DNA of 64,000 bases from Rhodoferax sp. Its GTDB lineage: Bacteria > Pseudomonadota > Gammaproteobacteria > Burkholderiales > Burkholderiaceae_C. Position 1 is the first letter of the stretch. Each line of letters starts with the position of its first letter. Shown here one piece after another: positions 1 through 64,000 of this stretch. The position numbers and the translations under genes were made by a program. The notes beneath the pieces are model-generated. The model was not told the origin of the DNA. It saw only the letters and a program-made list of their open reading frames with translations, and did no database searches. Location of the stretch: the NCBI RefSeq assembly GCF_030685025.1, contig NZ_JAUXWC010000105.1. One strand, given 5' to 3'.

Positions 1-990
1 GCGGCGAACGAAAAGGGCGTGCAGGAGCTTCGCAAAATGGTGGAGCACTTTGGCGTGGAGGTTGTGCGGGCCTACATGGGCCACGTGCAGGACAATGCCG
101 AGGAGTCCGTGCGCCGTGTCATCACGCGCCTGAGAGACGGCAGCTTCACCTTGGCGCTGGACAACGGTGCGCAGATCAGCGTGGCGATCCGGGTCAATAC
201 CGCCGAACGTAGCGCGGAGATCGACTTCACCGGCACGTCCGTGCAGCAGCGCAATAATTTCAATGCACCCACCGCTGTTTGCATGGCCGCCGTCCTGTAT
301 GTGTTTCGCACCCTTGTGGATGACGACATTCCGCTCAACGCAGGTTGTCTCAAGCCTTTGCGGGTCATCATTCCGCCAGGCTCCATGCTCAATCCAAATC
401 CTCCCGCCTCCGTCGTTGCGGGCAACGTGGAGACATCGAGTTGCATTACCAACGCGCTCTACGGCGCCTTGGGCGTGATGGCCGCCAGCCAGTGCACCAT
501 GAACAACTTCACGTTCGGCAACGCACGTTACCAGTACTACGAGACCATCTCGGGTGGTTCCGGGGCTGGTGGTGTGGTGGACGTTGACGGTGCGCTGGTT
601 TCGGGCTTTGACGGCACCAGCGTGGTGCAGACCCACATGACCAACTCGCGCCTCACCGACCCCGAAGTGCTGGAGTTTCGTTTTCCGGTTCGACTCGAAG
701 CCTATGAGATTCGCCATGGTTCCGGTGGCGCGGGCCAATGGCGTGGCGGCGACGGCGGGGTGCGCCGGATTCGGTTCCTTGAGCCGATGACTGCCAGCAT
801 CCTCTCCAACGGTCGCGTGCGCGGCGCGTTTGGCATGGCGGGTGGCCACGATGGCCAAATCGGCCGGAACCGCGTCGTGCGGGCCAGTGGACAGGCTGAA
901 GAACTCGGCCACATTGCCCAGGTTGAGATGCAGCCAGGTGATGTGTTTGAGATCCAAACTCCGGGCGGTGGTGGATTCGGCTCGCCCTGA
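1..990 (+). CDS. hydantoinase B / 5-oxoprolinase family protein, C-terminal part (5-prime end outside window)
   Basis: Frame is open from nt 1 (AANEKGVQELRKMVEHFG...) to the stop at 990. The protein has the HyuB/oxoprolinase C-terminal pattern (NFNAPTAVCMAAVLYVFR, AGNVETSSCITNALYGALG). Confidence 0.8.
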   Translation, partial: AANEKGVQELRKMVEHFGVEVVRAYMGHVQDNAEESVRRVITRLRDGSFTLALDNGAQISVAIRVNTAERSAEIDFTGTSVQQRNNFNAPTAVCMAAVLYVFRTLVDDDIPLNAGCLKPLRVIIPPGSMLNPNPPASVVAGNVETSSCITNALYGALGVMAASQCTMNNFTFGNARYQYYETISGGSGAGGVVDVDGALVSGFDGTSVVQTHMTNSRLTDPEVLEFRFPVRLEAYEIRHGSGGAGQWRGGDGGVRRIRFLEPMTASILSNGRVRGAFGMAGGHDGQIGRNRVVRASGQAEELGHIAQVEMQPGDVFEIQTPGGGGFGSP

Positions 991-1272
991 TCCACATTGC
1001 AGGCCGGTTGCGTGAATTTTTCACGATAGCCTCTGGGCATATTTGCCGGACAGCCTCCGGCGCGACTAGTATTCTCCTCATCGTGGCTGGCGAAATCCAG
1101 CCGGTTGCTGGCGAGCCCTGACTGGGGCCGAGTGATGCGACCGAGTGATGCTCAAGTTGATACCTGGCGCGCGACATGTTGGCGGCGTGAGGTGCGCTGG
1201 TGTCATCGGCGGGACACATGCTCAGATCAGGATATGCCTGTCTGACATGCAGCTTAATATATGGAGGGATTC

Positions 1273-1431
1273 ATGCTGATAGCTATCAATCTGCTGGTCG
1301 TGGCGCTGGTGGTCATCGGCGCGTGTGCGGTGTCATCGAGCGGTGCTCGGACCAAAGACACTCGATCAGCCGACGATGCAGCCACCGGGCCGGCGAAAAT
1401 CGCGCCAACTCCCAACACGCAGCAATCCTGA
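1273..1431 (+). CDS. possible small lipoprotein (52 aa), hypothetical
   Basis: Hand-translated: ATG at 1273 preceded by GGAGGG. Product is MLIAINLLVVALVVIGACAVSSSGARTKD...NTQQS, with a hydrophobic N-terminus and an IGAC lipobox-like motif. Too short for the ORF track. Confidence 0.3.
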   Translation: MLIAINLLVVALVVIGACAVSSSGARTKDTRSADDAATGPAKIAPTPNTQQS

Positions 1432-1448
1432 CTGCGCACGATCCATCT

Positions 1449-2219
1449 TCAGACGCGCCCAGCAATGCGGTAGGCGATATAGCCGACCAGTTCGTGCAGG
1501 GCCAATTGCCAGCGCTGGGCGCCTTGGCTCAGCGAGTATTCCCACCACGGGGTGTGCAGACCGGCGCGGAAGTCCACCGGGTACGCAGTCACATTCCATC
1601 CCGCCTTTTGATATGACGCCATGGCGCGTGGCATATGCGAGGCAGACGTCAGCAGCAGCCACGGTTGGGTAGCGTCGATTCCCGGCGTTGACGCGCTGAG
1701 CACCGCATTTTCATGGGTCGTGCGCGAAGCGGATTCATAGTGAATGCGGTCCTTGGCCACGCCGAGGCTGTCAAAAAAAACGGCTGCACGATTGGCCTCG
1801 GACGGCCCATAGCCGACCAGATCGCCCTCGCCTCCCGAGAACAGCATCAGCAGGCGTGGATCTTGACGCATCAGCACGACCGCCATTGTCATCCGTTCGG
1901 CCGCCGAATTGAGGGCAACTTGTCCATTGTCTTCCCAAATACGCGCTGATTCCAGCGCGCCGCCGAGCACGATCACGCCTTTGAATTGCCCGAGCTTGGC
2001 ATCGGGCGCAATGGCGGCGTGTTGTTGCTCCAGGTACCGCAGCAATGCGTCCGGCAGGGGTTGCCAACCCATTGACAACAGCGAAAGCAGGGCCACCAGG
2101 TTGAAGCGGCGGCTCCACACCGGACGCCGTCGCCGACTCATGATGGCCAATACCAATAGGGCAATCACCCAGCTCAGCGGCTGAGTGATCCATGCGAGCA
2201 GTTTTCCGGCGAAGAACAC
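1449..2219 (-). CDS. YdcF/DUF218 (ElyC/SanA-like) family membrane protein
   Basis: 256-aa ORF with a GTG start and an N-terminal TM segment. Contains the VLGG...SGG...TTHENA DUF218-type pattern. Confidence 0.7.
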   Translation of the reverse strand: MFFAGKLLAWITQPLSWVIALLVLAIMSRRRRPVWSRRFNLVALLSLLSMGWQPLPDALLRYLEQQHAAIAPDAKLGQFKGVIVLGGALESARIWEDNGQVALNSAAERMTMAVVLMRQDPRLLMLFSGGEGDLVGYGPSEANRAAVFFDSLGVAKDRIHYESASRTTHENAVLSASTPGIDATQPWLLLTSASHMPRAMASYQKAGWNVTAYPVDFRAGLHTPWWEYSLSQGAQRWQLALHELVGYIAYRIAGRV

Positions 2220-2234
2220 GGCAGGCGGCTGTGG

Positions 2235-2792
2235 TCAATCCGGCAGCGATGGCTTGGCCAGCGAACCAGCCGGCCAGTCGAGCGTGCCGCCAAGGTCCAG
2301 GTGCGTCAGGTACAGGCGCAAGTCGAACTCGATCTGATGGTACTCGGGCTCCATGTGGCAACACAGTTGGTAGAACGCTTTGTCGTGGGCGCGCTCCTTG
2401 AGGTGCGCCAGTTCATGCACGGCGATCATGCGCAGGAACTCGATCGGCGCGTCCTTGAACAGCGTGGCAACGCGGATCTCGCGTTTGGCCTTGAGTCGGC
2501 TGCCCTGTACCCGCGACACGGTGGTGTGCGTGCCCAGCGCGTGCGCCATCACGTGCAATTTGCTGTCAAACGCCACCTTGTTCAGCGGTTCGCTGCCGCG
2601 CAGCTTGGCCGCCTTGATCTCCTGAACATAGTCGTACAACGCTTTGTCGGTGCGGACCGAGTGGGCGCAACGGTACTTCTTCAGCAGCATGCTGCCCAGT
2701 TGGCCTTGATCCATCAATGATTGGACCTGTGCCAGCACATTGGCCGGATAAGCGGCCAGGTACTTGAGCCGCGATGGCGACTCAGGACTCAC
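2235..2792 (-). CDS. YgjP-like (DUF45) HExxH metal-dependent hydrolase
   Basis: 185-aa ORF with a HELAH motif near the C-terminus ([18 protein letters not shown]). The GTG start overlaps the lysS stop. Confidence 0.7.
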
Positions 2793-4335
2793 GGCGCAAC
2801 GCCGGAAACAGAATGACGTCGCGGATGCTGGGGCTGTCGGTCAGTAGCATCATCAAGCGATCAATGCCAATGCCACAGCCGCCGGCTGGCGGCATGCCGT
2901 ATTCCAGCGCGCGCACGAAGTCGTGGTCGTAGTACATGGCTTCGTCGTCGCCGCTGTCCTTCGCCGCCACCTGGGCGTGAAAGCGCGCCGCCTGTTCCTC
3001 GGCGTCGTTCAGTTCGGAGAAACCATTGCCAAACTCACGACCGGTGATGTACAGCTCAAAGCGTTCGGTCACGCCCGGCTTGTGGTCGCTGGCGCGCGCC
3101 AAAGGAGAAATCTCGACCGGGTGCTCGCAAATGAAAGTCGGTTGCCACAACTTGTCCTCGACCGTCTCCTCAAAGTACATCACCTGCAGGCTGGCCAGCG
3201 AGCGGGTGGAGAGTTGGTGTTTGGCCTCGGTCAGGCCCAGCTTGCGCAGCGCATTGTGCAGCCAAGTCGGGTTGTCCACGCGCAGGCCACTGCCGTCGTC
3301 CATTGCCGCGCCGGCCTCGGTGTGTTTGATGATGGCTTCGCGAATGGTCAGCCGCTCGAACGGCTTCGACAAATCGACCGGCTTGCCATCGTAGCTCAGG
3401 TGCAGCGTGTCCACCGCCTTGTGGGCGCAGTCGCGGATCAATGCCTCGGTGAAGGTCATCAGGTCCTGGTAGTCCCAGTAGGCCGCGTAGAACTCCATCA
3501 TGGTGAACTCGGGGTTGTGGCGCACCGAGATGCCTTCATTGCGGAAATTGCGATTGATCTCGAACACCCGCTCGAAGCCGCCGACCAGCAGGCGCTTCAA
3601 ATACAGCTCTGGCGCAATGCGCAGGAACATCTGCTGGTCCAGCGCGTTGTGGTGCGTGCTGAAGGGCTTGGCGTTGGCACCGCCCGGAATCGGGTGCAGC
3701 ATCGGAGTTTCGACCTCCAGGAAGTCGTGCGCCACCATGAACTCGCGAATGCCGCTGACAGCCTTGCTGCGTGCCATGAAGCGTTTGCGCGCGTTCTCGT
3801 CGGTCATCAGGTCGACATACCGCTGGCGGTACTTCACTTCCTGGTCGTTCATGCCGTGAAACTTGTCGGGCATGGGGCGCAGGCTCTTGGTGAGCAGGCG
3901 AATGCTGCTGGCGTGAATGGACAACTCGCCCGTCTTGGTCTTGAAAACCTTGCCTTCGGCGGCCACGATGTCGCCCAGGTCCCAGTGCTTGAAGCTGGCA
4001 TAGGTCTCGGACCCAACGTCTTCACCCTTGACGTAGATCTGGATTCGCCCACTGCTGTCCTGCAACGTGGCAAAGCTGGCCTTGCCCATCACGCGCTTGA
4101 GCATCATGCGACCGGCTACCTTGGCGACGCTACCCTGTTCGAGCAAGCCCTCGGGTGTTTGGCCGGCGTGGGCCGCAAACAGGTCTGCCGCGTGGTCGGA
4201 GGGCTTGAAATCATTGGGGAAGGCCACACCTTTGCCTTCGCTCTGCTGCTGGCGGATGGCTTTGAGCTTTTCGCGGCGTTCAGCGATCAGTTGGTTCTCG
4301 TCCTGGGGGGCGGGGGCGGTGGTGTGTTCAGACAT
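2782..4335 (-). CDS. lysS: lysine--tRNA ligase (class II)
   Basis: 517-aa ORF with an ATG start. Has the class II LysRS pattern ([46 protein letters not shown]). Confidence 0.95.
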
Positions 4336-4513
4336 GGGATGCAGGTGGTGGTGAGCAGCGATGGCGCCGCCGGAATCGGCGGAACCGTTGATTTTAGTAG
4401 GCTGGCGACGGCTCGATGGATGATCGTGGCGCGCGCCGCGATCGCATGCCGACGGGGGGCGTCAAATGGACCGCGAAGCGCCCGCTATCATCAGGTCTAA
4501 CTCAAGAGAAGCC

Positions 4514-5083
4514 ATGCTCTACCAAATCGTCTCCCTGCTGCTGGAAGTTGTGATTGGCTTGCTCGCCGGTACATGCTTGCTGCGGCTGTACATGCAATTC
4601 CAGCGCATCCCGATGTCGGCGCGCTCGGGCAACCCTTTGGGGCGGTTCGTCTTTGCATTGACCGACTGGCTCGTGTTGCCGCTGCGGCGCGTGATTCCGG
4701 CCATTGGCGCCATGGATACCTCCAGCCTGGTTGCTGCCTTTGTGCTCGAATTGCTCCAGTTCTTTTTTCTCTGGCTGCTGACGGGAGCCAGCGGCGGGTT
4801 GGCGTCAGTGCCGGTGCTCGCTGCCTTCGGGCTGCTGAGGCTGGCCGTCACCGGCCTCAGTGTGCTGGTGATCGTCTATGCCGTGCTCTCATGGGTGCCA
4901 ACGGGCTCGATGATGACGGATATCGTGGAGCGCTTGGTCGCGCCTGCCCTCAGGCCGATACGGCGGCTGCTTCCACTGGTGGGTGGTATCGATTTGTCGC
5001 CGCTGGTGTTGCTGGTCCTGCTGCAGATCATGTCCATCATGTTGGGACACCTGCAAGGCGCCGTGCTGGTGCTGCTGCGCTGA
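4514..5083 (+). CDS. YggT family membrane protein
   Basis: ATG at 4514 (MLYQIVSLLLEVV...). Multi-TM protein with duplicated YggT-type segments (DWLVLPLRRVIP ... ERLVAPALRPIRRLLP). Confidence 0.8.
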   Translation: MLYQIVSLLLEVVIGLLAGTCLLRLYMQFQRIPMSARSGNPLGRFVFALTDWLVLPLRRVIPAIGAMDTSSLVAAFVLELLQFFFLWLLTGASGGLASVPVLAAFGLLRLAVTGLSVLVIVYAVLSWVPTGSMMTDIVERLVAPALRPIRRLLPLVGGIDLSPLVLLVLLQIMSIMLGHLQGAVLVLLR

Positions 5084-5119
5084 CCGCTGCGACAGCCCAA
5101 GCCGGGCCAGGCGACGCAA

Positions 5120-5992
5120 TTAGGCTACTGCGTCGGCCGGTTGGCGAAGCAGCATGGACAGCGTGTTGGCGATAGTCTTGCGCAGTTCACGGCGGTCGCA
5201 GATGAAGTCGATCGCGCCTTTGGTCTGCAGAAACTCGGCGCGCTGAAACCCCTCGGGGAGTGTCACCCGCACGGTGGACTCGATCACGCGGGGCCCGGCA
5301 AAGCCAATCAGGGCCTTCGGTTCGGCGATCACCACGTCACCCAAAAACGCGAATCCGGCACTTACACCACCCATGGTCGGGTCGGTCAGCACACTGATAT
5401 ACGGCAGGCCCTTCTTGGCCAGCCGGGTAAGGGCCGCGTTGGTCTTGGCCATTTGCATCAGGCTCAGAAGCCCCTCCTGCATGCGTGCACCACCGGTGGA
5501 GGTAAAGCAAATGAAGGGAACCTTTTGTTCGATGGCGGTGTGCACGCCTCGCACGAAGCGCTCGCCGACCACGGAGCCCATGCTGCCGCCCATGAACTCG
5601 AACTCAAAGCAGGCGGCCACTACGCTGATGCTGTGCACGGCGCCACCCATCACGACCAGCGCGTCGGTCTCGCCAGTATTGTCCATGGCCTCTTTGAGGC
5701 GCTCCGGGTATTTGCGGCTGTCCTTGAACTTGAGTGCATCCACCGGCAGCACTTCCTGGCCAATCTCGAAGCGGCCCTCGTTGTCCAGGAACACGTTGAG
5801 CCGCTCCCGCGCGCCGATGCGGTGGTGGTGGCTGCAACTGGGGCAGACGTTCTGGTTCTGTTCCAGGTCGGTCTTGTAGAGGACCGTTTCGCAACTTGGG
5901 CACTTGATCCACAGACCTTCAGGCACGCTACGCCGGTCAGCAACATTGGTTTGCTGGATTCTCGGGGGAAGCAGTTTTTCAAGCCAGGACAT
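5120..5992 (-). CDS. accD: acetyl-CoA carboxylase carboxyltransferase subunit beta
   Basis: 290 aa. N-terminal Zn-ribbon CPSCETVLY...CPSCSHHHR followed by a carboxyltransferase domain. Confidence 0.95.
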
Positions 5993-6120
5993 GTGCGTTC
6001 CTTAATTTGTCGGGGACAGCGCTAACGACCTGTCCCGCAAGGTTTCAATCTGGTTGCCGGCCGGGGAGCTTGTCGCTTACCGCCCCGGCGCGTCACGCCA
6101 AGTTTGCGTTCAGGGGTGCA

Positions 6121-6942
6121 TTATGAATCCAAAGCTGCGCGGATATTTCGCAGGAAGTCGCCCGCCACCCGGACCACCTCGGACCGGGGCTGGTCCTCAA
6201 TGAGCTCAATCAGGCGGCTTCCGATGACGACCGCATCGGCGACAGCGCCGATGGTGCGGGCGGTGGCCGCATCGCGTATGCCAAAGCCCACGCCGACGGG
6301 TAGGCTCACGTGCTGGCGGATGCGCGGCAACATGGCCTCGACCGAAGCGGTGTTGAGCGTGCCTGAGCCGGTGACCCCTTTGAGCGAGACATAGTACACA
6401 TAGCCACTGGCGACGCGCTGGACCAGTTCCATTCGTTCGTCGGTACTGGTCGGGGCGAGCAGAAAGATCAAGTCCAGCCCCGCGGTTCTGAGCTCAGCGG
6501 CAAAACCTTCGCATTCTTCAGGCGGGTAGTCGACGACCAGCACACCATCCACACCGGCCGTAGCGGCATCGCGCACGAAGGCACTTTGGCCGTCGTGGGA
6601 CGCGCGCCGCTGGTTGTAGCGCTCAATCGGGTTGGCGTAGCCCATCAGCACGACCGGCGTGGTGGCGTCGTTCGCGCGAAACTCCCTCACCATGGCCAGC
6701 ACGTGGCTCATGCCAACACCAAAGCCCAGCGCCTTGTCCCCGGCGCGCTGGATCACCGGGCCGTCGGCGCTGGGGTCCGAGAAGGGCACGCCGAGTTCGA
6801 TAACGTCAGCTCCGGCCGCCACCATGCCGTGCATTAATTCGGGCGTGATGTCGACAAAGGGAAAGCCGGCCGTCACATAGGGAATCAGGGCCTTGCGTCC
6901 CTGTGTCTTGAGTGCTGAGAAGGTGGATGCGATGCGGCTCAT
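6121..6942 (-). CDS. trpA: tryptophan synthase alpha chain
   Basis: 273 aa with the TrpA pattern ([26 protein letters not shown]). ATGA overlap with the trpB stop. Confidence 0.95.
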
Positions 6943-8243
6943 TTCACCGCCTTGATGGTTTGTTGCTTGCTGGCGGCATCACCCTTTACTGACTGGCCCT
7001 GGCAACTTGGGCGACAGAAGAAGTCGGCGCCGCTCAGGTCGGCAACCGTGCCGATGTCCTTGTCGCCGCGCCCGGAAAGATTGACCAGAATCGATTGATC
7101 CTTGGACATGCTCTTGGCGAGTTTCATGGCATGGGCCACCGCGTGGCTGGACTCCAGGGCGGGGATGATGCCTTCGGTCCGGCACAGGTAGTGAAAAGCC
7201 GCCAGGGCTTCGCTATCGGTGATGCCCACATACTCGGCGCGACCGATGTCCTTCAGAAAGGCGTGTTCCGGTCCGACCCCAGGGTAATCCAGTCCGGCAC
7301 TGATGCTATGGGTTTCGGTGATCTGGCCGTTGTCATCCTGCAGTACATAGGTGCGATTGCCGTGCAACACGCCGGGGCTGCCGCGCTGCAGTGAGGCGCT
7401 GTGCTTGCCGCTGTCAATGCCTTCGCCCGCGGCTTCCACGCCGATCAGGCGTGTGTCCTGGTGGTCAATGTAGGGGTAAAAAATACCCATGGCGTTGCTG
7501 CCGCCACCGACGCAGGCCACCACGGCATCGGGCTGACTGTTGCGGCAACCCTGCGCCTGCAGCATCGCAGGCAATTGCAGCAGGCATTCCTGGCCGATCA
7601 CGCTCTGGAAGTCGCGCACCATCATGGGGTAGGGATGCGGCCCCGCGACGGTGCCGATGATGTAGAAGGTGTTGTCCACGTTGGCAACCCAGTCGCGCAT
7701 CGCTTCGTTAAGAGCGTCTTTGAGCGTCCTGCTGCCGCTTTCCACAGGCACCACGGTCGCGCCCAGCAGTTTCATGCGGTACACATTGGGGCTTTGGCGC
7801 TTGATGTCTTCGCTGCCCATGTAGACCACGCATTCAAGCCCATAGCGGGCGCAGATGGTCGCCGTGGCGACACCGTGCTGGCCCGCGCCGGTCTCGGCAA
7901 TGATGCGTGGTTTGCCCATGCGTCGGGCCAGCATGGCCTGGCCAATGGTGTTATTGACCTTGTGTGCGCCGGTGTGATTGAGGTCTTCGCGTTTAAGGAA
8001 GATCTGGGCGCCCCCCTGCTCGCGGCTCATGCGCGCGGCATGGTAGACGGGGGAAGGGCGGCCCACAAAGTGCGCCAGTTCGTACTTGAATTCAGCGACG
8101 AAGGCCGGGTCGTGCTGATACTTGGCGTAGGCGGCCTTGAGTTCGGTGATGGCGTGGGTCAGGGTCTCCGAGACAAAACTGCCGCCGTAGATGCCAAAGT
8201 GACCGCTTGGGTCAGGTTGTTGGTAATTCCCGTGGAGTGACAT
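6939..8243 (-). CDS. trpB: tryptophan synthase beta chain
   Basis: 434 aa with the PLP-lysine region ([16 protein letters not shown]) and GGGSNAMG. Confidence 0.95.
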
Positions 8244-9117
8244 GGACTAATTCTTCAAGTTGCTTGTCTGCCGCACGCACGGCGGCGACGAATTGATTGA
8301 TTTTTTCGGGGTCCTTGAGGCCCTGGTTGCCTGGACCAGACACCTCGACGCCCGAACTTACATCAACGGCCAGCGATAGACACCGTGGCCGAACCTGGAG
8401 AATGCCGCCAAGCACATTTGCAGCAGTGAGTCCACCACTCAAGACGAGGTGAGCGTTGACGTTTGCTGGAAGAAGTGACCAATTGAAAACCTTGCCTGCG
8501 CCACCATAACCGTCGACATGGGCGTCGAGCAGAATGGCTTGGGCGTTTGAATATTCGTGGACGTATTTTACGAGGTCGAAGCCGCCACCTGCTTCGCCCA
8601 AGGGAATGCGGGCGGCACGCAGATAGGGGCGAGCGCCGCCGCGTGTGGCCTGGAGGCAGTCCTCGGGTGATTCGTCGCCATGGAATTGCACCACTGCGTT
8701 GGGGATCAGTGTGCAGGCATCGATGGTTTGTTGGGCAGGCTGGTTGACCACCAGCAGCACGGGTGTGACAAAGGGTGGCAGGCGCCGGCTAAGTTCGCGG
8801 GCGCGTTCAGGTGTCACGCAACGAAGGCTCCTGGGATACAAGACAAAACCGATGGCGTCCACGCCAGCGGCAACCGCGGCATCGACGTCTTGCTCACGTG
8901 TCAGGCCGCAGATCTTGATGCGGGTACGCGCAAGCGCGGAAAATCCGCCGCTGGGCCGCCCCAAGGCGGATTGCGCCCCCTCGGGGGGCAGCACAGCAGA
9001 CGAAGTCGCAAGCGTGGGGGCAACCAATCCGCCGCTGGGCCGCCCCAAGGCGGATTGCGCCCCCTCGGGGGGCAGCGCAGCAGACGAAGTCGCAAGCGTG
9101 GGGGCATTGTTCATCAT
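8212..9117 (-). CDS. trpF: phosphoribosylanthranilate isomerase; the start is uncertain because of a repeat insertion
   Basis: The core TrpF sequence starts at [13 protein letters not shown]. The longest ORF starts at ATG 9117, in an ATGA overlap with the truA stop, and reads through two 28-aa repeat-encoded units. Alternative in-frame TTG (8964) and GTG starts lie inside the repeat. Confidence 0.85.
8942..9104 (+). repeat. tandem pair (period 84 bp) of a 79-bp REP-like element
   Basis: Unit 1 is 8942-9020 and unit 2 is 9026-9104, and they are near-identical. Shared blocks are GGGCCGCCCCAAGGCGG, GCCCCCTCGGGGGGCAGC and GCAAGCGTGGGGG. The same family occurs at 24873 and 49939. Confidence 0.85.
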
Positions 9118-9896
9118 GGCAAGCCATCATAGCCACACGTCTGCTCTGGCAGGCCCCAGTGCGCGGCATAGCGTGGTCCCAGAAAGTACAGGCCATCCGG
9201 TGAGAAAGTTGGCGCCGCCGCTCTTCGGTCATGCGCCAGCAGCACCTCAGTCATCCACTCTGGCGACTGGCGGCCTTGACCGATGTAGACCAGGCATCCC
9301 ATGATGTTGCGAATCATGTGGTGCAAGAACGCATTGGCTTCAAACTCGAATCGCCAATACGCCCCGCGCCGCGAGATGTTGATATGGTGAAGACTCTTGA
9401 CGGGCGACAGGGCCTGGCAGGCCGAAGCGCGAAATGAGCTGAAGTCGTGCTCACCGATGAGTCGCTTCGCGGCTTGCTGCATGGCGTTGATGTCCAGTGG
9501 CCTGCAAGACCAGCCCACTGTGCCCGCTTCGAAGCTGGGCCGTACGGGTGACTCGAGCAAGGCATAGGCGTAGCGTCGCGACAGGGCACTGGCTCGGCAG
9601 TGGAATTCGGCTGGCACCTGTCTGGCCCACTGCACGGCGATGTCCCGAGGCAGCAGTGCGTTGGGGCCGCGCACCCACGCGTGGGCGGGCCGTTGCACGT
9701 CGGTGTCGAAGTGAATCACTTGCATCACACCATGTACACCGGCGTCGGTGCGGCCACAGCACAGGGTCGAAATTCGCGTCGCGGCGAACTTGCTCAAGGC
9801 AATTTCAAGCTTGTCCTGAACTGTCTGACCGGACGCCTGGCTTTGCCAGCCTTGGTAGGGCTGTCCGTTGTAGCTGACTGCGAGGGCCAACCTCAC
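9114..9896 (-). CDS. truA: tRNA pseudouridine(38-40) synthase
   Basis: 260 aa with a GTG start. Has the TruA pattern (GRTDAGVHG catalytic Asp region). Confidence 0.9.
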   Translation of the reverse strand: MRLALAVSYNGQPYQGWQSQASGQTVQDKLEIALSKFAATRISTLCCGRTDAGVHGVMQVIHFDTDVQRPAHAWVRGPNALLPRDIAVQWARQVPAEFHCRASALSRRYAYALLESPVRPSFEAGTVGWSCRPLDINAMQQAAKRLIGEHDFSSFRASACQALSPVKSLHHINISRRGAYWRFEFEANAFLHHMIRNIMGCLVYIGQGRQSPEWMTEVLLAHDRRAAAPTFSPDGLYFLGPRYAAHWGLPEQTCGYDGLP

Positions 9897-9943
9897 GGCG
9901 AACTCACGCCGCAGTCACGACTGGATCGTGACCGCGATGCCCA

Positions 9944-12541
9944 TTACAGGTTGCTCAGGGCGCGCTGCGCCTTGGCTTTCATGTCGCCGGAAGCCTCTTC
10001 GATGACTTCTTCGATCAGCGCACGTGCGCCGTCTGCGTCGCCGATGGCGCTGAACTCTTCAGCCAGGGCGAGCTTGGTCGCCAACGGATCCTCGCTGGTG
10101 GCTGGCGCCTGCGCAATGACGGGTTGCTCGGTGTCCCCACCAAGATCGAGCGACAGCGACTCCAGGTCAAACTCCAGCATGCCTGCGTCGGAAGTCGCTG
10201 CGGCAGGCTGCAGTGTGGCTGCCGGCAAGGGCACGGGCGTGGTCATGCCAAAGCTTGTGGCTGCCTGGGCCTTGAAGTCCTCTGCATCGGCACTCGACAG
10301 GGTCAGCTCGTTGTTGGGCATCTCCAGATCGGGCAGTGAAAAGTCTGCGCTGCTCGGGAGTTTGGCGGTCGCGTCGGCGTCGGACTGCATGTACAGCGGC
10401 ACCGTTGCCACGCTGGCTGCGCGCATGCTCACCGTGGGATCCGTAGCATTGGACGAGGTTGCTGGCGAAAAGGCGCTGGCGGGTTCGTCGTCGAGCGAGA
10501 AATCAAGATCCAGGTCCAGATCCATGGTCGCGCCGGGAGCCGAGGCAACCGGCATGGTGTTGTCAGACGCGCTGTAGGCAGGCTCCAGTGGAGCCGGGCG
10601 AGAGGAGAGGTTGTCCAGCCCGCTGGGCTGACCACCTGGCTGGTAGAGCCCGTTTGTCGGATCGATGCTCAGGCCCAACTCACAAATACGGGCCCAATCG
10701 GCGCCGTCGCCGCCGGTGAGTTTGTAAGCCTGACCAGCCACACCCTCAAAGCCCTTTGTGTCGCGCCGTTTCGCGTAGATCTCAAGGAGTTTCTGGTGAA
10801 TGGCAATGCGACTGGAATTGGTCCGAAGTGCCTCCTTGAGGATTTCCTCTGCCTGCAAGTCGCGTCCGTACGCCAAATAGACATCAGCCTCGGCTACCGG
10901 ATCCACGTCGTCCGCAGCGTCAAGCTGGCTGGGCGAGTAGACCATCGACGAACCAGTGGCGGCGCTGTCGTTCGTGTCGACGCGCTGTCCGCCGCTGGTA
11001 CCAAAGAACGAATCGGGTTGCAGGCGGCTTTCCAGGAACGCGCTGTCGACCTGCGACGCCTTCTTGCGTTGGCGCATGCGATAGAAGCCAAATCCGGCCA
11101 GCAAGGCGATCAGACCGACTGCACCTGCAGGCGCCAGCGGGTTATCAAGCAAGCCATCTATCACATCGGGTTCGGGCGGTGGGGGCGCAGGGGCGACCGC
11201 ACGTTTGACTGGTACCGAAGCAGCGGGCGCGGGCATGGCCGCTGACGCCGCTGGGGCTGGCGCGGGCACCGGCGCAGCGGCCGGCGCGACCGATGCAGCA
11301 GGGGCAGGAACAGGAGCGGCTGCAGCCGGTGGAGCAACCGGCGTCGGCGCACTGGCCGTCAGAACCGGAGCAGCGACGGGCACGGTTGGAGCGACCGTTG
11401 CCTTGGCGGGGCTGGCGGGCGCCGCTGGTGCAACGGGTTTGGATGTGGCGCCGATCTTGCCCAGTTCTGCGATGTTCTTGGATAGCTCCGCAGCCCGGCT
11501 TGCGGCTTCTTTCGCACTGCGATCCATGGCGATCTGGACTTCACTCGGTTTGCCTTGGACGGCACCCTTGGAAAGGGTCAACTTGTCGGGCGCCGCCGTG
11601 CCCGGTTTCTTGTCCTCGACTTTGGCCTGCACCGTGCCAGTTGCCTTGCGATCCGCGGCGGCGACCGTGGCCGTGGGTGCGTCGCCCGCCAACTTGCGTC
11701 GGAAGTCGTTGAAATCCTTGCTCTGGGCCACAATCATCTGGCTTGCTTCGTGCGAAGGGGTGGCGCCCGCCTGCTCGGCATTGGGTACGTCCAAGACCGC
11801 GCCAGCCTTCATCCGATTGATGTTCGCGCCTATGAAAGCGTCTGGATTTGCGCGCAGCAGTGCGACCAGCATCTGGTCCAGCGAGACATTGGCTGGTTTG
11901 GTGGCTGCAGCGATTTTGCTGGCGGTGTCGCCAACCTTGACCTTGACTTGACGCTCACCATCGGGCGTGGTTTTGGTCGGGGCGGTCGGCGCGGGTCTGA
12001 CCGAAGGCTTGCGCACCTCGGTGGGACTGGCGGTTGCCGCAACGGGCGGCTGAGGCCGTGGCGTTGCCGTCGCAGCGGGCGATAGTTGCGCAGGGGTTTG
12101 AGTCGCCGGTGCGGCGGCGCGCAGGTTCGGCGGATCGAACAGCATTGTGTAGTCCCGCACAATGCGTCCTGAAGCCCAACTGGCTTCGATAATCATGTCG
12201 ACAAAAGGCTCATTGATCGTGCGGTCACTGCTGAGTCGGATGAACGCTCGCCCATCCGGACGTCGCTGCATGGACACTTGCAAGCTGGACATCGCCGCGT
12301 TGTATTCGAGGCCGGCCGCGCGAAACGCCTCTGGAGAGGCCACCGTGGCTTTCAGGGTCGACGCTTCCTCGGCATTGATCTCCGGAATTTCGATTTCAGC
12401 CCGCAGCGGCTCGCCGATCGACGATTGAACAGTGATTCGGCCCAATGACAAGGCGATGGAGTTTGTAGCCCAAAGGCCGAAAACCGCCGCGGTTGCAGCC
12501 GCCATAGCGGTCTTCTGCCAACGTTGTGACTTAGCAATCAA
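9944..12541 (-). CDS. fimV: FimV/HubP-family polar landmark protein
   Basis: 865 aa. It has a signal/TM N-terminus, the FimV N-domain (LGRITVQSSIGEPLRAEIEI) and a LysM-like segment (VKVGDTASKIAAA...). A long Pro/Ala-rich linker, a TM segment, a TPR-like region and the acidic FimV C-terminal motif follow. TTG start with GGAG upstream. Confidence 0.85.
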   Translation of the reverse strand: MIAKSQRWQKTAMAAATAAVFGLWATNSIALSLGRITVQSSIGEPLRAEIEIPEINAEEASTLKATVASPEAFRAAGLEYNAAMSSLQVSMQRRPDGRAFIRLSSDRTINEPFVDMIIEASWASGRIVRDYTMLFDPPNLRAAAPATQTPAQLSPAATATPRPQPPVAATASPTEVRKPSVRPAPTAPTKTTPDGERQVKVKVGDTASKIAAATKPANVSLDQMLVALLRANPDAFIGANINRMKAGAVLDVPNAEQAGATPSHEASQMIVAQSKDFNDFRRKLAGDAPTATVAAADRKATGTVQAKVEDKKPGTAAPDKLTLSKGAVQGKPSEVQIAMDRSAKEAASRAAELSKNIAELGKIGATSKPVAPAAPASPAKATVAPTVPVAAPVLTASAPTPVAPPAAAAPVPAPAASVAPAAAPVPAPAPAASAAMPAPAASVPVKRAVAPAPPPPEPDVIDGLLDNPLAPAGAVGLIALLAGFGFYRMRQRKKASQVDSAFLESRLQPDSFFGTSGGQRVDTNDSAATGSSMVYSPSQLDAADDVDPVAEADVYLAYGRDLQAEEILKEALRTNSSRIAIHQKLLEIYAKRRDTKGFEGVAGQAYKLTGGDGADWARICELGLSIDPTNGLYQPGGQPSGLDNLSSRPAPLEPAYSASDNTMPVASAPGATMDLDLDLDFSLDDEPASAFSPATSSNATDPTVSMRAASVATVPLYMQSDADATAKLPSSADFSLPDLEMPNNELTLSSADAEDFKAQAATSFGMTTPVPLPAATLQPAAATSDAGMLEFDLESLSLDLGGDTEQPVIAQAPATSEDPLATKLALAEEFSAIGDADGARALIEEVIEEASGDMKAKAQRALSNL

Positions 12542-12785
12542 TTTGTGACTCCGATGATCGGGCTACTGTTTATGTGGTCTGATTATGCGAGCAAACGCCC
12601 GACAGGCTGCTAGCGTTCAAAACTTAAAAAGTACCATAACATCAATGTTTTAGCCTGACAAGCTAAGAAAGCTTTTAACTTTGAAAGGCGACCGGTGAGG
12701 GGTCCGAGTGCTGGATCGATTGTTGCCAAACGACAACGACCCGGCGCGCTTGCGGCGCTTGAGTCGCCCCCAATTGAGCGGTGGA

Positions 12786-13949
12786 TCAGGCGTTCAGAAG
12801 AATCCGCATCATGCGGCGAAGCGGTTCTGCGGCGCCCCACAGCAACTGGTCGCCGATAGTGAATGCGCCGACGTAGTCCGCTCCCATGGCCAGCTTGCGA
12901 ACGCGACCGACCGGGATGCCAAGGGTGCCCGTGACGGCCACCGGCGTCAGGTTGTGAATGGTGGCTTCGCGAGTGTTGGGCACTACGCTTACCCATTCAT
13001 TGTCGGCGGCGATCATGGCTTCGATGTCCTCGACCGGCACGTTCTTTTTGAGCTTGAAGGTCAACGCCTGGCTGTGGCAGCGCATGGCGCCGACGCGCAC
13101 GCAGAACCCGTCGACCGGAATGGGGCGCGAACCAAATGACTCGCCGAGCCCTAGGATCTTGTTGGTCTCGGCCATGCCCTTCCATTCCTCACGGCTGACG
13201 CCCCAACCGGCTTCGTCGGGTTGCTTGCCCAGTCCAAGATCTTTGTCGATCCAGGGAATCAGGCTGCCGCCTAGTGGTACGCCGAAGTTGGCCGTCTCTG
13301 CCTGGCTCAGGCTGCGTTGCTTGGCAATCACCTTGCGATCAATTTCCAGGATCGCGCTCCTGGGGTCATCCAGCAGTGCCTTCACTTCCGCGTTGAGTGT
13401 CCCGTACTGGGTGAGTAGCTCGCGCATGTGCTGCGCGCCGCCGCCCGAGGCGGCCTGGTAGGTCTGGGTGCTCATCCACTCCACCAGTCCGGCCTTGTAG
13501 AGCGCGCCCACGCCCATCAGCATGCAACTCACCGTGCAGTTGCCGCCAATCCAGTTCTTGCCCCCGTGTTGCAGCGCATTCTTGATGACCGGCAGATTCA
13601 CGGGATCAAGAATGATGACCGCGTCATCCTTCATGCGTAGTGTCGAGGCCGCGTCGATCCAATGCCCGTTCCAACCCGCAGCACGCAGCTTGGGAAACAC
13701 TTCGGTGGTGTAGTCGCCGCCCTGGGCGCTGATGACGATGTCGCACTTGCGCAGCGCGTCGATGTTGAAGGCATCCTGCAGCGTCGATTCGTTCTTGGCT
13801 TGGGGTGGCGCCTGGCCGCCCGCATTGGACGTTGAGAAGAAGACGGGCTCGATCAGGTCAAAGTCCCGCTCGGCCGCCATGCGGTCCATGAGAACCGAGC
13901 CGACCATGCCGCGCCAGCCCACCAAACCTACCAGATTTCCAGTCTTCAT
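12786..13949 (-). CDS. asd: aspartate-semialdehyde dehydrogenase
   Basis: 387 aa. N-terminal [13 protein letters not shown] Rossmann motif and the active-site region GGNCTVS. Confidence 0.95.
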
Positions 13950-14172
13950 CGCATTGCCCTTTCAGATATTGAAACTAAGGAATTTCATCTGCCCGGCTCG
14001 TCTGGCCGGGGTAGGGGCGCGACGAACCGGGCTGTGTCAGCCAGTAATGGTCGTCGTTTTGATGGCGGCGGGAGCCGCCGTCGCGTGCATGTCCGAAGCC
14101 AGGCAGCCCGAAGGGCGGCCCAGAGCGCTTGGGAAGGACATGTTGCACGGCATCGGGCGATTGTATTCGAAA

Positions 14173-15258
<1,086 letters not shown>

Positions 15259-15277
15259 CTATTGAAGTAGGAGCTGC

Positions 15278-15928
15278 TCACGCAATCAGCGTATGGGCCA
15301 GCCATGGTTTCTGTGCCAATCTTTCGGCTTCGAAGGCGCGAATCTTGTTGGCGTGACGCAAGGTCAGGCCAATGTCGTCCAGCCCGTTTAGCAGGCAGTA
15401 CTTGCGAAAGGGCTGAATGTCGAATCCGAGTTCGACGCCATCTGGCTTGACGACCACTTGTCGCTCCAGATCGATGGTGAGCGCATAACCTGGAAACGCC
15501 GCGGCTTCGTCGAACAACTGGGCGACCTGCGCCTCAGTCAGGGCAATCGGGAGCAGCCCGTTCTTGAAGCTGTTGTTGAAGAAGATGTCCGCGTAACTGG
15601 GCGCGACGATGGCGCGAAAGCCGAACTGGTCCAGGGCCCAGGGGGCATGTTCACGTGACGAGCCACAGCCGAAGTTCTTGCGTGCCAACAGTATGGAGGC
15701 GCCCAGGTAACGCGGCAGATTGAGCACGAAGTCAGGATTTGGCCGGCGGCTTGCCGGGTCTTGGCCGGGGTATCCCGGGTCCAGATAACGCCACTCGTCG
15801 AACAGGTTCTGACCGAAGCCAGTCTTGCGAATGGACTTCAGGAACTGCTTTGGAATGATGGCGTCCGTGTCAACATTTTCGCGGTCCATCGGGGCTACCA
15901 GCCCTTTGAGCAGGGTGAACTTTTGCAT
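15278..15928 (-). CDS. leuD: 3-isopropylmalate dehydratase small subunit
   Basis: 216 aa with the LeuD pattern ([15 protein letters not shown]). Confidence 0.95.
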
Positions 15929-15934
15929 GACGGT

Positions 15935-16069
15935 CTATTGCTTCTTCTTCGCGGCGTCTTCAATCTTTTCGCCAACCTTCTGAATGTCCTGCCCAGCGCC
16001 CTTGACGGTGTTGCAGCCCGACAGAAGCAGAATCAGGGATGACGCGATCACGGCAGTCAGTGTCTTCAT
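15935..16069 (-). CDS. entericidin A/B family small lipoprotein (44 aa)
   Basis: Hand-translated: AGGAG RBS then ATG at 16069. Product is MKTLTAVIASSLILLLSGCNTVKGAGQDIQKVGEKIEDAAKKKQ, with an LSGC lipobox and the CNT..G.G.D entericidin pattern. Not in the ORF track because it is under 60 aa. Confidence 0.7.
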   Translation of the reverse strand: MKTLTAVIASSLILLLSGCNTVKGAGQDIQKVGEKIEDAAKKKQ

Positions 16070-16145
16070 GGTGTACTCCTCTTTAATCACACGGGGATAG
16101 CGCTTCGGCGTGGCGCAGGGTGCCTCGCAAGAACTCTAGACTGTC

Positions 16146-17594
16146 TCAAACAAACTTCCGGACGTCAACGAAGTGGCCATGGATGGCCGCCGCCGCAGCC
16201 ATTGCGGGACTCACCAGATGCGTGCGCCCGCCCGCACCCTGGCGACCTTCGAAGTTGCGGTTGCTGGTTGACGCGCAGCGCTCTCCGGGTTCCAGCCGGT
16301 CGGCGTTCATCGCCAGGCACATCGAGCAGCCGGGTTCGCGCCACTCGAAACCGGCGGCCTTGAATATCTCGTGCAGGCCTTCTCGTTCGGCCTGTTCTTT
16401 GACCAGGCCGGAGCCGGGCACCACCATCGCGAGCTTGATGTTCTTCGCCACTTTTTGCCCTAGCCGCTTGACCACCGCCGCGGCTTCGCGCATGTCTTCA
16501 ATCCGGCTGTTGGTGCAGGAGCCGATGAACACCTTGTCAACATACAGGTCGGACAGCGCCTTGCCGGGCTCCAGACCCATGTAGACCAACGCTCGCTCAA
16601 TGGCCCCACGTTGGTTGGCGTCCTTCTCGTTGTCCGGGTCGGGGACGCGGGCGTCGATGCCCAGCACCATTTCGGGCGAGGTTCCCCAGGTCACCTGGGG
16701 CACGATCGCGCTGGCATCCATCTCAACCACGGCGTCGAACTGGGCGTCAGCGTCCGAGCGCAGGGTCTGCCAATAGCTGACCGCCTGGTCCCATTCCAGT
16801 GCCGCGGCATCGCCGCTGACCGTACTGTGGCCGGGTGCCAGGGGACGGCCCTTGACGTAGGCGATGGTTTTCTCGTCCACGGCGACCAGGCCCGCGCGCG
16901 CGCCGGCCTCGATCGCCATGTTGCAAACCGTCATCCGACCTTCCATGCTCAGGGCCCGAATGGCTGAGCCACCGAACTCAATCGTGTAGCCAGTCCCGCC
17001 AGCGGTGCCGATCTTGCCGATGATGGACAACACAATGTCCTTGCCGCCACAGCCTCGCGGCAAGTTGCCCTCAACGCGCACCAGCATGTTCTTGGCTTTC
17101 TTGGCCAGCAGGGTTTGGGTTGCCATCACGTGTTCGACTTCGCTGGTGCCAATGCCATGTGCCAGCGCGCCAAAGGCGCCGTGGGTGGAGGTGTGGGAGT
17201 CGCCACACACCACGGTCATGCCGGGCAGGGTGGCGCCGTTTTCGGGGCCAATCACGTGCACGATGCCCTGGCGCTTGGACAGGAATGGAAAGTAGGCCGC
17301 CGAACCGAACTCGCGCATGTTCTGGTCCAGCGTCAGCACTTGCTCCTTGCTGGTGAGGTCCGTGATGCCGTCGTAGCCCAGCTCCCATCCGGTGGTGGGT
17401 GTGTTGTGGTCGGCCGTCGCCACAATCGAGCTCACGCGCCACACCTTTCGACCGGCCTGACGCAGACCTTCAAATGCCTGCGGGCTGGTGACTTCATGCA
17501 CGAGATGGCGGTCAATGTACAGAATCGCCGTGCCGTCTTCTTCCGTGTGGACGACGTGTTCGTCCCAGAGCTTGTCGTAAAGGGTGCGGCCCAT
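16146..17594 (-). CDS. leuC: 3-isopropylmalate dehydratase large subunit
   Basis: 482 aa. Aconitase-family Fe-S ligand regions ([23 protein letters not shown]). Confidence 0.95.
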
Positions 17595-17657
17595 GTAAGT
17601 ATTTCCTTGGAGAGGCTTGATTTTATGCGGGGCAGGGCGTGCCCACGCTTGCCCAGC

Positions 17658-17689
17658 AAAAAGCCCGCCGGTGGTGCCAGCCGGCGGGC
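17658..17689 (-). terminator. rho-independent terminator after gltA
   Basis: On the minus strand: GCCCGCCGG / CCGGCGGGC 9-bp stem, 9-nt loop, followed by TTTTT. It begins about 18 nt after the gltA stop. Confidence 0.6.
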
Positions 17690-17706
17690 TTCGCGGTCAA
17701 TGTGGA

Positions 17707-19017
17707 TCAGCGTTGCGCAAGCGGCTTGACATCGCGCTTGACGGCGCCCGTGAATAACTGGCGCGGGCGACCGATCTTGTATTCCGGATCACTGATCATC
17801 TCGTTGAGCTGGGCAATCCAGCCCACCGTGCGGGCCAGTGCGAAGATGCCGGTGAACAGGTTCACGGGGATGCCAATGGCGCGTTGCACGATGCCGGAAT
17901 AGAAGTCCACATTGGGGTAGAGCTTGCGCTGCACGAAGTAATCATCTTCGAGGGCGATCTTCTCCAACTGTTTGGCGAGCTTGAACAGGGGATCGTTCTC
18001 AAGGCCCAACTCGGCCAGCACCTCGTTGCAGGTTTCCTGCATCAGTTTGGCGCGCGGGTCGTAGTTCTTGTAGACCCGGTGGCCAAAACCCATCAGCTTG
18101 ACGCCCGAGTTCTTGTCCTTGACCTGCTCCATGAATTGGCCGACCTTGGCAACCCCGCCCTGGCGTTGGATGTCTTCGAGCATGTTCAGGCAGGCTTCAT
18201 TGGCGCCGCCGTGGGCCGGTCCCCACAGGCAGGCCACGCCGGCTGCAATGGCTGCAAAGGGGTTGGTGCCGGACGAACCGCATAGGCGGACGGTCGAGGT
18301 GGAGGCGTTTTGCTCGTGGTCGGCGTGCAGGATGAAGATGCGGTCCAGGGCGCGTTCCAGCACCGGGTTGACCTTGAAGTCCTCGCACGGTGTGCCAAAC
18401 ATCATGCGCAGGAAGTTGCCCGAGTAACTCAGGTCATTGCGCGGGTACATGTAAGGCTGACCAATGCCGTACTTGTAAGCCATCGCCACCAGGGTGGGCA
18501 TCTTGGCGATCAGGCGAATCGCGGCGATGTCGCGGTGCTGCGGATTGTTGATGTCGGTGCTGTCATGGTAGAACGCCGACAGGGCACCCACCAGGCCGGT
18601 CAGCACCGCCATCGGATGGGCATCGCGGCGGAAACCACGCAGGAAGAACTGCATTTGTTCGTTAACCATGGTGTGGTTAATGATCAGTTTGTGGAAGTCC
18701 TTGCGCTCCTGTTCCTTGGGCAGTTCGCCCTTCAGTAACAAGTGGCACGTGTCAAGGTAGTCGCACTGTGTCGCCAACTGCTCGATCGGATAACCGCGGT
18801 ACAGCAATTCGCCCTTGTCGCCATCTATATAGGTGATGGCCGACTGGCATGACGCCGTCGACAAGAATCCCGGGTCATAAGTGAACATGCCGGTCTGGGC
18901 GTACAGCTTGCGTATGTCAATTACGTCGGGGCCGACAGTACCGTGGTACACAGGCAAATCGACACTGGGGCTGCCGTTACTGAACGACAGGGTGGCTTTA
19001 TTGTCAGCTAGCTTCAT
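17707..19017 (-). CDS. gltA: citrate synthase (type II)
   Basis: 436 aa with the [14 protein letters not shown] signature. Confidence 0.95.
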
Positions 19018-19306
19018 TTTTGGGCCTTTCAGCGGTTTCTTTCAACATACTCAACACTTCAACAACGTCGGCGCGGTTCAGGTCCGGGTTGATTTGCGAC
19101 AGCGTCTTTCTCGACAGGTGCAAGTCCAGCAAATCGTTGTCGCCGAGGTCCATCAGTACACCCAGCGCCTCGCCTTGCCGCAGCGTCAGACGCGTGTCGA
19201 AGCGTCTGAAGAACCGCTCGATGAACAAGTCGTTCTCGAGCAGGCCGCGACGGCAACGCCATCTGAGCTTGCTCAGTTCACGTTCATTGATCAACCGGTC
19301 AATCAC
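19004..19306 (-). CDS. sdhE: succinate dehydrogenase assembly factor 2 (SdhE/DUF339 family)
   Basis: 100 aa with the [11 protein letters not shown] motif typical of SdhE. Lies between sdhB and gltA. Confidence 0.8.
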
Positions 19307-19328
19307 TGGGCTAGCCTTGCGATGGTTT

Positions 19329-20033
19329 CTAGACGGCTCGCCGAACCATCATCTCTTTGATTTTGCCAATGGCCCGGGTCGGATTGAGTCCCTTGGGGCA
19401 CACGTCCACACAATTCATGATCGAGTGGCAGCGGAACAAGCGGTAGGGATCTTCCAGGTTATCCAGACGCTCGCCCGTGGCCTGATCGCGACTGTCGGCC
19501 AGGAAACGGTATGCCTGCAGTAAACCGGCCGGGCCCACGAATTTGTCCGGATTCCACCAGAAGCTGGGGCAACTCGTCGAACAGCTCGCACACAAGATGC
19601 ACTCGTACAGGCCGTCGAGCACTTCGCGTTCCTCAGGGCTCTGAAGGCGCTCCTTCTCCGGCGGGATCGTGTCGTTGATCAAATAGGGCTTGATCGAGTC
19701 GTACTGCTTGAAGAACTGGGTCATGTCCACGATCAGGTCGCGGATTACCGGCAGGCCGGGCAGTGGCTTGAGGACGATCGGGTCCTTCAGCGACAACATG
19801 TTGGTCAGGCAAGCCAGGCCGTTCTTGCCGTTAATGTTCATGGCGTCGGAGCCGCACACACCCTCGCGGCAGGAGCGCCGATAGGAGATCGCCGGGTCCA
19901 CTGCCTTGAGTTTCATCAACACGTCAAGCAGCATGCGGTCGTGTTCATCGACGTTGACGTCGATTACCTGCATGTAGGGCTTGATGTCCTTATCGGGGTC
20001 GTAACGGTAGATGTGAAAAGTTCTTTTTGCCAT
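19329..20033 (-). CDS. sdhB: succinate dehydrogenase iron-sulfur subunit
   Basis: ATG at 20033 (MAKRTFHIYRYDPD) with GGAG upstream. Cys clusters CREGVCGSD, CILCASCSTSCP and CHSIMNCVDVCP. Confidence 0.95.
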   Translation of the reverse strand: MAKRTFHIYRYDPDKDIKPYMQVIDVNVDEHDRMLLDVLMKLKAVDPAISYRRSCREGVCGSDAMNINGKNGLACLTNMLSLKDPIVLKPLPGLPVIRDLIVDMTQFFKQYDSIKPYLINDTIPPEKERLQSPEEREVLDGLYECILCASCSTSCPSFWWNPDKFVGPAGLLQAYRFLADSRDQATGERLDNLEDPYRLFRCHSIMNCVDVCPKGLNPTRAIGKIKEMMVRRAV

Positions 20034-20052
20034 GACGGGAGCTCCAGGTGTC

Positions 20053-21849
20053 TCAGAAAGTACGGACTTTGGGCGGTACGGATTCAACCGTCAATGGCTT
20101 GAGGTTGACAGGTTTGTACGTGAGGGAATTGGTGGCGCTGTGCCACAAGGTGTGTTTCAGCCAGTTGACGTCATCGCGACCCAACGGGGTCGACGCGTCA
20201 TCGGCCGGACGCTCGTAATCGCGCACCATATGAGCGCCTCGGCACTCATGTCGCGCGGCTGCGGAAACCATGGTCGCTTGTGCCACTTCAATCATGTTGT
20301 CGACTTCGAGCGCTTCGATGCGCGCGGTGTTGAAGATCTTGGACTTGTCAGCCAGCGTTGTCTTCTTGACACGTTCGCGCAACTGGGCAATCTTCTTGAC
20401 ACCTTCATCCATGCTCTCTTGAGTTCGAAACACTCCCGCGTGTTGCTGCATGGCAGCCCGCATATCGTCCGCAACATTCTGGGAATATTCGCCGCCGCTA
20501 TCGCCGTCCAAGCGTGCCAGTCTGGCCAGCGACGCGTCGGCCGCATCGGCGGGCAGGGGCTTGTGCGATTTGGTCTTGCCAGCCAACTCGACAATGTGAT
20601 TGCCCGCCGCACGACCAAACACCAGCAGATCGAGCAGTGAGTTGGTGCCCAGGCGATTCGCGCCATGAACGCTTACGCATGAGCACTCGCCAACGGCGTA
20701 AAGGCCGCCGATGGGTTCGTTGACGCCGTTCTTCGGAACAACCACCTGCCCATTGATATTGGTCGGAATTCCGCCCATCTGATAGTGGTTGGTCGGTACG
20801 ACGGGGATCGGTTCGCGGGTGATGTCGACGTTTGCGAAGTTCACGCCGATTTCGTAAACCGACGGCAGGCGTTTGTGAATCGTGTCGGCGCCGAGGTGAT
20901 CGAGCTTGAGCAGTATGTAATCCTTCTTGGGACCACAACCGCGACCTTCCTTGATCTCCTGGTCCATGCATCGCGATACGAAATCGCGGGGCGCCAGGTC
21001 CTTCAGCGTTGGGGCATAGCGCTCCATGAAACGCTCGCCGTTGCCGTTGAGCAAAATAGCCCCTTCGCCCCGGCAACCTTCAGTCAGCAGCACGCCTGCG
21101 CCGGCCACGCCGGTTGGATGAAACTGCCAGAACTCCATGTCCTGCAGCGGAATGCCCGCCCGGGCCGCCATGCCCAGACCGTCACCGGTGTTGATGTAAG
21201 CATTGGTGGAGGCGGCAAAAATGCGACCCGCGCCGCCGGTTGCCAGCAGCACGGTCTTGGCCTCAAGGACGTGGAAGTCACCGGTCTCCATTTCCAGCGC
21301 GGTCACACCGACCACATCCCCCTGCGCGTCGCGGACAAGGTCCAGCGCCATCCACTCGACGAAGAAGCTGGTCTTGTGTTTGACGTTCTGCTGGTACAGG
21401 GTGTGAAGCATCGCGTGGCCCGTGCGGTCGGCCGCCGCGCAGGCGCGTTCCACGGCCTTTTCGCCGTAGTTGGCGGTGTGGCCACCGAAGGGGCGCTGGT
21501 AAATGGTGCCGTCGGGGTTGCGGTCAAACGGCATGCCCATGTGCTCCAGGTCGTATACGACATTGGGCGCTTCGCGGCACATGAACTCGATCGCATCCTG
21601 GTCGCCCAGCCAATCCGAGCCCTTGATGGTGTCGTAGAAGTGATAGTGCCAGTTGTCATCGTTCATGTTGCCCAACGCGGCGCCGATGCCGCCTTGCGCG
21701 GCGACGGTGTGCGAACGGGTCGGAAACACTTTGGAAAGCACCGCCACATTCAGGCCAGCGCGTGACAACTGCAAGGAGGCACGCATGCCGGAGCCGCCCG
21801 CGCCCACGATGACGACGTCGAATTTTCTTTTTGTTACGGAATAGGTCAT
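20053..21849 (-). CDS. sdhA: succinate dehydrogenase flavoprotein subunit
   Basis: 598 aa. FAD motif VVIVGAGGSGMRA and the RSHTVAAQGG covalent-FAD His region. Confidence 0.95.
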   Translation of the reverse strand: MTYSVTKRKFDVVIVGAGGSGMRASLQLSRAGLNVAVLSKVFPTRSHTVAAQGGIGAALGNMNDDNWHYHFYDTIKGSDWLGDQDAIEFMCREAPNVVYDLEHMGMPFDRNPDGTIYQRPFGGHTANYGEKAVERACAAADRTGHAMLHTLYQQNVKHKTSFFVEWMALDLVRDAQGDVVGVTALEMETGDFHVLEAKTVLLATGGAGRIFAASTNAYINTGDGLGMAARAGIPLQDMEFWQFHPTGVAGAGVLLTEGCRGEGAILLNGNGERFMERYAPTLKDLAPRDFVSRCMDQEIKEGRGCGPKKDYILLKLDHLGADTIHKRLPSVYEIGVNFANVDITREPIPVVPTNHYQMGGIPTNINGQVVVPKNGVNEPIGGLYAVGECSCVSVHGANRLGTNSLLDLLVFGRAAGNHIVELAGKTKSHKPLPADAADASLARLARLDGDSGGEYSQNVADDMRAAMQQHAGVFRTQESMDEGVKKIAQLRERVKKTTLADKSKIFNTARIEALEVDNMIEVAQATMVSAAARHECRGAHMVRDYERPADDASTPLGRDDVNWLKHTLWHSATNSLTYKPVNLKPLTVESVPPKVRTF

Positions 21850-21877
21850 GAAATATCAGCCTTCACAGGTAGCGGGT

Positions 21878-22243
21878 TCACACGCGCCATAGAACTTGAA
21901 TAGCCCAGCCGGTACAGCCGACCAGCCAGACGATGAAGAACACCTGCAAGGACAGGCGAACCGACATGGGTTTGGCGTAGTCGGTCAGAATCTCGCGAAT
22001 GCCAACCCAGGCGTGGTAGAGCAGGGCGATGATCATGGCGAAGGTCAGTGCCTTCATCCACTGGCTGGAGAAGATGCCTGCCCATTTGGCATAGCCAATC
22101 GCACCCTTGGTGAATATCAATTGAGCCAGCACCAGCAACGTGAACAGCGCCATCAGCACGCCAGTGACCATTTGCGAGAGCCAGTCTCGCAGGCCATAGT
22201 GCGCACCAACCACCAGACGCTTGGAGCCATAGTTGACAGACAT
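21878..22243 (-). CDS. sdhD: succinate dehydrogenase hydrophobic membrane anchor
   Basis: 121 aa with three TM segments. It is the second gene of the sdhCDAB order. Confidence 0.85.
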   Translation of the reverse strand: MSVNYGSKRLVVGAHYGLRDWLSQMVTGVLMALFTLLVLAQLIFTKGAIGYAKWAGIFSSQWMKALTFAMIIALLYHAWVGIREILTDYAKPMSVRLSLQVFFIVWLVGCTGWAIQVLWRV

Positions 22244-22299
22244 GGTTAATTCCTAATGAGATGAAGTGAGGGCTTGTCGATCCACGAGATACGTGGAGT

Positions 22300-22743
22300 T
22301 CAGTACAAGCCGAACAGCTTGGCGCCAAGCACGGCCGTCAGGCCAAAGGTGAGCGTCAGTGTCAGCAAGGCTGATTTCGATCCCGATTCCTTGCTGGCGG
22401 AGTGCGTGGTTTCCATCCAGACGTTGCGCAAACCGGCGAAGAAGTGGTGAAGGTAGGACCAGATCAACCCCAGGACGAGCAGTTTCATGAACCATCCTGG
22501 AACAAAGCCTAGACCGGCATTAAAGGCAGAGGTAAACCGGGCAAACGAAATCTCCGAACTGATCGACGTGTCAAACATCCAGATGATGAAGGGCATCAGC
22601 AGGATCATGATGAGGCCGCTGATCCGGTGCATCCCCGAGACGAGGGAGGCCAGCGGCCAGCGGTAGCTTGGAAGGTCCTTGAACGCGTTGATGTTGCGGA
22701 ACTCGGGCCGCTTGGGCCTACTGGAGGTCGATAGCTCGGTCAT
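22300..22743 (-). CDS. sdhC: succinate dehydrogenase cytochrome b556 subunit
   Basis: 147 aa with an MHRISGLIM heme-ligand region. It is the first gene of sdhCDAB. Confidence 0.85.
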   Translation of the reverse strand: MTELSTSSRPKRPEFRNINAFKDLPSYRWPLASLVSGMHRISGLIMILLMPFIIWMFDTSISSEISFARFTSAFNAGLGFVPGWFMKLLVLGLIWSYLHHFFAGLRNVWMETTHSASKESGSKSALLTLTLTFGLTAVLGAKLFGLY

Positions 22744-22884
22744 ATCAAGGCTTTCATGGTGTAACGGCTTTGTAATTGTTCAGGACGGCCAAGGCAAAAT
22801 TCTATTGCAACGCAGCAAGCTGACGCGGGAGTTTCAGAAACCAACACGGGGAACCTTGCGCTGCATCATGCTTGCGAGGTTGAT

Positions 22885-23688
22885 TTAGCTCAACTCATTA
22901 CGATAGTAGTGCGTATCGGTTACATACAGTCCACGGCGCAATTCCATGGGGAGGTCGTTGTAAGTAAAGGCGATGCGCTCAACGCTGAGCAGGGGGGTAT
23001 TCGGCGCGATTTTCAGTAGCGCACACTGAACCTCGTCGGGCAGGACGGCGCGAAGCTTTTCTTGAGCGCGAACCATCCGGACTCCGAATTCGGTCTCAAA
23101 CAGCGCGTACATCGGGCCGAGGTAATCCGACAGGCGCTCAGCGGTGAGACCCTTGAACGGGCCACCCGGCAGCCACAGATCTTCGAGAATGGTAGGTGTT
23201 TCGGAAAACGACAGAACCCTGCGTACCTGCAGCACCGCATCGCCGGTTCGCAGGTTCAGCGCGCGTGCCACCTCTGCGGAAGCCCGCTGGCGCTTGCAGT
23301 CGATGATTTGCCGTTGTGCGGGACCCTCACGACTGGCGTCTCCATGGTCCGGAAATAGCTTGAGAAAGCGATATTGCACCTGACGCTCTGCGTGGGTCGC
23401 GACGAACGTGCCTTTGCCTTGGCGACGCACCACCAGGTTCTCGGCCGCCAGTTCATCAATGGCCTTGCGAACCGTGCCCTGGCTGACGCGATAACGCACG
23501 GCCAACTCCATCTCACTGGGAATCGCTTCACCCGGCTTCCATTCGCTGGCTTGCAGGCTGTTCATGATCAGCCCTTTGATTTGCTGGTACAGCGGGCTGA
23601 ATGCGGGGGTTGCGGCCCCGTTGGCCAGCATGGTCTCCGCCGCATTGCCGGGGGTATGGTCAGCAGGGGAGTTGGGCGTAGGCGGCAT
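22885..23688 (-). CDS. GntR-family transcriptional regulator (HutC/UTRA type)
   Basis: 267-aa ORF. Winged-helix region (PSEMELAVRYRVSQGTVRKAIDEL) followed by a UTRA-like C-terminal half. The exact start is uncertain. Confidence 0.8.
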   Translation of the reverse strand: MPPTPNSPADHTPGNAAETMLANGAATPAFSPLYQQIKGLIMNSLQASEWKPGEAIPSEMELAVRYRVSQGTVRKAIDELAAENLVVRRQGKGTFVATHAERQVQYRFLKLFPDHGDASREGPAQRQIIDCKRQRASAEVARALNLRTGDAVLQVRRVLSFSETPTILEDLWLPGGPFKGLTAERLSDYLGPMYALFETEFGVRMVRAQEKLRAVLPDEVQCALLKIAPNTPLLSVERIAFTYNDLPMELRRGLYVTDTHYYRNELS

Positions 23689-23732
23689 GATTTGTGGACT
23701 CCCACACAGGCTTGGGGAATGGTTGAATCATA

Positions 23733-23744
23733 TCTTATATAAGA
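23733..23744. promoter_or_regulatory. perfect 12-bp palindrome TCTTATATAAGA, candidate operator in the gntR/mdh divergent region
   Basis: Read directly from the sequence. It is followed by the direct repeat ATAAGAC ATAAGAC. The region is AT-rich and lies between divergent genes. Confidence 0.3.
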
Positions 23745-23867
23745 CATAAGACAAATTGACGACTCAGGGTTTTCCAGAGTAAAATTAATGAACTTAGCGA
23801 GTCACGGTCAAAGTCAAATTTGACGGGCTTTCAAACACGTTTCAACACCCTTTCTGGAGCCTCCACC

Positions 23868-24854
23868 ATGAGCAAAAAGCCCGTCCGCGTTGCCGTCACC
23901 GGCGCAGCTGGTCAAATTGGTTACGCCTTGCTGTTTCGCATCGCCTCTGGCGAAATGCTGGGCAAGGACCAACCCGTCATCCTGCAGTTGCTTGAGATCC
24001 CCGATGAGAAAGCGCAGAAGGGCCTCAAGGGGGTGATGATGGAACTGGAAGACTGCGCGTTCCCGTTGCTGGCCGGCATGGAGGCCCATTCCGATGCCAT
24101 GACGGCGTTCAAGGACACGGATTACGCGCTGCTGGTGGGTTCCCGACCACGCGGCCCTGGCATGGAGCGCGCCGAGTTGCTGTCAATCAATGGTCAGATT
24201 TTCACCGCTCAGGGCAAGGCCCTGAACGCCGTGGCCAGTCGCGATGTCAAGGTGCTGGTGGTCGGCAATCCCGCCAACACCAATGCCTACATTGCCATGA
24301 AGAGTGCGCCTGACCTCAAGCGTGGCAGCTTCACCGCCATGCTGCGCCTGGATCACAATCGCGCCGCCAGCCAGATCGCCGCCAAGACTGGAAAACCCGT
24401 GGCCGACATCCAGAAGCTGTGCGTCTGGGGTAACCACTCGCCCACGATGTACGCCGACTACCGCTTCGCGACCATCGACGGCGCCAGCGTCAAGGACATG
24501 ATCAACGACCAGGACTGGAATGCCAACGTGTTCCTGCCTACCGTGGGCAAACGCGGTGCAGCCATCATCGAGGCGCGTGGCCTGTCATCCGCCGCGTCGG
24601 CCGCCAATGCCGCCATCGATCACATGCGCGACTGGGCCCTGGGCACTAACGGCAAGTGGGTCACCATGGGCATCCCCTCGGATGGTTGGTACGGCATTCC
24701 CAAGGACACCATGTTTGGCTTCCCCGTGGTCTGCGAAGGTGGCCACTACAAGGTGGTTGAAGGCTTGGCGATCGACGAGTTCAGCCAGACCTGCATCAAC
24801 AAGACGCTTAAAGAGCTGCAGGACGAGCAAGCAGGCGTTGCCCATTTGCTGTAA
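23868..24854 (+). CDS. mdh: malate dehydrogenase
   Basis: ATG at 23868 ([26 protein letters not shown]) with GGAG upstream. 328 aa. Confidence 0.95.
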
Positions 24855-24872
24855 GCGACAGAGGTGATGAGC

Positions 24873-25028
24873 GCCGCCGGGCCGCCCCAAGGCGCGAAGG
24901 CCCCCGTGGGGGGCAGCGCCGCACATGCAATGGCAAGCGTGGGGGCGCAATCTTTTGCCGCCGGGCCGCCCCAAGGCGCGAAGGCCCCCGTGGGGGGCAG
25001 CGCCGCACATGCAATGGCAAGCGTGGGG
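24873..25028 (+). repeat. tandem pair (period 84 bp) of the REP-like element
   Basis: Units start at 24873 and 24957. Both read GCCGCCGGGCCGCCCCAAGGCGCGAAGGCCCCCGTGGGGGGCAGCGCCGCACATGCAATGGCAAGCGTGGGG. The blocks are shared with the pair at 8942-9104. Confidence 0.85.
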
Positions 25029-25031
25029 CGC

Positions 25032-26102
25032 GTGACCCATCCGCGAGAGGTGCTCTTGGGCGCCCAAGCGGTCGCGGCGTTTCTGCCGGTCTGCGACCAT
25101 TACAGCGGTGTCGAGTTGCTGATGCGCAAAAGCTTGGCCCTTCAGGCCGAGTTGTCCGAGGAGTTTGGCGCCTGTGTGTTCGACGTCACGCTGGACTGCG
25201 AGGATGGTGCACCGGTTGGCGGCGAGGCAGAACACGCGCAGATGGTCGCTGAGTTGGCGCTGCAGGCGAGGCGTGCCAGCATGATGGCGTCAGGCCTGCC
25301 GTCTCCGCGCATTGCCGTTCGGGTGCACCCGGTGGATCATCCGGCATTCGAGCAGGACATCGCAATTCTGCTCGGACGGGCAGGTTCCGCCTTGTGCCAT
25401 GTGATGATTCCCAAAGTCGAAACCGTGGCCGACGTAGTGCGCGCCGCCTGGTCCATTGACCAGGCGCTAGGGCCCGGTCACGGTGCCGCGTTCATTCCCC
25501 TGCATGCGTTGATTGAATCCGCGGCAGCGGTGCATCGTGCCTTTGATATCGCCGCGCATCCACGCATTCAGTCACTCAGTTTTGGTTTGATGGATTTTGT
25601 GTCGTCGCATGGCGGGGCGATTGCCTCCAGTGCGATGCGTTTTGATCCACTGAGTGGGCACTCGACCCTTGATCAGTTTCATCACCCGTTGGTGGTGCGT
25701 GCCAAGCTGGAGATTGCTTCTGCTTGCCACGCCCATGGCAAAGTGCCGTCTCATTGTGTGGTCACCGAGCTGGGTGATCCTGGCGTGATCGGCGCCGCCG
25801 CTGGTCAGGCGCGGAACTTCGGCTACGCCCGCATGTGGAGCATTCACCCGGCTCAGATACGCGGCATTGTCGCGGCGTTGGCGCCGGCTCCGCACGAGAT
25901 CGACACGGCTGCCCGAGTGGTGACGGCCGGTGCGGCGCAGCAGTGGGCTCCGGTTGCGGTTGATGGGCGACTGCATGACCGCGCCAGTTACCGGTACTTT
26001 TGGCAGGTACTAGAGCGCGCGCATAAGACCGGGTGCAAACTACCGGGCAGCGTGGACGAGTTCTTCGCTGATTCACAACACAGTCTTGGAGTAGCCCTAT
26101 GA
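25032..26102 (+). CDS. HpcH/HpaI aldolase / citrate lyase beta (CitE)-like family protein
   Basis: DVTLDCEDGAP matches the CitE-type DLED motif. The ORF is open from 24864, but its first about 55 codons are repeat-encoded. GTG 25032 or ATG 25122 are more plausible starts, so the start is uncertain. Confidence 0.7.
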   Translation: MTHPREVLLGAQAVAAFLPVCDHYSGVELLMRKSLALQAELSEEFGACVFDVTLDCEDGAPVGGEAEHAQMVAELALQARRASMMASGLPSPRIAVRVHPVDHPAFEQDIAILLGRAGSALCHVMIPKVETVADVVRAAWSIDQALGPGHGAAFIPLHALIESAAAVHRAFDIAAHPRIQSLSFGLMDFVSSHGGAIASSAMRFDPLSGHSTLDQFHHPLVVRAKLEIASACHAHGKVPSHCVVTELGDPGVIGAAAGQARNFGYARMWSIHPAQIRGIVAALAPAPHEIDTAARVVTAGAAQQWAPVAVDGRLHDRASYRYFWQVLERAHKTGCKLPGSVDEFFADSQHSLGVAL

Positions 26103-26647
26103 AGATCCAGCTCGCAGCGTTTCTGTTGATTGTTGCAGCGCAGTTTGTCTCGGCACAGACGGCCGTCAAACCGTCGAAGAGCCGGCAGGAATTGAAGTCA
26201 CAGGCCAACCAGATGGCGGCGGGCGTGCGTGCCGCGGAAGCGGCTTTGTCGCCTGCTGAACTTGATATTGCGCGGCGCGTGCAGGTCGGTCGGCTGCCGT
26301 GTGAACTCGGCACGTCCGTGACATTGGCGGCCGACCCCCGGGCGCCAGGTTACTTCGACGTCACGGTGCGCAACCTCAAGTTCCGCATGTTCCCGGTGGA
26401 AACCACAACCGGCGCGATTCGGCTGGAAGATCGCAAGGCCGGCGCACTCTGGTTGCAGTTGGCGAACAAATCGATGTTGATGAATCAGAAACTGGGTCAA
26501 CGCTTGGCGGACGGCTGCGTCAGCGCTGATCAGGCCGTTGTGGCCGAGTCCTTGAATCGCAATCCGGCGCCCAGCGTTCTGGATGCCCAACCGGCCAACG
26601 CGGCGGCGACTGCGGCGAGCCAGGCAGTTGGGTCGACTGCGAAGTAA
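26099..26647 (+). CDS. secreted hypothetical protein (182 aa)
   Basis: ATGA overlap with the preceding stop. Clear signal peptide MKIQLAAFLLIVAAQFVSAQTA. I do not recognise a family. Confidence 0.6.
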   Translation: MKIQLAAFLLIVAAQFVSAQTAVKPSKSRQELKSQANQMAAGVRAAEAALSPAELDIARRVQVGRLPCELGTSVTLAADPRAPGYFDVTVRNLKFRMFPVETTTGAIRLEDRKAGALWLQLANKSMLMNQKLGQRLADGCVSADQAVVAESLNRNPAPSVLDAQPANAAATAASQAVGSTAK

Positions 26648-26709
26648 GTAGTTTCGTCGACGCTGCAATCGGGGTGTCGACGCCGTTTTTTGAAATGAAG
26701 GAGTCTTTC

Positions 26710-29295
26710 ATGTTGCAAGCCTACCGTGCCCATGTGGCTGAACGCGCCGCCCTCGGCATTCCCCCATTACCGCTGACTGCGAAACAGACAAGTGAACTGA
26801 TCGAATTACTCAAGGCCCCGCCTGCGGGCGAAGAGCAGGTTTTGGTGGAGTTGATCACCCATCGTGTGCCCGCCGGTGTGGACGACGCGGCCAAAGTCAA
26901 GGCATCCTACTTGGCTGCCGTGGCGCATGGAAGCGAGAAGTGCCTATTGCTCAGTCGCGAGAAGGCCACCGAATTGCTGGGTACCATGCTCGGGGGCTAC
27001 AACATCAGTCCGATGGTTGATTTGCTTGATGACGCGCTGGTGGGTAGCATTGCGGCCAATGGGCTGAAGAAGACTCTGTTGATATTCGATCAGTTTCATG
27101 ACGTCAAGGAAAAGGCTGACAAGGGCAACGCCAATGCCCGGGCCGTGCTGCAAAGCTGGGCCGACGCTGAGTGGTTCACCAGCCGGCCAGAGGTGCCGCA
27201 GAGCATTGCCGTCAGCATCTTCAAGGTGGCGGGCGAGATCAACACCGACGACCTGTCACCGGCGCCGGACGCTTGGAGCCGGCCCGACATCCCCTTGCAC
27301 GCGCTGGCCATGCACAAGAACGCGCGGCCGGGGCTGACGCCTGAAGAGGATGGCAAGCGCGGCCCGGTCAAGTTCATCGAGGACTTGCGCGCGCGCGGCA
27401 ATCTGGTGGCCTACGTGGGAGACGTCGTGGGAACCGGATCTAGCCGCAAGTCGGCGACCAACTCGGTGCTCTGGTTCACCGGCGAGGATATCCCGTTCGT
27501 CCCCAACAAGCGTTTTGGGGGCGTTTGTCTGGGCGGCAAGATCGCACCCATTTTCTATAACACCATGGAAGACTCGGGCGCCTTGCCGATTGAGCTCGAT
27601 GTCAGCCAGATGGCCATGGGCGACGTGGTCGAACTGCGTCCGTACGAGGGCAAGGCGCTCAAGGATGGCAAGGTCATCGCCGAGTTCAAGGTCAAGAGTG
27701 ACGTGTTGTTTGACGAGGTGCGTGCGGGTGGGCGCATTCCACTCATCATCGGTCGTGGCCTGACGGCCAAGGCACGCGAGGCGCTCGGCCTGCCGGCGTC
27801 GACCCTGTTCCGCCTGCCGGTCAACCCTGCCGATACCGGCAAGGGATTCACCCTCGCCCAGAAGATGGTCGGGCGTGCTTGTGGCTTGCCAGAGGGCAAG
27901 GGCGTGCGCCCGGGCACCTACTGCGAACCCAAGATGACCAGCGTCGGCTCGCAGGACACCACCGGGCCGATGACCCGCGATGAGCTCAAAGACCTCGCTT
28001 GCTTGGGCTTCAGCGCCGACCTCGTGATGCAATCGTTTTGCCATACGGCGGCTTACCCCAAGCCGGTCGATGTCAAGATGCACCATGAGTTGCCGGATTT
28101 CATCAGCACGCGCGGCGGTGTCAGTCTGCGCCCGGGCGACGGCATCATTCACAGTTGGCTCAATCGCATGCTGTTGCCGGACACCGTGGGCACCGGCGGC
28201 GATAGCCACACGCGCTTTCCGATCGGCATCAGTTTCCCGGCCGGCTCTGGCCTGGTGGCGTTTGGTGCGGCCACCGGCGTCATGCCGCTGGACATGCCCG
28301 AGAGCGTGCTGGTGCGCTTCAAAGGGCAGTTGCAGCCGGGCGTGACCCTGCGAGATCTGGTCAATGCCATTCCCTTGTATGCCATTCGGGCAGGCTTGTT
28401 GACGGTGTCCAAGCAGGGCAAGAAGAACATCTTCTCGGGGCGGATTCTGGAGATCGAGGGCCTGCCCGATCTGAAGGTTGAGCAAGCGTTCGAGTTGAGC
28501 GACGCGTCGGCGGAGCGTTCGGCGGCAGGTTGCACGGTGCACCTGGATAAGGCGCCCATCATGGAGTACATCAACAGCAACATCACCATGCTCAAGTGGA
28601 TGATTTCCACCGGGTATGCCGACGCGCGAACCATCGGGCGGCGCATCCAGGCGATGCAAGCCTGGCTGGCCGATCCCCAGTTGTTGAAGGCCGACGCGGA
28701 TGCCGAGTATGCGGCGGTGATCGACATTGATCTGGCCGATGTGCATGAGCCGATCGTGGCCTGCCCAAATGACCCCGACGATGTGAAGACACTGGGTGAT
28801 GTGGCCGGCGCCAAGATCGATGAGGTGTTCATTGGCAGTTGCATGACCAACATCGGTCACTTCCGCGCCGCGTCCAAGCTGTTGGAAGACAAGCGCGACA
28901 TTCCGGTCAAGTTGTGGATGGCGCCACCAACCAAAATGGATGCCAAGCAGCTCAGCGATGAGGGCCACTACGGTGTCTTGGGCGCGGCTGGCGCGCGCAT
29001 GGAAATGCCCGGCTGCAGCCTGTGCATGGGCAACCAGGCGCAGGTGAAGGAAGGCGCTACGGTGATGTCCACCAGCACGCGTAACTTCCCCAACCGCTTG
29101 GGCAAGAACAGCAATGTGTACCTCGGCAGCGCTGAGCTCGCGGCGATTTGCGCCAAGCTGGGCCGGATTCCGACCAAAGCGGAGTACATGACCGACATGG
29201 GTGTACTCACGGCGGCCAGCAGCAAGGTGTACCAATACTTGAACTTCGACCAGATCAAGGACTACACCGATCAGGCCGACAGGGTGACGGCCTGA
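26710..29295 (+). CDS. acnB: bifunctional aconitate hydratase 2 / 2-methylisocitrate dehydratase
   Basis: ATG at 26710 after AAGGAG. AcnB N-terminal HEAT-like domain (MLQAYRAHVAERAALGIPPLPL) and Fe-S ligand regions (GSCMTN, CSLCMGNQA). Confidence 0.95.
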   Translation: MLQAYRAHVAERAALGIPPLPLTAKQTSELIELLKAPPAGEEQVLVELITHRVPAGVDDAAKVKASYLAAVAHGSEKCLLLSREKATELLGTMLGGYNISPMVDLLDDALVGSIAANGLKKTLLIFDQFHDVKEKADKGNANARAVLQSWADAEWFTSRPEVPQSIAVSIFKVAGEINTDDLSPAPDAWSRPDIPLHALAMHKNARPGLTPEEDGKRGPVKFIEDLRARGNLVAYVGDVVGTGSSRKSATNSVLWFTGEDIPFVPNKRFGGVCLGGKIAPIFYNTMEDSGALPIELDVSQMAMGDVVELRPYEGKALKDGKVIAEFKVKSDVLFDEVRAGGRIPLIIGRGLTAKAREALGLPASTLFRLPVNPADTGKGFTLAQKMVGRACGLPEGKGVRPGTYCEPKMTSVGSQDTTGPMTRDELKDLACLGFSADLVMQSFCHTAAYPKPVDVKMHHELPDFISTRGGVSLRPGDGIIHSWLNRMLLPDTVGTGGDSHTRFPIGISFPAGSGLVAFGAATGVMPLDMPESVLVRFKGQLQPGVTLRDLVNAIPLYAIRAGLLTVSKQGKKNIFSGRILEIEGLPDLKVEQAFELSDASAERSAAGCTVHLDKAPIMEYINSNITMLKWMISTGYADARTIGRRIQAMQAWLADPQLLKADADAEYAAVIDIDLADVHEPIVACPNDPDDVKTLGDVAGAKIDEVFIGSCMTNIGHFRAASKLLEDKRDIPVKLWMAPPTKMDAKQLSDEGHYGVLGAAGARMEMPGCSLCMGNQAQVKEGATVMSTSTRNFPNRLGKNSNVYLGSAELAAICAKLGRIPTKAEYMTDMGVLTAASSKVYQYLNFDQIKDYTDQADRVTA

Positions 29296-29341
29296 TGCCA
29301 AACAGGCGGTGACGACCTCGGTCGCATCGCCAACCCGAAAA

Positions 29342-29377
29342 GCCCCTCGGTTCTGATTGAGGGGCCTTTCTGCTGTT
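29342..29377 (+). terminator. probable rho-independent terminator after acnB
   Basis: GCCCCTC / GAGGGGC stem with a 10-nt loop, followed by the T-rich CTTTCTGCTGTT. It lies about 47 nt after the acnB stop. Confidence 0.5.
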
Positions 29378-29555
29378 CGGGATTCCCCTGGCGCCTCTTG
29401 AGCACACTACTTGATAGGCCAATGGGTCATTTCGGACCAGGCGCACCGATCTACCTTCTTTTGCGTGGACCTGGGGCTGCCGGCGGCACCGGCCCGGTTA
29501 AACTTTGCGCAGTTCAAAAACCGTCATCGTCCTGACCCATTCCCATAAGCAAGCC

Positions 29556-29816
29556 ATGTTCTTTGGCAAGCTGTTGCCGCGTGAAGGCAATTTCTTCGAG
29601 ATGTTCAACCAGCATGCTGACCGCATCGTCGAGGCGGCACATGCTTTTGCCAAGCTGGTGGAGAACTACGCCGACCCGCACCTGCGCGACAAGTACAACC
29701 AGGAAGTGGACAACGCCGAGCGCGCCGCGGACAGGGTGACCCATGAGGTCAACAAAGCCATCCACATCACGTTCGGGCAATGCAGACAACTCAGGTCGCA
29801 CTGTGGGTGGTTGTGA
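29556..29816 (+). pseudogene. truncated DUF47 (PhoU-like Pit accessory protein) gene
   Basis: The sequence from MFFGKLLPREGNFFEMFNQHADRIVEAA to HEVNKAIHITF matches the first about 80 residues of the roughly 210-aa DUF47 family. The frame then runs out of frame straight into the pit start codon and stops 36 nt inside pit. Confidence 0.65.
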
Positions 29817-30790
29817 CGCTGGTGGCCTTGGCGCTGGCGTTTGACTTCATGAATGGTTTTCATGACGCCGCCAATTCAATTGCCACCGTCGTCTCCACCG
29901 GTGTGCTCAAGCCGGGTCAGGCGGTGCTGTTCGCCGCCGTTTTTAACTTTGCTGCGATATTCGTTTTTCAACTCACCGTCGCCGCCACCGTGGGAAAGGG
30001 GTTGGCGCAGCCCGGCGTGGTCGATGTCCATGTGGTTTTTGGCGCCCTGATTGGGGCCATCAGTTGGAATTTCATCACCTGGTACTACGGAATTCCCAGC
30101 AGTTCGTCACACGCCCTGATTGGCGGCATCGTCGGAGCCGTCATAGCCAAGGCGGGTGCCTCGGCGCTGATGTCTGCCAGTTTGATGAAGACCGTGGTCT
30201 TCATCTTGGTTTCGCCAACCTTGGGATTCTTGTTGGGTTCGCTCATGCTGATCGCCGTCTCCTGGGGGCTGCGGCGCAGCACACCCAGCCGTGTCGACCG
30301 GTGGTTTCGGCGCCTACAACTGGTGTCAGCCGGTGCCTACAGCCTGGGGCATGGTGGCAACGATGCACAAAAGACCATCGGTATTGTCTGGATGCTGTTG
30401 ATTGCGACCGGTTACACCGCCGCGGGGGACAAGGCGCCTCCGTACTGGGTGGTGGTGAGCTGTTACGCCGCAATTGCCTGCGGCACCATGTTTGGTGGCT
30501 GGCGAATTGTGAAGACCATGGGTCAACGCCTGACCAAGCTCAAGCCAGTGCACGGGTTTTGCGCCGAGACCGGTGGTGCGATCACGCTGTTCATGGCGGC
30601 CATACTGGGCATTCCGGTTTCCACCACGCACACCATCACTGGCGCGATCGTCGGCGTGGGAGCCACCCAGCGTGCCAGTGCCGTGCGTTGGGGCGTGGCG
30701 GGCAATATCGTCTGGGCATGGATATTCACGATTCCCGCCAGCGCCTTTGTCGCGGCGGTGGCGTACTGGGTCAGCCTGCAGTTATTCTGA
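29780..30790 (+). CDS. pitA: inorganic phosphate transporter, PiT family
   Basis: 336 aa, multi-TM, with the signature FDFMNGFHDAANSIATVVST and a second GNDAQKTIG repeat. Confidence 0.9.
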   Translation: MQTTQVALWVVVTLVALALAFDFMNGFHDAANSIATVVSTGVLKPGQAVLFAAVFNFAAIFVFQLTVAATVGKGLAQPGVVDVHVVFGALIGAISWNFITWYYGIPSSSSHALIGGIVGAVIAKAGASALMSASLMKTVVFILVSPTLGFLLGSLMLIAVSWGLRRSTPSRVDRWFRRLQLVSAGAYSLGHGGNDAQKTIGIVWMLLIATGYTAAGDKAPPYWVVVSCYAAIACGTMFGGWRIVKTMGQRLTKLKPVHGFCAETGGAITLFMAAILGIPVSTTHTITGAIVGVGATQRASAVRWGVAGNIVWAWIFTIPASAFVAAVAYWVSLQLF

Positions 30791-30814
30791 CAGTCGTGCT
30801 CGCAGTACCGTCGG

Positions 30815-31264
30815 TCACTGCGAAATCTTGCGGGCCTCCTCGATCTGGTGCTCAAAGTAGTGCTGGAAGCTGAACACGATGCTGCTGATCAGCACCGTCG
30901 AGCCGACCAACAGCGACAGCACCACCGCGCCGATCGTCAGCCAGTTCGTATGGCCCGAAGCATGATCGGGCGCTTCCTGCGGGTTGAAGCGAGTGTTCCA
31001 TGGCTGCGGTGCCATCAGGCCGTACACAATGGCGTTGATGGCGCAGCCCGCGACGGTGAAACCCAGCAGCGGGATGAGCAGCCAACTCAGCGCGTCGTCC
31101 AGCCCCAAGTCCCTCGCGCGTTGCACGCCATACAGTCCGAGCAGCGTGGGCAGTGGCAGTAACCAGCCCAATCGGTCCGTGAAACCGTACAGGTAGAAGC
31201 GGTGCAGTCCCAAGGGACCCGCGAGGAGGGCCAACCACGCGGCCAGGGTCTTGTTCTTTGCCAT
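30815..31264 (-). CDS. TM2 domain-containing membrane protein
   Basis: ATG at 31264 (MAKNKTLAAWLALLAGPLGLHRFYLYG). GxxGxHRFY is the TM2-domain hallmark. Confidence 0.65.
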   Translation of the reverse strand: MAKNKTLAAWLALLAGPLGLHRFYLYGFTDRLGWLLPLPTLLGLYGVQRARDLGLDDALSWLLIPLLGFTVAGCAINAIVYGLMAPQPWNTRFNPQEAPDHASGHTNWLTIGAVVLSLLVGSTVLISSIVFSFQHYFEHQIEEARKISQ

Positions 31265-31269
31265 TGGAT

Positions 31270-31794
31270 TCACTCGCATGCCGGGCGACTGTCGCCCGCG
31301 CCCAGGGCTTTGTCCATCAACACCACGTCGCGCCACTGGTTGAACTTCCAGCCGCAGGATTTGAGCACGCCGGCATGTGCAAAGCCGAGCGATTGGTGAA
31401 CCCGGATCGAGCCCAGGTTGGCCGAGTCCCCGATGACCGCAATGAGTTTGCGCACACCCGCTCGTTCGGCTTGCGCAGCCAGTTCAGCCAACAGCGCCCG
31501 CCCGCAACCACGACCCAGCGCGGAGGGCGCCATGTAGATTGAGTCCTCGGCTGAGAAGCGATAGGCCGGACGCGGCTTGAACCAGGTGCAGTAGGCATAA
31601 CCGATGACCTGATCACCTTCGCAGGCCACCAGGTACGGCAGGCCCTTGGCCAGCACATCGGCCCGTCGTGTGGCCATGTCGTCCTGGCTGGGCGGGTCAA
31701 GCTCAAAAGTGCCTGTTCCATGCAACACGTGGTGGGTGTAGATGGCCGTGATAGTTGGAAGATCGCTGGCTTGGCTGGGTCGAATGATAGGCAT
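31270..31794 (-). CDS. GNAT family N-acetyltransferase (phosphinothricin acetyltransferase-like)
   Basis: 174 aa. Has YTHHVLHGTGTFELDPP and the acetyl-CoA pocket RGCGRALL. Confidence 0.8.
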   Translation of the reverse strand: MPIIRPSQASDLPTITAIYTHHVLHGTGTFELDPPSQDDMATRRADVLAKGLPYLVACEGDQVIGYAYCTWFKPRPAYRFSAEDSIYMAPSALGRGCGRALLAELAAQAERAGVRKLIAVIGDSANLGSIRVHQSLGFAHAGVLKSCGWKFNQWRDVVLMDKALGAGDSRPACE

Positions 31795-31807
31795 AAATAT
31801 TGAAAAG

Positions 31808-31825
31808 GCTATAATAGCGGGCTAT
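31808..31825 (+). promoter_or_regulatory. candidate rpsP promoter core (-10 TATAAT plus GC-rich discriminator)
   Basis: GCTATAATAGCGGGCTAT lies about 90 nt upstream of rpsP. An almost identical block precedes rplS. I found no convincing -35. Confidence 0.3.
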
Positions 31826-31914
31826 TCAGTGTGTCACTGGCCGGGTGGTCAGTTGCGTGTCTCAACTCTGAATTCAAAGGTGACTGCAACATGTCGCCAC
31901 CCAAAGGATAAATC

Positions 31915-32166
31915 ATGGTCGTCATTCGACTCGCACGCGGCGGTGCTAAAGCCCGCCCGTTTTTCAACATTGTTGTGGCTGACAAGCGTACCCGTCGCGA
32001 CGGGCGCTTCATTGAGCGCATCGGGTTTTACAACCCCATCGCCACTGCCAACGAGGAAAGCATTCGCATTGCTCAGGATCGCCTGACTTACTGGAAGAGC
32101 GTTGGCGCCCAAGCGTCACCGACAGTCGAACGCCTGATCGACCAAGCTGCCAAGAAAGCAGCTTGA
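31915..32166 (+). CDS. rpsP: 30S ribosomal protein S16
   Basis: 83 aa, [23 protein letters not shown]. Confidence 0.95.
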
Positions 32167-32173
32167 TCCTGAA

Positions 32174-32740
32174 GTGATCTTGCCCGGCCTTGAGGCTGCC
32201 GAATTGCCGGCAGACGCGATCGAAGTCGGGCGTATCGCCGATGCCTGGGGCATCAAGGGCTGGTTCAAGGTCTTGCCCCATAGCGCCGATCCCGAGGCGC
32301 TTTTTTCATCCAAACGCTGGTTCTTGATGCCCGCCGAGCGCGGTGCCAAAACATTTTCCGGTGTCGCTGGACTTTCCGTCATGGAAGCCAAGCACCATTC
32401 GGACACCGTGGTGGCCAGTGCACTTGGCGTCACGGATCGCGGCGCCGCCGAGGCCTTGCGTGGTGCCCGCATCTTCATTTCGCGCGCCAGCTTTCCCACT
32501 GCCGATAAAGACGAGTACTACTGGGTCGATCTGATCGGACTCAACGTCATCAATCGTGAGGGCGTGGCCCTGGGAACCGTGAGTGAGCTGCTCGCCACCG
32601 GCGCGCAGACGGTGTTGGTGATCGACTATCTTGAGGATGGCAAGACCATGCAACGCATGGTTCCCTTCGTGGCGCACTATGTCGACGATGTGGATCTGGC
32701 CAAACGATGCATCACGGTGGACTGGCAGCCCGACTACTGA
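32174..32740 (+). CDS. rimM: ribosome maturation factor RimM
   Basis: 188 aa with a GTG start. Has VGRIADAWGIKGWFKV and a PRC-barrel C-terminus. Lies between rpsP and trmD. Confidence 0.9.
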   Translation: MILPGLEAAELPADAIEVGRIADAWGIKGWFKVLPHSADPEALFSSKRWFLMPAERGAKTFSGVAGLSVMEAKHHSDTVVASALGVTDRGAAEALRGARIFISRASFPTADKDEYYWVDLIGLNVINREGVALGTVSELLATGAQTVLVIDYLEDGKTMQRMVPFVAHYVDDVDLAKRCITVDWQPDY

Positions 32741-32751
32741 GCGACTGACCC

Positions 32752-33495
32752 ATGCGTTTTGACGTCGTCACGCTGTTCCCCGAGTTGTTTGCCCCGCTCT
32801 TGTCCGCTGGCATCACCCGGCGGGCCTTTGAGAGCGGCCAGGTTGAGGTCAAACTCAATAATCCTCGCGATCATGCGCCGGGCAACTACCGGCGCGTCGA
32901 TGACCGCCCCTTTGGTGGCGGCCCCGGCATGGTGATGATGGCCGAACCGTTGGCTGCCTGTTTGCGCGAGATCGAGACCCAGCGTGGGGTCATGCCGGCC
33001 GTGCTGCTGTTCTCTCCGATCGGGCGCCGTCTTGACCACAGCACGGTGCAGCGCTGGGCCGACAGTGAGGGGGCCATTTTGGTGTGTGGTCGCTACGAGG
33101 GCATTGATCAGCGCTTCATTGATGCGCACGTCGATGAGCAGATTAGTCTGGGCGACTTTGTTCTGTCCGGCGGAGAAATCGCGGCCATGGCACTGCTCGA
33201 TGCGGTCGCGCGGCTGCAACCGGGCGTACTCAATGACTCGGACAGTCACGTGCTGGACAGCTTCAACCCGGCCTTGGACGGCTTGCTGGATTGTCCACAC
33301 TACACCCGGTCCGAGCGGTGGAGTGGTGTGCAGGTCCCGGAGGTCTTGCTGTCTGGCCACCATCTGCAGATTGAGCGCTGGCGGCGCGAACAGCGATTGC
33401 ATCTGACAGCGCAACATCGTCCGGATTTGATCGTCCAAGCTCGCGCGGCGGGGCGATTGTCGGCGCAAGACGAGACGTTTCTATCCGGTCTGTGA
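32752..33495 (+). CDS. trmD: tRNA (guanine37-N1)-methyltransferase
   Basis: 247 aa. MRFDVVTLFPELF and GRYEGIDQR motifs. Confidence 0.95.
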   Translation: MRFDVVTLFPELFAPLLSAGITRRAFESGQVEVKLNNPRDHAPGNYRRVDDRPFGGGPGMVMMAEPLAACLREIETQRGVMPAVLLFSPIGRRLDHSTVQRWADSEGAILVCGRYEGIDQRFIDAHVDEQISLGDFVLSGGEIAAMALLDAVARLQPGVLNDSDSHVLDSFNPALDGLLDCPHYTRSERWSGVQVPEVLLSGHHLQIERWRREQRLHLTAQHRPDLIVQARAAGRLSAQDETFLSGL

Positions 33496-33548
33496 GGCCA
33501 GGTTACCCGCCGAGCATTGCAACGAGGAAATCAATTGACGTAGCGACT

Positions 33549-33567
33549 TGCTATAATGGCAGGCTAT
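33549..33567 (+). promoter_or_regulatory. candidate internal promoter for rplS (extended -10 TGcTATAAT)
   Basis: TGCTATAATGGCAGGCTAT lies about 95 nt upstream of rplS. It has 16 of 18 identity to the block upstream of rpsP. Confidence 0.3.
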
Positions 33568-33659
33568 CCGATCCTCTGCCCAACCGTTTCGACGCTTTGC
33601 GTCATGAGATTCTTAGTGCCATGTCGGCACTGGTGTGAGCAAGATCATTTGAGGAAATC

Positions 33660-34013
33660 ATGAATCTTTTGCAGACTCTTGAGCAAGAAGAAATTGCTCG
33701 CCTCGGGAAAACCATTCCCGATTTCGCACCCGGCGATACGGTCGTGGTCAGCGTTAACGTCGTTGAAGGTAGCCGCAAACGCGTGCAGGCTTACGAAGGC
33801 GTGGTGATTGCCAAGCGCAATCGCGGCCTCAACAGTGGCTTTATCGTGCGCAAGATCTCCAGCGGTGAAGGCGTGGAGCGCACCTTCCAGACCTACAGCC
33901 CCTTGATCGCCAGCATCGAGGTCAAGCGCCGCGGCGACGTTCGCCGCGCCAAGCTGTACTACCTGCGCCAGCGCAGCGGCAAGTCGGCGCGCATCAAGGA
34001 AAAGCTGGGCTGA
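33660..34013 (+). CDS. rplS: 50S ribosomal protein L19
   Basis: 117 aa, [12 protein letters not shown]...[13 protein letters not shown]...RRAKLYYLR. Confidence 0.95.
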
Positions 34014-34117
34014 CCTTCGGTCAGCGCGCGGCTGCGCCGCGCTTCGCGCACCAGCGCGAAACCAGCTTTCGACGCGACCCGGCGCAGCCGGCCGCGTCCA
34101 AAAGCTGGCCCTCCACG

Positions 34118-34816
34118 TTGATACCCGTTTCCCGCATCCTGAACCCGCAAGCGGTGCCTGTAGCCGGCACCGACGCCCATCTGCCGCCCGTGCCCACGCC
34201 GGCGTTGACGGCGGATGCGCTGCGCGAGCGCTTCCGTCAGCGCGAGCCGTGGCTACCCGAGATTCCCGGCGACGGCCGGCTGTTCACCGACCGCGAGCCG
34301 GCGCACGCCGCCGTGCTGGTGGCGCTGGTGCAGCGCGGCGACGGGCTGCACGTGCTGCTGACGCGCCGCACCGAGCACCTGCGAGAGCACGCCGGGCAAG
34401 TCAGCTTCCCCGGCGGCCGCAGCGAGGCCGGCGATGCCGACCCCGCAGCCACGGCGCTGCGCGAGACCGCGGAAGAGGTCGGCCTGCCGCGCGACAGCAT
34501 CGAAGTCATCGGCCAGATGCCGGCCTACACGACCATCACGCAGTTCGTCGTCACGCCCGTCGTGGCACTGGTGCAGCCGCCGTTCGAACTGGCGCTGGAC
34601 AGCTTCGAGGTTGCCGAGGCCTTCGAGGTGCCGCTGCCGTTCCTGATGAACCCGACCCACCACCGGCGCCATGTCTTCACCTTCGAAGGCGGGCAGCGCC
34701 AGTTCCTGTCGATGCCCTGGCAGGGCGCGGGCGCCGATGGCGTGTCGCGCGAGTACTTCATCTGGGGCGCAACGGCCGCGATGTTGAGGAACCTGTACCG
34801 CTTCCTCGCCAAGTGA
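34118..34816 (+). CDS. NUDIX hydrolase, CoA pyrophosphatase type
   Basis: NUDIX box GQVSFPGGRSEAGDADPAATALRETAEEVGL. The ORF opens at TTG 34118 and has no ATG in the N-terminal region, so the true start is uncertain. Confidence 0.8.
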   Translation: MIPVSRILNPQAVPVAGTDAHLPPVPTPALTADALRERFRQREPWLPEIPGDGRLFTDREPAHAAVLVALVQRGDGLHVLLTRRTEHLREHAGQVSFPGGRSEAGDADPAATALRETAEEVGLPRDSIEVIGQMPAYTTITQFVVTPVVALVQPPFELALDSFEVAEAFEVPLPFLMNPTHHRRHVFTFEGGQRQFLSMPWQGAGADGVSREYFIWGATAAMLRNLYRFLAK

Positions 34817-34835
34817 GGCTCTATCATCGCTGCGA

Positions 34836-35822
34836 ATGAGTTTCTTCGCAGTCATGTTCGCGCTGCTGATCGAGCAGCTCAAGCCGCTTCCGCGTGACAA
34901 CTGGATCCACGAGACGCTGATGTCGTGGGTGCGCTGGACGGGCCGGAACTTCGACGCCGGGCGGCCGCACCATACCTGGGTCGTCTGGGGTGTTTCGGTG
35001 GGCGTGCCGGTGCTGGCGGTGGCAGCGCTGTACCTGGTGATCGCGCACTTCAGCCTGCTGCTGGCGCTGGCTTTCGACGTCGCGCTGCTGTACCTGACGC
35101 TGGGCTTCCGCCAGTTCAGCCACTACTTCACCGACATCCGCGAGGCGCTGGACCGCGGCGACGAGAACGAGGCGCGCCGGCTGCTGGCCGAGTGGCGGCA
35201 CCTCGACGCCAGCGAGTTGCCGCGCACCGAAGTGCTGCGCCATGTCATCGAACATGCACTGCTGGCCGCGCACCGGCATGTCTTCGGCGTCTTCTTCTGG
35301 TTTGTCGTCTTCTCGGCCCTGGGCCTGGGGCCCGTCGGGGCGGTGCTCTACCGCATGGCGGAGTTCTCCAGCCGCTACTGGGGCTACCGCCTGCGCGCGA
35401 TGGACGCACCGGGCAACGACGAGCTGCTGGCGCTGTCGCGACGGCTGTTCGCGCTCATCGACCACGTGCCGGCGCGGCTGACGGCGTTCGGCTTTGCCGT
35501 GGTCGGCAATTTCGAGGAGGCCATCGGCAGCTGGCGGCGCGACGCCGGGCTGTGGCAACACCCCAACGAAGGCATCATCCTCGCCGCCGCCGCCGGCGCC
35601 GTGGGCGTGCAACTGGGCGGCGCCGCGGCGCCGGGCGTCACGCCCGACCGCTCGAAGACCTTCACCGCCGGTGGCCCCGGCATCGCCGACGCCGCCGGCT
35701 CCACGGCCGGTGATCCGGCGCAGCCCGGCCACCTGCACAGCGTGGTCGGCCTGGTGTGGCGCTCGGTGGTGCTGTGGATGCTGCTGGTGGCGCTGCTGAC
35801 GCTGGCCAACGTGCTCGGTTGA
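34836..35822 (+). CDS. CobD/CbiB (AmpE-like) family membrane protein
   Basis: 328 aa, ATG start, multi-TM. The N-terminus MSFFAVMFALLIEQLKPLP is typical of this family. Confidence 0.7.
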   Translation: MSFFAVMFALLIEQLKPLPRDNWIHETLMSWVRWTGRNFDAGRPHHTWVVWGVSVGVPVLAVAALYLVIAHFSLLLALAFDVALLYLTLGFRQFSHYFTDIREALDRGDENEARRLLAEWRHLDASELPRTEVLRHVIEHALLAAHRHVFGVFFWFVVFSALGLGPVGAVLYRMAEFSSRYWGYRLRAMDAPGNDELLALSRRLFALIDHVPARLTAFGFAVVGNFEEAIGSWRRDAGLWQHPNEGIILAAAAGAVGVQLGGAAAPGVTPDRSKTFTAGGPGIADAAGSTAGDPAQPGHLHSVVGLVWRSVVLWMLLVALLTLANVLG

Positions 35823-35837
35823 GTCAGCCCGGGCCAC

Positions 35838-36785
35838 CTAGTAGCGGCTGCGCGACAGCTCCTCGAACAGCATCTCGTAGATGCGCCGCCGCGACGCGCT
35901 GATGTCGCCGCGCTCGACGGCTGCGCGCACGCCGCAGCCGGGCTCGTGGCGGTGGCTGCAGTTGTGGAAGCGGCAGTGCCCCAGCGCCGCCGCGAAGTCC
36001 GGCATCAAGGTGGCCAGCCGTTCGGGTGCGACGTGGCGCAGGCCGAATTCCTGGAATCCCGGGCTGTCGATCAGCGCGCCACGGCGCCCATCGTCGTGCT
36101 TTGGCTCGAGCCAGTACCAGGTGCTGGTGGTGGTGGTGTGGCGGCCGGCGGCGAGCGCCTTCGAGATCTCGCCGACCTGGGCCGCGGCCGCCGGCACCAG
36201 CAGGTTGATGAGCGTGCTCTTGCCCATGCCGCTGGGCCCCAGCACCAGCGTCGTGCGGCCGGCCAGGTGCGGCAGCAGCCGCGCGGTGGACCCGGCCGGG
36301 TCGGCCTTCAGCGCCAGTTCGATGACTTCCACACCCATCGCCACGTAGGGCGCCAGCCGCTCGCGCGCCGCGGCGGCGGCCGGCAAGTCGATCTTGTTCA
36401 GGCCGATGAGCGCCGGGATGCCGGCTTCCTGCGCCGCCACCAGCGCCCGCGTGAGCTGCGATTCGCTGAACACCGGCTCGCCGGCCACCAGTATCAGCAG
36501 CTGGTCGAGGTTGGCGGCGAAGGACTTGGTGCGCCATTCGTCCTGCCGGAACAGGAGGTTGCGGCGCGGCTCGATGTGCTCGACGACGCCGCCGTCGCCG
36601 GTGGGCTGCCAGCGCACCTGGTCGCCGACCACCAGTTCACTCTTCTTGCCGCGCGGATGGCACAGCACGCGCGTGCCGTCCGGTGTTTCCACGACCACAT
36701 GGCGACCGTGCGCCGCCACCACCAGCCCGAGGTCGAGCGCGGCGGGCACATCCGCGGTGGCGCCCCGCGCGCCGCGCGCGGTCAA
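35838..36785 (-). CDS. rsgA: ribosome small subunit-dependent GTPase A
   Basis: This is the C-terminal 315 codons of the 720-aa read-through ORF. It has an OB fold (GLVVAAHGRHVVVETPDG), circularly permuted GTPase motifs (LIGLNKIDL, GPSGMGKSTLIN) and a Zn knuckle (CRFHNCSHRHEPGC). The proposed TTG start at 36785 overlaps the phhB stop; the start is uncertain. Confidence 0.85.
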   Translation of the reverse strand: MTARGARGATADVPAALDLGLVVAAHGRHVVVETPDGTRVLCHPRGKKSELVVGDQVRWQPTGDGGVVEHIEPRRNLLFRQDEWRTKSFAANLDQLLILVAGEPVFSESQLTRALVAAQEAGIPALIGLNKIDLPAAAAARERLAPYVAMGVEVIELALKADPAGSTARLLPHLAGRTTLVLGPSGMGKSTLINLLVPAAAAQVGEISKALAAGRHTTTTSTWYWLEPKHDDGRRGALIDSPGFQEFGLRHVAPERLATLMPDFAAALGHCRFHNCSHRHEPGCGVRAAVERGDISASRRRIYEMLFEELSRSRY

Positions 36786-37105
36786 GGCAGCAGCGCGTCC
36801 ACCTTGGCGGCGCAGATGAAGTCGTTGACCGAGATGCCGCCCACCGAGTGCGTGTTGAAGCGCACCGTGCAGCGGTTGTAGGACACCACCAGCTCCGGGT
36901 GGTGGTCCTCGACATGAGCCACCCGGGCCACGGCGTTCACGAAGGCCATGGTGTGGTGGTAGTCGGCGAAGTCGAAGTTTTTCTGGATTGCACCGTCGGC
37001 CAGCGCCCAGCCGGGTGTGCGGGCCAGCTGCTGCGTGACTTCGGCCGTGGACATCGGGGGCTGGCCTTCGAGCGGCCGGCAGCGCTGGGTGGCGAGCTCG
37101 GTCAT
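36782..37105 (-). CDS. phhB: 4a-hydroxytetrahydrobiopterin dehydratase
   Basis: 107 aa with the DHHPEL motif (VEDHHPELVVSYNRCTVRFNTH). Confidence 0.9.
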   Translation of the reverse strand: MTELATQRCRPLEGQPPMSTAEVTQQLARTPGWALADGAIQKNFDFADYHHTMAFVNAVARVAHVEDHHPELVVSYNRCTVRFNTHSVGGISVNDFICAAKVDALLP

Positions 37106-37108
37106 GGT

Positions 37109-38377
37109 TCAGGCCGGCGCGGGCAAGGCCGCCAGGCGTTCGGACGCCGGCGGGTGCGAATAGTAGAAGCGCACGTAGACCGGGTCGGGCGTCAGCGTGG
37201 AGGCGTTGTCCTCGTGCAGCTTGAGCAGGGCGCGCGCGAGGTCGCGGCCGTCGGCCTGCGCGCATGCATACGCGTCGGCCTGGAACTCGTGGCGGCGCGA
37301 GACCTGCGCCATCAACGGCGAGACGAAGAAGACGAACGGCGGCAACGCCAGCATGAACAGCAACAGCGCCAGCGCATCGTTGGGCGCGGCCAAGTTGGGT
37401 GCCACACCGAGGCCGGCATAGAAGCCGCTCTGGCCGGCCAGCCAGCCCAGCAGCGCCAGCCCGAGCAGGCTGAAGCCGAAGATGCCCGCCATGCGCTGCA
37501 GCACATGCTTGTGCTTGAAGTGGCCGAGTTCGTGCGCCAGCACCGCTTCCACCTCGCCGGGCGTCAGCCGCTGCAGCAGGGTGTCGAAGAAGACCACGCG
37601 TTTGGCCGCTCCCAGGCCGGTGAAGTAGGCGTTGGCGTGTGCCGAGCGCTTGCTGCCGTCCATCACGAACAGGCCCTTGGCGGCAAAGCCGCAGCGCTGC
37701 ATCAGTGCCTGTACGCGGCTGCGCAGCGCGTCGTCGGCCAGCGGCTCGAACTTGTTGAAGATCGGCGCGATGACGGTCGGGTACAGCACCAGCAGAGCGA
37801 GGTTGAAAGCCACCCAGACGGCCCAGGCCCACAGCCACCACATGCCGCCCGATGCCGCCATGATCCACAGCATGAGCGCGGCCAGCGGCAGGCCGATGAG
37901 TGCACCGACCAAGGTGCCCTTGAGCAGGTCGGCGAGCCACATCTTCAGCGTCATGCGGTTGAAGCCGAAACGCTGCTCGATGCGGAAGGTGCCGTACCAC
38001 TCCAGCGGCAGGTCGAGCGCGCCGCCGATGGCGGCAAATGCGGTCAGCAGCGCGAGTTGATACGCCATGTTGCCCCAGCCCGGCTGCAGCGCGTCGCGCA
38101 ACAGCGTGTTCAGCGCGTCCAGCCCGCCCAGCAGCGTCCAGCCCAGCAGCACCGCGCCGCCGACGGCGGTGGCCAGCAGCCCGAAGCGGCCCTTGGCCAG
38201 CGTGTAGTCGGCGGCCTTGCGGTGCGCCTGCAGCGTCACGGTGCCGGCAAAGGCGGCGGGTACCTGGTCGCGGTGCGCCGCCACGTGGCGCATCTGCCGC
38301 GTGGCCAGCCAGAACTTGACGGCCAGCGACAGCAGCAAGGCCGCCGCGAAGGCCAGCGTGAACGATGAAGGCTCCAT
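37109..38377 (-). CDS. M48 family (Ste24/HtpX-like) zinc metallopeptidase
   Basis: ATG at 38377 (MEPSSFTLAF...). Multi-TM N-terminal half, then HELGHFKHKH (HExxH). Confidence 0.85.
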   Translation of the reverse strand: MEPSSFTLAFAAALLLSLAVKFWLATRQMRHVAAHRDQVPAAFAGTVTLQAHRKAADYTLAKGRFGLLATAVGGAVLLGWTLLGGLDALNTLLRDALQPGWGNMAYQLALLTAFAAIGGALDLPLEWYGTFRIEQRFGFNRMTLKMWLADLLKGTLVGALIGLPLAALMLWIMAASGGMWWLWAWAVWVAFNLALLVLYPTVIAPIFNKFEPLADDALRSRVQALMQRCGFAAKGLFVMDGSKRSAHANAYFTGLGAAKRVVFFDTLLQRLTPGEVEAVLAHELGHFKHKHVLQRMAGIFGFSLLGLALLGWLAGQSGFYAGLGVAPNLAAPNDALALLLFMLALPPFVFFVSPLMAQVSRRHEFQADAYACAQADGRDLARALLKLHEDNASTLTPDPVYVRFYYSHPPASERLAALPAPA

Positions 38378-38433
38378 GAGTGGCAAGTGTAGGCTTGGGC
38401 CAGAATCAGCCGCTTCGACACGGACAAGGCACC

Positions 38434-38994
38434 ATGAGCGACATCGGTTTGACCCCCAGCGAGAACAACCTGGTCTGGATCGACCTGGAAATGACCGGCC
38501 TGCTGCCGGACAGTGACCGCATCATCGAGATCGCCGTGGTGGTGACCGACCCGCAGGTCACGCAGCGCATCGAGGGCCCGGTGTTCGCCGTGCACCAGAG
38601 CGACGCCGTGCTCGACGCCATGGACGCCTGGAACCGCGGCACCCATGGCAAGAGCGGACTGACGGCGCGCGTGCGCGCCTCCACCATCGACGAGGCCGCT
38701 GCCCAGGCGCAGGTGATCGACTTCCTGAAGCAGTACGTGTCCAAGGGCAAGAGCCCCATGTGCGGCAACAGCATCTGCCAGGACCGCCGTTTCATGGCCC
38801 GCTACATGCCCGAGCTGGAAGCCTTCTTCCACTACCGCAATGTCGACGTCAGCACGCTCAAGGAGCTGGCGCGGCGCTGGAAGCCGGCGGTGCTGGACGG
38901 CTTCAAGAAGGCGCAGGCACACACCGCCCTGGCCGACATCCACGAGTCGATCGACGAGATGCTGCACTATCGCCAGCACCTGCTGGCGGTCTGA
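38434..38994 (+). CDS. orn: oligoribonuclease
   Basis: ATG at 38434. [16 protein letters not shown] motif, 186 aa. Confidence 0.95.
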
Positions 38995-39054
38995 CGGGGC
39001 GGCGCCGGACGCCGACGTCACGGCAGCGTCACGGCGCATTCGTACACTCACACC

Positions 39055-41154
39055 ATGACCGACGACTCGCGGGCCGAAGCGCCTGACTCCACGGGCGCCG
39101 CCGTGGGCGCCGGCGTGCTGCCCACAACGCTGCCGCTGCTCGACCGCGAGCGCTCGATCCTGCAGTTCAACCGCCGCGTGCTGGCCCAGGCCCGGCGCGC
39201 CGATGTGCCGCTGCTCGAGCGGCTGCGCTACATCACCATCGTCAGCTCCAACCTCGACGAGTTCTTCGAGGTGCGCGTGGCCGACATCATCGAGGCCACG
39301 CGGCAGCCCGGCTCGGGCGTCACCCGCCACGACCTGGCCTCGGTGGCCAGGGCCGCGCACGAGCTCATCGACGAGCAGTACGCCCTCTTCAACGATGCCG
39401 TGATGCCGGCGCTGCAGCACGTGGGCATCGTGGTGCTCAACCACGCCGAGCGCAACGCGGCGCAGCGCAAGTGGGTCCAGCGCTTCTTCGAAACCCAGGT
39501 GCGGCCGCTGCTGGTGCCGGTGAGCCTGGACCCCAGTCACCCGTTTCCTCAGGTGGCCAACAAGTCGCTCAACTTCATCGCCAGGCTGGGCGGGCGCGAC
39601 GCCTTCGGGCGCGACAACCAGATTGCCATCGTCAAGGTGCCGCGCGTGTTGCCGCGCGTGATCCGCCTGCCCGACGAGTTGTGCCCCAGGCAGCAGGGTT
39701 TCGTGTTGCTGACCAGCGTCATGCGCGCCCATCTGGGCGAACTCTTCCCCGGGCGCGAGGTGGTGTCGTTCTCGCAGTTCCGCGTCACGCGCGACTCCGA
39801 TCTCGACGTCGAGGCCGACGACGTCGTCAACCTGCGTCAGGCCATGCGCAGCGGCCTGACGACGCGCAACTTCGGGCTGGCGATCCGGCTCGAAGTCGTC
39901 AGCACCTGCCCGCCCGAGCTGTACAGCTTCCTGCTCGAGCAGTTCTCGCTGCCCGAGGTCGCGCTGTACAAGGTCAACGGGCCGGTCAACCTGGTGCGGC
40001 TGAACCAGCTCATCGACCAGGCCGACGGCGACGCGCTGCACTTCCCGCACTGGGAGCCGCGCTGGCCCGACGCGCAGTTGCCGCGCACACGCTCGATCTT
40101 CGAGCGCCTGCGTGCAGGCGACGTGCTGCTGCACCACCCCTTCGAAAGCTTCGAGCCGGTGGTGCAGTTCCTGCGCGAGGCCGTGCACGACCCCGACGTG
40201 CTGGCCATCAAGCAGACCATCTACCGCACCGGTGCGCAAAGCGAGCTGATGGACCTGCTGATCGAGGCCGCGCGCCGCGGCAAGGAAGTGCTGGCGGTGG
40301 TGGAGCTGAAGGCGCGCTTCGACGAAGAGGCCAACATCAATTGGGCCGAGCGGCTGGAAGCCGTCGGCGCGCAGGTGGTCTATGGCATTGTCGGCCTCAA
40401 GACGCACGGCAAGATGCTGCTCGTGACGCGCCGCGAGAGGGGCCGCCTGCGCCGCTACGCCCACCTGTCCACGGGCAACTACAACCCGCGCACGGCGCGG
40501 CTGTACACCGACATGGGTTGCCTCACTGCCGACCCCGGCCTGACGGCCGATGCCGACGTGCTGTTCCTGCAACTGGCCAGCCAGACGCGCAGCAAGGCGC
40601 CGCGCTACCTGCTGACGGCGCCGTTCATGATGCACCGGCGCATGCTGCGACACATCGGCCAGGTGGCGGTGGCGGCACGGGCCGGGCGGCCGGCGCGCAT
40701 CGTCGCCAAGTTCAATGCGCTGACCGACCCTGGGTTGATGCAGGCCCTGGCCGAGGCCAGCCAGGCCGGCGCCAGCATCGACCTCATCGTGCGCGCCGCC
40801 TGCATGCTGCCGCCGGGCTTGCCGGGGCGCACCGAGAACATCCGCGTGCGCTCGGTGGTCGGGCGTTTTCTCGAGCACACACGCATCCTCTACTTCCGCT
40901 GGGGCGAGGGCGACGACGACGAGGTGCTCTACCTCAGCAGCGCCGACTGGATGAGCCGCAACATGTTCCGCCGCATCGAGGTCGCCTGGCCGGTGCGCGA
41001 CCGCGCGCTGCGCCAGCGCGTCATCGACGAAGGCCTGGTGCCGTATCTGCACGACGAGCGCGACGCCTGGCTGCTGGACAGCGAAGGGCGCTACAGGCGC
41101 GTCGCCGAAACCGGTGTCAGCGCGCAGCAGGCGCTGATGCAGCGCTACTCCTGA
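39055..41154 (+). CDS. ppk: polyphosphate kinase 1
   Basis: 699 aa with the PPK1 pattern (LDRERSILQFNRRVL, NLDEFFEVRV, LKTHGKMLLV autophosphorylated His region). Confidence 0.95.
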   Translation: MTDDSRAEAPDSTGAAVGAGVLPTTLPLLDRERSILQFNRRVLAQARRADVPLLERLRYITIVSSNLDEFFEVRVADIIEATRQPGSGVTRHDLASVARAAHELIDEQYALFNDAVMPALQHVGIVVLNHAERNAAQRKWVQRFFETQVRPLLVPVSLDPSHPFPQVANKSLNFIARLGGRDAFGRDNQIAIVKVPRVLPRVIRLPDELCPRQQGFVLLTSVMRAHLGELFPGREVVSFSQFRVTRDSDLDVEADDVVNLRQAMRSGLTTRNFGLAIRLEVVSTCPPELYSFLLEQFSLPEVALYKVNGPVNLVRLNQLIDQADGDALHFPHWEPRWPDAQLPRTRSIFERLRAGDVLLHHPFESFEPVVQFLREAVHDPDVLAIKQTIYRTGAQSELMDLLIEAARRGKEVLAVVELKARFDEEANINWAERLEAVGAQVVYGIVGLKTHGKMLLVTRRERGRLRRYAHLSTGNYNPRTARLYTDMGCLTADPGLTADADVLFLQLASQTRSKAPRYLLTAPFMMHRRMLRHIGQVAVAARAGRPARIVAKFNALTDPGLMQALAEASQAGASIDLIVRAACMLPPGLPGRTENIRVRSVVGRFLEHTRILYFRWGEGDDDEVLYLSSADWMSRNMFRRIEVAWPVRDRALRQRVIDEGLVPYLHDERDAWLLDSEGRYRRVAETGVSAQQALMQRYS

Positions 41155-41170
41155 CGCGCCGGCGGCAACG

Positions 41171-41632
41171 ATGGACCTCATCCTCTGGCGCCACGCCGAA
41201 GCCCTGGAAATGCGCGAGGTGCAAGACGACCTCGACCGCGCGCTCACCCCCAAGGGCGAGCGCCAGGCGCAGCGCATGGCCGCCTGGCTGAACCGGCAGC
41301 TGCCCGCCAGCACGCGCGTGCTGGTCAGCCCGGCGCGGCGTGCGCAGCAGACGGCGGCGGCGCTGGACCGCAAGTTCAAGACCGTGCCGGCACTGGCGCC
41401 CGACGCCGATGTGGCTGCCCTGCTGCACACCGTGCGCTGGCCCGACGCCCGCGAGCCGGTGCTGGTGGTCGGCCACCAGCCGACGCTGGGCCTGGCCGCG
41501 GCTTACCTGCTGTCGGGCCAGCCGCAGGCCTGGGCCGTGCGCAAGGGCGGCGTGTGGTGGCTGCGCGGGCGTGAACGCGAGGGCGCGCTGCAGGTCGTCC
41601 TTCACGCCGTGGTGGGACCGGAATTCCTGTAG
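41171..41632 (+). CDS. sixA: SixA-type phosphohistidine phosphatase (histidine phosphatase superfamily)
   Basis: 153 aa. LILWRHAEA is the RHG-type catalytic motif. Confidence 0.8.
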   Translation: MDLILWRHAEALEMREVQDDLDRALTPKGERQAQRMAAWLNRQLPASTRVLVSPARRAQQTAAALDRKFKTVPALAPDADVAALLHTVRWPDAREPVLVVGHQPTLGLAAAYLLSGQPQAWAVRKGGVWWLRGREREGALQVVLHAVVGPEFL

Positions 41633-41648
41633 CGAAGCCCGGCGGCCC

Positions 41649-43154
41649 CTAGACCTCCGCCAGCACCAGCCGCAGTGACCCGTTACGCGCCCAGGCGGCG
41701 GTCTCTTCCTGCAGCAGGAACAGCGTGCGCGGATTGGCTTCGGCCCAGGTGCTGCTGTGGCTCAGCACGGCGTCGCGGCCGCGGGCACGCAAGGTCAGCG
41801 CCTTGGGGTCGGCCAAGCCGCGTGCATGGCACTTGATCACCGCCAGTCGCAGGCACAGCACCTGCCAGGCGAAGGCGGTGCTGGACAGCTGGGCCTCGAT
41901 CTTGCGCAGCCCGCCGCGCTGGCCCAGCACCAGGTCGCCGATGCGGCGCTGCTGGCTCTGCGAAAAACCCGCCGCGTCGACGTTGGCCAGCAGGTAGGCG
42001 CTGTGGCGGTGGTGGTCGTGGTGCGACACCATCAGGCCCAGCTCGTGCAGCGCGCAGGCCCAGGCCAGCTCGCGCCGCGGTTCGGGGTCGGTGTCGGGCA
42101 TCGCGGTGTCGAACAGTGCCAGCGCCACCGCGGACACGCGCGCGGCCTGCGCGGTGTCGACGTCGAAGCGCTGCTGAAGGTCGGCCACCGAGGCGTCGCG
42201 CATGTCTCCGGGCAACTGGCGCTGCAGCGCCAGCAGGCGTTCGTGGAGGTCGATGATGACACCCTGGCGCAGGGCGCCCTTGGCCGGCCAGAGGGCGCGG
42301 ATGTCGAAGTGTGCCGACAGCGTGTACAGGATGGCCAGCCCGCCCGGCAGCACGGCACGGCGTTCGGGTTTCAGCCCGGGCAATTCGATGCGGTCGACGT
42401 GTCCCGCCTCCAGGCAGCGCGCGATGCACCAGCGCAGCCCCGCCGGCGTGATGCGGCCGTCGGTCACGCCCGAGGCCTGCAGCAGTTGCGACACCGCACC
42501 CGCGGTGCCCGACGAGCCCAGCGCCTGCCCCCAGTGGTCGGGGGCGAAGGACTGCAGGCCTTCCTCGAATTCGGCGCCGGCAGCCACCTGCGCGGCGCGG
42601 AAGCCGTCGCGCGTGATGCGGCCGTCCTCGAAGTAGCGCATCGACAGGCTGACGCAGCCGACGTGAAAGGACTCCGCCACGGTCGGCGTGCGGCCCTGGC
42701 CCAGGATCAGCTCGGTGGATCTGCCGCCGATGTCGACCACCAGCCGCGGCTCGCTGCCGGGCTGCATGTGCGCCACGCCGGCGTAGATAAGCCGTGCCTC
42801 CTCGCGGCCGGAGATGACCTCGATCGGGTAGCCCAGCGCCTCCTGGGCGCGCAGCAGGAAGGCGTTGCGGTTGCGCGCCTCGCGCAGTGTCTGCGTCGCC
42901 ACGGCGCGCACCTGGGCCGGCTGGAAGCCGGCCAGGCGGGCGGCAAACCGCCGCAGGCAGGCCAGGCCGCGCTCGGCCGCTTCTTCGGTGAGCATGCCGT
43001 GGGCGTCGAGCCCGGCGCCCAGGCGCACGGTGTCCTTGAGGTAGTCGATGCGCCTGTAGCGGCTCTGCGGCAGCTGCCCGATTTCGAGCCGGAAGCTGTT
43101 CGAGCCCATGTCGATGGCCGCCAGCGGGCTGCCCGGGTTCAGGCGTATTTCCAT
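41649..43154 (-). CDS. ppx: exopolyphosphatase (Ppx/GppA family)
   Basis: ATG at 43154 (MEIRLNPGSPLAAIDMGSNSFRLEI). ASKHA-fold N-terminus and an HD-like C-terminus. Confidence 0.9.
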   Translation of the reverse strand: MEIRLNPGSPLAAIDMGSNSFRLEIGQLPQSRYRRIDYLKDTVRLGAGLDAHGMLTEEAAERGLACLRRFAARLAGFQPAQVRAVATQTLREARNRNAFLLRAQEALGYPIEVISGREEARLIYAGVAHMQPGSEPRLVVDIGGRSTELILGQGRTPTVAESFHVGCVSLSMRYFEDGRITRDGFRAAQVAAGAEFEEGLQSFAPDHWGQALGSSGTAGAVSQLLQASGVTDGRITPAGLRWCIARCLEAGHVDRIELPGLKPERRAVLPGGLAILYTLSAHFDIRALWPAKGALRQGVIIDLHERLLALQRQLPGDMRDASVADLQQRFDVDTAQAARVSAVALALFDTAMPDTDPEPRRELAWACALHELGLMVSHHDHHRHSAYLLANVDAAGFSQSQQRRIGDLVLGQRGGLRKIEAQLSSTAFAWQVLCLRLAVIKCHARGLADPKALTLRARGRDAVLSHSSTWAEANPRTLFLLQEETAAWARNGSLRLVLAEV

Positions 43155-43219
43155 ACACGGATCGTACCCGGCGCGCCTGCTCCAGAATGGCAGGCTTGCC
43201 ACCTCAGAAGGAGAGACCC

Positions 43220-44098
43220 GTGCTCAAGGAAGACTTCGACACCCTGGTGCCGGCCGCCGGCGGCGTCAACCGGCGCACCTTCGTGCGCGGCACGCTCGGC
43301 AGCGGCTTTGCTGCTGCGGTGCTGCCGGTGATGGCGCAGACGGCGGTCAAGACCGACACCTCCGGGCTGCTGAGCGGCGAGGTCACGATCCCCGTCGGTG
43401 ACTTCAGGATGCCGGCCTACCGTGCCGCGCCTGCCGGCCGCACCGGGCTGCCGGTGGTGCTGGTGATCAGCGAGATCTTCGGCGTGCACGAGTACATCGC
43501 CGATGTCGCGCGGCGCTTCGCCAAGGCCGGCTATTTCGCCGTTGCCCCCGAACTGTTCGTGCGCCAGGGCGACGCGCAGTCCTACGGTGAAATCGGAAAA
43601 CTCATCGCCGAGGTCATTTCCAAGGTGCCCGACGAACAGGTCATGGCCGATCTCGACGCCACCGTCGCCTGGGCCAGGGCGCAGGGCGCCGACACGGCCA
43701 GGACCGGCATCACCGGTCTTTGCTGGGGCGGCCGCATCACCTGGCTGTACACGGCGCACAACCCGCAGGTCAAGGCTGGCGTGGCCTGGTACGGGCGCCT
43801 GGTGGGCAATGCGACCCCGCTCACGCCCAGGCACCCGGTCGACGTGGCCGGCGTGCTGCATGGCCCGGTGCTGGGCCTGTACGGCGAGAAGGACACCGGC
43901 ATCCCGCTCGACACCGTCGACCGGATGAAGGCGGCGCTGGCAGCCGGCAACGCGGCGGCGAAGAAGAGCGAGTTCGTCATCTACCCGGACGCACCGCACG
44001 CCTTCCACGCCGACTACCGGCCCAGCTTTCGCAAGGAGGCCGCCGAGGACGGCTGGCGGCGTTGCCTGGAATGGTTCAAGGCGCAGGGCCTGGGCTGA
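43220..44098 (+). CDS. dienelactone hydrolase family protein, Tat-exported
   Basis: GTG at 43220 after AAGGAGAG. Twin-arginine signal NRRTFVRGTLGSGFAAAVLPVMA and the DLH nucleophile region GITGLCWGG. Confidence 0.8.
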   Translation: MLKEDFDTLVPAAGGVNRRTFVRGTLGSGFAAAVLPVMAQTAVKTDTSGLLSGEVTIPVGDFRMPAYRAAPAGRTGLPVVLVISEIFGVHEYIADVARRFAKAGYFAVAPELFVRQGDAQSYGEIGKLIAEVISKVPDEQVMADLDATVAWARAQGADTARTGITGLCWGGRITWLYTAHNPQVKAGVAWYGRLVGNATPLTPRHPVDVAGVLHGPVLGLYGEKDTGIPLDTVDRMKAALAAGNAAAKKSEFVIYPDAPHAFHADYRPSFRKEAAEDGWRRCLEWFKAQGLG

Positions 44099-44186
44099 GC
44101 GTCTGCTCGGCGTCGCGGGCGGGGGGCTTGACAGCGTCGATAACATGACCCGGGTGAGGTCGTCTCACTGACGGCCGCACCCCCAC

Positions 44187-44969
44187 ATGACCCTTCTGTA
44201 CATCGTTGCAGCCACCCTTTTGGGCGGGCTGTTGTCCGTTGTCATCGCGGCATCGCTCACGCTGACGATGCTGAGCCGCGTCGTCAAGGGGCTGGTCAGC
44301 CTGTCGGCCGGCGTGCTGCTGGGCACCGCGCTGCTGCACGTGCTGCCCGAGGCCTTCGAGAGCCAGGCCACGCCGCAGGCGCTGTTCGGCACGCTGCTGG
44401 GTGGCCTGCTGTTCTTCTGGTTGCTGGAGAAGGTCGAGCTTTACCGCCACGCCCACCACCACGAAGGCGACGGCCACGACCACCATCACCACTTCGACGC
44501 CCAGCAGGCGGGACGCGGCGGCCTGAGCGTGCTGGTCGGCGACGGCATCCACAACTTCTGCGACGGCATCATCATCGCCGCGGCCTTCCTGGCCGACAGC
44601 GGGCTGGGCGTGGTCACCGCGCTGGCCATCGTGGCGCACGAGATCCCGCAGGAGGCGGGTGACTACATCGTGCTGCTCAACGCCGGCTTCTCGCGTCGCA
44701 AGGCGCTGTTCTACAACGCGCTGTCGGGGCTGGCGGCGGTGGCCGGCGGCGTGGTCGGCTATTTCCTCGTCGGCCCCTGGGAGGCGGCGCTGCCCTACCT
44801 GCTGGTGGCCGCATCCAGCAGCTTCATCTACGTGGCGGTGGCCGATCTGCTGCCGCAACTGCAGCAGCGTCTGTCATGGCGCCAGACCCTGGTGCAGGTG
44901 TTCTGGCTGGGCGCCGGCCTGGGCCTGGTGCTGCTGGCGCGCGCCGCGCTCGAGAGCCACGCGCACTGA
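44187..44969 (+). CDS. ZIP family divalent metal transporter
   Basis: 260 aa, multi-TM. His-rich loop HAHHHEGDGHDHHHH and the conserved HNFCDG / HEIPQE motifs. Confidence 0.85.
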   Translation: MTLLYIVAATLLGGLLSVVIAASLTLTMLSRVVKGLVSLSAGVLLGTALLHVLPEAFESQATPQALFGTLLGGLLFFWLLEKVELYRHAHHHEGDGHDHHHHFDAQQAGRGGLSVLVGDGIHNFCDGIIIAAAFLADSGLGVVTALAIVAHEIPQEAGDYIVLLNAGFSRRKALFYNALSGLAAVAGGVVGYFLVGPWEAALPYLLVAASSSFIYVAVADLLPQLQQRLSWRQTLVQVFWLGAGLGLVLLARAALESHAH

Positions 44970-45059
44970 CGAGCCCGAGAGGCAAGCCAAGGCGCTTGCG
45001 TCGGAGTGCCTGCGGGGCCGCGGCCAGACACCTGGGCCGCGCTGCGCGCCCGGGCCCGT

Positions 45060-45494
45060 TCAGCGCACGACCAGGACCGGCAACTTGCCGTGCGTGAGTA
45101 CCTTCTGCGTCTCGCTGCCCAACAGCAGCGCCGAGACGCCGCGCCGGCCGTGCGAGGCCATCACGACGAGGTCGCAGCCCTGCGTCTTGGCGTGGTCGAG
45201 GATCGCCTCCCACGGGTGCAGCGCTTCGACGGTGTGGCCGTGGCAGGTCACGCCGGCGGCGGTGCCGGCATCGGTGGCGGTCTTCACGCGGGCCGACGCC
45301 ACGCGTTCCTGGGCGTCGAAGAATTCCTGCGGCGGCACCGGCTGCATTTCCGAGATGGCGCTGTAGGGGAAGGGTTCCTTCACCGCCAGCACATACAACT
45401 CGGCGCCGCACAGGCGGGCGATGTCGACGGCCGACGCCACGGCCTTGGCGGTGATATCGGACCCGTCGGTGGGAACCAGAATGCGCTTGTACAT
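45060..45494 (-). CDS. universal stress protein (UspA family)
   Basis: 144 aa. MYKRILVPTDGS and the C-terminal GSETQKVL...PVLVVR. Confidence 0.85.
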   Translation of the reverse strand: MYKRILVPTDGSDITAKAVASAVDIARLCGAELYVLAVKEPFPYSAISEMQPVPPQEFFDAQERVASARVKTATDAGTAAGVTCHGHTVEALHPWEAILDHAKTQGCDLVVMASHGRRGVSALLLGSETQKVLTHGKLPVLVVR

Positions 45495-45585
45495 GGCAAC
45501 TCCTTGTGCGTATGAGGGCGACGAGCGTGCGACTCGGTGTGATGTTCAAGTGTTCAGCAGTGTCGCCGCGCGGCCTTGATGCGCG

Positions 45586-46425
45586 TCAAGCGCGGGCCAC
45601 CGGGCGCGACGGATCACTGCACCATTCGCTCCACGAACCCGGGTACAGCACCGCCTCATCGTACCCGGCATGGACCATCGCGAGCAGGTTGTGGCAGGCG
45701 GTGACGCCGGATCCGCACTGGTGCACGACGTCGCCCGCGCCTGCTCCCAGCGCTGCGTACTCCTGGCGCAGCTGAGCGGCCGGCTTGAAGTGGCCTTCGG
45801 GGCCCAGGTTGTCGCGGAAGAAGCGCAGCGTGGCGCCGGGGATGTGGCCGGCCACCGGGTCCAGCGGTTCGACCTCGCCCCGGAAGCGCTCGCCGGCACG
45901 GGCGTCGAGCAGCGTCAGCTGTCCCAGTCGCGCCAGCAGCGCATCGGCGGCGATCGTCGGCATGGCCGGCACGGCAGCCGGGTAGGGCGCTCGAAGGGCC
46001 ATGGCCGGCACGGCGGTGTCCAGCGTGCCGCCGGCCGCCGACCAGGCGGCCACGCCGCCGTCGAGCACCGCCACCGCGTCGTGTCCCAGCCAGCGCAGCA
46101 GCCACCAGGCGCGTGCCGCATAGGGCCCGCCCTGGGCGTCGTAAGCCACGACCTGAACGCCGGGCGCGATGCCCCAGCGGCCCGCGGTGGCGGCCATGGC
46201 CCCGCGTGCCGGCAAGGGATGGCGGCCATTGCGACCGCTCTTGGCGCCTGACAGGTCGCGGTCGAGATGAGCGTAGAGCGCGCCAGGCAGGTGGCCGGCG
46301 GCCCAGGCGTGTTCGCCGGCCGCGGTGTCCACGAGGTCGAAACTGCAGTCCAGCAGCACCAGCGGCGCCTGCCGGGCCAGCAGCTCGCGCGTCTGCTCGG
46401 CCAAGATCAAAGTCTTGAAGACCAT
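45586..46425 (-). CDS. sseA: tandem-rhodanese sulfurtransferase (3-mercaptopyruvate/thiosulfate type)
   Basis: ATG at 46425 (MVFKTLILAEQ...). Active-site loop HQCGSGVTACH in the second rhodanese domain. Confidence 0.8.
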   Translation of the reverse strand: MVFKTLILAEQTRELLARQAPLVLLDCSFDLVDTAAGEHAWAAGHLPGALYAHLDRDLSGAKSGRNGRHPLPARGAMAATAGRWGIAPGVQVVAYDAQGGPYAARAWWLLRWLGHDAVAVLDGGVAAWSAAGGTLDTAVPAMALRAPYPAAVPAMPTIAADALLARLGQLTLLDARAGERFRGEVEPLDPVAGHIPGATLRFFRDNLGPEGHFKPAAQLRQEYAALGAGAGDVVHQCGSGVTACHNLLAMVHAGYDEAVLYPGSWSEWCSDPSRPVARA

Positions 46426-46439
46426 GGTGATGCCTCGGG

Positions 46440-47366
46440 TCAGGTTTCGGTGGGGGCGACAGTCGGGGCCGGCGTGCGACCTCGCAGCTGGGTGGCGGCC
46501 ACGCCAGCGCCAATGATGAGCGCCATGCCGGCCAGCGACATCGTGGTCACGGGGTCGTCGAACAGCCAGACGCCGAGGACAGAGCCGAACACGATGCCCA
46601 GATACTGCAGGGCCGCGATGCCCAGCGTGGCGCCGCTGGCGTAGGCGCGCGTCATCATCCATTGCGCGGTGGTCGCCAGCAGCCCGATCGTCAGCAGCAG
46701 TGCCGCCCCACGCAGGTCGTGCGTGGAGGGGGCGTCGGACAGGGCGGTCAGCCCGGCACCGGCGACGACGCCAGCGGCCGAGAAGTAGAAGACGATGCGC
46801 TCACCCGGTTCGCCGGCGCGGCCCAGCGCCGTGACTTGCAGGTAGGCGGTGGCCGCGAGCAGGCCCGACAACAAGCCCATGACGCCGTGCCAGAGCTGGT
46901 CCTGTTCGAGCGTGGGTCGCAGCACCAGCGCGACGCCGGCAAAGCCGGCCATCACGGCGGCCACGAGCCGGCCGTCGATGCCGCTGTCGGCTCCGCCGCG
47001 GGCGGGCCCGATCAAGACCGCGCCACCGATCAGGAACAGCGCAATCCACACCGACGACATGTAGTTGAGCGTCATCGCCGTGGCCAGCGGCAAGCCCCCT
47101 ATGGCGTAGAACCACAGGCACAAGGACGTGGTGCCGCTGAGGCTGCGCCAGAAGTGCATCGCCGGTACCTGGGTGCCCAGGCCGATGCGACGCCAGCGCA
47201 GCACCGCAGCCATCAGCGCCAGGCCCACCAGCGAGCGATAGAGCACGATCTCGCCGGCGCCATATTGCGCCGAGGCGAGCTTGACGCACGCGCCCATGAG
47301 GGCGAACAGGACGGCCGCGCAGACCATCAGCAGCGGCGGCGACAGCAGTCGCTGCCCGGTGCTCAT
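46440..47366 (-). CDS. DMT superfamily (EamA-like) transporter
   Basis: ATG at 47366 (MSTGQRLLSPPLLMV...). About 10 TM segments with a duplicated EamA pattern. Confidence 0.8.
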   Translation of the reverse strand: MSTGQRLLSPPLLMVCAAVLFALMGACVKLASAQYGAGEIVLYRSLVGLALMAAVLRWRRIGLGTQVPAMHFWRSLSGTTSLCLWFYAIGGLPLATAMTLNYMSSVWIALFLIGGAVLIGPARGGADSGIDGRLVAAVMAGFAGVALVLRPTLEQDQLWHGVMGLLSGLLAATAYLQVTALGRAGEPGERIVFYFSAAGVVAGAGLTALSDAPSTHDLRGAALLLTIGLLATTAQWMMTRAYASGATLGIAALQYLGIVFGSVLGVWLFDDPVTTMSLAGMALIIGAGVAATQLRGRTPAPTVAPTET

Positions 47367-47430
47367 GCGCACGCTCGCCGCGTCGGCACGGGCTGTCGTC
47401 GTGCCGCGCACTGCGGGCTGCCCGGCGGGC

Positions 47431-48552
47431 TCAGGCACCGGGCGCCAGCGGCCCCATCTCGCGCCGGTACCACTCGTGGAAGTGCTGCATGCCGTCTTCC
47501 ATCGGACTCTGATAGGGGCCGGTCTCGCAATCGCCCCGGTCCAACAGCGCCTTGCGGCCGGCGTCCATGCGCAGCGCGATCTCATCGTCCTCGACGCAGG
47601 TTTCCATGTAGGCCGCCTGCTGCGCCTCGACCAACTCTCGCTCGAAGGCGGTGACTTCTTCGGGATAGAAGAACTCGACCATGTTCAGCGTCTTGCGCGG
47701 GCCCTGCGGGAACAGCGTCGAGACCACCAGCACATGCGGGTACCACTCCACCATCACCGTCGGCAGGTAGGTCAGCCAGATCGCGCCGTGCGCCGGTGCC
47801 TGGCCGCCGCGGAAGGCCAGCAGTGCATCGTGCCAGCGCCGGTACACCGGCGAGCCGGGCCTGGCGAGCGCCTGGTTCACGCCCACCGTCTGCACCGAGT
47901 GGTGGCGGCCGAATTCCCAGCGCAGGTCTTCGCAGGTCACGAAGCGGCCCAGTCCGGGGTGGAAGGGGCCGACGTGGTAATCCTCCAGGTAGACCTCGAT
48001 GAAGGTCTTCCAGTTGTAGTCGCACTGGTGCTGGATGGCGCGGTCGAAGACATAGCCGCTGAAGTCGAGCGCGGGGGCGGGCCCGATCTGCGCCAAATCG
48101 GCCACCACGTCACGGCCGTTGTGATCGAACAACAGCCCGTTCCAACTCTGGACCGGGTAGTTGCGCAGGTTCAGGCACGGGTCTTCGGGGAAGTGAGGTG
48201 CGCCCACGAGCTGGCCGTGCAGGTCGTAGGTCCAGCGGTGCAGCGGACAGACGATGTTCTGGCGCGTGTGGCCGCGGCCCTGGAGCATCACCGCCTGACG
48301 GTGGCGGCAGACGTTGGAGACCAGTTCGACCCCCCCCGGCGTGCGCACCAGGGCCCGGCCTTCGCCGTCCTGCGCCAGTGCAAGGTAGTCGCCCACCTCC
48401 GGCACGGCCAGTTCGTGCCCGAGGTAGCGAGGCGACTGCTCGAAGATGAGTTCGTGTTCGCTGCGGAACAGGCCCTCGTCGAAGTAGCTGGAAACCGGAA
48501 GCTGCGAACGGCTGCGCTTGAGCGCTTCGAGACTGATGCTCAGGTCCGACAT
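47431..48552 (-). CDS. Rieske [2Fe-2S] aromatic-ring-hydroxylating oxygenase alpha-subunit-like protein
   Basis: ATG at 48552 after GGAGGA. Rieske motif CRHRQAVM...CPLHRWTY. Confidence 0.8.
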   Translation of the reverse strand: MSDLSISLEALKRSRSQLPVSSYFDEGLFRSEHELIFEQSPRYLGHELAVPEVGDYLALAQDGEGRALVRTPGGVELVSNVCRHRQAVMLQGRGHTRQNIVCPLHRWTYDLHGQLVGAPHFPEDPCLNLRNYPVQSWNGLLFDHNGRDVVADLAQIGPAPALDFSGYVFDRAIQHQCDYNWKTFIEVYLEDYHVGPFHPGLGRFVTCEDLRWEFGRHHSVQTVGVNQALARPGSPVYRRWHDALLAFRGGQAPAHGAIWLTYLPTVMVEWYPHVLVVSTLFPQGPRKTLNMVEFFYPEEVTAFERELVEAQQAAYMETCVEDDEIALRMDAGRKALLDRGDCETGPYQSPMEDGMQHFHEWYRREMGPLAPGA

Positions 48553-48804
48553 GATCCGACCGGATCCTCCAAGGCTGGTGTATAGACCCCCTCGCGCGAC
48601 GGCCTCACGCCGGGCCGGCGGCAAACGAAACCGAAGCCAGGTGGCTACGGAGAGGGCGCAATTCTAACGACCGATGACAGATGCGCCCGGTGTGGCCGAG
48701 CGCAAGGCCCTCTTTTGCCACCTGCGGCGGCGGCTCGCTGCGGCACGCATGGGTGCGGCCGGGGCGCTTTGTCTAGAATCAGGACTCAGATTTCATCTCC
48801 CGAA

Positions 48805-49041
48805 ATGGCAAGAAGCGCTGCATCCATCCCCAAAGAACCCGCCAGCTACGAGCAGGCCCTGGCCGAGCTGGACCGCCTGGTGGCGCAAATGGAGGGTGGC
48901 CAGTTGCCGCTGGACCAGTTGCTGGACGGCTACCGCCGCGGCGCCGAACTGCTGGCCTATTGCCGGGTCCGCCTGCAGGCGGTGGAAGAGCAGGTCCAGT
49001 TGCTCGACGACGGACAGCTCAAGGCCTGGAGCCCGACGTGA
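48805..49041 (+). CDS. xseB: exodeoxyribonuclease VII small subunit
   Basis: ATG at 48805, 78 aa. [27 protein letters not shown] is the XseB pattern. Confidence 0.9.
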
Positions 49042-49928
49042 CGACGGCCGACTTCGACGGCTGGGCGCGCCAGCAGCTGGCGGACGTGGAGGCGGCGCTC
49101 GAAGCGTGGGTGCCTGCCGACGCCCCGGCCGCGTTGGGCCAGGCCATGCGTTACGGCGTGCTCGACGGCGGCAAGCGCATGCGCGCGCTGCTCGTGCTGG
49201 CGGCCTGCGAGGCGGTGGCCGGCGAGCGCGCTGCGGCGCTGCGCGCGGCGGTGGCGTCGGAGTTGATCCATGCCTATTCCCTGGTCCACGACGACATGCC
49301 GTGCATGGACGACGACGTGCTGCGCCGCGGCAAACCCACCGTGCACGTGAAATACGGCCAGGCCCTGGCCATGCTGGCCGGCGACGCGATGCAGGCGCTG
49401 GCCTTCGAGGTGCTGACTCCCGACTCAGGCATCGCGCCCGCGCTGCAGGCCAAGCTGACTGCGCTGCTGGCGCGCGCCGCCGGCCACGCCGGCATGGCCG
49501 GCGGGCAGGCCATCGACCTCGCCAGTATCGGCCGCACGCTGGATGAAGCCGCGCTGCGCGACATGCACCGCCGCAAGACCGGCGCTCTGTTGCAGGCCAG
49601 CGTGATGATGGGCGCGGCCTGCGGCAGCGTCGACGCCGCGGCCGCGCGTGCGCTGGCCGATTACGGTGCCGCCCTCGGGCTGGCCTTTCAGGTCGTCGAC
49701 GACATTCTCGACGTCACCCAGGTCTCGGAAACCCTGGGCAAGACCGCCGGCAAGGACCTCGATCGCCACAAACCCACCTACGTCTCGGTGCTCGGCCTGG
49801 AGGCGGCACGCCGCCATGCCCGGGAGCTGCACCTGCAGGCGCTGGCGGCGCTTTCGCGCAGCGGTCTCGGCCCCGCCTCGGGGCTGCTGGCCGTGCTCGC
49901 CGACAAGGTGGTGGAGCGTGATAGCTGA
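49038..49928 (+). CDS. ispA: farnesyl diphosphate synthase
   Basis: The GTG start overlaps the xseB stop (GTGA). Has the FARM motif [12 protein letters not shown] and the second Asp-rich motif VVDDILD. Confidence 0.9.
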
Positions 49929-49938
49929 GATGAGACAG

Positions 49939-50032
49939 CCCCCACGCTCACTTCGTTCGCTGCCCCCAGGGGCCGGCGCAGGCCCCGTCGTGGCTCTTGG
50001 GGTGCATCGGTCCCTTGGGACGGCCCGGCGGG
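49939..50032 (-). repeat. single, longer copy of the REP-like element (inverted orientation)
   Basis: The reverse complement reads CCGCCGGGCCGTCCCAAGGGAC...GCCCCTGGGGGCAGCGAACGAAGTGAGCGTGGGGG. Termini and the central hairpin are shared with the copies at 8942 and 24873. It lies in the ispA-dxs spacer. Confidence 0.7.
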
Positions 50033-50038
50033 ACTGAC

Positions 50039-51925
50039 ATGGACACCCTGTTGAAGAAGATCCAGAGCCCCGCCGATCTGCGCCGGCTGTCGCGGCCCGA
50101 ATTGCAGACCGTGGCCAACGAACTGCGCCAGTTCGTGCTCAACACGGTGAGCCAGACCGGCGGCCACCTCGGCAGCAACCTGGGCACGGTGGAACTGACC
50201 GTGGCGCTGCACTACGTCTTCAACACGCCCTGGGACCGGCTGGTCTGGGACGTCGGCCACCAGACCTATTCGCACAAGGTGCTGACCGGCCGCCGCGACC
50301 AGATGCACACGCTGCGCCAGTGGGGCGGTATCGGCGGCTTTCCGCGCCGCGAGGAGAGCGAATACGACGCCTTCGGCACCGCGCACAGCTCGACCTCGAT
50401 CTCGGCCGCCCTGGGCATGGCGCTGGCCGCCAAGCTCAAGGGCGAGGACCGCAAGGCGGTGGCGATCATCGGCGACGGCGCAATGACCGCCGGCATGGCC
50501 TTCGAGGCGCTGAACAACGCCGGTGTCAGCCACGCCGGCGTCACTGCCGACATCCTGGTCGTGCTCAACGACAACGACATGTCGATCAGCCCGCCGGTGG
50601 GTGCGCTCAACAAGTACCTGGCACGGCTGATGAGCGGCAACTTCTACGAGGCCGCGCGCGAGGGTGTCAAGGGCGTGCTGAAGGCCGCGCCGCCGTTGTT
50701 CGAACTGGCGCGGCGCTTCGAGGAGCATGCCAAGGGCATGGTCGTGCCGGGCACCATCTTCGAGGAATTCGGCTTCAACTATGTCGGCCCGATCGACGGT
50801 CATGACCTGGACTCGCTGATTCCAACGCTGGAGAACCTGCGCAGCAGGCGCGGCCCGCAGTTCCTGCACGTCGTCACCAGGAAGGGCTACGGCTACAAGC
50901 TGGCCGAGGCCGACCCGGTGAAGTACCACGCTGCCAGCGGCAAGTTCGACCCCGCCGAGGGCTTCCCGAAGAGCGTGCCCAGCAAGCCGAGCTTCACCCA
51001 GGTCTTCGGCCAGTGGCTGTGCGACATGGCCGAAGTCGACGAGCGGCTGGTGGGCATCACCCCGGCGATGCGCGAGGGCTCGGGCATGGTCGAGTTCCAC
51101 AAGCGGTTTCCGAAGCGTTACCACGACGTCGGCATTGCCGAGCAGCACGCGGTGACCTTTGCCGCAGGCCTGGCCTGCGAGGGCCTGAAGCCGGTGGTGG
51201 CGATCTACAGCACCTTCCTGCAGCGCGGCTACGACCAGCTGATCCACGACGTGGCGCTGCAGAAGCTGCCGGTGGTGTTTGCGCTCGACCGTGCCGGCCT
51301 CGTCGGCGCCGACGGCCCCACGCACGCCGGCGCCTACGACATCGCCTACCTGCGCTGCATCCCCAACTGCAGCCTGCTCACGCCCAGCGACGAGAACGAA
51401 TGCCGCCAGGCGCTGACCACTGCCTTCCGCCGGGACCACCCGGTGGCCGTGCGCTATCCGCGCGGCGCGGGCGTCGGCGTGGCCGTCGAGACCACGCTCA
51501 CCGCATGGCCCTGGGGCAAGGGCGTCGTGCGGCGGCACGGGCAGCGGCTGGCGGTGCTGGCCTTCGGCACGCTGCTGCACCCGGCGCTGCAGGCGGCCGA
51601 GAAGGTGGGCTGCACGGTGGCCGACATGCGCTTCGCGAAACCGCTGGACGAGGCCCTGGTGCTGGAGCTGGCGCGCACGCACGAAGGGCTGATCACCGTC
51701 GAGGAAGGCTGCGTGATGGGCGGCGCGGGCAGTGCGGTGCTCGAATGCCTGGCGGCCGCGGGGCTGGCGCTGCCGGTGCTGCAACTGGGGCTGCCCGACC
51801 GCTTCGTCGAGCATGGCGACCCGGGCAAGCTGCTGGCGCTGTGCGGGCTGGACGCCGCCGGCATCGAAGCATCGATCATCAAGCGCTTCGGCAGCCGGCC
51901 TTCGCTGGCCGCCGTCAACGCCTGA
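50039..51925 (+). CDS. dxs: 1-deoxy-D-xylulose-5-phosphate synthase
   Basis: ATG at 50039 ([17 protein letters not shown]). TPP motif [18 protein letters not shown]. Confidence 0.95.
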
Positions 51926-52001
51926 TTCAGGCCATTCGAATGGCGTCGTGTAAACCGCGTGACGGTGTCGGTGTGCAAACGCTGGCATGCTTGGCCACCC
52001 C

Positions 52002-52793
52002 ATGACCAACCTCACCGACGCCCTGCACATCCCCGACACGCAAGGTGCGCGCGACGAGCGCCACCTGGCGATCCAGCGCGTGGGCGTGAAGGACGTGCGT
52101 TACCCGCTGCAGTTGCGCGTCGCCGGTGCGGTGCAGGCAACCACCGCGCTGTGGTCCCTGGACGTGGCGCTACCGGCCGAGAAGAAGGGCACCCACATGT
52201 CGCGCTTCGTCGCCTGGCTCGATGCGCTCGACGAGCCGCTGGACGCCGTGGCGCTGCGGCGGCGCCACGCCGCGATGCTGCACAAGCTGGGGGCCACCGA
52301 TGGCCGCATCGAGGCCGCGTTCAGCTTCTTCCTGCGCAAGCGCGCGCCGGTCTCGGGCGTGCAGAGCCTGCTCGACTACCGGGGGCGCTGGATTGCCGAA
52401 GCGCGGGCCGGCGCCACCACGCTGTGGATGGAGGTCGGCGTGCCCGTGAAGACCCTGTGTCCGTGCTCGAAGGAAATCTCCGACTACGGGGCGCACAACC
52501 AGCGTTCGCTGGTGACGCTGCGTGTCGAAGCGCTCGGGGCCATCGAGTGGCACGAGCTGGTGCGCTTCGCCGAAGACAGCGCATCGAGCGAAATCTGGCC
52601 CATGCTCAAGCGCAGCGACGAGAAATGGGTCACCGAGCGCGCCTACGAGAACCCCAAGTTCGTCGAGGACCTGGTGCGTGACGTGGCGCTGCGGCTGAAT
52701 GCCGACGCGCGTGTCGGGCGCTACCAGGTCGAGGTCGAGAACTTCGAGTCGATACACAACCATTCCGCCTACGCCCGCATCGAGCGGGTGTAG
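52002..52793 (+). CDS. folE2: GTP cyclohydrolase FolE2 (type IB)
   Basis: Has IQRVGVKDVRYPL, KKGTHMSRF and LCPCSKEIS motifs. ATG 52002 is preferred over ATG 51987. Confidence 0.9.
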   Translation: MTNLTDALHIPDTQGARDERHLAIQRVGVKDVRYPLQLRVAGAVQATTALWSLDVALPAEKKGTHMSRFVAWLDALDEPLDAVALRRRHAAMLHKLGATDGRIEAAFSFFLRKRAPVSGVQSLLDYRGRWIAEARAGATTLWMEVGVPVKTLCPCSKEISDYGAHNQRSLVTLRVEALGAIEWHELVRFAEDSASSEIWPMLKRSDEKWVTERAYENPKFVEDLVRDVALRLNADARVGRYQVEVENFESIHNHSAYARIERV

Positions 52794-52811
52794 CGCCCGG
52801 GCGGAGGGCGA

Positions 52812-53269
52812 TCAGCGGTCGCCGCCGCCGGTGGCGGGGCTGCCACCGCCACCGCTGACTACGGCTACGTCCGCGACTTGGCCGCGGTGCCAGACCTCCA
52901 CGACGTCACCGTCGGCACGGCGGAGGTCGATCTCCTCGATGGCGGTGCCGTCATCGCCAAACCAGCCGGTGGCGACGACGAGGTCGGCCAGGGCTGGTGC
53001 GCCGGGCCGTACGACCTGGTCATCCGCCCAGCCGTTGCAGCAGCGCGTTGGCGAGACCCTGGGCGTCGTTGCGTTGCCAGCCGATGCGCGCGCTGCGCCG
53101 AAACGCCGATGCTGCATCGTCCCCGCGCCGCATGCAGATGAATACGCGCCTGATGCCAGGCGATCTGCATCCGGCCGACCCAATTACCGTCCTGCCGCGC
53201 CGCCCGCTCGCAGTTGTCGTCGAAGACGGTGATGGCCTCGGTATCGCGGCCCAGCCAGGCCCAGGCCAC
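52812..53269 (-). pseudogene. uncharacterised small gene interrupted by two +1 frameshifts (or sequencing errors)
   Basis: Protein-like composition and G/C-ending codons jump between frames. Frame 1 runs from GTG 53269 (VAWAWLGRDTEAITVFDDNCERAARQDGNWVGRMQIAWHQARIHLHAAR). Frame 2 reads DDAASAFRRSARIGWQRNDAQGLANALLQRLG. Frame 3 reads DDQVVRPGAPALADLVVATGWFGDDGTAIEEIDLRRADGDVVEVWHRG... up to the stop at 52812. Confidence 0.35.
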
Positions 53270-53310
53270 CGCCGACGCAGCGGTGCGACCGTGGCGAGAC
53301 GGTGACAGTG

Positions 53311-53787
53311 TCAGCGGCTGGCGGGTCGTTCAGCGCCCGCGCTGGTCGCGTTGATCGTGATGCCGCGCTTGCGCAATTCGTCGACCAGGAGCTTGGCATT
53401 CGGGTTGCCGGCATCGGCCATGCGCTGGGTGTCGGCGGCCAGTGCGTCGAGCGACGCGCGCAGCTTGCCGGCGTTATCGACGGTCTGCTGCAGCGACGCA
53501 TGCGCGGCCAGCAGGGCCGCGCGCTCGCCGATCAGCTGTTGTGTCTGAAAGCCGAGCCAGCCCAGCACGGCCACTGCACCCAACAGTACCGGGACGAACG
53601 GGCTGCGTACCGACGCCGCTGTTGCCGCCGGCGACGAGCGCGAATTAGATCGCGAACCGCGGCTGCGCTCGGGCAGCGCCGGCGGCGCCAGGGTGTCGGC
53701 GCCATCGGTCGCACCGACATCGTGACCGACGTCGTGTGCGGCGCTGTCCTGGGCGGGGGTGGCAGGTAAATTGACGACGTTTCTCAT
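53311..53787 (-). CDS. uncharacterised single-pass membrane protein X2 (158 aa)
   Basis: ATG at 53787 after AAGGA. About 60-aa Ser/Arg/Ala-rich N-tail, TM segment FVPVLLGAVAVLGWLGF, then a helical C-domain ending KLLVDELRKRGITINATS. It is a paralogue of X1. Confidence 0.6.
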   Translation of the reverse strand: MRNVVNLPATPAQDSAAHDVGHDVGATDGADTLAPPALPERSRGSRSNSRSSPAATAASVRSPFVPVLLGAVAVLGWLGFQTQQLIGERAALLAAHASLQQTVDNAGKLRASLDALAADTQRMADAGNPNAKLLVDELRKRGITINATSAGAERPASR

Positions 53788-53803
53788 GGCCGATCCTTTG
53801 CAG

Positions 53804-54109
53804 TCACTTGCGCTGCGGCGTTGCCGGGGCGGCCGGCGCCGCGGGGGCGTTGACGCTGTATGTGATGCCATGTCGCTGCAGAAGAGCCTTGACGTCACCG
53901 TCGTTGTTGCGCGCGCCCAACTCGGCCAGCGCCCGGATGATCTCGCGGTACAGGCCTTCGAGCTGCACCGACTGCTGCACATACTGCTGGCGTTGGGTGA
54001 CGTCGGCGCGTGCCGATCCGTTGCTGTGGCCCAGCGCGACATTGGCGGCCATCGCCGCCAGGCAGGCCGTGGCAAGCACGGTCGCGATCCAGTATTGGAG
54101 ACTGGTCAT
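53804..54109 (-). CDS. uncharacterised single-pass membrane protein X1 (101 aa)
   Basis: ATG at 54109 after GGAGAA, 22 nt after the stop of the giant gene. N-terminal TM segment YWIATVLATACLAAMAANVAL, helical domain ending VKALLQRHGITYSVNA, then a Pro/Ala tail. Confidence 0.6.
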   Translation of the reverse strand: MTSLQYWIATVLATACLAAMAANVALGHSNGSARADVTQRQQYVQQSVQLEGLYREIIRALAELGARNNDGDVKALLQRHGITYSVNAPAAPAAPATPQRK

Positions 54110-54131
54110 GGTTGGTTCTCCGGTCGTCGAA

Positions 54132-57100
54132 TCAATGCACCTTGGCGCGCCGGCGCCGGGCCACGAACGCGGCCGCTGCGGCCAGCACCAGCAGGTGAAT
54201 CGTGCCTGGTTCCGGCACCGTGCCGCCGCTCTGGTCGATCACGTTGGCGCTGATCACCAGGCGCCGGCTCAGCGCGCGGCCACTGGGGTCGGCGGCGTTG
54301 GTGCTGACGTACTTGAAGTCGATCACGCCCTCGAAAAGGCCTACGGTCGAGGCCAGGAAGCCGATGTCGAGGTTGCCGGTGGCCTGCCCCGCCGCGAGCC
54401 CGGTCACCTCGCCCCAGCCGGTGCAGCTGAAGTCGTCGGCGTTGGTCAGCAGGTCGAACAGGCCGCTCAGGTCGTCGGCGGGCCCGGCGACATCGTTGTC
54501 CAGCCGCAGCGACGTCAAGATGCTGTTGCCGAGCACGATGTTGCCGAGGTTGAGGAGGTAGTTGCTGCCCGATTGCGTGAGCAGGCCCAGCCCGGCGAGG
54601 ATGTCGAAGTCGGCGTTGGCCAGGTTGTTGATCTGGGCCTTGACCTGCACGCTGCCGTTGGCGCCGGCCGAGATGTCGGCCAGGTCCGGGTTCTGGCTCA
54701 GGAAAGCCACCGAGCCGGCCTGGTTGTAGACGCCGGCGCTGGCCGTGTTGAGACCGACGGCGATGGCGGCGCCGGCCTGCGCTCCGATGCCGCCGGCGCT
54801 GCCGCCGCCGGTGAACGGGCCGCTGACGCCGCTCAGGTTGGCGCGCAGCGTGTCGTTCAGCGCCGTCACGGCCGCGGTGTTGTTGACCACGATGTTCCGT
54901 GCGCTGACGGTGTCGCCGACGCGAACGACGCCGAAGTCCAGCGTCGTCGTCGCCAGCTGGCCGATGGCCTGGGTGTAGACCTTGCCGCTGACGCTGACCT
55001 GCTGGCTGGCCAGCGTGAGCTGGCAGTTCGGCGCGCAGTTGCCGACGTTGTCGGCATCGGAGACGAAGGCGAGGGTGGCACTGCCGGCGTTGCCGCCGGT
55101 GAAGTTGCCCGCGCCTGCGGTGGCCAGGCCGACCTGCAGCGCACTGCTGTTGGTGCCGCCGGGCGCCAGCAGGTTGAAACTGCCGCCGGCGGTGACGGGC
55201 GCACCGTTGCTGCTGATGCTGGCATTGAGCGCGGCCTGCGGCGCCGCGGTGGCGACGTTGGTGACGCTCACAATGGCCGTTGGCGACGCGTCGCCCACAC
55301 GCGCGGCGCCGAGGTGGATCGACGGGTTGTTGATCAGCGGGCTGGCCTGGTTGATGACGTTGGCCTGCGCCTGGATGGTGCCGGCCACGCCGTAGGCCTC
55401 GCTGCCGGCCGATGCGGTGCCCAGGTCGTTGCTGACGCCGTTCACAGCGCCCGCGGTGAAGTAGTTGACCGCGATGCTGCCGTTGACGACATTGGCGGCC
55501 GTGGTGTTGACACTGACCGTCATCGACCCATTGCCGGCGTTGCTGTTGGTGCCGGCAAGGATGCCGTTCAAGGCGCCAATACCGCTGATAAGGCCGGCGC
55601 CGACGCCGGTTGTCGTGCCGAAGCTGGCGTTCAGGTCCTCGACGAAGCCGGCCACGCCGGCGGCGGTGTTGGCGATGACCATGTTCTGCGTCACCACCTG
55701 CCCGACCTGCACGGTGCCGAAGTTCAGCGCCGTGGACAGGATCGCGCCGGTGGCGGCCTGGTAGACGTTGCCGTTGACGCTGATGGTGTGGCTGCCGGCG
55801 CCGCTGACACCCAGGCCGTTGCTGACACCGTTGACCGTGCCCGTGCTCTGGTAGTTCAAGGTCACGCTGCCGGTCTTGGCCCCGCCGCTGGCCGTGTTCA
55901 CGCCGACCTTCATCGCTGCCGCGTTGCTGGCGCCGGCCAGCAGGGCGTTGACAGCGCCGCCGTTGTTGGTTGCCGCGCCGGTGTTGGCGCCGAAGCCAGC
56001 GTTCAAGTCCTCGCTGAAGGCGCCTGCCGCCGCGGTGTTGGCCACCGTCAGCGACGCCAGGTTGCTGCCGCCGACGCGCTGGTTGGGCACCTGAATCGGC
56101 GACGACGAATGACCTGCGGCGATGTTAAACGCCGCACCCTGAATGTGTAGGGTCTGATTCTGTATGTTGTCGAAATTGCTCTTAATGTGCACGGCTTGAC
56201 CAGTCAATGCACCCGCGCTCGCGGCGTTGAATGTGACGACCTGATCGACGCTATTGCTGCCGGTTGCGATTGGATTGAAGTTGCCTGCTGTCACGCCCAA
56301 GCCTGACAAGCGGGAATCGGTGATGCTGCCGCCGTTGGCGGCGGTTTGAATCGCGCCGCGCAGTACGGGGCCGGTGGTGCCGGTGTTGGCGATCTGATAA
56401 TTCTGACTAACGTTGTCACCCACGCGAACATTGCCGAAGCTCAGCACGGGGCTAGCCGTGGTACCGCCGGTTACCGCACCGGTGATGGCTTGGCTAACAT
56501 CGCCCGCCGCTAGGATTAATCCGCCACCAGTGACATTGGCACGGCGATTGAAGCTGTTGCCGGTGCCAAAGTTAGCGTTGTCGTAATCGGCCGAAACGGT
56601 GATGTTGTACATACCCAGGTTAAGCGCGTTGGCGCTCGACCCATTATTGAGCAGGATGCCCGCCGCGCTGTTCGCGCCCAGAGTCAACACCCCGGTGCCG
56701 CTGGTGCTAGCCGTACCGGTACCGGTAAAGCCTGTGTTCGCATTGACATTGCCGCCGTTGGCGCGAATCGTGCCGCCGTTGGCAATCGCTATATTCAAGG
56801 CCAGCGTGCCGCCGCCCGTACCTTCCAGAACCCCGCTATTCGTGAGACCGCTGCCGACGACCGTGCCGCTGCCGCCGAGGGTGCCGCCGAGGGTGCCGCC
56901 GGCAGCCACCGTGACGGTCGGGCTGGTCAACTGGCCGTTGACGCGCAAGACGCCGCTGGTGACCGCGGTGCTGGTATTGAACGTACCGGTGCCGGTCAGC
57001 GTCCAGTCCGCGCCCTGCATAGAGAGCGTTTCGAAGGCGAGAAACTTCGCGATCGATTCCGTGCCGGTGCCCTGCAACACCAGATTGTCGGTGCCGGTGC

Positions 57101-58088
57101 CGCCCTGCACATTGCCGGTCAGCGCCGAGCCGGTCAGCAGATTGAGCGTGTGGGCCGAGGCGCCGGAGAATGCGATCGAGCGCCCGGTGCCGGTCGAGCC
57201 GATGGTGCCGCTGTTGTTGACCGCTGCAGGATTTGCGCCCGCCACGAACATGCCGTCGTTGCCGGACTGAATTGTGCCTGTATTCGTGAAGATGCCGCCG
57301 CCTCGAGCCTCGACAGCGGGGCCGCGCACCGACGTGATCGAGCCGTTGTTCGTGAAGGTTAGAAGAGCGGATGCGCTGGCATAAATGCCGTTATAGCCGC
57401 CGGTGATGATGCCGGTGCTGTTGTTGGTCAGCGTCGCGGCGCCGCCCTGGACCAGCACGCCGGTCGAGTAGCCGGTCGTCTTGTCGGCGTGGATTTCACC
57501 GCTGTTGACGACGGTTCGGGAAGCCCCTTGGCCGACCGAAACGGCGTTATTGCCGCCGGTCGTCGAGATCGTTCCCCCTAGATAATTGGTGACCGTGCCG
57601 CCGTTCTTGAGTGTCACGCCCTCGACGTTTGCGGTGATCGTTCCAAAATTGTCGACGCTGCCGGCGCCGCCGGCATTGAAAGTGCTGAGCACGATGCCGC
57701 TTAAGCCCGCATTGATCTGCGCACCGGCGGAATTGGTCACCGCGCCGCCCTGCGTGAATGAAATCGAATTGCCCCCTGTGACGATCCCCTGGTTGGTAAG
57801 GGTCCAGACCTGAGTCGTGGCGCTGATGCCGGTGCCGTTGAAGATGACCGTGTTGTCGACGGTCACGCCGGGGAATACGCGCGCCGTCGATCCAATAAAT
57901 GTGTCGAGATTGACGCCGGTGTTCGTGCTCGTGGTGATGTCGACATCTTCGGCGTGCGCTGTTCCGTGCAGGCCGACGACCCCTGCCGCGATGAAGGACA
58001 CAGAGGCCAACAACGATTTGCGCAACGTGCGTCGCGAACCGCGTGGCCGCGAGCAAATCACGACACCGCCATTCAGTAGCTTTTGCAT
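54132..58088 (-). CDS. giant secreted beta-helix / Ig-like-repeat protein with C-terminal PEP-CTERM sorting domain (1318 aa)
   Basis: AGGAGAG RBS, ATG at 58088, signal peptide ending HGTAHA. The N-terminal Gly/Thr/Asn-rich repeats are typical of autotransporter-like beta-helices. Six modules of the type L.FG.V.VG.......V.NT follow. The C-terminus is VPEPGTIHLLVLAAAAAFVARRRR (PEP motif, TM segment, Arg cluster). Confidence 0.85.
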   Translation of the reverse strand: MQKLLNGGVVICSRPRGSRRTLRKSLLASVSFIAAGVVGLHGTAHAEDVDITTSTNTGVNLDTFIGSTARVFPGVTVDNTVIFNGTGISATTQVWTLTNQGIVTGGNSISFTQGGAVTNSAGAQINAGLSGIVLSTFNAGGAGSVDNFGTITANVEGVTLKNGGTVTNYLGGTISTTGGNNAVSVGQGASRTVVNSGEIHADKTTGYSTGVLVQGGAATLTNNSTGIITGGYNGIYASASALLTFTNNGSITSVRGPAVEARGGGIFTNTGTIQSGNDGMFVAGANPAAVNNSGTIGSTGTGRSIAFSGASAHTLNLLTGSALTGNVQGGTGTDNLVLQGTGTESIAKFLAFETLSMQGADWTLTGTGTFNTSTAVTSGVLRVNGQLTSPTVTVAAGGTLGGTLGGSGTVVGSGLTNSGVLEGTGGGTLALNIAIANGGTIRANGGNVNANTGFTGTGTASTSGTGVLTLGANSAAGILLNNGSSANALNLGMYNITVSADYDNANFGTGNSFNRRANVTGGGLILAAGDVSQAITGAVTGGTTASPVLSFGNVRVGDNVSQNYQIANTGTTGPVLRGAIQTAANGGSITDSRLSGLGVTAGNFNPIATGSNSVDQVVTFNAASAGALTGQAVHIKSNFDNIQNQTLHIQGAAFNIAAGHSSSPIQVPNQRVGGSNLASLTVANTAAAGAFSEDLNAGFGANTGAATNNGGAVNALLAGASNAAAMKVGVNTASGGAKTGSVTLNYQSTGTVNGVSNGLGVSGAGSHTISVNGNVYQAATGAILSTALNFGTVQVGQVVTQNMVIANTAAGVAGFVEDLNASFGTTTGVGAGLISGIGALNGILAGTNSNAGNGSMTVSVNTTAANVVNGSIAVNYFTAGAVNGVSNDLGTASAGSEAYGVAGTIQAQANVINQASPLINNPSIHLGAARVGDASPTAIVSVTNVATAAPQAALNASISSNGAPVTAGGSFNLLAPGGTNSSALQVGLATAGAGNFTGGNAGSATLAFVSDADNVGNCAPNCQLTLASQQVSVSGKVYTQAIGQLATTTLDFGVVRVGDTVSARNIVVNNTAAVTALNDTLRANLSGVSGPFTGGGSAGGIGAQAGAAIAVGLNTASAGVYNQAGSVAFLSQNPDLADISAGANGSVQVKAQINNLANADFDILAGLGLLTQSGSNYLLNLGNIVLGNSILTSLRLDNDVAGPADDLSGLFDLLTNADDFSCTGWGEVTGLAAGQATGNLDIGFLASTVGLFEGVIDFKYVSTNAADPSGRALSRRLVISANVIDQSGGTVPEPGTIHLLVLAAAAAFVARRRRAKVH

Positions 58089-58105
58089 GGTGTCTCTCCT
58101 GTCGC

Positions 58106-58384
58106 TTACGCGCGGGGGGCTGGCTGATTAACGCCGAAAGTGCTCACCGCCGTCGGGCCCTGAGTCGAAGTGACGGTCGAGGTTTGCCCGCCACCGATGG
58201 TCGCGGTATCGGCAGCGTCGGGCACGAAGCCGCACGACCCATTGGCCGCCACGTTGCAGTGGCCGCTGGCCGGGTTCCATGTGCAGGCGGCCGCCAGCGC
58301 GTACTGGGTGGGCGCGGCGCCGACGACGAGCAGGGCGGCCAGGGCCAGCGCGGTCTCGCTGATGGGCTCGCGGTTCGTTGCCAT
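58106..58384 (-). CDS. small secreted Cys-containing protein (92 aa), hypothetical
   Basis: GGGAG RBS and ATG at 58384. Signal peptide MATNREPISETALALAALLVVGAAPTQYALA. The mature part is ACTWNPASGHCNVAANGSCGFVPDAADTATIGGG.... The stop lies 17 nt before the giant gene. Confidence 0.55.
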   Translation of the reverse strand: MATNREPISETALALAALLVVGAAPTQYALAAACTWNPASGHCNVAANGSCGFVPDAADTATIGGGQTSTVTSTQGPTAVSTFGVNQPAPRA

Positions 58385-58447
58385 GGTCTGGCTCCCGGTA
58401 GGCGCTGGGCGTGGGCGATGAAGAAGTGATATCCGGGCGACTGCGAC

Positions 58448-58462
58448 GCAGCGAGTGCGCCA
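58448..58462 (-). promoter_or_regulatory. candidate sigma-54 (-24/-12) promoter
   Basis: The minus strand reads TGGCGCACTCGCTGC. GG and GC have the exact TGGCAC-N5-TTGC spacing. It lies about 60 nt upstream of the small secreted-protein ATG. A chance match is possible in GC-rich DNA. Confidence 0.25.
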
Positions 58463-58726
58463 CAGCCACCACGAACCCAGCATCGGCAGCTACCGTTAGT
58501 CAAACGCTAAATTCCGCGGCCATCAGGCCACGTTCTGGCCCTCTATTCGCGGGGTAGGGCGGGTTTCCCCGGGTGACTGGGGAGGCGGCGGCTGTGCCGA
58601 CCGATCATTGGCAAGTGCCGACGGGAGCGAGCGCTCCGAACCCTCACTTGGGGGCCTGCAGCTGCTGCACCGTTCGATCGAGCGCCAACCGCCGGCATAG
58701 GCAGCCGAACCTGACCCGATGCCAGG

Positions 58727-58754
58727 CTGGCGGCCAAGTTTGCCTGGCCGCCAG
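58727..58754 (-). terminator. stable hairpin after the lipoprotein gene (possible terminator, no U-tract)
   Basis: CTGGCGGCCA / TGGCCGCCAG 10-bp stem with an 8-nt loop, about 50 nt downstream of the stop at 58804. Confidence 0.3.
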
Positions 58755-58803
58755 CGCCGCGACACGCGACCCCGGCGCGCCCGCGATGGGCCCCGGGCCC
58801 CGC

Positions 58804-60114
58804 TCAGCAGCCCACGACCTTGAATTCGACGCGCCGGTCCAGCGCATCGGAGAGATCGTCGCGGCCGGTGCCGATCAGCGTCTGCCTGGAGCCCATGCCG
58901 CTGGCGATCATTCGCGGCGCCAGCGGCGGCGCCCGGCGGGCGAGTTCGTTTCGCACTGCCTCGGCACGCAGCAGCGACAAGCGCTCGTTCAGTGGTTCGG
59001 GCCCGCTGGCACTGGCGTGGCCCACCACCTCCAGGCAACTCTGGCGCGCCGATGCGTGCTTGGCGATCTCGCCGAACCACAGCGGGTAGGCCACCGGCCC
59101 GCTCCTGGCGTCTGACCACATGGCGGCCGTGCCGGGCCTGAAGAGGAACTTCATCCCCAGGCGCTTGTTCTCCAGCCCCTGGTCGACGATCTGCCCGAAG
59201 GCGTCTGCCGCCGCCGTGCGGTTGCCCAGCCGCCAGTTGGTGAGATACAGCCCGGTGTAGGTGCGCAGCTGTTCGCCGCCGGGGCTGCTGCGCGCGGCCT
59301 GGTAGAGCTGGCGTGCCTCGGTGTACCTGCCGGCGTCGTAGGCGTCGTTGGCCTCGGCGAGGGTGGCCGAGGTGAGCACGCGGTCGATGTAGGCGGGGTG
59401 GATCGCATCACCGGCGCGCGTGCCCTGGCAGGTGCGGATGTAGCCCTGGGTCGTCGTGTCCTCCAGCCAGGCCGGCGCGTCGCGGTAATAGGGCAGCGGC
59501 GTGGCGTCCACGCCCTCGGCTTCGGCGAACGCCAGCCCCTTGCTGACGAGCTTGCCGGTCTTCAGGTCGGCCAGTGCCAGGCAGATGCGGTAGGCCACGC
59601 GCTTGCCTTCGGTCTTGCGTTCGGTGTTGACACCGGTGAACGTGCCCACCAGCAGCAAGGGCCCGCGCATCAGGCTGCCGCTGTTGAACGGTTGCACGGC
59701 ATAACGCGGGAAACTCTCTTTGATGATGCGCGTGATGCGCGTGCCCATGGCGCGCGTGGCCTGCGTCTGCGCCCCGGTCACGCCGTCGATCAGGGGATCG
59801 ATGACGAGATCCCACTCGGTGTCTGGGGGCAGCTGGGCCTTGCCCAGCAGATTGTTGGCCGCCGCCTGCACTGCCTCGTCGAAGGGCAGGATCGGCGGTG
59901 GTGCTGCTGGGGCAGGTGCGGGTGCGGGTGGTGGTGGCGCTGCCGCGGCCACGGGTTCGGGTGGCGCCGCCGGCGCCGGCGCCGTGCCCGCGCTGGTCGT
60001 CACGGCAGCGGGCGGCCCGCTGGTCGCCGGCGACGTGCACCCCGCCAGCACGAGCACGCAGGCAAGACACGCCAAGAGTCCAGCGCTCGGAGCGCCCTTG
60101 GACGGCTGTTTCAT
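58804..60114 (-). CDS. OmpA-domain lipoprotein with Pro/Ala linker and an LpoB/FlgO-like plus TPR-like middle region
   Basis: 436 aa. Lipobox LVLAGC. The OmpA_C pattern is VVGHASASGPEPLNERLSLLRAEAVRNEL...DRRVEFKV. Confidence 0.8.
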   Translation of the reverse strand: MKQPSKGAPSAGLLACLACVLVLAGCTSPATSGPPAAVTTSAGTAPAPAAPPEPVAAAAPPPPAPAPAPAAPPPILPFDEAVQAAANNLLGKAQLPPDTEWDLVIDPLIDGVTGAQTQATRAMGTRITRIIKESFPRYAVQPFNSGSLMRGPLLLVGTFTGVNTERKTEGKRVAYRICLALADLKTGKLVSKGLAFAEAEGVDATPLPYYRDAPAWLEDTTTQGYIRTCQGTRAGDAIHPAYIDRVLTSATLAEANDAYDAGRYTEARQLYQAARSSPGGEQLRTYTGLYLTNWRLGNRTAAADAFGQIVDQGLENKRLGMKFLFRPGTAAMWSDARSGPVAYPLWFGEIAKHASARQSCLEVVGHASASGPEPLNERLSLLRAEAVRNELARRAPPLAPRMIASGMGSRQTLIGTGRDDLSDALDRRVEFKVVGC

Positions 60115-60202
60115 CGTCGCTCCCCGGTCGGCAAAGGCAGGGCGTGCAGTATGCCTGTACCTGCCGAGGGCGGGAGGTGGCGTTTGCCCGTGGCGCCGGG
60201 CC

Positions 60203-61738
60203 TCAGCGCGCGCAGCGGGTATGGAAATAGGTCGTCTGCTCGGGCGTCAACAGGTCGCCCAGTTGCATGCGCAGGAGCAGGTCGTTGCAGCGCGGGTCGG
60301 TTGGGGCCGCCCGCGTGCCGGGGTTCGTGGCGGGCGCGGTGCGCGCGGGCGGCGGCCGCGTGGGCGCCTCCAAGGTCGGCGCGGCTGCCTGTGGCGGTAC
60401 GGTCGCTGCGGGCGGGCGCCGCTGCGGGATGCTGGCCGGGCCCGCAACGGCAGCAGGTGCAGCGCCACTTGCCGCCGTGGCCAAGGACGGCGTACCGGCT
60501 GCCGCAGGCGTCTGGGGTGCCGCGGTCTTCGGCGCCGACGCCGCCGGGGCCACCGACGGTGCTGCCGGGCCGGCAAGCGGCCCCGGCCGCGCCACCAACA
60601 GCCAGACTACCGCTGCGGCGGCGCCGGCGGCCGCGAGACCGCCTGTCCATACCGCCGTCGCCTTTACCCGTGCCCGTGGCGGCATGGTCGTTGACGACGT
60701 CGCGGAGGCGGCGGGTGCAACGGCCGTGGGCACGGCGGGCGATGCGCCTGCTGGCGCGGTCGGCAGCGGCGGCGGTGCAACGGTCGCACCGGGCGTGGAG
60801 GGCGGCAAAGTGCCCGACGCTGCCGGCGGCGGCTGCAGTGGCACCACCACCGTGCTGTCGAGGTCGAGGTCCAGCGCGGCGCCGGTTGCAGCGGGTTGCG
60901 CGGCCTTCAACACGCACCGCAGATCGGCGGCGAAGACGGCAGCGGTTTCATACCGATCCTCAGGCTGCTTTGCCAGCGCCCGCGAGACGATGGCATCGAA
61001 GCCGGCCGGCAGTGCCGGATTCAGCTGCGACGGCGGGACCGGCTCGTCGTGCACGATCTTGCGCTGGATGCCGAAGGGACCGCCACCGACGAAGGGGCGC
61101 GTGCCGGTGAGGAATTGATACAGCACGACTCCGGCGCCGAAGATGTCGGCGCGCGAGCCCACGGCCAGGCCCAGGATCTGCTCGGGCGCCATGTAACTGG
61201 GCGTGCCCACCATGGTGCCCGGCAGCGTGCGGTCCTGGTTGGAGTCGGCCAGCCGCGCGACGCCGAAGTCGGTCAGCTTGACGCGGCCAGCGCTGTCGAT
61301 CATCACGTTGGCCGGTTTCACGTCGCGGTGCACGACGCCGTGTTCGTGCGCATAGGCCAGCGCGTCGAGCAGCTCGCTCATGATGCGCACGGCCTCTTCG
61401 AGGCCGAACTTCTCGCCGTCTGCAAAGGCCTGCCCGAGTTCGCGCCCGCGCACGAACTCCATGACGATGAAGGTCACGTCGTCCTGGGCGCCAAAGTCGA
61501 AGACGGCGACGATGTGGGGGTGGTTCAGGCGCGCCGCGGCCTGCGCCTCGCGCTCGAAGCGGGCCGTGTAATCGGCCGAGGTGGACTCGTCGGCGAGAAA
61601 GCTCCGCAGCACGGTCTTGATGGCCACCGTGCGCGACAGCCGCATGTCGGTGGCCTCATAGACCACGCCCATGGCGCCTCGCCCGAGGACCTTGCCCAGC
61701 TTGTAGCGGCCCAGCAGAGTCTGCGGATCGGTGTTCAT
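60203..61738 (-). CDS. Hanks-type serine/threonine protein kinase, single-pass membrane
   Basis: ATG at 61738. Motifs are LGRGAMGVVY, VAIK, HRDVKPANVMI, DFG and SYMAPE. A TM segment (GGLAAAGAAAAVVWLLVA) and a Pro/Ala-rich outer tail ending in a two-Cys motif follow. Confidence 0.9.
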   Translation of the reverse strand: MNTDPQTLLGRYKLGKVLGRGAMGVVYEATDMRLSRTVAIKTVLRSFLADESTSADYTARFEREAQAAARLNHPHIVAVFDFGAQDDVTFIVMEFVRGRELGQAFADGEKFGLEEAVRIMSELLDALAYAHEHGVVHRDVKPANVMIDSAGRVKLTDFGVARLADSNQDRTLPGTMVGTPSYMAPEQILGLAVGSRADIFGAGVVLYQFLTGTRPFVGGGPFGIQRKIVHDEPVPPSQLNPALPAGFDAIVSRALAKQPEDRYETAAVFAADLRCVLKAAQPAATGAALDLDLDSTVVVPLQPPPAASGTLPPSTPGATVAPPPLPTAPAGASPAVPTAVAPAASATSSTTMPPRARVKATAVWTGGLAAAGAAAAVVWLLVARPGPLAGPAAPSVAPAASAPKTAAPQTPAAAGTPSLATAASGAAPAAVAGPASIPQRRPPAATVPPQAAAPTLEAPTRPPPARTAPATNPGTRAAPTDPRCNDLLLRMQLGDLLTPEQTTYFHTRCAR

Positions 61739-61952
61739 TGGCGGCGTGCGGTGGCCGCAGCGTCGTGCGGCAGCAAGGCGGTGCGAAGCAGTATAGGGGC
61801 GGCAACAGCCGGCCCGGCGCCGCTGCACGAAACCCTGCAACGCCTGTTGCGCAGACAGGCGCGCCGAACGACCACCGGCTGCGCCCTGCAGCAAGCACCC
61901 TCTGGCCGACCACGGCGGGCCCGGCGCCAGGCTGGCGCCACACCGGCAGCCG

Positions 61953-62447
61953 TCAGAATTCGATCGTGTCGGCGATGGCCTTGAGGCCCGCCTTGGCGCA
62001 GGCGTCGTCGGCCTCGCCGCCGGGCGCGCCGGAAACGCCGATGCCGCCGTAGATCGAGCCTCCGCCCTCGATGACCACGCCCCCGCCCACGGCCAGCATG
62101 CGCGGCGTGCTGCGGATGCCGCTCATCGGCCGGCCGGGCTGCGATTCGGCGGCCAGTTCGAGCGTGGAGGTGCGGAAGCTGGCCGCCGTCCAGGCCTTGT
62201 TGGTGGCCACGTCCACCGTGTGCGCACCGGCAAAGCGGTCGCGCAGGAAGACCTGCGTCAGGCCGGAACGGTCGACCACGGCCACGCCGACCTGGTAGCC
62301 GTGCGCACGGCACGACGCCATTGCGGCCTGCGCCGCGGCGAGCGCGGTTTCGGGCGTGAGGGTCTTGATCTGGAAGGTGGCAGCCTGGCTCTGCGCCAGG
62401 GCGGGCAGGGCCAGGCACAAGCCAGCAGCGATGAGTGCGTGTCGCAT
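61953..62447 (-). CDS. GlcG/HbpS-like (DUF336) heme-binding family protein, secreted
   Basis: ATG at 62447 after AGGAGA. Signal peptide MRHALIAAGLCLALPALA, and the GGGVVIEGGGSIYGGIGVSGAPGGEADDAC signature. Confidence 0.8.
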   Translation of the reverse strand: MRHALIAAGLCLALPALAQSQAATFQIKTLTPETALAAAQAAMASCRAHGYQVGVAVVDRSGLTQVFLRDRFAGAHTVDVATNKAWTAASFRTSTLELAAESQPGRPMSGIRSTPRMLAVGGGVVIEGGGSIYGGIGVSGAPGGEADDACAKAGLKAIADTIEF

Positions 62448-62782
62448 GATGAGGTCTCCTGAGCTTGGTACCACGACCCACCGCACGGCAGGTCGCGCAC
62501 AGCTGACCTTACACAGGCTGGGCGGCGGCAAACTGATCCCTGTCAAGCCGGCCCTCAAAGCTGGTCGGCGGCATGAAGCGCCGCTGGCCGCCGCCTTCGT
62601 GGCGCCAGCGGGCGCCGGGCGTGCAGTCCGTCACGGGCCAGGGCGGGTGTAGGAATTTGCCTGACAGGCGACGTGGAAGAAGAAGGACTTCAGCGACGGA
62701 ACTGGGCTGATGTCGGTGGCCTGTTCGACTTCTTACAGTCCTTACCAACGAACCTGCCCCCCGAAACCCCTGGAGTGAAGCG

Positions 62783-63106
62783 ATGAAAACCGAACAGATC
62801 CTGGCCGAAATCCGCGAAGCCAACCTGTCTTACCTCATGCTGGCGCAAAGCCTGATTCGCAGCGACCGCGAGCAGGCGCTGTTCCGCCTCGGCGTGACCG
62901 AGGAAACGGCGGCCCTGATCGGCACGCTGACCTCGGCGCAGATGATGAAGATCGCTGCCGGCAACACGCTGCTGTGCCGCTTCCGCATGGACGACGACAT
63001 GGTGTGGAACCTGCTCACCAACCACGGCAAGGGCGCCGCCAACGACGGCATGTCGCGCCTGCACGCCTCCATCCTGCTGGCCGGGCGCCATCAGGACGCC
63101 GCCTGA
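62783..63106 (+). CDS. flhD: flagellar master regulator subunit FlhD
   Basis: 107 aa with the pattern ILAEIREANLSYLMLAQSLIRSDREQALFRLGV. Confidence 0.9.
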   Translation: MKTEQILAEIREANLSYLMLAQSLIRSDREQALFRLGVTEETAALIGTLTSAQMMKIAAGNTLLCRFRMDDDMVWNLLTNHGKGAANDGMSRLHASILLAGRHQDAA

Positions 63107-63143
63107 GCGACCTGACTGCCAACACCGCACCGAGAATCACACC

Positions 63144-63773
63144 ATGGCCCGCAGCAAAAGCATCCTCACTGAAGCCCGGCAAATCGAACGCGCCGTGACG
63201 CTGATCCAGCTCGGAGCGCGGCTTCAGGTGCTGGAGAGCGAGACCGATCTCAGCTATGAACGCCTGCTGCGCCTGTACAAGGAAGTGGCCGGCAGGAGCC
63301 CGAGCAAGGGCCAGCTGCCGTTTTCCACCGACTGGTTCATGACCTGGCAGCCCAATATCCACGCCAGCCTGTTCTTGAACACGCACGAGTACCTGAACAA
63401 GGTGGCGGCACTCGACGAGATCGACACCGTCATCAAGGCCTACCAGCTCTATCTCGAGCAACTGCAGACGCAGGACCTGGAGCCGCTGCTGAGCCTGACG
63501 CGCGCCTGGCGGCTGGTCAAGTTCGTCGACAACGGCATGCTCACGATGACCCGGTGCAGCAAGTGCGGCGGTCATTTCGTGACCCACCCGCACGAGATCG
63601 CCCGCCACTATGTCTGTGGGCTGTGCAACCCGCCAGCGCGCGCGGGCAAGGGCAAGCCGGCGGTGCCGCGTGCGCTGGACGTCGGCCTGGCGCTGGCCGC
63701 TGCGCCCGCGCCCGCGCCCGCCCTGCTCGGCAAGAGCCGGGCCGCGGCCCCGACGGCGCCCGGCGTACATTGA
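63144..63773 (+). CDS. flhC: flagellar master regulator subunit FlhC
   Basis: 209 aa. Has KSILTEARQIERAVTLIQLGARLQ and the Zn site CSKCGGHF...CGLC. Confidence 0.9.
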   Translation: MARSKSILTEARQIERAVTLIQLGARLQVLESETDLSYERLLRLYKEVAGRSPSKGQLPFSTDWFMTWQPNIHASLFLNTHEYLNKVAALDEIDTVIKAYQLYLEQLQTQDLEPLLSLTRAWRLVKFVDNGMLTMTRCSKCGGHFVTHPHEIARHYVCGLCNPPARAGKGKPAVPRALDVGLALAAAPAPAPALLGKSRAAAPTAPGVH

Positions 63774-63869
63774 TCACGACCCGGGGCTTGATTGCGGCGC
63801 ACGCGGGCCGATAAATGTCTTGAGTTCATTGCTTGTCTCCTCCTGGCACAGACCCCTGTGCTTTCGAAC

Positions 63870-63895
63870 GGGCCCTTCGGGGCCCGATTTTTTTT
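63870..63895 (+). terminator. rho-independent terminator
   Basis: GGGCCC TTCG GGGCCC hairpin, followed by GA and an 8-T run. Confidence 0.7.
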
Positions 63896-64000
63896 GTCTG
63901 CGCACGCTCCGCGGCAGTGAGGGGAAGGCGGTCTTCGCACCTCTTCTCCGCCGGTGAACGGCCGTGCCGGCGCCGACACTGGCCGCCAGAGCCGTACCTC

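Follow-up and report, generated by a model that had tools for sequence, protein, structure and literature searches.

An abrupt compositional step within rplS of a metagenome-assembled "Rhodoferax sp." contig almost certainly marks a reciprocal assembly chimera

Does the DNA on either side of rplS in a contig filed as "Rhodoferax sp." belong to one organism? The window analysed here is a stretch of 64,000 nucleotides (NZ_JAUXWC010000105.1, assembly GCF_030685025.1) in which an initial annotation, made from the sequence alone, had reported an abrupt and sustained step in GC content and codon usage inside or just after this conserved gene. It had attributed the step either to a misassembly or bin chimera of two related Comamonadaceae or to a very large homologous recombination tract, and it proposed compositional profiles (sliding GC, GC3 and tetranucleotides) and the affinity of the proteins on each side as checks.

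The step itself was borne out. A single maximum-likelihood change-point in the 64-kb window fell at position 33925 (2-lnL support interval 33821-34029; log-likelihood gain 250), with a GC content of 0.609 to its left versus 0.693 to its right, where roughly 60 and 70 percent had been judged by eye. In 2-kb sliding windows, GC remained at ~0.60-0.62 until 34 kb and at ~0.69-0.72 from there on. Using a crude gene call, per-gene GC3 was ~0.69-0.83 (about 0.75) on the left and ~0.86-0.94 (about 0.91) on the right, and GC1 rose too, from ~0.63 to ~0.72, indicating that amino-acid composition shifts as well, beyond synonymous sites. The description of the right side as using almost exclusively G/C-ending codons was accurate except within one repeat-protein gene, where GC3 drops to 0.77 at 56.1-58.1 kb. 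Within rplS itself, GC3 was 0.62 in codons 1-66 and 0.90 in the remaining codons, and the G+C counts made by hand for two 60-nt lines proved exact on recount (28/60 at 33661-33720 and 44/60 at 34201-34260).

As a control, we compared the GC content of the 5 kb to the right of rplS with that of the 5 kb to its left at 46 natural rplS loci of named Burkholderiales genomes, taken from a genome-collection scan with rplS. The difference (right minus left) had a mean of 0.007, a standard deviation of 0.019 and a maximum of 0.054 at these loci; in the window it was 0.096. The GC step is therefore real and far beyond normal variation. A separate GC dip in the left half, at 19-24 kb, corresponds to the sdh and gltA region and is ordinary.

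We additionally assembled a panel of 80 natural rplS loci with 10-kb flanks from the genome-collection scan using rplS, in which no locus was identical to the rplS of the window (best 95-96%). Searching the panel by tblastn with the window's flanking proteins sorted the loci into two clades. For loci of clade A (Rhodoferax, Acidovorax, Polaromonas and relatives), matches were 63-75% with the left genes but 47-55% with those on the right; for loci of clade B (Roseateles, Paucibacter, Ideonella, Rhizobacter and two uncultured lineages), they were 55-59% with the left genes but 64-80% with those on the right. All natural loci were coherent, and the window alone was of clade A on its left side and of clade B on its right side. 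With the two source genomes denoted parent A and parent B, the features of the window are as follows.

1-33842: parent A segment, Rhodoferax-like Comamonadaceae; lysS ... leuB ... gltA-sdh ... acnB-PhoU(truncated)-PHO4-TM2-GNAT-rpsP-rimM-trmD and the 5' 61 codons of rplS
32752-33495, plus strand: trmD, 247 aa, clade-A type (Pfam PF01746); the last complete gene of parent A (clade-B trmD encodes 250-252 aa)
33660-34013, plus strand: hybrid rplS, encoding L19 of 117 aa (MDP2368325.1 / WP_413896528.1; Pfam PF01245, E = 1.5e-46)
33843-33880, plus strand: crossover word ATCGTGCGCAAGATCTCCAGCGGTGAAGGCGTGGAGCG, an exact 38 nt common to both parents; the putative 'chimeric node'
33881-64000: parent B segment, Rubrivivax-like Sphaerotilaceae; rplS 3' end, NUDIX, CobD-like, rsgA, pterin-4a dehydratase, M48 peptidase, orn, ppk, sixA, ppx, DLH, ZIP, Usp ... 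dxs ... PEP-CTERM repeat protein ... flhDC
34118-34816, plus strand: NUDIX / CoA pyrophosphatase, 232 aa, clade-B type (Pfam PF00293); the first complete gene of parent B
34836-35822, plus strand: CobD/CbiB-family protein, 328 aa, clade-B type (Pfam PF03186)

The labels that the initial annotation had given to trmD, rplS, the NUDIX gene, the CobD-like gene, rsgA, orn, ppk and dxs agree with Pfam and orthologue mapping. On the left, the trmD product was 94% identical to a protein (P0001) on an ENA contig (L081) and 90% identical to one on an 853-kb NCBI contig (L083). On the right, the closest relatives of the CobD-like protein were 96-98% identical, the named ones being "Rubrivivax sp." MAGs (L084 and L085); the exact NUDIX protein was found on the Logan contig SRR13727517_132893, and its orthologue on L085 was 88% identical. 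At the nucleotide level, sliding identity to the clade-A contig L081 was 0.92-0.99 up to ~33.85 kb and ~0.5 (about 0.55) beyond, while identity to the clade-B contig L085 was ~0.6 on the left and 0.90-0.96 on the right. The left segment was about 80% identical to L083, and the right segment was 90.5-91.1% identical to L085 and L089 over 33675-45836. Sites that distinguish the two clades gave 31 A states in a row followed by 38 B states, with a single switch.

Gene order followed the same division. Left of the join it is that of clade A (acnB-PhoU-PHO4-TM2-GNAT-rpsP-rimM-trmD), and to the right it is that of clade B (NUDIX-CobD-rsgA-pterin-4a-M48-orn-ppk-sixA-ppx-DLH-ZIP-Usp); in clade A, a DEAD helicase and a GGDEF protein natively come after orn. 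Both parents share the order rpsP-rimM-trmD-rplS-NUDIX-cobD; the gene order across the join looks natural, and the join lies at a homologous site in a conserved gene, as had been noted from the sequence. Tetranucleotide frequencies correlated at r = 0.97-0.98 inside each half and at 0.87-0.93 across the halves; the left half correlated at 0.98-0.99 with clade A and at 0.90 with clade B, whereas r between the right half and clade B was 0.994. In a scan with fourth-order Markov models trained on independent relatives, 34/34 left 1-kb windows were A-like and the right windows were B-like save at 56-59 kb. Similarity and synteny stayed of clade-B type up to 45.8 kb, as far as the relatives permit comparison, and composition was B-like out to 64 kb save at 56-59 kb, a region lying mostly inside one repeat-protein gene.

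The GC, GC3 and tetranucleotide profiles thus all split the window at rplS, and its proteins are closest to Rhodoferax-like relatives on the left and to Rubrivivax-like relatives on the right. On the combined evidence of similarity, gene order and composition, the two sides of the breakpoint come from different genomes. They are not two related Comamonadaceae, as had been supposed: NCBI taxonomy places Rhodoferax in the Comamonadaceae and Rubrivivax in the Sphaerotilaceae.

The proteins of the window correspond to consecutive GenBank entries, MDP2368295-MDP2368354 (RefSeq WP_4138965xx), on one 88,375-bp contig labelled "Rhodoferax sp.", within which the join is seamless, with no N. Mates in the 90% clusters that carry a name are, for the left proteins, mostly MAGs of "Rhodoferax sp." and, for the right ones, MAGs of "Rubrivivax sp." or "Betaproteobacteria bacterium". 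The clade-A clusters of NUDIX, CobD and RsgA include MDP1647391-393, whose label reads "MAG: ... [Rubrivivax sp.]" and whose source is a 52,198-bp contig, JAUXVE010000028.1, of the "Rubrivivax sp." MAG GCA_030680415.1. This reciprocal contig (L099) has a clade-B left flank (S20-MurJ-Hda-HAD-PolyA polymerase-HPPK-rpsP-rimM-trmD, the last of 252 aa), then a 123-aa rplS, and a clade-A right flank (NUDIX-CobD (325 aa)-RsgA-pterin-4a-M48-orn-DEAD helicase-GGDEF). In the interval where the window changes from A to B states, this contig changes from B to A, and its GC step, 0.713 to 0.622, mirrors that of the window. Identity to L081 was 93% for the right arm of L099 and 91% for the left arm of the window; identity to L089 was 90% for the left arm of L099 and 91% for the right arm of the window. 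These levels are consistent with the four arms representing one A genome and one B genome.

The junction could be placed at 33843-33880, corresponding to codons 62-74 of the 117-codon rplS, where discriminating sites at 33842 and 33881 flank a 38-mer that is identical in the window and L099 and forms their longest identical run. The initial annotation had put the junction at 33850-34120; it lies at the left edge of that interval and slightly to the left of the compositional change-point. We rebuilt the parents by un-swapping the arms, parent A from the left of the window and the right of L099, and parent B from the left of L099 and the right of the window. The same 38-mer is the longest exact word common to the rebuilt parents (45.8 kb and 39.1 kb), the runner-up being 23 nt. 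The breakpoint therefore sits in sequence that is exactly common to both genomes.

Clade-A L19 is 123 aa long and clade-B L19 117 aa. The L19 of the window has the clade-B length of 117 aa: its residues 1-84 equal those of a clade-A L19, and residues 85-117 carry clade-B states (S85, Q104 and the short tail 'KLG*'). Among about 15 billion proteins, this hybrid as deposited was found in one record only, MDP2368325.1, and the 123-aa hybrid of L099, as deposited, likewise exists as a single record, MDP1647390.1. Un-swapping restores proteins that occur elsewhere. The A-type L19 (123 aa; 5' part from the window, 3' part from L099) is P0364, present on 32 contigs from NCBI, JGI, Logan and ENA, and the B-type L19 (117 aa; 5' part from L099, 3' part from the window) is MDZ7590734.1, from an independent Rubrivivax MAG, where it lies on a 58-kb contig together with CobD (MDZ7590736), ppk (741) and SixA (742). 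Native A and B contexts are thus present on many independent contigs, and each hybrid L19 is confined to a single record.

In the Logan re-assembly of run SRR13727517, one contig (L087) matched window positions 29019-32269 at 100% (A-left), another (L086) matched 33944-36536 at 100% (B-right), and a third (L100) matched L099 at 9091-11140, also at 100% (A-right). Three of the four arms are therefore present as separate short contigs of this run, and the fourth, B-left, was seen only in L099, where it is continuous with A-right; through that continuity all four arms can be traced to one read set. The 100% matches indicate that both organisms were present in one sample. L086 and L100 both start within the 3' end of rplS and neither reaches left over the junction, in a re-assembly whose contigs generally measure just 2-3 kb. 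For a sister species, a Logan contig assembled from a different run (L098) breaks in the 3' region of rplS as well. The rplS core is a recurrent branch point, and this pattern is supportive, though not decisive, of a wrong join there.

We conclude that the window is almost certainly part of a metagenome-assembled contig that is an inter-genus assembly chimera of Rhodoferax-like and Rubrivivax-like DNA. According to this explanation, two co-occurring Burkholderiales populations with the same local gene order, parent A with a GC content of about 0.61 and parent B of about 0.70, share the exact 38-nt word in the conserved rplS core, and the assembler would have joined the paths wrongly at this word to yield two reciprocal chimeric contigs. 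A-left plus B-right would have given the window, binned as Rhodoferax, and B-left plus A-right would have given JAUXVE010000028.1, binned as Rubrivivax. The initial suspicion of a misassembly or bin chimera is thus supported as regards a contig-level assembly chimera; a binning error does not fit a seamless join in one contig. Both MAGs match Logan contigs of SRR13727517 at 100% and probably derive from one assembly, and the error would have occurred at the graph-resolution step of a short-read assembler, the wrong pairing of paths being deduced from its products. Against an assembly error it can be said that a repeat of 38 nt is, as a rule, short enough to be bridged by reads of 100-150 nt. 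Our guess is that the assembler failed either through low coverage at large k or through bulge collapse of the 83%-identical rplS region.

Errors of this kind are well documented. A mis-partitioned de Bruijn 'chimeric node' is a known error class (PMC8171044), which the present case matches, and interspecies translocations, in the terminology of MetaQUAST, count among the extensive misassemblies (PMC10174551); about 7% of the contigs of a real metagenome are estimated to be misassembled (PMC10174551). Chimeric contigs of Salmonella and E. coli, which have similar genomes, have been found in a mock community (PMC8172020). As in an interspecies translocation or chimeric node, there is a shared word, here the 38 nt of rplS, and the four arms were recovered, mispaired in two GenBank contigs. 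Unlike in the usual inter-genome chimeras, the partners in the window are not close relatives but come from different families and differ by about 9 GC points, and both reciprocal products passed binning and deposition, the window's MAG at least having reached RefSeq (WP_ accessions). Documented reciprocal pairs of this kind are seldom pointed out.

Could the join nevertheless exist in a living cell? A genuine large homologous replacement, by which a Rhodoferax-like cell gained at least 30 kb of Rubrivivax-like chromosome through one crossover in the conserved rplS core, would explain why the join lies at a homologous position of a conserved gene and why the hybrid ORF is intact. Both properties are shared with core-gene homologous recombination, and an identical stretch of 38 nt is in principle long enough for a recombination crossover. 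We nonetheless consider such a replacement very unlikely. An exactly reciprocal product is present in a second MAG matching SRR13727517, and because recombination with incoming DNA leaves no reciprocal chromosome in a separate population, the reciprocal contig counts against it. Furthermore, the flanking genes are merely about 55-65% identical at the nucleotide level, and no second junction was seen: similarity and gene order never revert to type A through 45.8 kb, and neither, outside 56-59 kb, does composition through 64 kb. The putative donor segment shows no amelioration and retains the donor's gene order, and the genes that lie downstream in the recipient (DEAD helicase, GGDEF) turn up on the contig that carries the donor's left flank. 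Little weight can be given to the finding that a junction 80-mer had 0 matches in JGI metagenomes, since a 47-mer from the parent-B spacer likewise had 0 there. With the reciprocal product, the singleton hybrid L19s and the native un-swapped L19s taken into account, the very large recombination tract that had initially been offered as an alternative is effectively excluded. A variant of this idea, to which we give an equally slim chance, holds that 30 kb or more of Rubrivivax-like core chromosome is really present in a Rhodoferax-like lineage, joined through the 38-nt microhomology in rplS, and that the reciprocal contig is an artefact that arose by coincidence or else another real recombinant. 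If true, it would represent a viable inter-family exchange of core genome, including a functional hybrid ribosomal protein L19.

Two further explanations were considered. Hybrid molecules produced by template switching in the rplS stretch common to both parents, while the library was being amplified by PCR or otherwise, and then assembled faithfully, would be compatible with the observation of both reciprocal joins, since PCR-mediated recombination happens at shared stretches and can give both reciprocal products. Such molecules would, however, be a small minority of the fragments at this locus and would not be expected to displace the native paths in both contigs, and a k-mer graph predicts that the join falls exactly where it does, in the single longest shared word. 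We regard an in-vitro origin as very improbable; in the contigs it would look the same as graph mis-resolution, and it, too, would make the feature an artefact. Next to no probability attaches to natural compositional heterogeneity or a genomic island in one genome, or to a pure binning error. So large a change in GC can indicate an island, and the window does share with acquired islands an abrupt and sustained shift in GC and codon usage; a bin chimera was, moreover, among the possibilities raised at the outset. The differing phylogenetic affinity of the two sides already refutes these readings. Unlike an island, the right half is made up of core housekeeping genes, arranged as they natively are in another family and genus, with 90-96% nucleotide identity to Rubrivivax-like contigs, and there is no tRNA gene within the 64-kb window and no integrase among the genes labelled in it (part of the ORFs scanned). 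We rejected a genomic island because of these core genes in native clade-B order and the lack of a tRNA gene, and an error of binning only because both parts lie in one contig with no N.

The reciprocal assembly chimera makes the step biologically unimportant, as an artefact of a well-known class, but it bears on the records. Window positions 33881-64000 should be attributed to the Rubrivivax-like organism, in agreement with the initial suggestion that the right-hand block needs re-attribution, and L099 from the 38-mer onward to the Rhodoferax-like organism. GenBank, RefSeq and UniRef list as "Rhodoferax sp." 30 kb or more of a Rubrivivax-like genome, with ppk/ppx, dxs, flhDC and a PEP-CTERM surface protein among its genes (WP_413896534.1 and WP_413896554.1 are examples), and at least 17 kb of a Rhodoferax-like genome is filed as "Rubrivivax sp." in GCA_030680415.1. 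Two artefact L19 proteins without a natural counterpart have entered the databases, one under MDP2368325.1 / WP_413896528.1 (RefSeq) and one under MDP1647390.1 (GenBank). It would be wrong to use the right half for conclusions about polyphosphate metabolism, motility regulation or horizontal gene transfer in the Rhodoferax MAG. Tools that rely on single-copy markers would probably miss either MAG at the rplS locus, since the segments that changed places are orthologous and the number of markers stays the same. As a clean and fully reconstructable reciprocal path swap, the pair could be used to check chimera detectors, as a positive control.

Two minor observations concern single genes, one in each half. 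The repeat-protein gene in the right half (54132-58088, minus strand; 1318 aa) encodes a PEP-CTERM protein with beta repeats and contains a second step in GC3, from 0.77 in codons 1-665 to 0.93 in later codons. The change-point lies at about window position 56093 with a log-likelihood ratio of 38, compared with a null 99th percentile of 5.2 and values of at most 8.5 in control genes. The N-terminus of the protein resembles an autotransporter passenger, with residues 12 to about 430 up to 71% identical to autotransporters of roughly 830-940 aa, the named ones being mostly alphaproteobacterial; its body, residues 419-1313, is of the choice-of-anchor-D / PEP-CTERM type. The same architecture occurs in an independent JGI protein (P0445), indicating that the fusion is natural. 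A second A/B junction at 56-59 kb was considered and set aside, the domain architecture there being natural; the GC3 step could reflect a mosaic gene or a second, small misassembly in the repeat. In the left half, about 440 nt are missing from the PhoU_div gene, of clade-A type and situated upstream of PHO4, so that residues 1-73 alone remain. An independent Logan contig repeats this truncation at 100%, indicating that it is real in the population.

A mirror image of the window's chimeric junction was found in a second contig, L099, which likewise encodes a hybrid L19 (MDP1647390.1).

Locus 8792-9163 and rightwards: reciprocal chimeric contig L099 (GCA_030680415.1, JAUXVE010000028.1), from a 'Rubrivivax sp.' MAG.

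Rightwards from the 38-mer in rplS, the exact word common to both parents, L099 is Rhodoferax-like; the locus holds at least 12 kb of this sequence and the record approximately 17 kb. In addition, two runs yielded three independent Logan contigs (L086 and L100 from SRR13727517, L098 from the other) that begin in the 3' end of rplS, with the NUDIX gene 139-180 nt downstream of their starts. Since all three start at this end of the gene, the conserved L19 core looks like a recurrent branch point of the k-mer graph in Burkholderiales-rich communities.

On the Rhodoferax-like side of the window, a shortened gene was identified.

29556-29779: truncated gene of the PhoU_div (PitR-like) type; the phosphate transporter gene PHO4 lies downstream.

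Compared to L081 and L083, contigs from clade-A relatives, this gene has lost approximately 440 nt and retains residues 1-73 out of 215. The same deletion is present at a 100% match in Logan contig L088 (SRR13727517), indicating that the truncation is a genuine feature of the Rhodoferax-like population. The left half also displays a dip in GC content to 0.56-0.58 at 19000-24000, an interval that contains succinate dehydrogenase genes (Pfam confirmed sdhA and the cytochrome b subunit) and that is adjoined by genes for citrate synthase and a GntR regulator. The Markov scan, using fourth-order models trained on relatives, assigned the dip to clade A, and it represents ordinary core metabolism.

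Two loci were examined in the Rubrivivax-like segment, the second of which lies at its right end.

54132-58088, minus strand: gene for a PEP-CTERM 'choice-of-anchor D' beta-repeat protein (1318 aa, MDP2368348.1).
62783-63773: the flagellar master regulator genes flhD and flhC.

Despite their position in this segment, flhD and flhC carry the RefSeq label Rhodoferax sp., and FlhC (WP_413896554.1) is a singleton in its 90% cluster. MDP2368348.1 is likewise a cluster singleton, and GC3 rises abruptly within its gene from 0.77 (codons 1-665) to 0.93 (codons 666-1318), with the step placed at approximately 56093 (LLR 38, compared to a null 99th percentile of 5.2). Clade-B-like sequence flanks the gene on either side. 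The gene could be a mosaic encoding a surface protein, or the step could mark a second, small misassembly within a repeat. The protein itself combines an autotransporter-passenger-like N-terminus with a choice-of-anchor-D/PEP-CTERM body, and an autotransporter beta-barrel is absent from its 1318 residues. The N-terminus (aa 12 to ~430) shares 57-71% identity with autotransporters of roughly 830-940 aa, the named ones being mostly alphaproteobacterial, while the body (aa ~419-1313) shares 58-62% identity with the C-terminal halves of proteins ~2000 aa long, including one in a Rubrivivax sp. MAG. The same architecture was found in an independent JGI protein, P0445, which is 65% identical over aa 22-1086.

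Follow-up and report, generated by a model that had tools for sequence, protein, structure and literature searches.

Two small proteins of a Rhodoferax sp., here termed X1 and X2, are encoded directly behind the gene of a large exported PEP-CTERM protein. Are they related to each other, and what might they do for this neighbour? Sorting by the PEP-CTERM/exosortase system is widespread in environmental, floc- and biofilm-forming bacteria. A sequence-only reading of the window, i.e. the whole stretch of 64,000 nt analysed from contig NZ_JAUXWC010000105.1, had regarded X1 and X2 as paralogous membrane anchors and suggested a dedicated chaperone, tether or signalling pair.

Gene organisation of the locus

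Upstream in the operon lies the PEP-CTERM gene (54132-58088, minus strand), which codes for an exported protein of 1318 aa. X1 (53804-54109, minus strand, 101 aa) and X2 (53311-53787, minus strand, 158 aa) follow, both bitopic membrane proteins, whereby the start codon of X2 is an internal ATG within a longer open frame. The stop codon of the giant gene is separated from the X1 start by 22 nt and the X1 stop from the X2 start by 16 nt, with purine-rich ribosome-binding sequences in both gaps. Open reading frames and translations agree with the sequence-only reading, which had placed both genes immediately downstream of the PEP-CTERM gene and had quoted one motif string for each protein; both strings are found verbatim.

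In the 1318-aa protein a signal peptide precedes a beta-helix-like head rich in Gly, Thr and Asn, followed by six choice-of-anchor-D domains and the PEP-CTERM sorting signal. NCBIfam assigns choice_anch_D (3.2e-37, 6 stretches) and PEP_CTERM. A further ORF of 92 aa (58106-58384, minus strand) ends 17 nt ahead of the giant gene. By tblastn it is homologous to the N-terminus of the giant proteins (signal peptide and first repeats) in other loci, with matches lying within the 5' part of the giant ORFs at L011, L023, L024, L045, L043, L022 and L039 (E 5e-21 to 5e-10). Hence it is a detached head fragment. Around 60 nt upstream of this ORF the sequence TGGCGCACTCGCTGC (58448-58462, minus strand) resembles a sigma-54-type -24/-12 element and is a possible promoter of the operon. 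The PEP-CTERM genes known from relatives depend on RpoN (PMC9850573). A strict motif search does not find the element consistently upstream of the giant genes in other loci.

At the other end, 17 nt past the X2 stop, lies the relic of a wHTH-STAND-TPR regulator (53038-53293, minus strand), represented by a frameshifted 3' part. With the 967-aa regulator of locus L016 as tblastn query, two stretches match in different frames: residues 801-874 (frame -1, E 4e-15) and 849-885 (frame -2, E 3e-10).

Architecture of X1 and X2

Each protein has one hydrophobic helix (residues 8-26 in X1, 62-80 in X2), consistent with the single TM helix assigned to each before. In X1 the N-terminal TM helix is followed by a ~40-residue helix, an NNDGD turn, a short helix, the sequence HGITY, the Pro/Ala tail already noted by the sequence-only reading and a C-terminal Arg-Lys. 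X2 consists of an N-terminal stretch, the TM helix, a long helix, a GNPN turn, a short helix, the sequence RGITIN and an Ala/Pro tail with a terminal Arg. AlphaFold2 predicts the same architecture for both, with helices at residues 3-68 and 71-79 of X1 and, with pLDDT >90, at 64-125 and 129-140 of X2. Both proteins follow a common plan: the TM helix extends as a long helix up to an Asn-rich turn, beyond which come a short helix, G-I-T, a Pro/Ala tail and a basic end.

The extra Ser/Arg-rich tail of ~60 aa ascribed to X2 is indeed present. It is N-terminal and predicted to be cytoplasmic. Its start M-x-[TN]-V-V-N-x-P is conserved and continues into a Ser/Arg-rich disordered linker; moreover a peptide [KR]-T-V-V-x-[LM]-P is conserved near the N-terminus. 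The charges flanking the TM helix speak for an N-in orientation of X2 but do not decide that of X1.

Homologues of X1 and X2 fall into a betaproteobacterial clade (clade 1) and a metagenomic second clade. TM-proximal and helical segments are near-invariant among the homologues of both proteins. In the X2 alignment the TM and periplasmic segment is invariant and the TM helix itself unusually conserved (F64, P66, L68, L69, A73, G76, W77, F80, Q81), which would fit specific contacts within the membrane. In divergent family members X2 is as short as X1 (~100 aa). X1 was also considered as a lipoprotein. This was rejected, as Cys16 lies inside the TM helix and homologues have Ser, Ala or Gly in its place.

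X1 and X2 are distant paralogues by profile comparison

Compared as single sequences, the two window proteins give a BLASTP E of 0.08, whereby the motif itself is unaligned, and a Smith-Waterman p of ~0.02-0.04 (2000 shuffles). A first hhalign run reached a probability of 48%. All three values would be compatible with a convergent likeness of non-homologous proteins, built of a TM helix, a Gln/Ala-rich helix and a low-complexity tail, and the marginal pairwise scores were not taken as ground for paralogy.

Family alignments give a different picture. Aligning 42 X2 sequences with 46 X1 sequences, hhalign returns a probability of 90-94% (P 2e-7 to 1.7e-6) over 92-95 colinear columns. The score of 44.4 is reached by none of 150 within-segment column shuffles (13.8 ± 2.6, maximum 21.8), which preserve composition and segment order; the reversed-alignment control scores 19.2. 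The X1 HMM yields a mean of 10.1 bits on real X2 domains vs 0.5 bits on segment-shuffled ones, and the X2 HMM matches X1 proteins of the distant clade with E as low as 2e-5. Moreover the register is identical from the TM helix through G-I-T. Taken together, the collapse of the score upon shuffling, the matches across families and the shared register render convergence highly improbable. Judged by their profiles, X1 and X2 are distant paralogues, a relation visible only at this level. The sequence-only reading had named a non-significant pairwise alignment as speaking against its claim of paralogy. Formally this is the BLASTP outcome, but it is overridden by the family-level evidence, so that the claim stands for the families.

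Database searches and distribution

Neither protein comes close to a described family. The best Pfam E values are 0.039 for X1 and 0.15 for X2, far below the cut-offs. In NCBIfam, including the TIGR/NF models of the PEP-CTERM system, X1 has no match and X2 reaches E 0.098, outside every cut-off. None of 22 second-clade members, searched singly against family models, is near a cut-off. PDB sequence profiles return only designed helical repeats and dpy-30, both at chance level, and Foldseek against the PDB finds nothing for X2 and matches with E of 2 or worse for X1. By these sequence and structure-model searches X1 and X2 belong to no described family, in line with the failure of the sequence-only reading to assign them.

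In total 450 homologues of X1 and 478 of X2 were found. The X1 family is large, comprising 867 clusters at 50% identity, yet rare in reference genomes. A phylum-wide sample of 400 genomes shows no match, so the distribution was drawn from metagenomes. A word-based search with a divergent X1 sequence found nothing. A weak match of the X1 profile in the own genome (C16, E 0.04) was rejected as chance likeness to the C-terminus of a protein read as HemY-like (ALAELAERRDD).

The pair is syntenic with choice-of-anchor-D PEP-CTERM genes

X1 and X2 are obligately paired. X2 directly follows X1 in all 45 informative loci of clade 1 and in at least 77 of 80 loci of the second clade. Spacing is tight, with a 4-nt stop/start overlap in 14 of 41 pairs and a gap of 0-30 nt in 14 more. 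A 205-aa protein resembling an X1-X2 fusion (P0331) was discarded as Rosetta-stone evidence: its second domain would sit on the wrong side of the membrane, which indicates a merged gene call.

In clade 1, 38 of 47 loci have a homologous PEP-CTERM gene directly before X1, and the immediate upstream neighbour is a choice-of-anchor-D PEP-CTERM gene in ~90% of the informative ones. In the second clade a PEP-CTERM gene is found beside the pair in 13 of 73 loci (18%), whereas ~80% of the loci have none just upstream. Operon adjacency to a PEP-CTERM gene, as considered for an accessory, therefore occurs across lineages. The partner proteins range from ~250 to 2900 aa and all carry choice-of-anchor-D domains. 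A ~250-aa C-terminal module of the window giant is common to the small PEP-CTERM proteins beside second-clade pairs, and the choice-of-anchor-D PEP-CTERM protein is the only neighbour family recurring in both clades. X1-X2 are thus syntenic with this cargo class. Of the association with a giant exported protein put forward by the sequence-only reading, the PEP-CTERM link persists but giant size as such does not, given the size range of the partners.

Four loci carry the pair with no adjacent PEP-CTERM gene (L051, L052, L055, L056); in the last three it comes after a phosphorelay operon. Adjacency of the pair and a PEP-CTERM gene could also reflect co-regulation only. A neighbouring Hanks kinase and an OmpA lipoprotein were considered as parts of the module and rejected: Hanks kinase and OmpA-like genes are near the pair in no clade-1 locus and only in L090 and L123.

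Relation to exosortase

An exosortase is encoded in the genome of the window and in 8 of 10 other carrier genomes; the remaining two are MAGs, possibly incomplete, without a match. Within the family sample all 3 X1-positive genera have exosortase. Its presence in carrier genomes is weak evidence, since the background already amounts to 68 of 150 genera (45%). With X1 present in only 3 of these 150 genera, the pair is far rarer than exosortase and hence not a general part of the sorting machine. In genome G068 the module of giant, X1 and X2 adjoins a canonical XrtA/EpsI polysaccharide locus on the same strand. PF11984 (EpsI, DUF3485) is present there where expected, fused to the exosortase.

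Comparison with known systems

EpsI, the bitopic partner or fusion of XrtA, resembles X1-X2 as proposed here in being an inner-membrane accessory of the PEP-CTERM/exosortase system. However, PF11984 matches neither X1 nor X2, and EpsI, with its periplasmic domain of ~200 aa, accompanies XrtA throughout, whereas X1-X2 are rare and go with one cargo class.

GspL/GspM and PilN/PilO are likewise products of adjacent genes, distant paralogues and equipped with one N-terminal TM helix leading into a coiled-coil-like helix. They form heterodimers serving an export machine, a role similar to the one proposed here for X1-X2. Faint GspM matches over the TM and helix part occur in 5 of 22 second-clade X1 proteins, but the T2SS_GspM model gives 12.7 bits there against a cut-off of 60 and covers nothing beyond TM and helix. 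Moreover, X1 and X2 (~100 aa; two helices only in the AlphaFold2 models) lack the ferredoxin-like periplasmic domain of GspM/PilO, and no secretion or pilus genes are found near the pair.

PspB/PspC are two small, adjacent, single-pass proteins made together, and as with X1-X2 at many loci a transcription regulator is encoded next to them. In contrast, they show no homology to X1-X2 and are not mutual paralogues. The conserved domains of X1 and X2 are predicted to be periplasmic, and the regulator is of the wHTH-STAND-TPR type instead of a sigma-54 activator.

Lpp shares with X1 the short, all-helical build of an envelope protein, and betaproteobacterial X1 ends in a conserved Arg-Lys. X1 differs by its TM anchor and missing lipobox, no sequence similarity was found, and the terminal Lys is not conserved across the X1 family.

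A possible role in handling PEP-CTERM cargo

Our tentative interpretation is that X1-X2 constitute a heteromeric inner-membrane accessory, specific to choice-of-anchor-D PEP-CTERM surface proteins as cargo. The two ancient paralogues are always made together from a translationally coupled gene pair and would form a complex in the inner membrane. Each subunit would be oriented N-in by its one TM helix, which would extend ~40 residues into the periplasm, fold back via the Asn-rich turn into the short helix ending in G-I-T and continue as a flexible Pro/Ala tail with a basic end. Cargo exported by Sec remains in the inner membrane, held by its PEP-CTERM helix, until exosortase acts. The pair could dock on the membrane-proximal C-terminal end of the cargo by TM-TM contacts and the small periplasmic hairpins, and either hold and present the cargo for processing or keep it afterwards. 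In the betaproteobacterial clade X2 has gained the predicted cytoplasmic tail with its conserved N-terminal peptide. Through this tail the state of the complex may be passed on to the wHTH-STAND-TPR regulator encoded alongside.

This regulator suggests yet another role, possible though doubtful, namely that of a signalling module. X1-X2 would then be a membrane co-sensor or anti-activator in the manner of PspB/PspC or ToxS, with its periplasmic hairpins detecting a cue from the envelope or surface and the cytoplasmic N-terminal X2 peptide binding to the regulator's TPR sensor. Elsewhere the pair would modulate an adjacent phosphorelay. Intact regulators flank the module in 17 other clade-1 loci, the window having the relic, and where the giant gene is lacking the pair lies right behind a hybrid kinase, an RR-kinase and a LuxR-type response regulator. 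The conserved X2 peptide on its disordered linker also tracks the regulator, both being present in 12 loci and absent in 6 with 4 discordant, counts obtained partly by eye from related and thus not independent loci. However, regulators commonly neighbour their own target operons, and a paralogous STAND regulator in the same genome lies beside another PEP-CTERM gene that lacks the pair. Hardly any of X1 or of the second-clade X2 proteins is cytoplasmic, hence the ancestral function cannot need the cytoplasmic tail. In the window the pair is intact although the adjacent regulator is destroyed.

The pair might also serve a general purpose, for instance in membrane organisation or envelope stress, and owe its place beside PEP-CTERM genes to common regulation or hitch-hiking and not to a common function. 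Many second-clade loci indeed set the pair amid unrelated metabolic genes, and two loci have CHAT and haemagglutinin-like proteins, an OmpA-like protein and a Hanks kinase beside it instead. We nevertheless consider this unlikely in view of the upstream neighbour (~90% of informative clade-1, 18% of second-clade loci) and the operon-tight spacing, as PEP-CTERM genes make up well under 1% of the genes in the window genome (~10 detected in 5.7 Mb). The C-terminus of X1 could point to an envelope tether, by which X1 and perhaps X2 would join the inner membrane to peptidoglycan, either covalently through the Arg-Lys by an L,D-transpeptidase as for Lpp or electrostatically through the basic tail end. 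In Lpp (Braun's lipoprotein), which ends in Tyr-Arg-Lys, it is this last Lys that L,D-transpeptidases attach to peptidoglycan. X1 as a short helical stalk with a flexible Pro/Ala tail would suit this role, and 116 of 119 close clusters have a terminal Lys past a linker of variable length, 97 of them as Arg-Lys. Among 150 representatives of the wide X1 family, however, only 37% end in Lys and 21% in Arg, many others in Pro, Gln or Glu. For X2 the final residue is mostly Arg, which precludes an Lpp-style cross-link, while second-clade X2 proteins end in K-Q or G-N, and a tether leaves the PEP-CTERM link with no rationale. Such a tether is accordingly improbable.

Implications

Returning to the cargo-specific accessory, the X1-X2 family may be a missing accessory of the exosortase sorting pathway. 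In its boldest form, to which we give little credence, the pair would be the first cargo-side partner in exosortase sorting, either as a membrane-anchored dock or acceptor for choice-of-anchor-D PEP-CTERM proteins or by tying them to peptidoglycan through the conserved C-terminal Arg-Lys of the X1 tail. If true, this would reveal the fate of a PEP-CTERM protein after cleavage.

A sizeable, previously unannotated family is hereby defined, in which each X1 cluster has a paralogous partner and which databases list as hypothetical protein. X1-X2 form a conserved two-gene module that goes with a single class of PEP-CTERM cargo in both of the deeply separated clades. With two proteins of ~100 aa, it offers a small and tractable handle on the exosortase pathway.

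Gene content of the window

The gene for the 1318-aa PEP-CTERM protein (54132-58088, minus strand), the presumed cargo, encodes six choice-of-anchor-D domains and a PEP-CTERM signal. X1 (54109-53804, minus strand, 101 aa) starts 22 nt after it and X2 (53787-53311, minus strand, 158 aa) follows 16 nt after X1. X1 and X2 each contain a single strongly hydrophobic helix, and the two motif strings quoted for them in the sequence-only reading were both found in the translations. The host genome is a 5.7 Mb draft with a completeness of 99.5%; these genes are most closely related to those of Rubrivivax MAGs and Ideonella sp. A 288. By eye, the genes of the flagellar master regulator, flhD and flhC, were identified at 62783-63773 (plus strand), divergent from a minus-strand block of a GlcG-like protein, a Hanks kinase (Pfam), an OmpA lipoprotein and the PEP-CTERM operon.

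Family size and conservation

X1 and X2 are real genes. The 90%-clustered protein collection holds 478 homologues of X2 and 450 of X1, every one of them unnamed or annotated as hypothetical. A full HMMER scan with the X1 profile over 1.84 billion representatives yielded 867 clusters (50% identity) at E-values up to 1e-3 and 499 at up to 1e-10. The alignments reveal one near-invariant stretch in X1, RQQ[YF]VQQSVQLEGLYREI.RALAEL.ARNND, and two in X2, F.P.LL...A..GW.GFQ and QQTVDN..KLR.SLD.LAADTQR.A..GN..A..LV.EL.KRG.TI. The pair is rare: of 150 genera sampled in its family 3 carry it, one of them on a weak match, and none of 400 genomes sampled phylum-wide has it.

A literature search on the pair returned no match and membership of X1 or X2 in any family cannot be claimed. 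The nearest analogues in architecture and genetics are GspL/GspM and PilN/PilO, whose periplasmic domain is however missing from X1-X2; GspM matches of the family are at chance level. EpsI is the only comparable accessory within the PEP-CTERM system and is unrelated to X1-X2.

Pairing of X1 and X2

We compared 47 betaproteobacterial loci (clade 1) from species-representative genomes of Rubrivivax, Ideonella, Rhodoferax, Accumulibacter, Rhodocyclaceae and other MAGs. X2 is located directly downstream of X1 in 45 of them, while the remaining two contigs stop right after X1. Both genes overlap by 4 nt (ATGA/GTGA) in 14 of the 41 pairs with assigned starts, and another 14 pairs are 0-30 nt apart. 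The same order recurs in a deeply diverged second clade of X1 (QLSRLN type), represented by 80 loci from metagenomes of soil and sediment, at least 77 of which show it. We infer that order and spacing fit translational coupling and equal dosage, as expected of a heteromer. The earlier observation of paired small membrane proteins is hereby confirmed and extended; the interpretation offered with it finds support in part.

Relationship of X1 to X2

Pairwise, the two sequences barely resemble each other. BLASTP aligns them on a different segment with an E-value of 0.08, and a local alignment tested on 2000 shuffles reaches p = 0.04 with the full proteins and 0.02 with the domains. At the family level, by contrast, profile comparison shows that they are paralogues. 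The first small alignments gave an hhalign probability of 48% (P 1.8e-4). With 42 X2 C-terminal regions against 46 X1 proteins from the 47 loci, the probability rose to 90-94% (P 1.7e-6 to 2e-7) over 92-95 colinear columns spanning the TM helix to the G-I-T motif. As a strict control, alignment columns were shuffled only inside each segment (TM, helical domain, tail), thereby keeping composition and order. The score of 44.4 compares with 13.8 ± 2.6 after such shuffling (maximum 21.8, n = 150) and with 19.2 for the reversed alignment. Real X2 domains receive 10.1 bits on average from the X1 HMM, segment-shuffled copies 0.5, and the betaproteobacterial X2 HMM matches X1 proteins of the distant clade with E-values down to 2e-5.

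AlphaFold2 predicts the same plan for both: a long helix (residues 3-68 in X1, 64-125 in X2) followed by a short one (71-79 and 129-140, respectively). The pLDDT of X2 exceeds 90 from the TM helix on. X2 of divergent lineages has an X1-like length of ~100 aa. Hence the long N-terminal tail of the X2 in the window is a later addition. The representative search also returned a 205-aa gene call from a low-GC organism (P0331), in which X1-like and X2-like parts are joined by a single Ile. The X1 HMM matches both halves, and the call is probably a merged overlapping gene pair.

Genomic neighbourhood

A homologue of the PEP-CTERM protein adjoins the pair in 38 of the 47 clade-1 loci, nearly always directly upstream; in L039, and apparently also in L027, the cargo gene is downstream. 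Upstream sequence is missing at three other loci, and no cargo homologue was found within ~10 kb of the pair in L051, L052, L055 and L056. In the last three of these, the pair comes after genes for a hybrid histidine kinase (solute-binding sensor), a receiver-kinase and a LuxR-type response regulator. In the second clade, a PEP-CTERM gene ends just before X1 in 13 of the 73 loci having upstream sequence; informative neighbours are missing at many loci of this clade. All-against-all clustering of neighbours returned the choice-of-anchor-D PEP-CTERM proteins as the sole family recurring across both clades. The associated proteins range from ~250 aa to >2600 aa and have choice-of-anchor-D domains and the last ~250 residues in common with the protein of the window. 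Thus the partner of the pair is a cargo class; the proposed tie to PEP-CTERM proteins holds, but giant size is not part of it.

In two sediment metagenome contigs (L090, 6704-10683; L123, 3027-7021) a divergent CHAT/haemagglutinin-like gene stands before the pair, and after it come an OmpA-like gene and a convergent Hanks-type kinase with 37-39% identity to the kinase domain of the window. This arrangement echoes the kinase and OmpA-lipoprotein block upstream of the operon in the window.

The genome of the window encodes an exosortase and ~10 PEP-CTERM proteins. In another, nearly complete genome (4 contigs), the cargo-X1-X2 module lies immediately beside a canonical XrtA locus on the same strand. 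That locus encodes a polysaccharide export protein, a Wzz-like protein, a tyrosine-kinase-like ATPase, an AAA ATPase, a DUF3473 deacetylase, a FemAB-like protein, a glycosyltransferase and an exosortase fused to DUF3485/EpsI. The cargo gene beside it (L145, G068:C4, 15055-19898, minus strand) reads as three consecutive open frames, with a VPVPP variant of the PEP motif, and may be frameshifted or misassembled. An exosortase was detected in 8 of 10 other carrier genomes and in all three X1-positive genera of the 150-genus sample; since the background is already 68 of 150, its presence in carriers lends only weak support.

Regulator relic and probable rearrangement of the cargo gene

Clade 1 alone has a second frequent companion, a 900-1000 aa protein that combines an OmpR-type winged helix with a STAND NTPase and TPR repeats; its gene lies after X2 or before the cargo gene at 17 loci. 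In the window, the 450 nt separating X2 from the convergent folE2 contain a frameshifted 3' end of such a gene (53038-53293, minus strand) directly after X2. It matches residues 801-885 of a 967-aa relative in two frames (E 4e-15 and 3e-10), ~800 codons of the 5' part being gone. Hence the window once had the ancestral order cargo-X1-X2-regulator, and the regulator was lost. An intact paralogue is present on another contig of the genome (C106, locus L147; genes at 6006-6755 minus, 6827-7813 plus and 7738-10656 plus), where the STAND regulator and an adjacent LuxR-type regulator are divergent from the gene for a 249-aa PEP-CTERM protein and no X1-X2 pair is nearby. Regulators of this family thus seem to be associated with PEP-CTERM genes more generally.

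Just upstream of the giant gene, a 92-aa ORF (58106-58384, minus strand) shares homology with the N-terminal ends of giant PEP-CTERM proteins at other loci; the signal peptide of the giant itself differs from that of the ORF. Both features suggest that the 5' end of the cargo gene was replaced or rearranged. About 60 nt upstream of the ORF, TGGCGC-N5-CTGC (58448-58462, minus strand) with -24/-12 spacing is a plausible candidate RpoN promoter. PEP-CTERM genes are RpoN-dependent in a related floc-former, and Aquincola pepA is reported to have an RpoN promoter (PMC9850573). In a strict motif search, such an element did not occur consistently at other loci.

Putative function

Taken together our data establish two conserved, paralogous single-pass proteins that are made together and tied by synteny to choice-of-anchor-D PEP-CTERM proteins. 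X1 and X2 would form a heteromer in N-in/C-out orientation. Flank charges of the X2 TM helix are +2.1 on the N side versus +1.1 on the C side; those of X1 indicate no preferred orientation. Almost every residue of the 45-residue helical hairpin is near-invariant, as is the X2 TM helix, which speaks for close contacts with proteins on several faces. The simplest partner would be the last choice-of-anchor-D module with the PEP-CTERM helix, because this piece is common to all associated cargos; it remains in the inner membrane until the exosortase acts. Hence we favour a cargo-specific dock or holder as the role of the pair, a tentative reading to which we give somewhat less than an even chance.

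A signalling role is the main rival and appears rather unlikely. In clade-1 X2 a disordered linker bears a conserved peptide at the N-terminus, [KR]-T-V-V-x-[LM]-P, whose presence tracks the STAND regulator (both in 12 loci, neither in 6, discordant in 4; counts made partly by eye on related, not independent loci). However, the ancestral pair is missing a cytoplasmic part, and the pair of the window has outlived its regulator. A peptidoglycan tether via the Arg-Lys at the X1 C-terminus is very unlikely: 116 of 119 close X1 clusters end in Lys, but only 37% do so family-wide.

X1-X2 is an unannotated, sizeable family and, on this reading, would add a new variant of accessory to the known PEP-CTERM/exosortase system.

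Follow-up and report, generated by a model that had tools for sequence, protein, structure and literature searches.

In the PEP-CTERM/exosortase system (PMC1569441), PEP-CTERM genes are mostly single-gene operons, epsH lies within exopolysaccharide (EPS) loci, and the proteobacterial upstream site combines a sigma-54 -24/-12 element with a TTTACA-type motif (Haft et al. 2006, PMC1569441); in the related genus Aquincola, PEP-CTERM proteins have a role in floc formation (PMC9850573). The window analysed here, a 64-kb stretch of a metagenome contig, contains a 1318-aa giant PEP-CTERM protein (P0001; 54132-58088, on the minus strand, as are all features given below except rplS) that represents a new hybrid form of a known protein type, its head having been taken from another secretion system. 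Our search of the literature found no paper linking PEP-CTERM with an autotransporter passenger.

The giant's reading frame is open over all 1318 codons, and an AGGAGA ribosome-binding site precedes the ATG by 7 nt. By inspection, residues 1-46 (57951-58088) form a signal peptide with a basic RRTLRK segment, a hydrophobic core and an AHA/ED site; AlphaFold2 models residues 1-44 at pLDDT <50. At the opposite end, VPEPGT (from residue 1291) is followed in order by IHLLVLAAAAAFVA, RRRR, AKVH and the stop codon, leaving the tripartite signal of PEP motif, hydrophobic transmembrane helix (also present in the model) and basic cluster complete at the extreme C terminus (54135-54218). This tail passes both curated thresholds, at 24.0 bits against Pfam PF07589 (cut-off 20.7) and 19 bits against TIGR02595 (cut-off 16), and its site reaches 31.1 bits in a genome-wide scan; TIGR02595 is matched in 31 of 46 aligned relatives, and others match variant PEP-CTERM models. 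An earlier note, made from the DNA letters alone, had called this C terminus a PEP-CTERM signal, and the profile matches confirm, at the level of sequence, a real giant protein with a threshold-passing sorting signal.

Ahead of the tail, the domain architecture comprises six choice-of-anchor D Ig-like modules, at residues 547-662 (56103-56450), 663-785 (55734-56102), 786-921 (55326-55733), 922-1047 (54948-55325), 1048-1176 (54561-54947) and 1177-1282 (54243-54560), delimited by NF012200 matches, the AlphaFold2 model and opening strands located at residues 549, 665, 788, 924, 1050 and 1179. NF012200 (choice-of-anchor D; cut-off 45 bits) matches six stretches, scoring 127 bits over the whole protein and 163 bits over the tail alone, and is matched in all 46 of the aligned relatives. 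AlphaFold2 renders residues 430-1318 (pLDDT 89.4) as all-beta modules with a C-terminal helix, and in the PDB Foldseek matches this model best to ASH/HYDIN-type arrays of Ig domains, to titin and to cadherins (E down to 1e-28); by sequence, Pfam ASH, Cep192_D4 and HYDIN match weakly, each under its cut-off, and a search of the PDB gave no match at E up to 0.01. The six modules proposed in the earlier note hold up in number and, by structure prediction, as all-beta, Ig-like units. That note had also described a G/T/N-rich head of about 450 aa: its composition stands, and the peptides quoted all proved to be present, GGAVTNSAGAQINAG at residues 114-128 and GGTVTNYLGGTISTTGG at 163-179, but its length needs correcting to approximately residues 47-544, or about 500 aa.

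The head itself has two parts: an autotransporter-type passenger with a predicted beta-solenoid fold (residues 47-429; 56802-57950) and a native beta-solenoid base of the giant family, which carries the conserved DYDNANFGTGNSFNRRANVTG motif (residues 430-544; 56457-56801). Residues 12-429 align at 71% identity with P0003, an autotransporter with a PF03797 barrel (190 bits); the alignment begins inside the signal peptide, which is homologous to autotransporter signal peptides, and ends at residue 429. A PF03797 barrel is also near-universal among the top 120 matches to residues 1-430. We considered whether P0001 might itself be a type Va autotransporter and rejected the idea: its passenger is homologous, but whereas P0003 has a barrel, PF03797 finds nothing in P0001 at E up to 1. 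The head is modelled at pLDDT >95 with short strands repeated throughout, and AlphaFold2 predicts one unbroken solenoid across the head/stalk fusion junction (pTM 0.83). Since Foldseek, given the head model, aligned nothing but the first Ig module and gave the solenoid no significant PDB counterpart, the beta-helix assignment rests on the strand pattern together with passenger homology. The dN/dS of the head is 0.33. From these alignments, the head evidently derives from a type Va autotransporter passenger whose barrel has been replaced by the Ig-like stalk and PEP-CTERM tail.

A hybrid of this kind might instead have been made by the assembler, joining the autotransporter gene of a 62% GC organism to the PEP-CTERM gene of a 70% GC one; the contig already changes origin inside rplS, and the tract from 58103 to ~56100 has the GC of the bin's main organism. 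Against such an artefact, an independent JGI metagenome contig (L093) encodes a protein, P0002, with the identical fusion junction, and its DNA is 93-97% identical to that of P0001 over residues 45-450 and 92-97% identical across the junction, dropping to no more than ~70% past residue 580. A further protein, P0093 (contig L094), likewise combines this stalk with part of a P0001-type head; at 58103, the 5' boundary falls in non-homologous intergenic DNA, which offers a k-mer graph no crossing point; and no second copy of the head was found in the bin. We consider an artefact very improbable. Given the same junction in P0002, the head/stalk fusion appears to be real and to have been made once.

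The gene is, to judge from its composition and relationships, a mosaic. A low-GC tract (56100-58103; GC 0.61, against 0.69 in the flanks) is held in common with L093, as defined by GC and DNA identity, with residues 45-450 and the junction as its core, and at around residues 650-670 the closest relative of P0001 changes from L093 to Rubrivivax-type sequence. Immediately upstream lies a 92-aa open reading frame (58106-58381) consisting of a signal peptide and CTWNPASG..., which matches the native N terminus of the giant family: relatives' giant ORFs open with the same signal peptide and CTWNP, ~3.1-3.4 kb upstream of the equivalent of residue 419, and the homology runs no further than the stub's stop codon. 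The stub's end lies 17 nt ahead of the P0001 ATG, the two open frames overlapping at 58106-58127, and a stub homolog forms the start of the giant in relatives, as would be expected had a sequencing frameshift split one gene in two and left an internal segment posing as the giant's signal peptide. Set against this are the giant's own AGGAGA site and ATG, the alignment of its first 46 residues with autotransporter N termini, the point at which the relatives' N-terminal homology breaks off, and the same start in L093, where the upstream DNA has no stub, just the end of a different giant gene; a frameshift is accordingly the least credible of the alternatives weighed here, and barely so at all. 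The stub is better read, from its homology, as the displaced native N terminus of the giant family and not as a partner.

A sigma-54-like -24/-12 element, TGGCGC-N5-CTGC (58448-58462), starts 81 nt before the stub ATG, a spacing within Haft's range. It has three mismatches to the consensus, its pattern turns up across the genome at 0.17 per kb, and it is present in 3 of 13 relatives, among which its conservation is weak, and before 3 of the 9 other PEP-CTERM genes of the bin. A consensus scan allowing up to two mismatches yielded no excess of matches over chance, with no match upstream of the P0001 gene, where the exact TTTACA enhancer motif is also absent; a looser pattern picked out the one site described above.

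Within rplS (33660-34013, plus strand), the contig crosses from bin-type to Rubrivivax-type sequence as its GC shifts from 0.61 to 0.70, and P0001 lies in the 70% GC, Rubrivivax-like half, foreign to the bin. The window's dxs copy is 83% identical to Rubrivivax MAGs and only 77% identical to same-genus genomes, to which the copy on contig C61 is 94% identical; the window's flhDC is likewise duplicated on contig C122. These sequence relationships suggest that the contig is probably chimeric at rplS and that the genome of the P0001 gene is not the bin. Were the high-GC half a genuine large horizontal acquisition by the bin organism, the XrtA encoded on contig C133 would become the cognate enzyme. 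The 5 kb downstream of rplS is syntenic with same-genus genomes, the stretch occurs on no other bin contig, and one same-genus genome (G002) has a homologous cassette of the giant and two small genes, which we call smallA and smallB. Weighing against acquisition, the segment repeats housekeeping blocks found elsewhere in the bin in genus-typical form (the dxs and flhDC copies above), it continues to the end of the contig, and the crossover falls where the rplS sequences of both lineages are near-identical. Near-identical stretches of two lineages are a classic site for a chimeric join. We regard acquisition as unlikely, although it carries more weight than any other alternative considered here, and prefer a chimeric contig. 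A whole-genome test can mislead where a metagenome contig is chimeric.

This bears on where the exosortase is encoded. Among the ~30 window genes scanned we found no exosortase or polysaccharide gene, the sole TIGR02602 match of the 5.68-Mb bin being on contig C133, so that the absence noted earlier for the window is upheld. The C133 enzyme is an XrtA with a fused EpsI domain (TIGR03109, 343.5 bits against a cut-off of 208), adjoined by a TIGR03087 glycosyltransferase gene, and 10 PEP-CTERM matches above cut-off were counted in the bin. The search of the whole bin thus finds an exosortase, but its force as a genome test is weakened because the contig switches origin in rplS and P0001 lies in the foreign half; for the true host, an exosortase is predicted from its relatives. 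Of 79 related loci, not one encodes an exosortase inside 8 kb, and four of five genomes with relatives have one, scoring 249 bits or more, at a distance of megabases from the giant. The lack of a local exosortase is therefore the normal state for this giant-protein family and not an oddity, and the earlier proposal that sorting acts in trans gains support. The PEP-CTERM tail could also be a relic, in a host without exosortase where the C-terminal helix would keep P0001 fixed in the inner membrane: the bin's only exosortase is on a 62% GC contig, P0001 is in 70% GC DNA, and no exosortase turned up in one of the five genomes with relatives, a MAG. Yet the tail passes both curated thresholds and recurs, in standard or variant form, among the relatives, and the four exosortase-bearing genomes include a single-contig 6.7-Mb Rubrivivax MAG; a relic seems very improbable too, by a shade more than an artefact of assembly, and we retain sorting by a remote exosortase.

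Downstream of the giant lie two further genes: smallA, predicted to encode a 101-aa single-pass membrane protein (53804-54109), begins 22 nt past the P0001 stop codon, and smallB, encoding a 158-aa single-pass membrane protein that is paralog-like to smallA (53311-53787), begins 16 nt past the smallA stop codon. Of 66 informative loci, 28 contain both genes and none contains just one; in two more loci the pair lies upstream, and the order giant, smallA, smallB was recovered in both independent look-ups starting from smallA. Neither protein gave a match better than E 0.04 in Pfam and NCBIfam, and all 450 clusters of small-protein homologs are named hypothetical, none with a Pfam domain; by these searches the pair belongs to no known family. 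A third downstream gene, considered for 52794-53310, was rejected, as relatives conserve no counterpart of that stretch beside smallB. The suggestion that small proteins are the giant's immediate partners thus survives for the conserved downstream pair and fails for the small upstream ORF, the cut-off native N terminus of the giant. Two other upstream genes were rejected as partners: an OmpA lipoprotein, for which tblastn found no homolog in 79 loci, and a Ser/Thr kinase with a homolog in only 4 distant loci of the 79.

Taken together, P0001 is probably a large surface or matrix adhesin of a Rubrivivax-like betaproteobacterium, encoded by a mosaic gene, sorted by an exosortase and served by a dedicated small pair. 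Its signal peptide would carry it through the inner membrane by Sec, and the PEP-CTERM helix would retain it there until an XrtA-type exosortase, encoded elsewhere in the genome, cut at the VPEP motif, freeing the protein toward the surface and the exopolysaccharide matrix, where the six choice-of-anchor D modules may act as a stalk displaying the beta-solenoid head in an adhesive role. A classical type Va autotransporter would have supplied the head as its passenger, along with the ribosome-binding site and signal peptide; in a donor, the autochaperone, linker and barrel would have been swapped for a PEP-CTERM family stalk, and this head cassette would then have recombined into the present locus, leaving the native N terminus as the 92-aa stub behind the native promoter. 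smallA and smallB, presumably co-transcribed with the giant, may be dedicated accessory factors of the subfamily in the inner membrane that handle or dock it in the periplasm. More tentatively, and with appreciable doubt, autotransporter-type passengers might be mobile head cassettes that function on either of two unrelated display platforms, a type Va barrel or an exosortase-sorted Ig-like stalk, the PEP-CTERM route having its own outer-membrane passage for a folded or foldable beta-solenoid, with smallA and smallB as its components for giant substrates. To our knowledge, no path is established by which PEP-CTERM proteins get from the inner membrane to the outside of the cell; were the cassette idea true, the pair would be previously unrecognised dedicated parts of the PEP-CTERM route for giant substrates, and in any case smallA and smallB are two concrete candidate accessory genes.

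Set beside described systems, P0001 resembles the PepA-type substrates of XrtA-EpsH in Aquincola tertiaricarbonis and Zoogloea in probably having its exosortase far off, in an EPS locus, in its large upstream intergenic region with a putative sigma-54-like element, and in its host group of floc-forming Burkholderiales; it differs in being far larger, in drawing its head from another secretion system, and in not forming a single-gene operon, since two genes for small membrane proteins come next. Also comparable are the choice-of-anchor D giants of Rubrivivax, Ideonella, Accumulibacter and Scleromatobacter (loci L014-L032, L095 and L096), whose stalk and tail are 55-66% identical to those of P0001 and which have the same conserved motifs, PEP-CTERM tail and downstream smallA/smallB. 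Those giants, however, have their own signal peptide and CTWNP start and a native solenoid of ~1100 aa, where P0001 has a detached 92-aa stub and a 383-aa autotransporter passenger as its head. Because this family is common in floc-forming wastewater bacteria (Rubrivivax, Accumulibacter, Ideonella, Caldimonas), it may contribute to floc or biofilm matrices. The type Va autotransporters of Hyphomicrobiales (P0003, and P0009 from Hyphomicrobium sp.) have a signal peptide and passenger 65-71% identical to those of P0001 over ~420 residues; P0001, by contrast, has no autochaperone, linker or PF03797 barrel, carrying the Ig-like stalk and PEP-CTERM tail instead, and cannot translocate itself. A ~70% identical passenger borne on either a self-translocating barrel or an exosortase tail provides a natural matched pair for comparing what the two routes need.

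The giant gene (54132-58088, minus strand) is an uninterrupted frame of 1318 codons, with a GC3 of 0.85, as usual for coding sequence here, and a ribosome-binding site, AGGAGA, 7 nt 5' of its ATG; the peptides that an earlier note had quoted from its product, P0001, all lie where it placed them. The NCBIfam model NF012200 (choice-of-anchor D) matches the protein in six separate stretches, scoring 127 bits over the whole protein and 163 bits over the tail alone (cut-off 45), and AlphaFold2, given an alignment of 46 relatives, models residues 430-1318 as an all-beta chain of modules with a terminal helix (pLDDT 89.4). The best PDB matches of this model are ASH/HYDIN-type Ig arrays of ciliary central-apparatus proteins (E about 1e-28), with titin and cadherins also among them, in agreement with sub-threshold Pfam matches to ASH, Cep192_D4 and HYDIN. 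The six Ig-like modules described from sequence are therefore correct, and already have a name, choice-of-anchor D. The proposed PEP-CTERM C-terminus likewise holds, scoring above both curated thresholds (PF07589, 24.0 bits against 20.7; TIGR02595, 19 bits against 16). Some of the aligned stalk relatives end instead in PEPxxWA-CTERM or VPLPA-CTERM, and one gives a weak MYXO-CTERM match, a variety of sorting signals that fits the name 'choice-of-anchor'.

The head has other affinities. Of the roughly 200 proteins returned by a search with residues 1-430, the 120 best nearly all have the PF03797 autotransporter barrel, and many belong to Hyphomicrobiales. With the signal peptide counted in, residues 12-429 are 71% identical to P0003, a type Va autotransporter of 920 aa from that order (barrel at 647-900, 190 bits), the match ending at a short common motif, GT(V/I)(V/I)G..TN.G. 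Past this motif the autotransporters continue with GNSIGTL..., an autochaperone region and the barrel, whereas in the giant protein the next part is the conserved solenoid base of the PEP-CTERM family (DYDNANFGTGNSFNRRANVTG), with the Ig stalk after it. Modelled by AlphaFold2 (pLDDT 90.1, pTM 0.83), residues 1-700 show short strands in one unbroken run from residue 49 to about 500, across the junction, followed by module 1; Foldseek against the PDB gave no significant match for this solenoid. The sequence homology argues that the head derives from an autotransporter. The protein itself is not one, since a Pfam search of P0001 found no PF03797 barrel.

The same head, junction, Ig stalk and PEP-CTERM tail, with two small genes downstream, recur in P0002 on an independent JGI metagenome contig (L093). 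DNA identity between the two loci is 73-82% over the signal peptide, 93-97% over residues 45-450, across the junction, 69-90% over residues 450-575, and 70% or less beyond about residue 580; the head has a dN/dS of 0.33. From about residues 650-670 the giant protein is closer in protein identity to Rubrivivax-type relatives than to L093, and where the nearest relative switches GC goes back up from about 0.61 to 0.69. In a further protein, P0093 (locus L094), part of this head is followed by a longer solenoid and the same stalk, and an IS1595 element truncates the gene at its 5' end. The head-stalk fusion thus appears to be real, to have arisen once and to be mobile. The L093 identity profile, the switch in relative and GC, and P0093 together point to a nested mosaic, in which a head cassette with the fusion junction already inside it would have recombined into a Rubrivivax-type locus.

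At L094 4918-6000, an IS1595-family transposase directly adjoins a giant gene on its 5' side; of the autotransporter-type head this gene has the second half only. L093 carries tandem giant PEP-CTERM genes (2-1471 and 1557-5061) with almost identical tails and different heads, which suggests duplication or gene conversion together with head diversification. In the Ca. Rhodoferax randersensis MAG (G002), a relative of about 2340 aa in total (L039, about 4058-11069) is read in two overlapping frames; the split falls where the solenoid region is repeated in tandem almost perfectly, and its cause is either a frameshift or a slip in the assembly.

The mosaic also bears on the 92-aa ORF immediately upstream (58106-58381, minus strand), which encodes a signal peptide followed by CTWNPASG... 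and is closed by a stop codon 17 nt short of the giant gene's new ATG. The giant ORFs of relatives themselves begin with this sequence, 3.1-3.4 kb 5' of the position that matches residue 419, and the same start recurs in Ideonella and another MAG; homology to L093 starts at 58103, immediately after the ORF. Rather than a partner of the giant protein, the ORF is the displaced native N-terminus of the giant family. A sigma-54-like element, TGGCGC-N5-CTGC, begins 81 nt 5' of its ATG, within a spacer of 415 nt; across the genome the pattern has a frequency of 0.17 per kb, and it stands at -54 to -86 before three of the nine other PEP-CTERM genes of the bin. Its spacing fits that of the sites described upstream of PEP-CTERM genes (71 ± 38 nt; PMC1569441), but an exact TTTACA motif is absent and the pattern recurs in just 3 of 13 relatives. 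We suggest, tentatively, that the element may be the native promoter, now driving both the displaced start and the new giant gene. Farther upstream on the same strand (58804-62122) lie genes for an OmpA-domain lipoprotein (436 aa) and a Hanks-type Ser/Thr kinase, neither conserved beside the giant gene's relatives.

The downstream small proteins fared better as candidate partners. SmallA (53804-54109, minus strand; 101 aa) starts 22 nt past the giant gene's stop codon, and smallB (53311-53787, minus strand; 158 aa) 16 nt past that of smallA. In each, a single transmembrane helix leads into a helical domain of about 60 aa that ends ...LL..L...GI(T/S)...N, and smallB also has a variable Ser/Arg-rich N-terminal tail; the two look like paralogs, and their domains would face the periplasm because basic residues precede the helix. 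When the 1.8 kb downstream of each relative were searched with profiles, both genes turned up in 28 of 66 informative loci and one alone in none, which links the pair to the giant gene; in two further loci the pair lies upstream. Loci with no pair belong to more distant relatives (Caldimonas, Verrucomicrobia, Planctomycetes and others). Approached from smallA, a search gave 450 homolog clusters, all annotated 'hypothetical' and none with a Pfam domain, and both contexts looked up had the order giant gene, smallA, smallB. Neither protein matches a curated family in Pfam or NCBIfam. Between folE2 and smallB, 52794-53310 holds no clean ORF and has no conserved counterpart beside smallB in relatives.

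The origin of the contig itself requires care. At about 33.9 kb GC rises from 0.61 to 0.70 and stays high through the contig end, the change lying inside rplS (33660-34013). Over its first 60 nt this gene shares 98-100% identity with two same-genus genomes against 62% with Rubrivivax MAGs; over its last 90 nt the figures are 98% for a Rubrivivax MAG and 87% for a same-genus genome, and the crossover falls in a stretch nearly identical in all compared genomes. Upstream of the change the sequence is of the kind usual in the bin's genus (GC 0.61), and 34014-64000 is Rubrivivax-like (GC 0.70). This high-GC half, in which ppk (polyphosphate kinase), a histidine phosphatase and the exopolyphosphatase gene ppx cluster at 38995-43223, duplicates housekeeping blocks of which the bin has genus-typical copies elsewhere: ispA-dxs is also on C61 and flhDC also on C122. 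For dxs, the copy on C61 is 94% identical to same-genus genomes; that of the window is 77% identical to same-genus genomes and 83% to Rubrivivax MAGs. Most likely the contig is a metagenomic chimera. A large natural transfer into the bin organism is possible, and would agree with a gene order still syntenic 5 kb past rplS and with the lack of another copy of the post-rplS stretch in the bin. Whether chimera or transfer, the giant gene belongs to Rubrivivax-like DNA.

The finding is real, and its interest lies in the autotransporter-derived head and the small-protein pair. To the observed architecture, family memberships, mosaic, conserved cassette and remote exosortase, the published system model (PMC1569441; PMC9850573) would add that Sec exports the protein, that the C-terminal helix retains it, that XrtA cleaves it in trans, and that it reaches the surface or EPS matrix and is adhesive; that smallA and smallB handle the giant protein in the periplasm is a guess. 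The earlier note had called the gene an orphan, and indeed none of the about 30 window genes scanned encodes exosortase or polysaccharide functions, all being housekeeping or unrelated. A genome-wide search of the bin (G000; 5.68 Mb, 338 contigs) found a single exosortase, on contig C133: an XrtA (TIGR03109, 343.5 bits against 208) with a fused EpsI domain, flanked by a TIGR03087 PEP-CTERM-system glycosyltransferase and a nucleotide-sugar dehydrogenase. Ten sites on eight contigs of the bin pass the PEP-CTERM cut-off. Because the giant gene lies in Rubrivivax-like DNA, this XrtA is not simply assignable as its enzyme. The orphan status is nevertheless ordinary: a pattern scan across species-representative genomes gave 79 related loci, all of them lacking an XrtA homolog within 8 kb, and in four of five relative-carrying genomes an exosortase of at least 249 bits lies far from the relative's gene (positions of 2.16 Mb against 3.66 Mb in a Rubrivivax MAG of a single contig, and of 1.60 Mb against 0.40 Mb in Accumulibacter). 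This remoteness agrees with the dispersed layout of the PEP-CTERM/exosortase system as described, with PEP-CTERM genes scattered, at a median of eight per genome, and epsH among EPS genes (PMC1569441).
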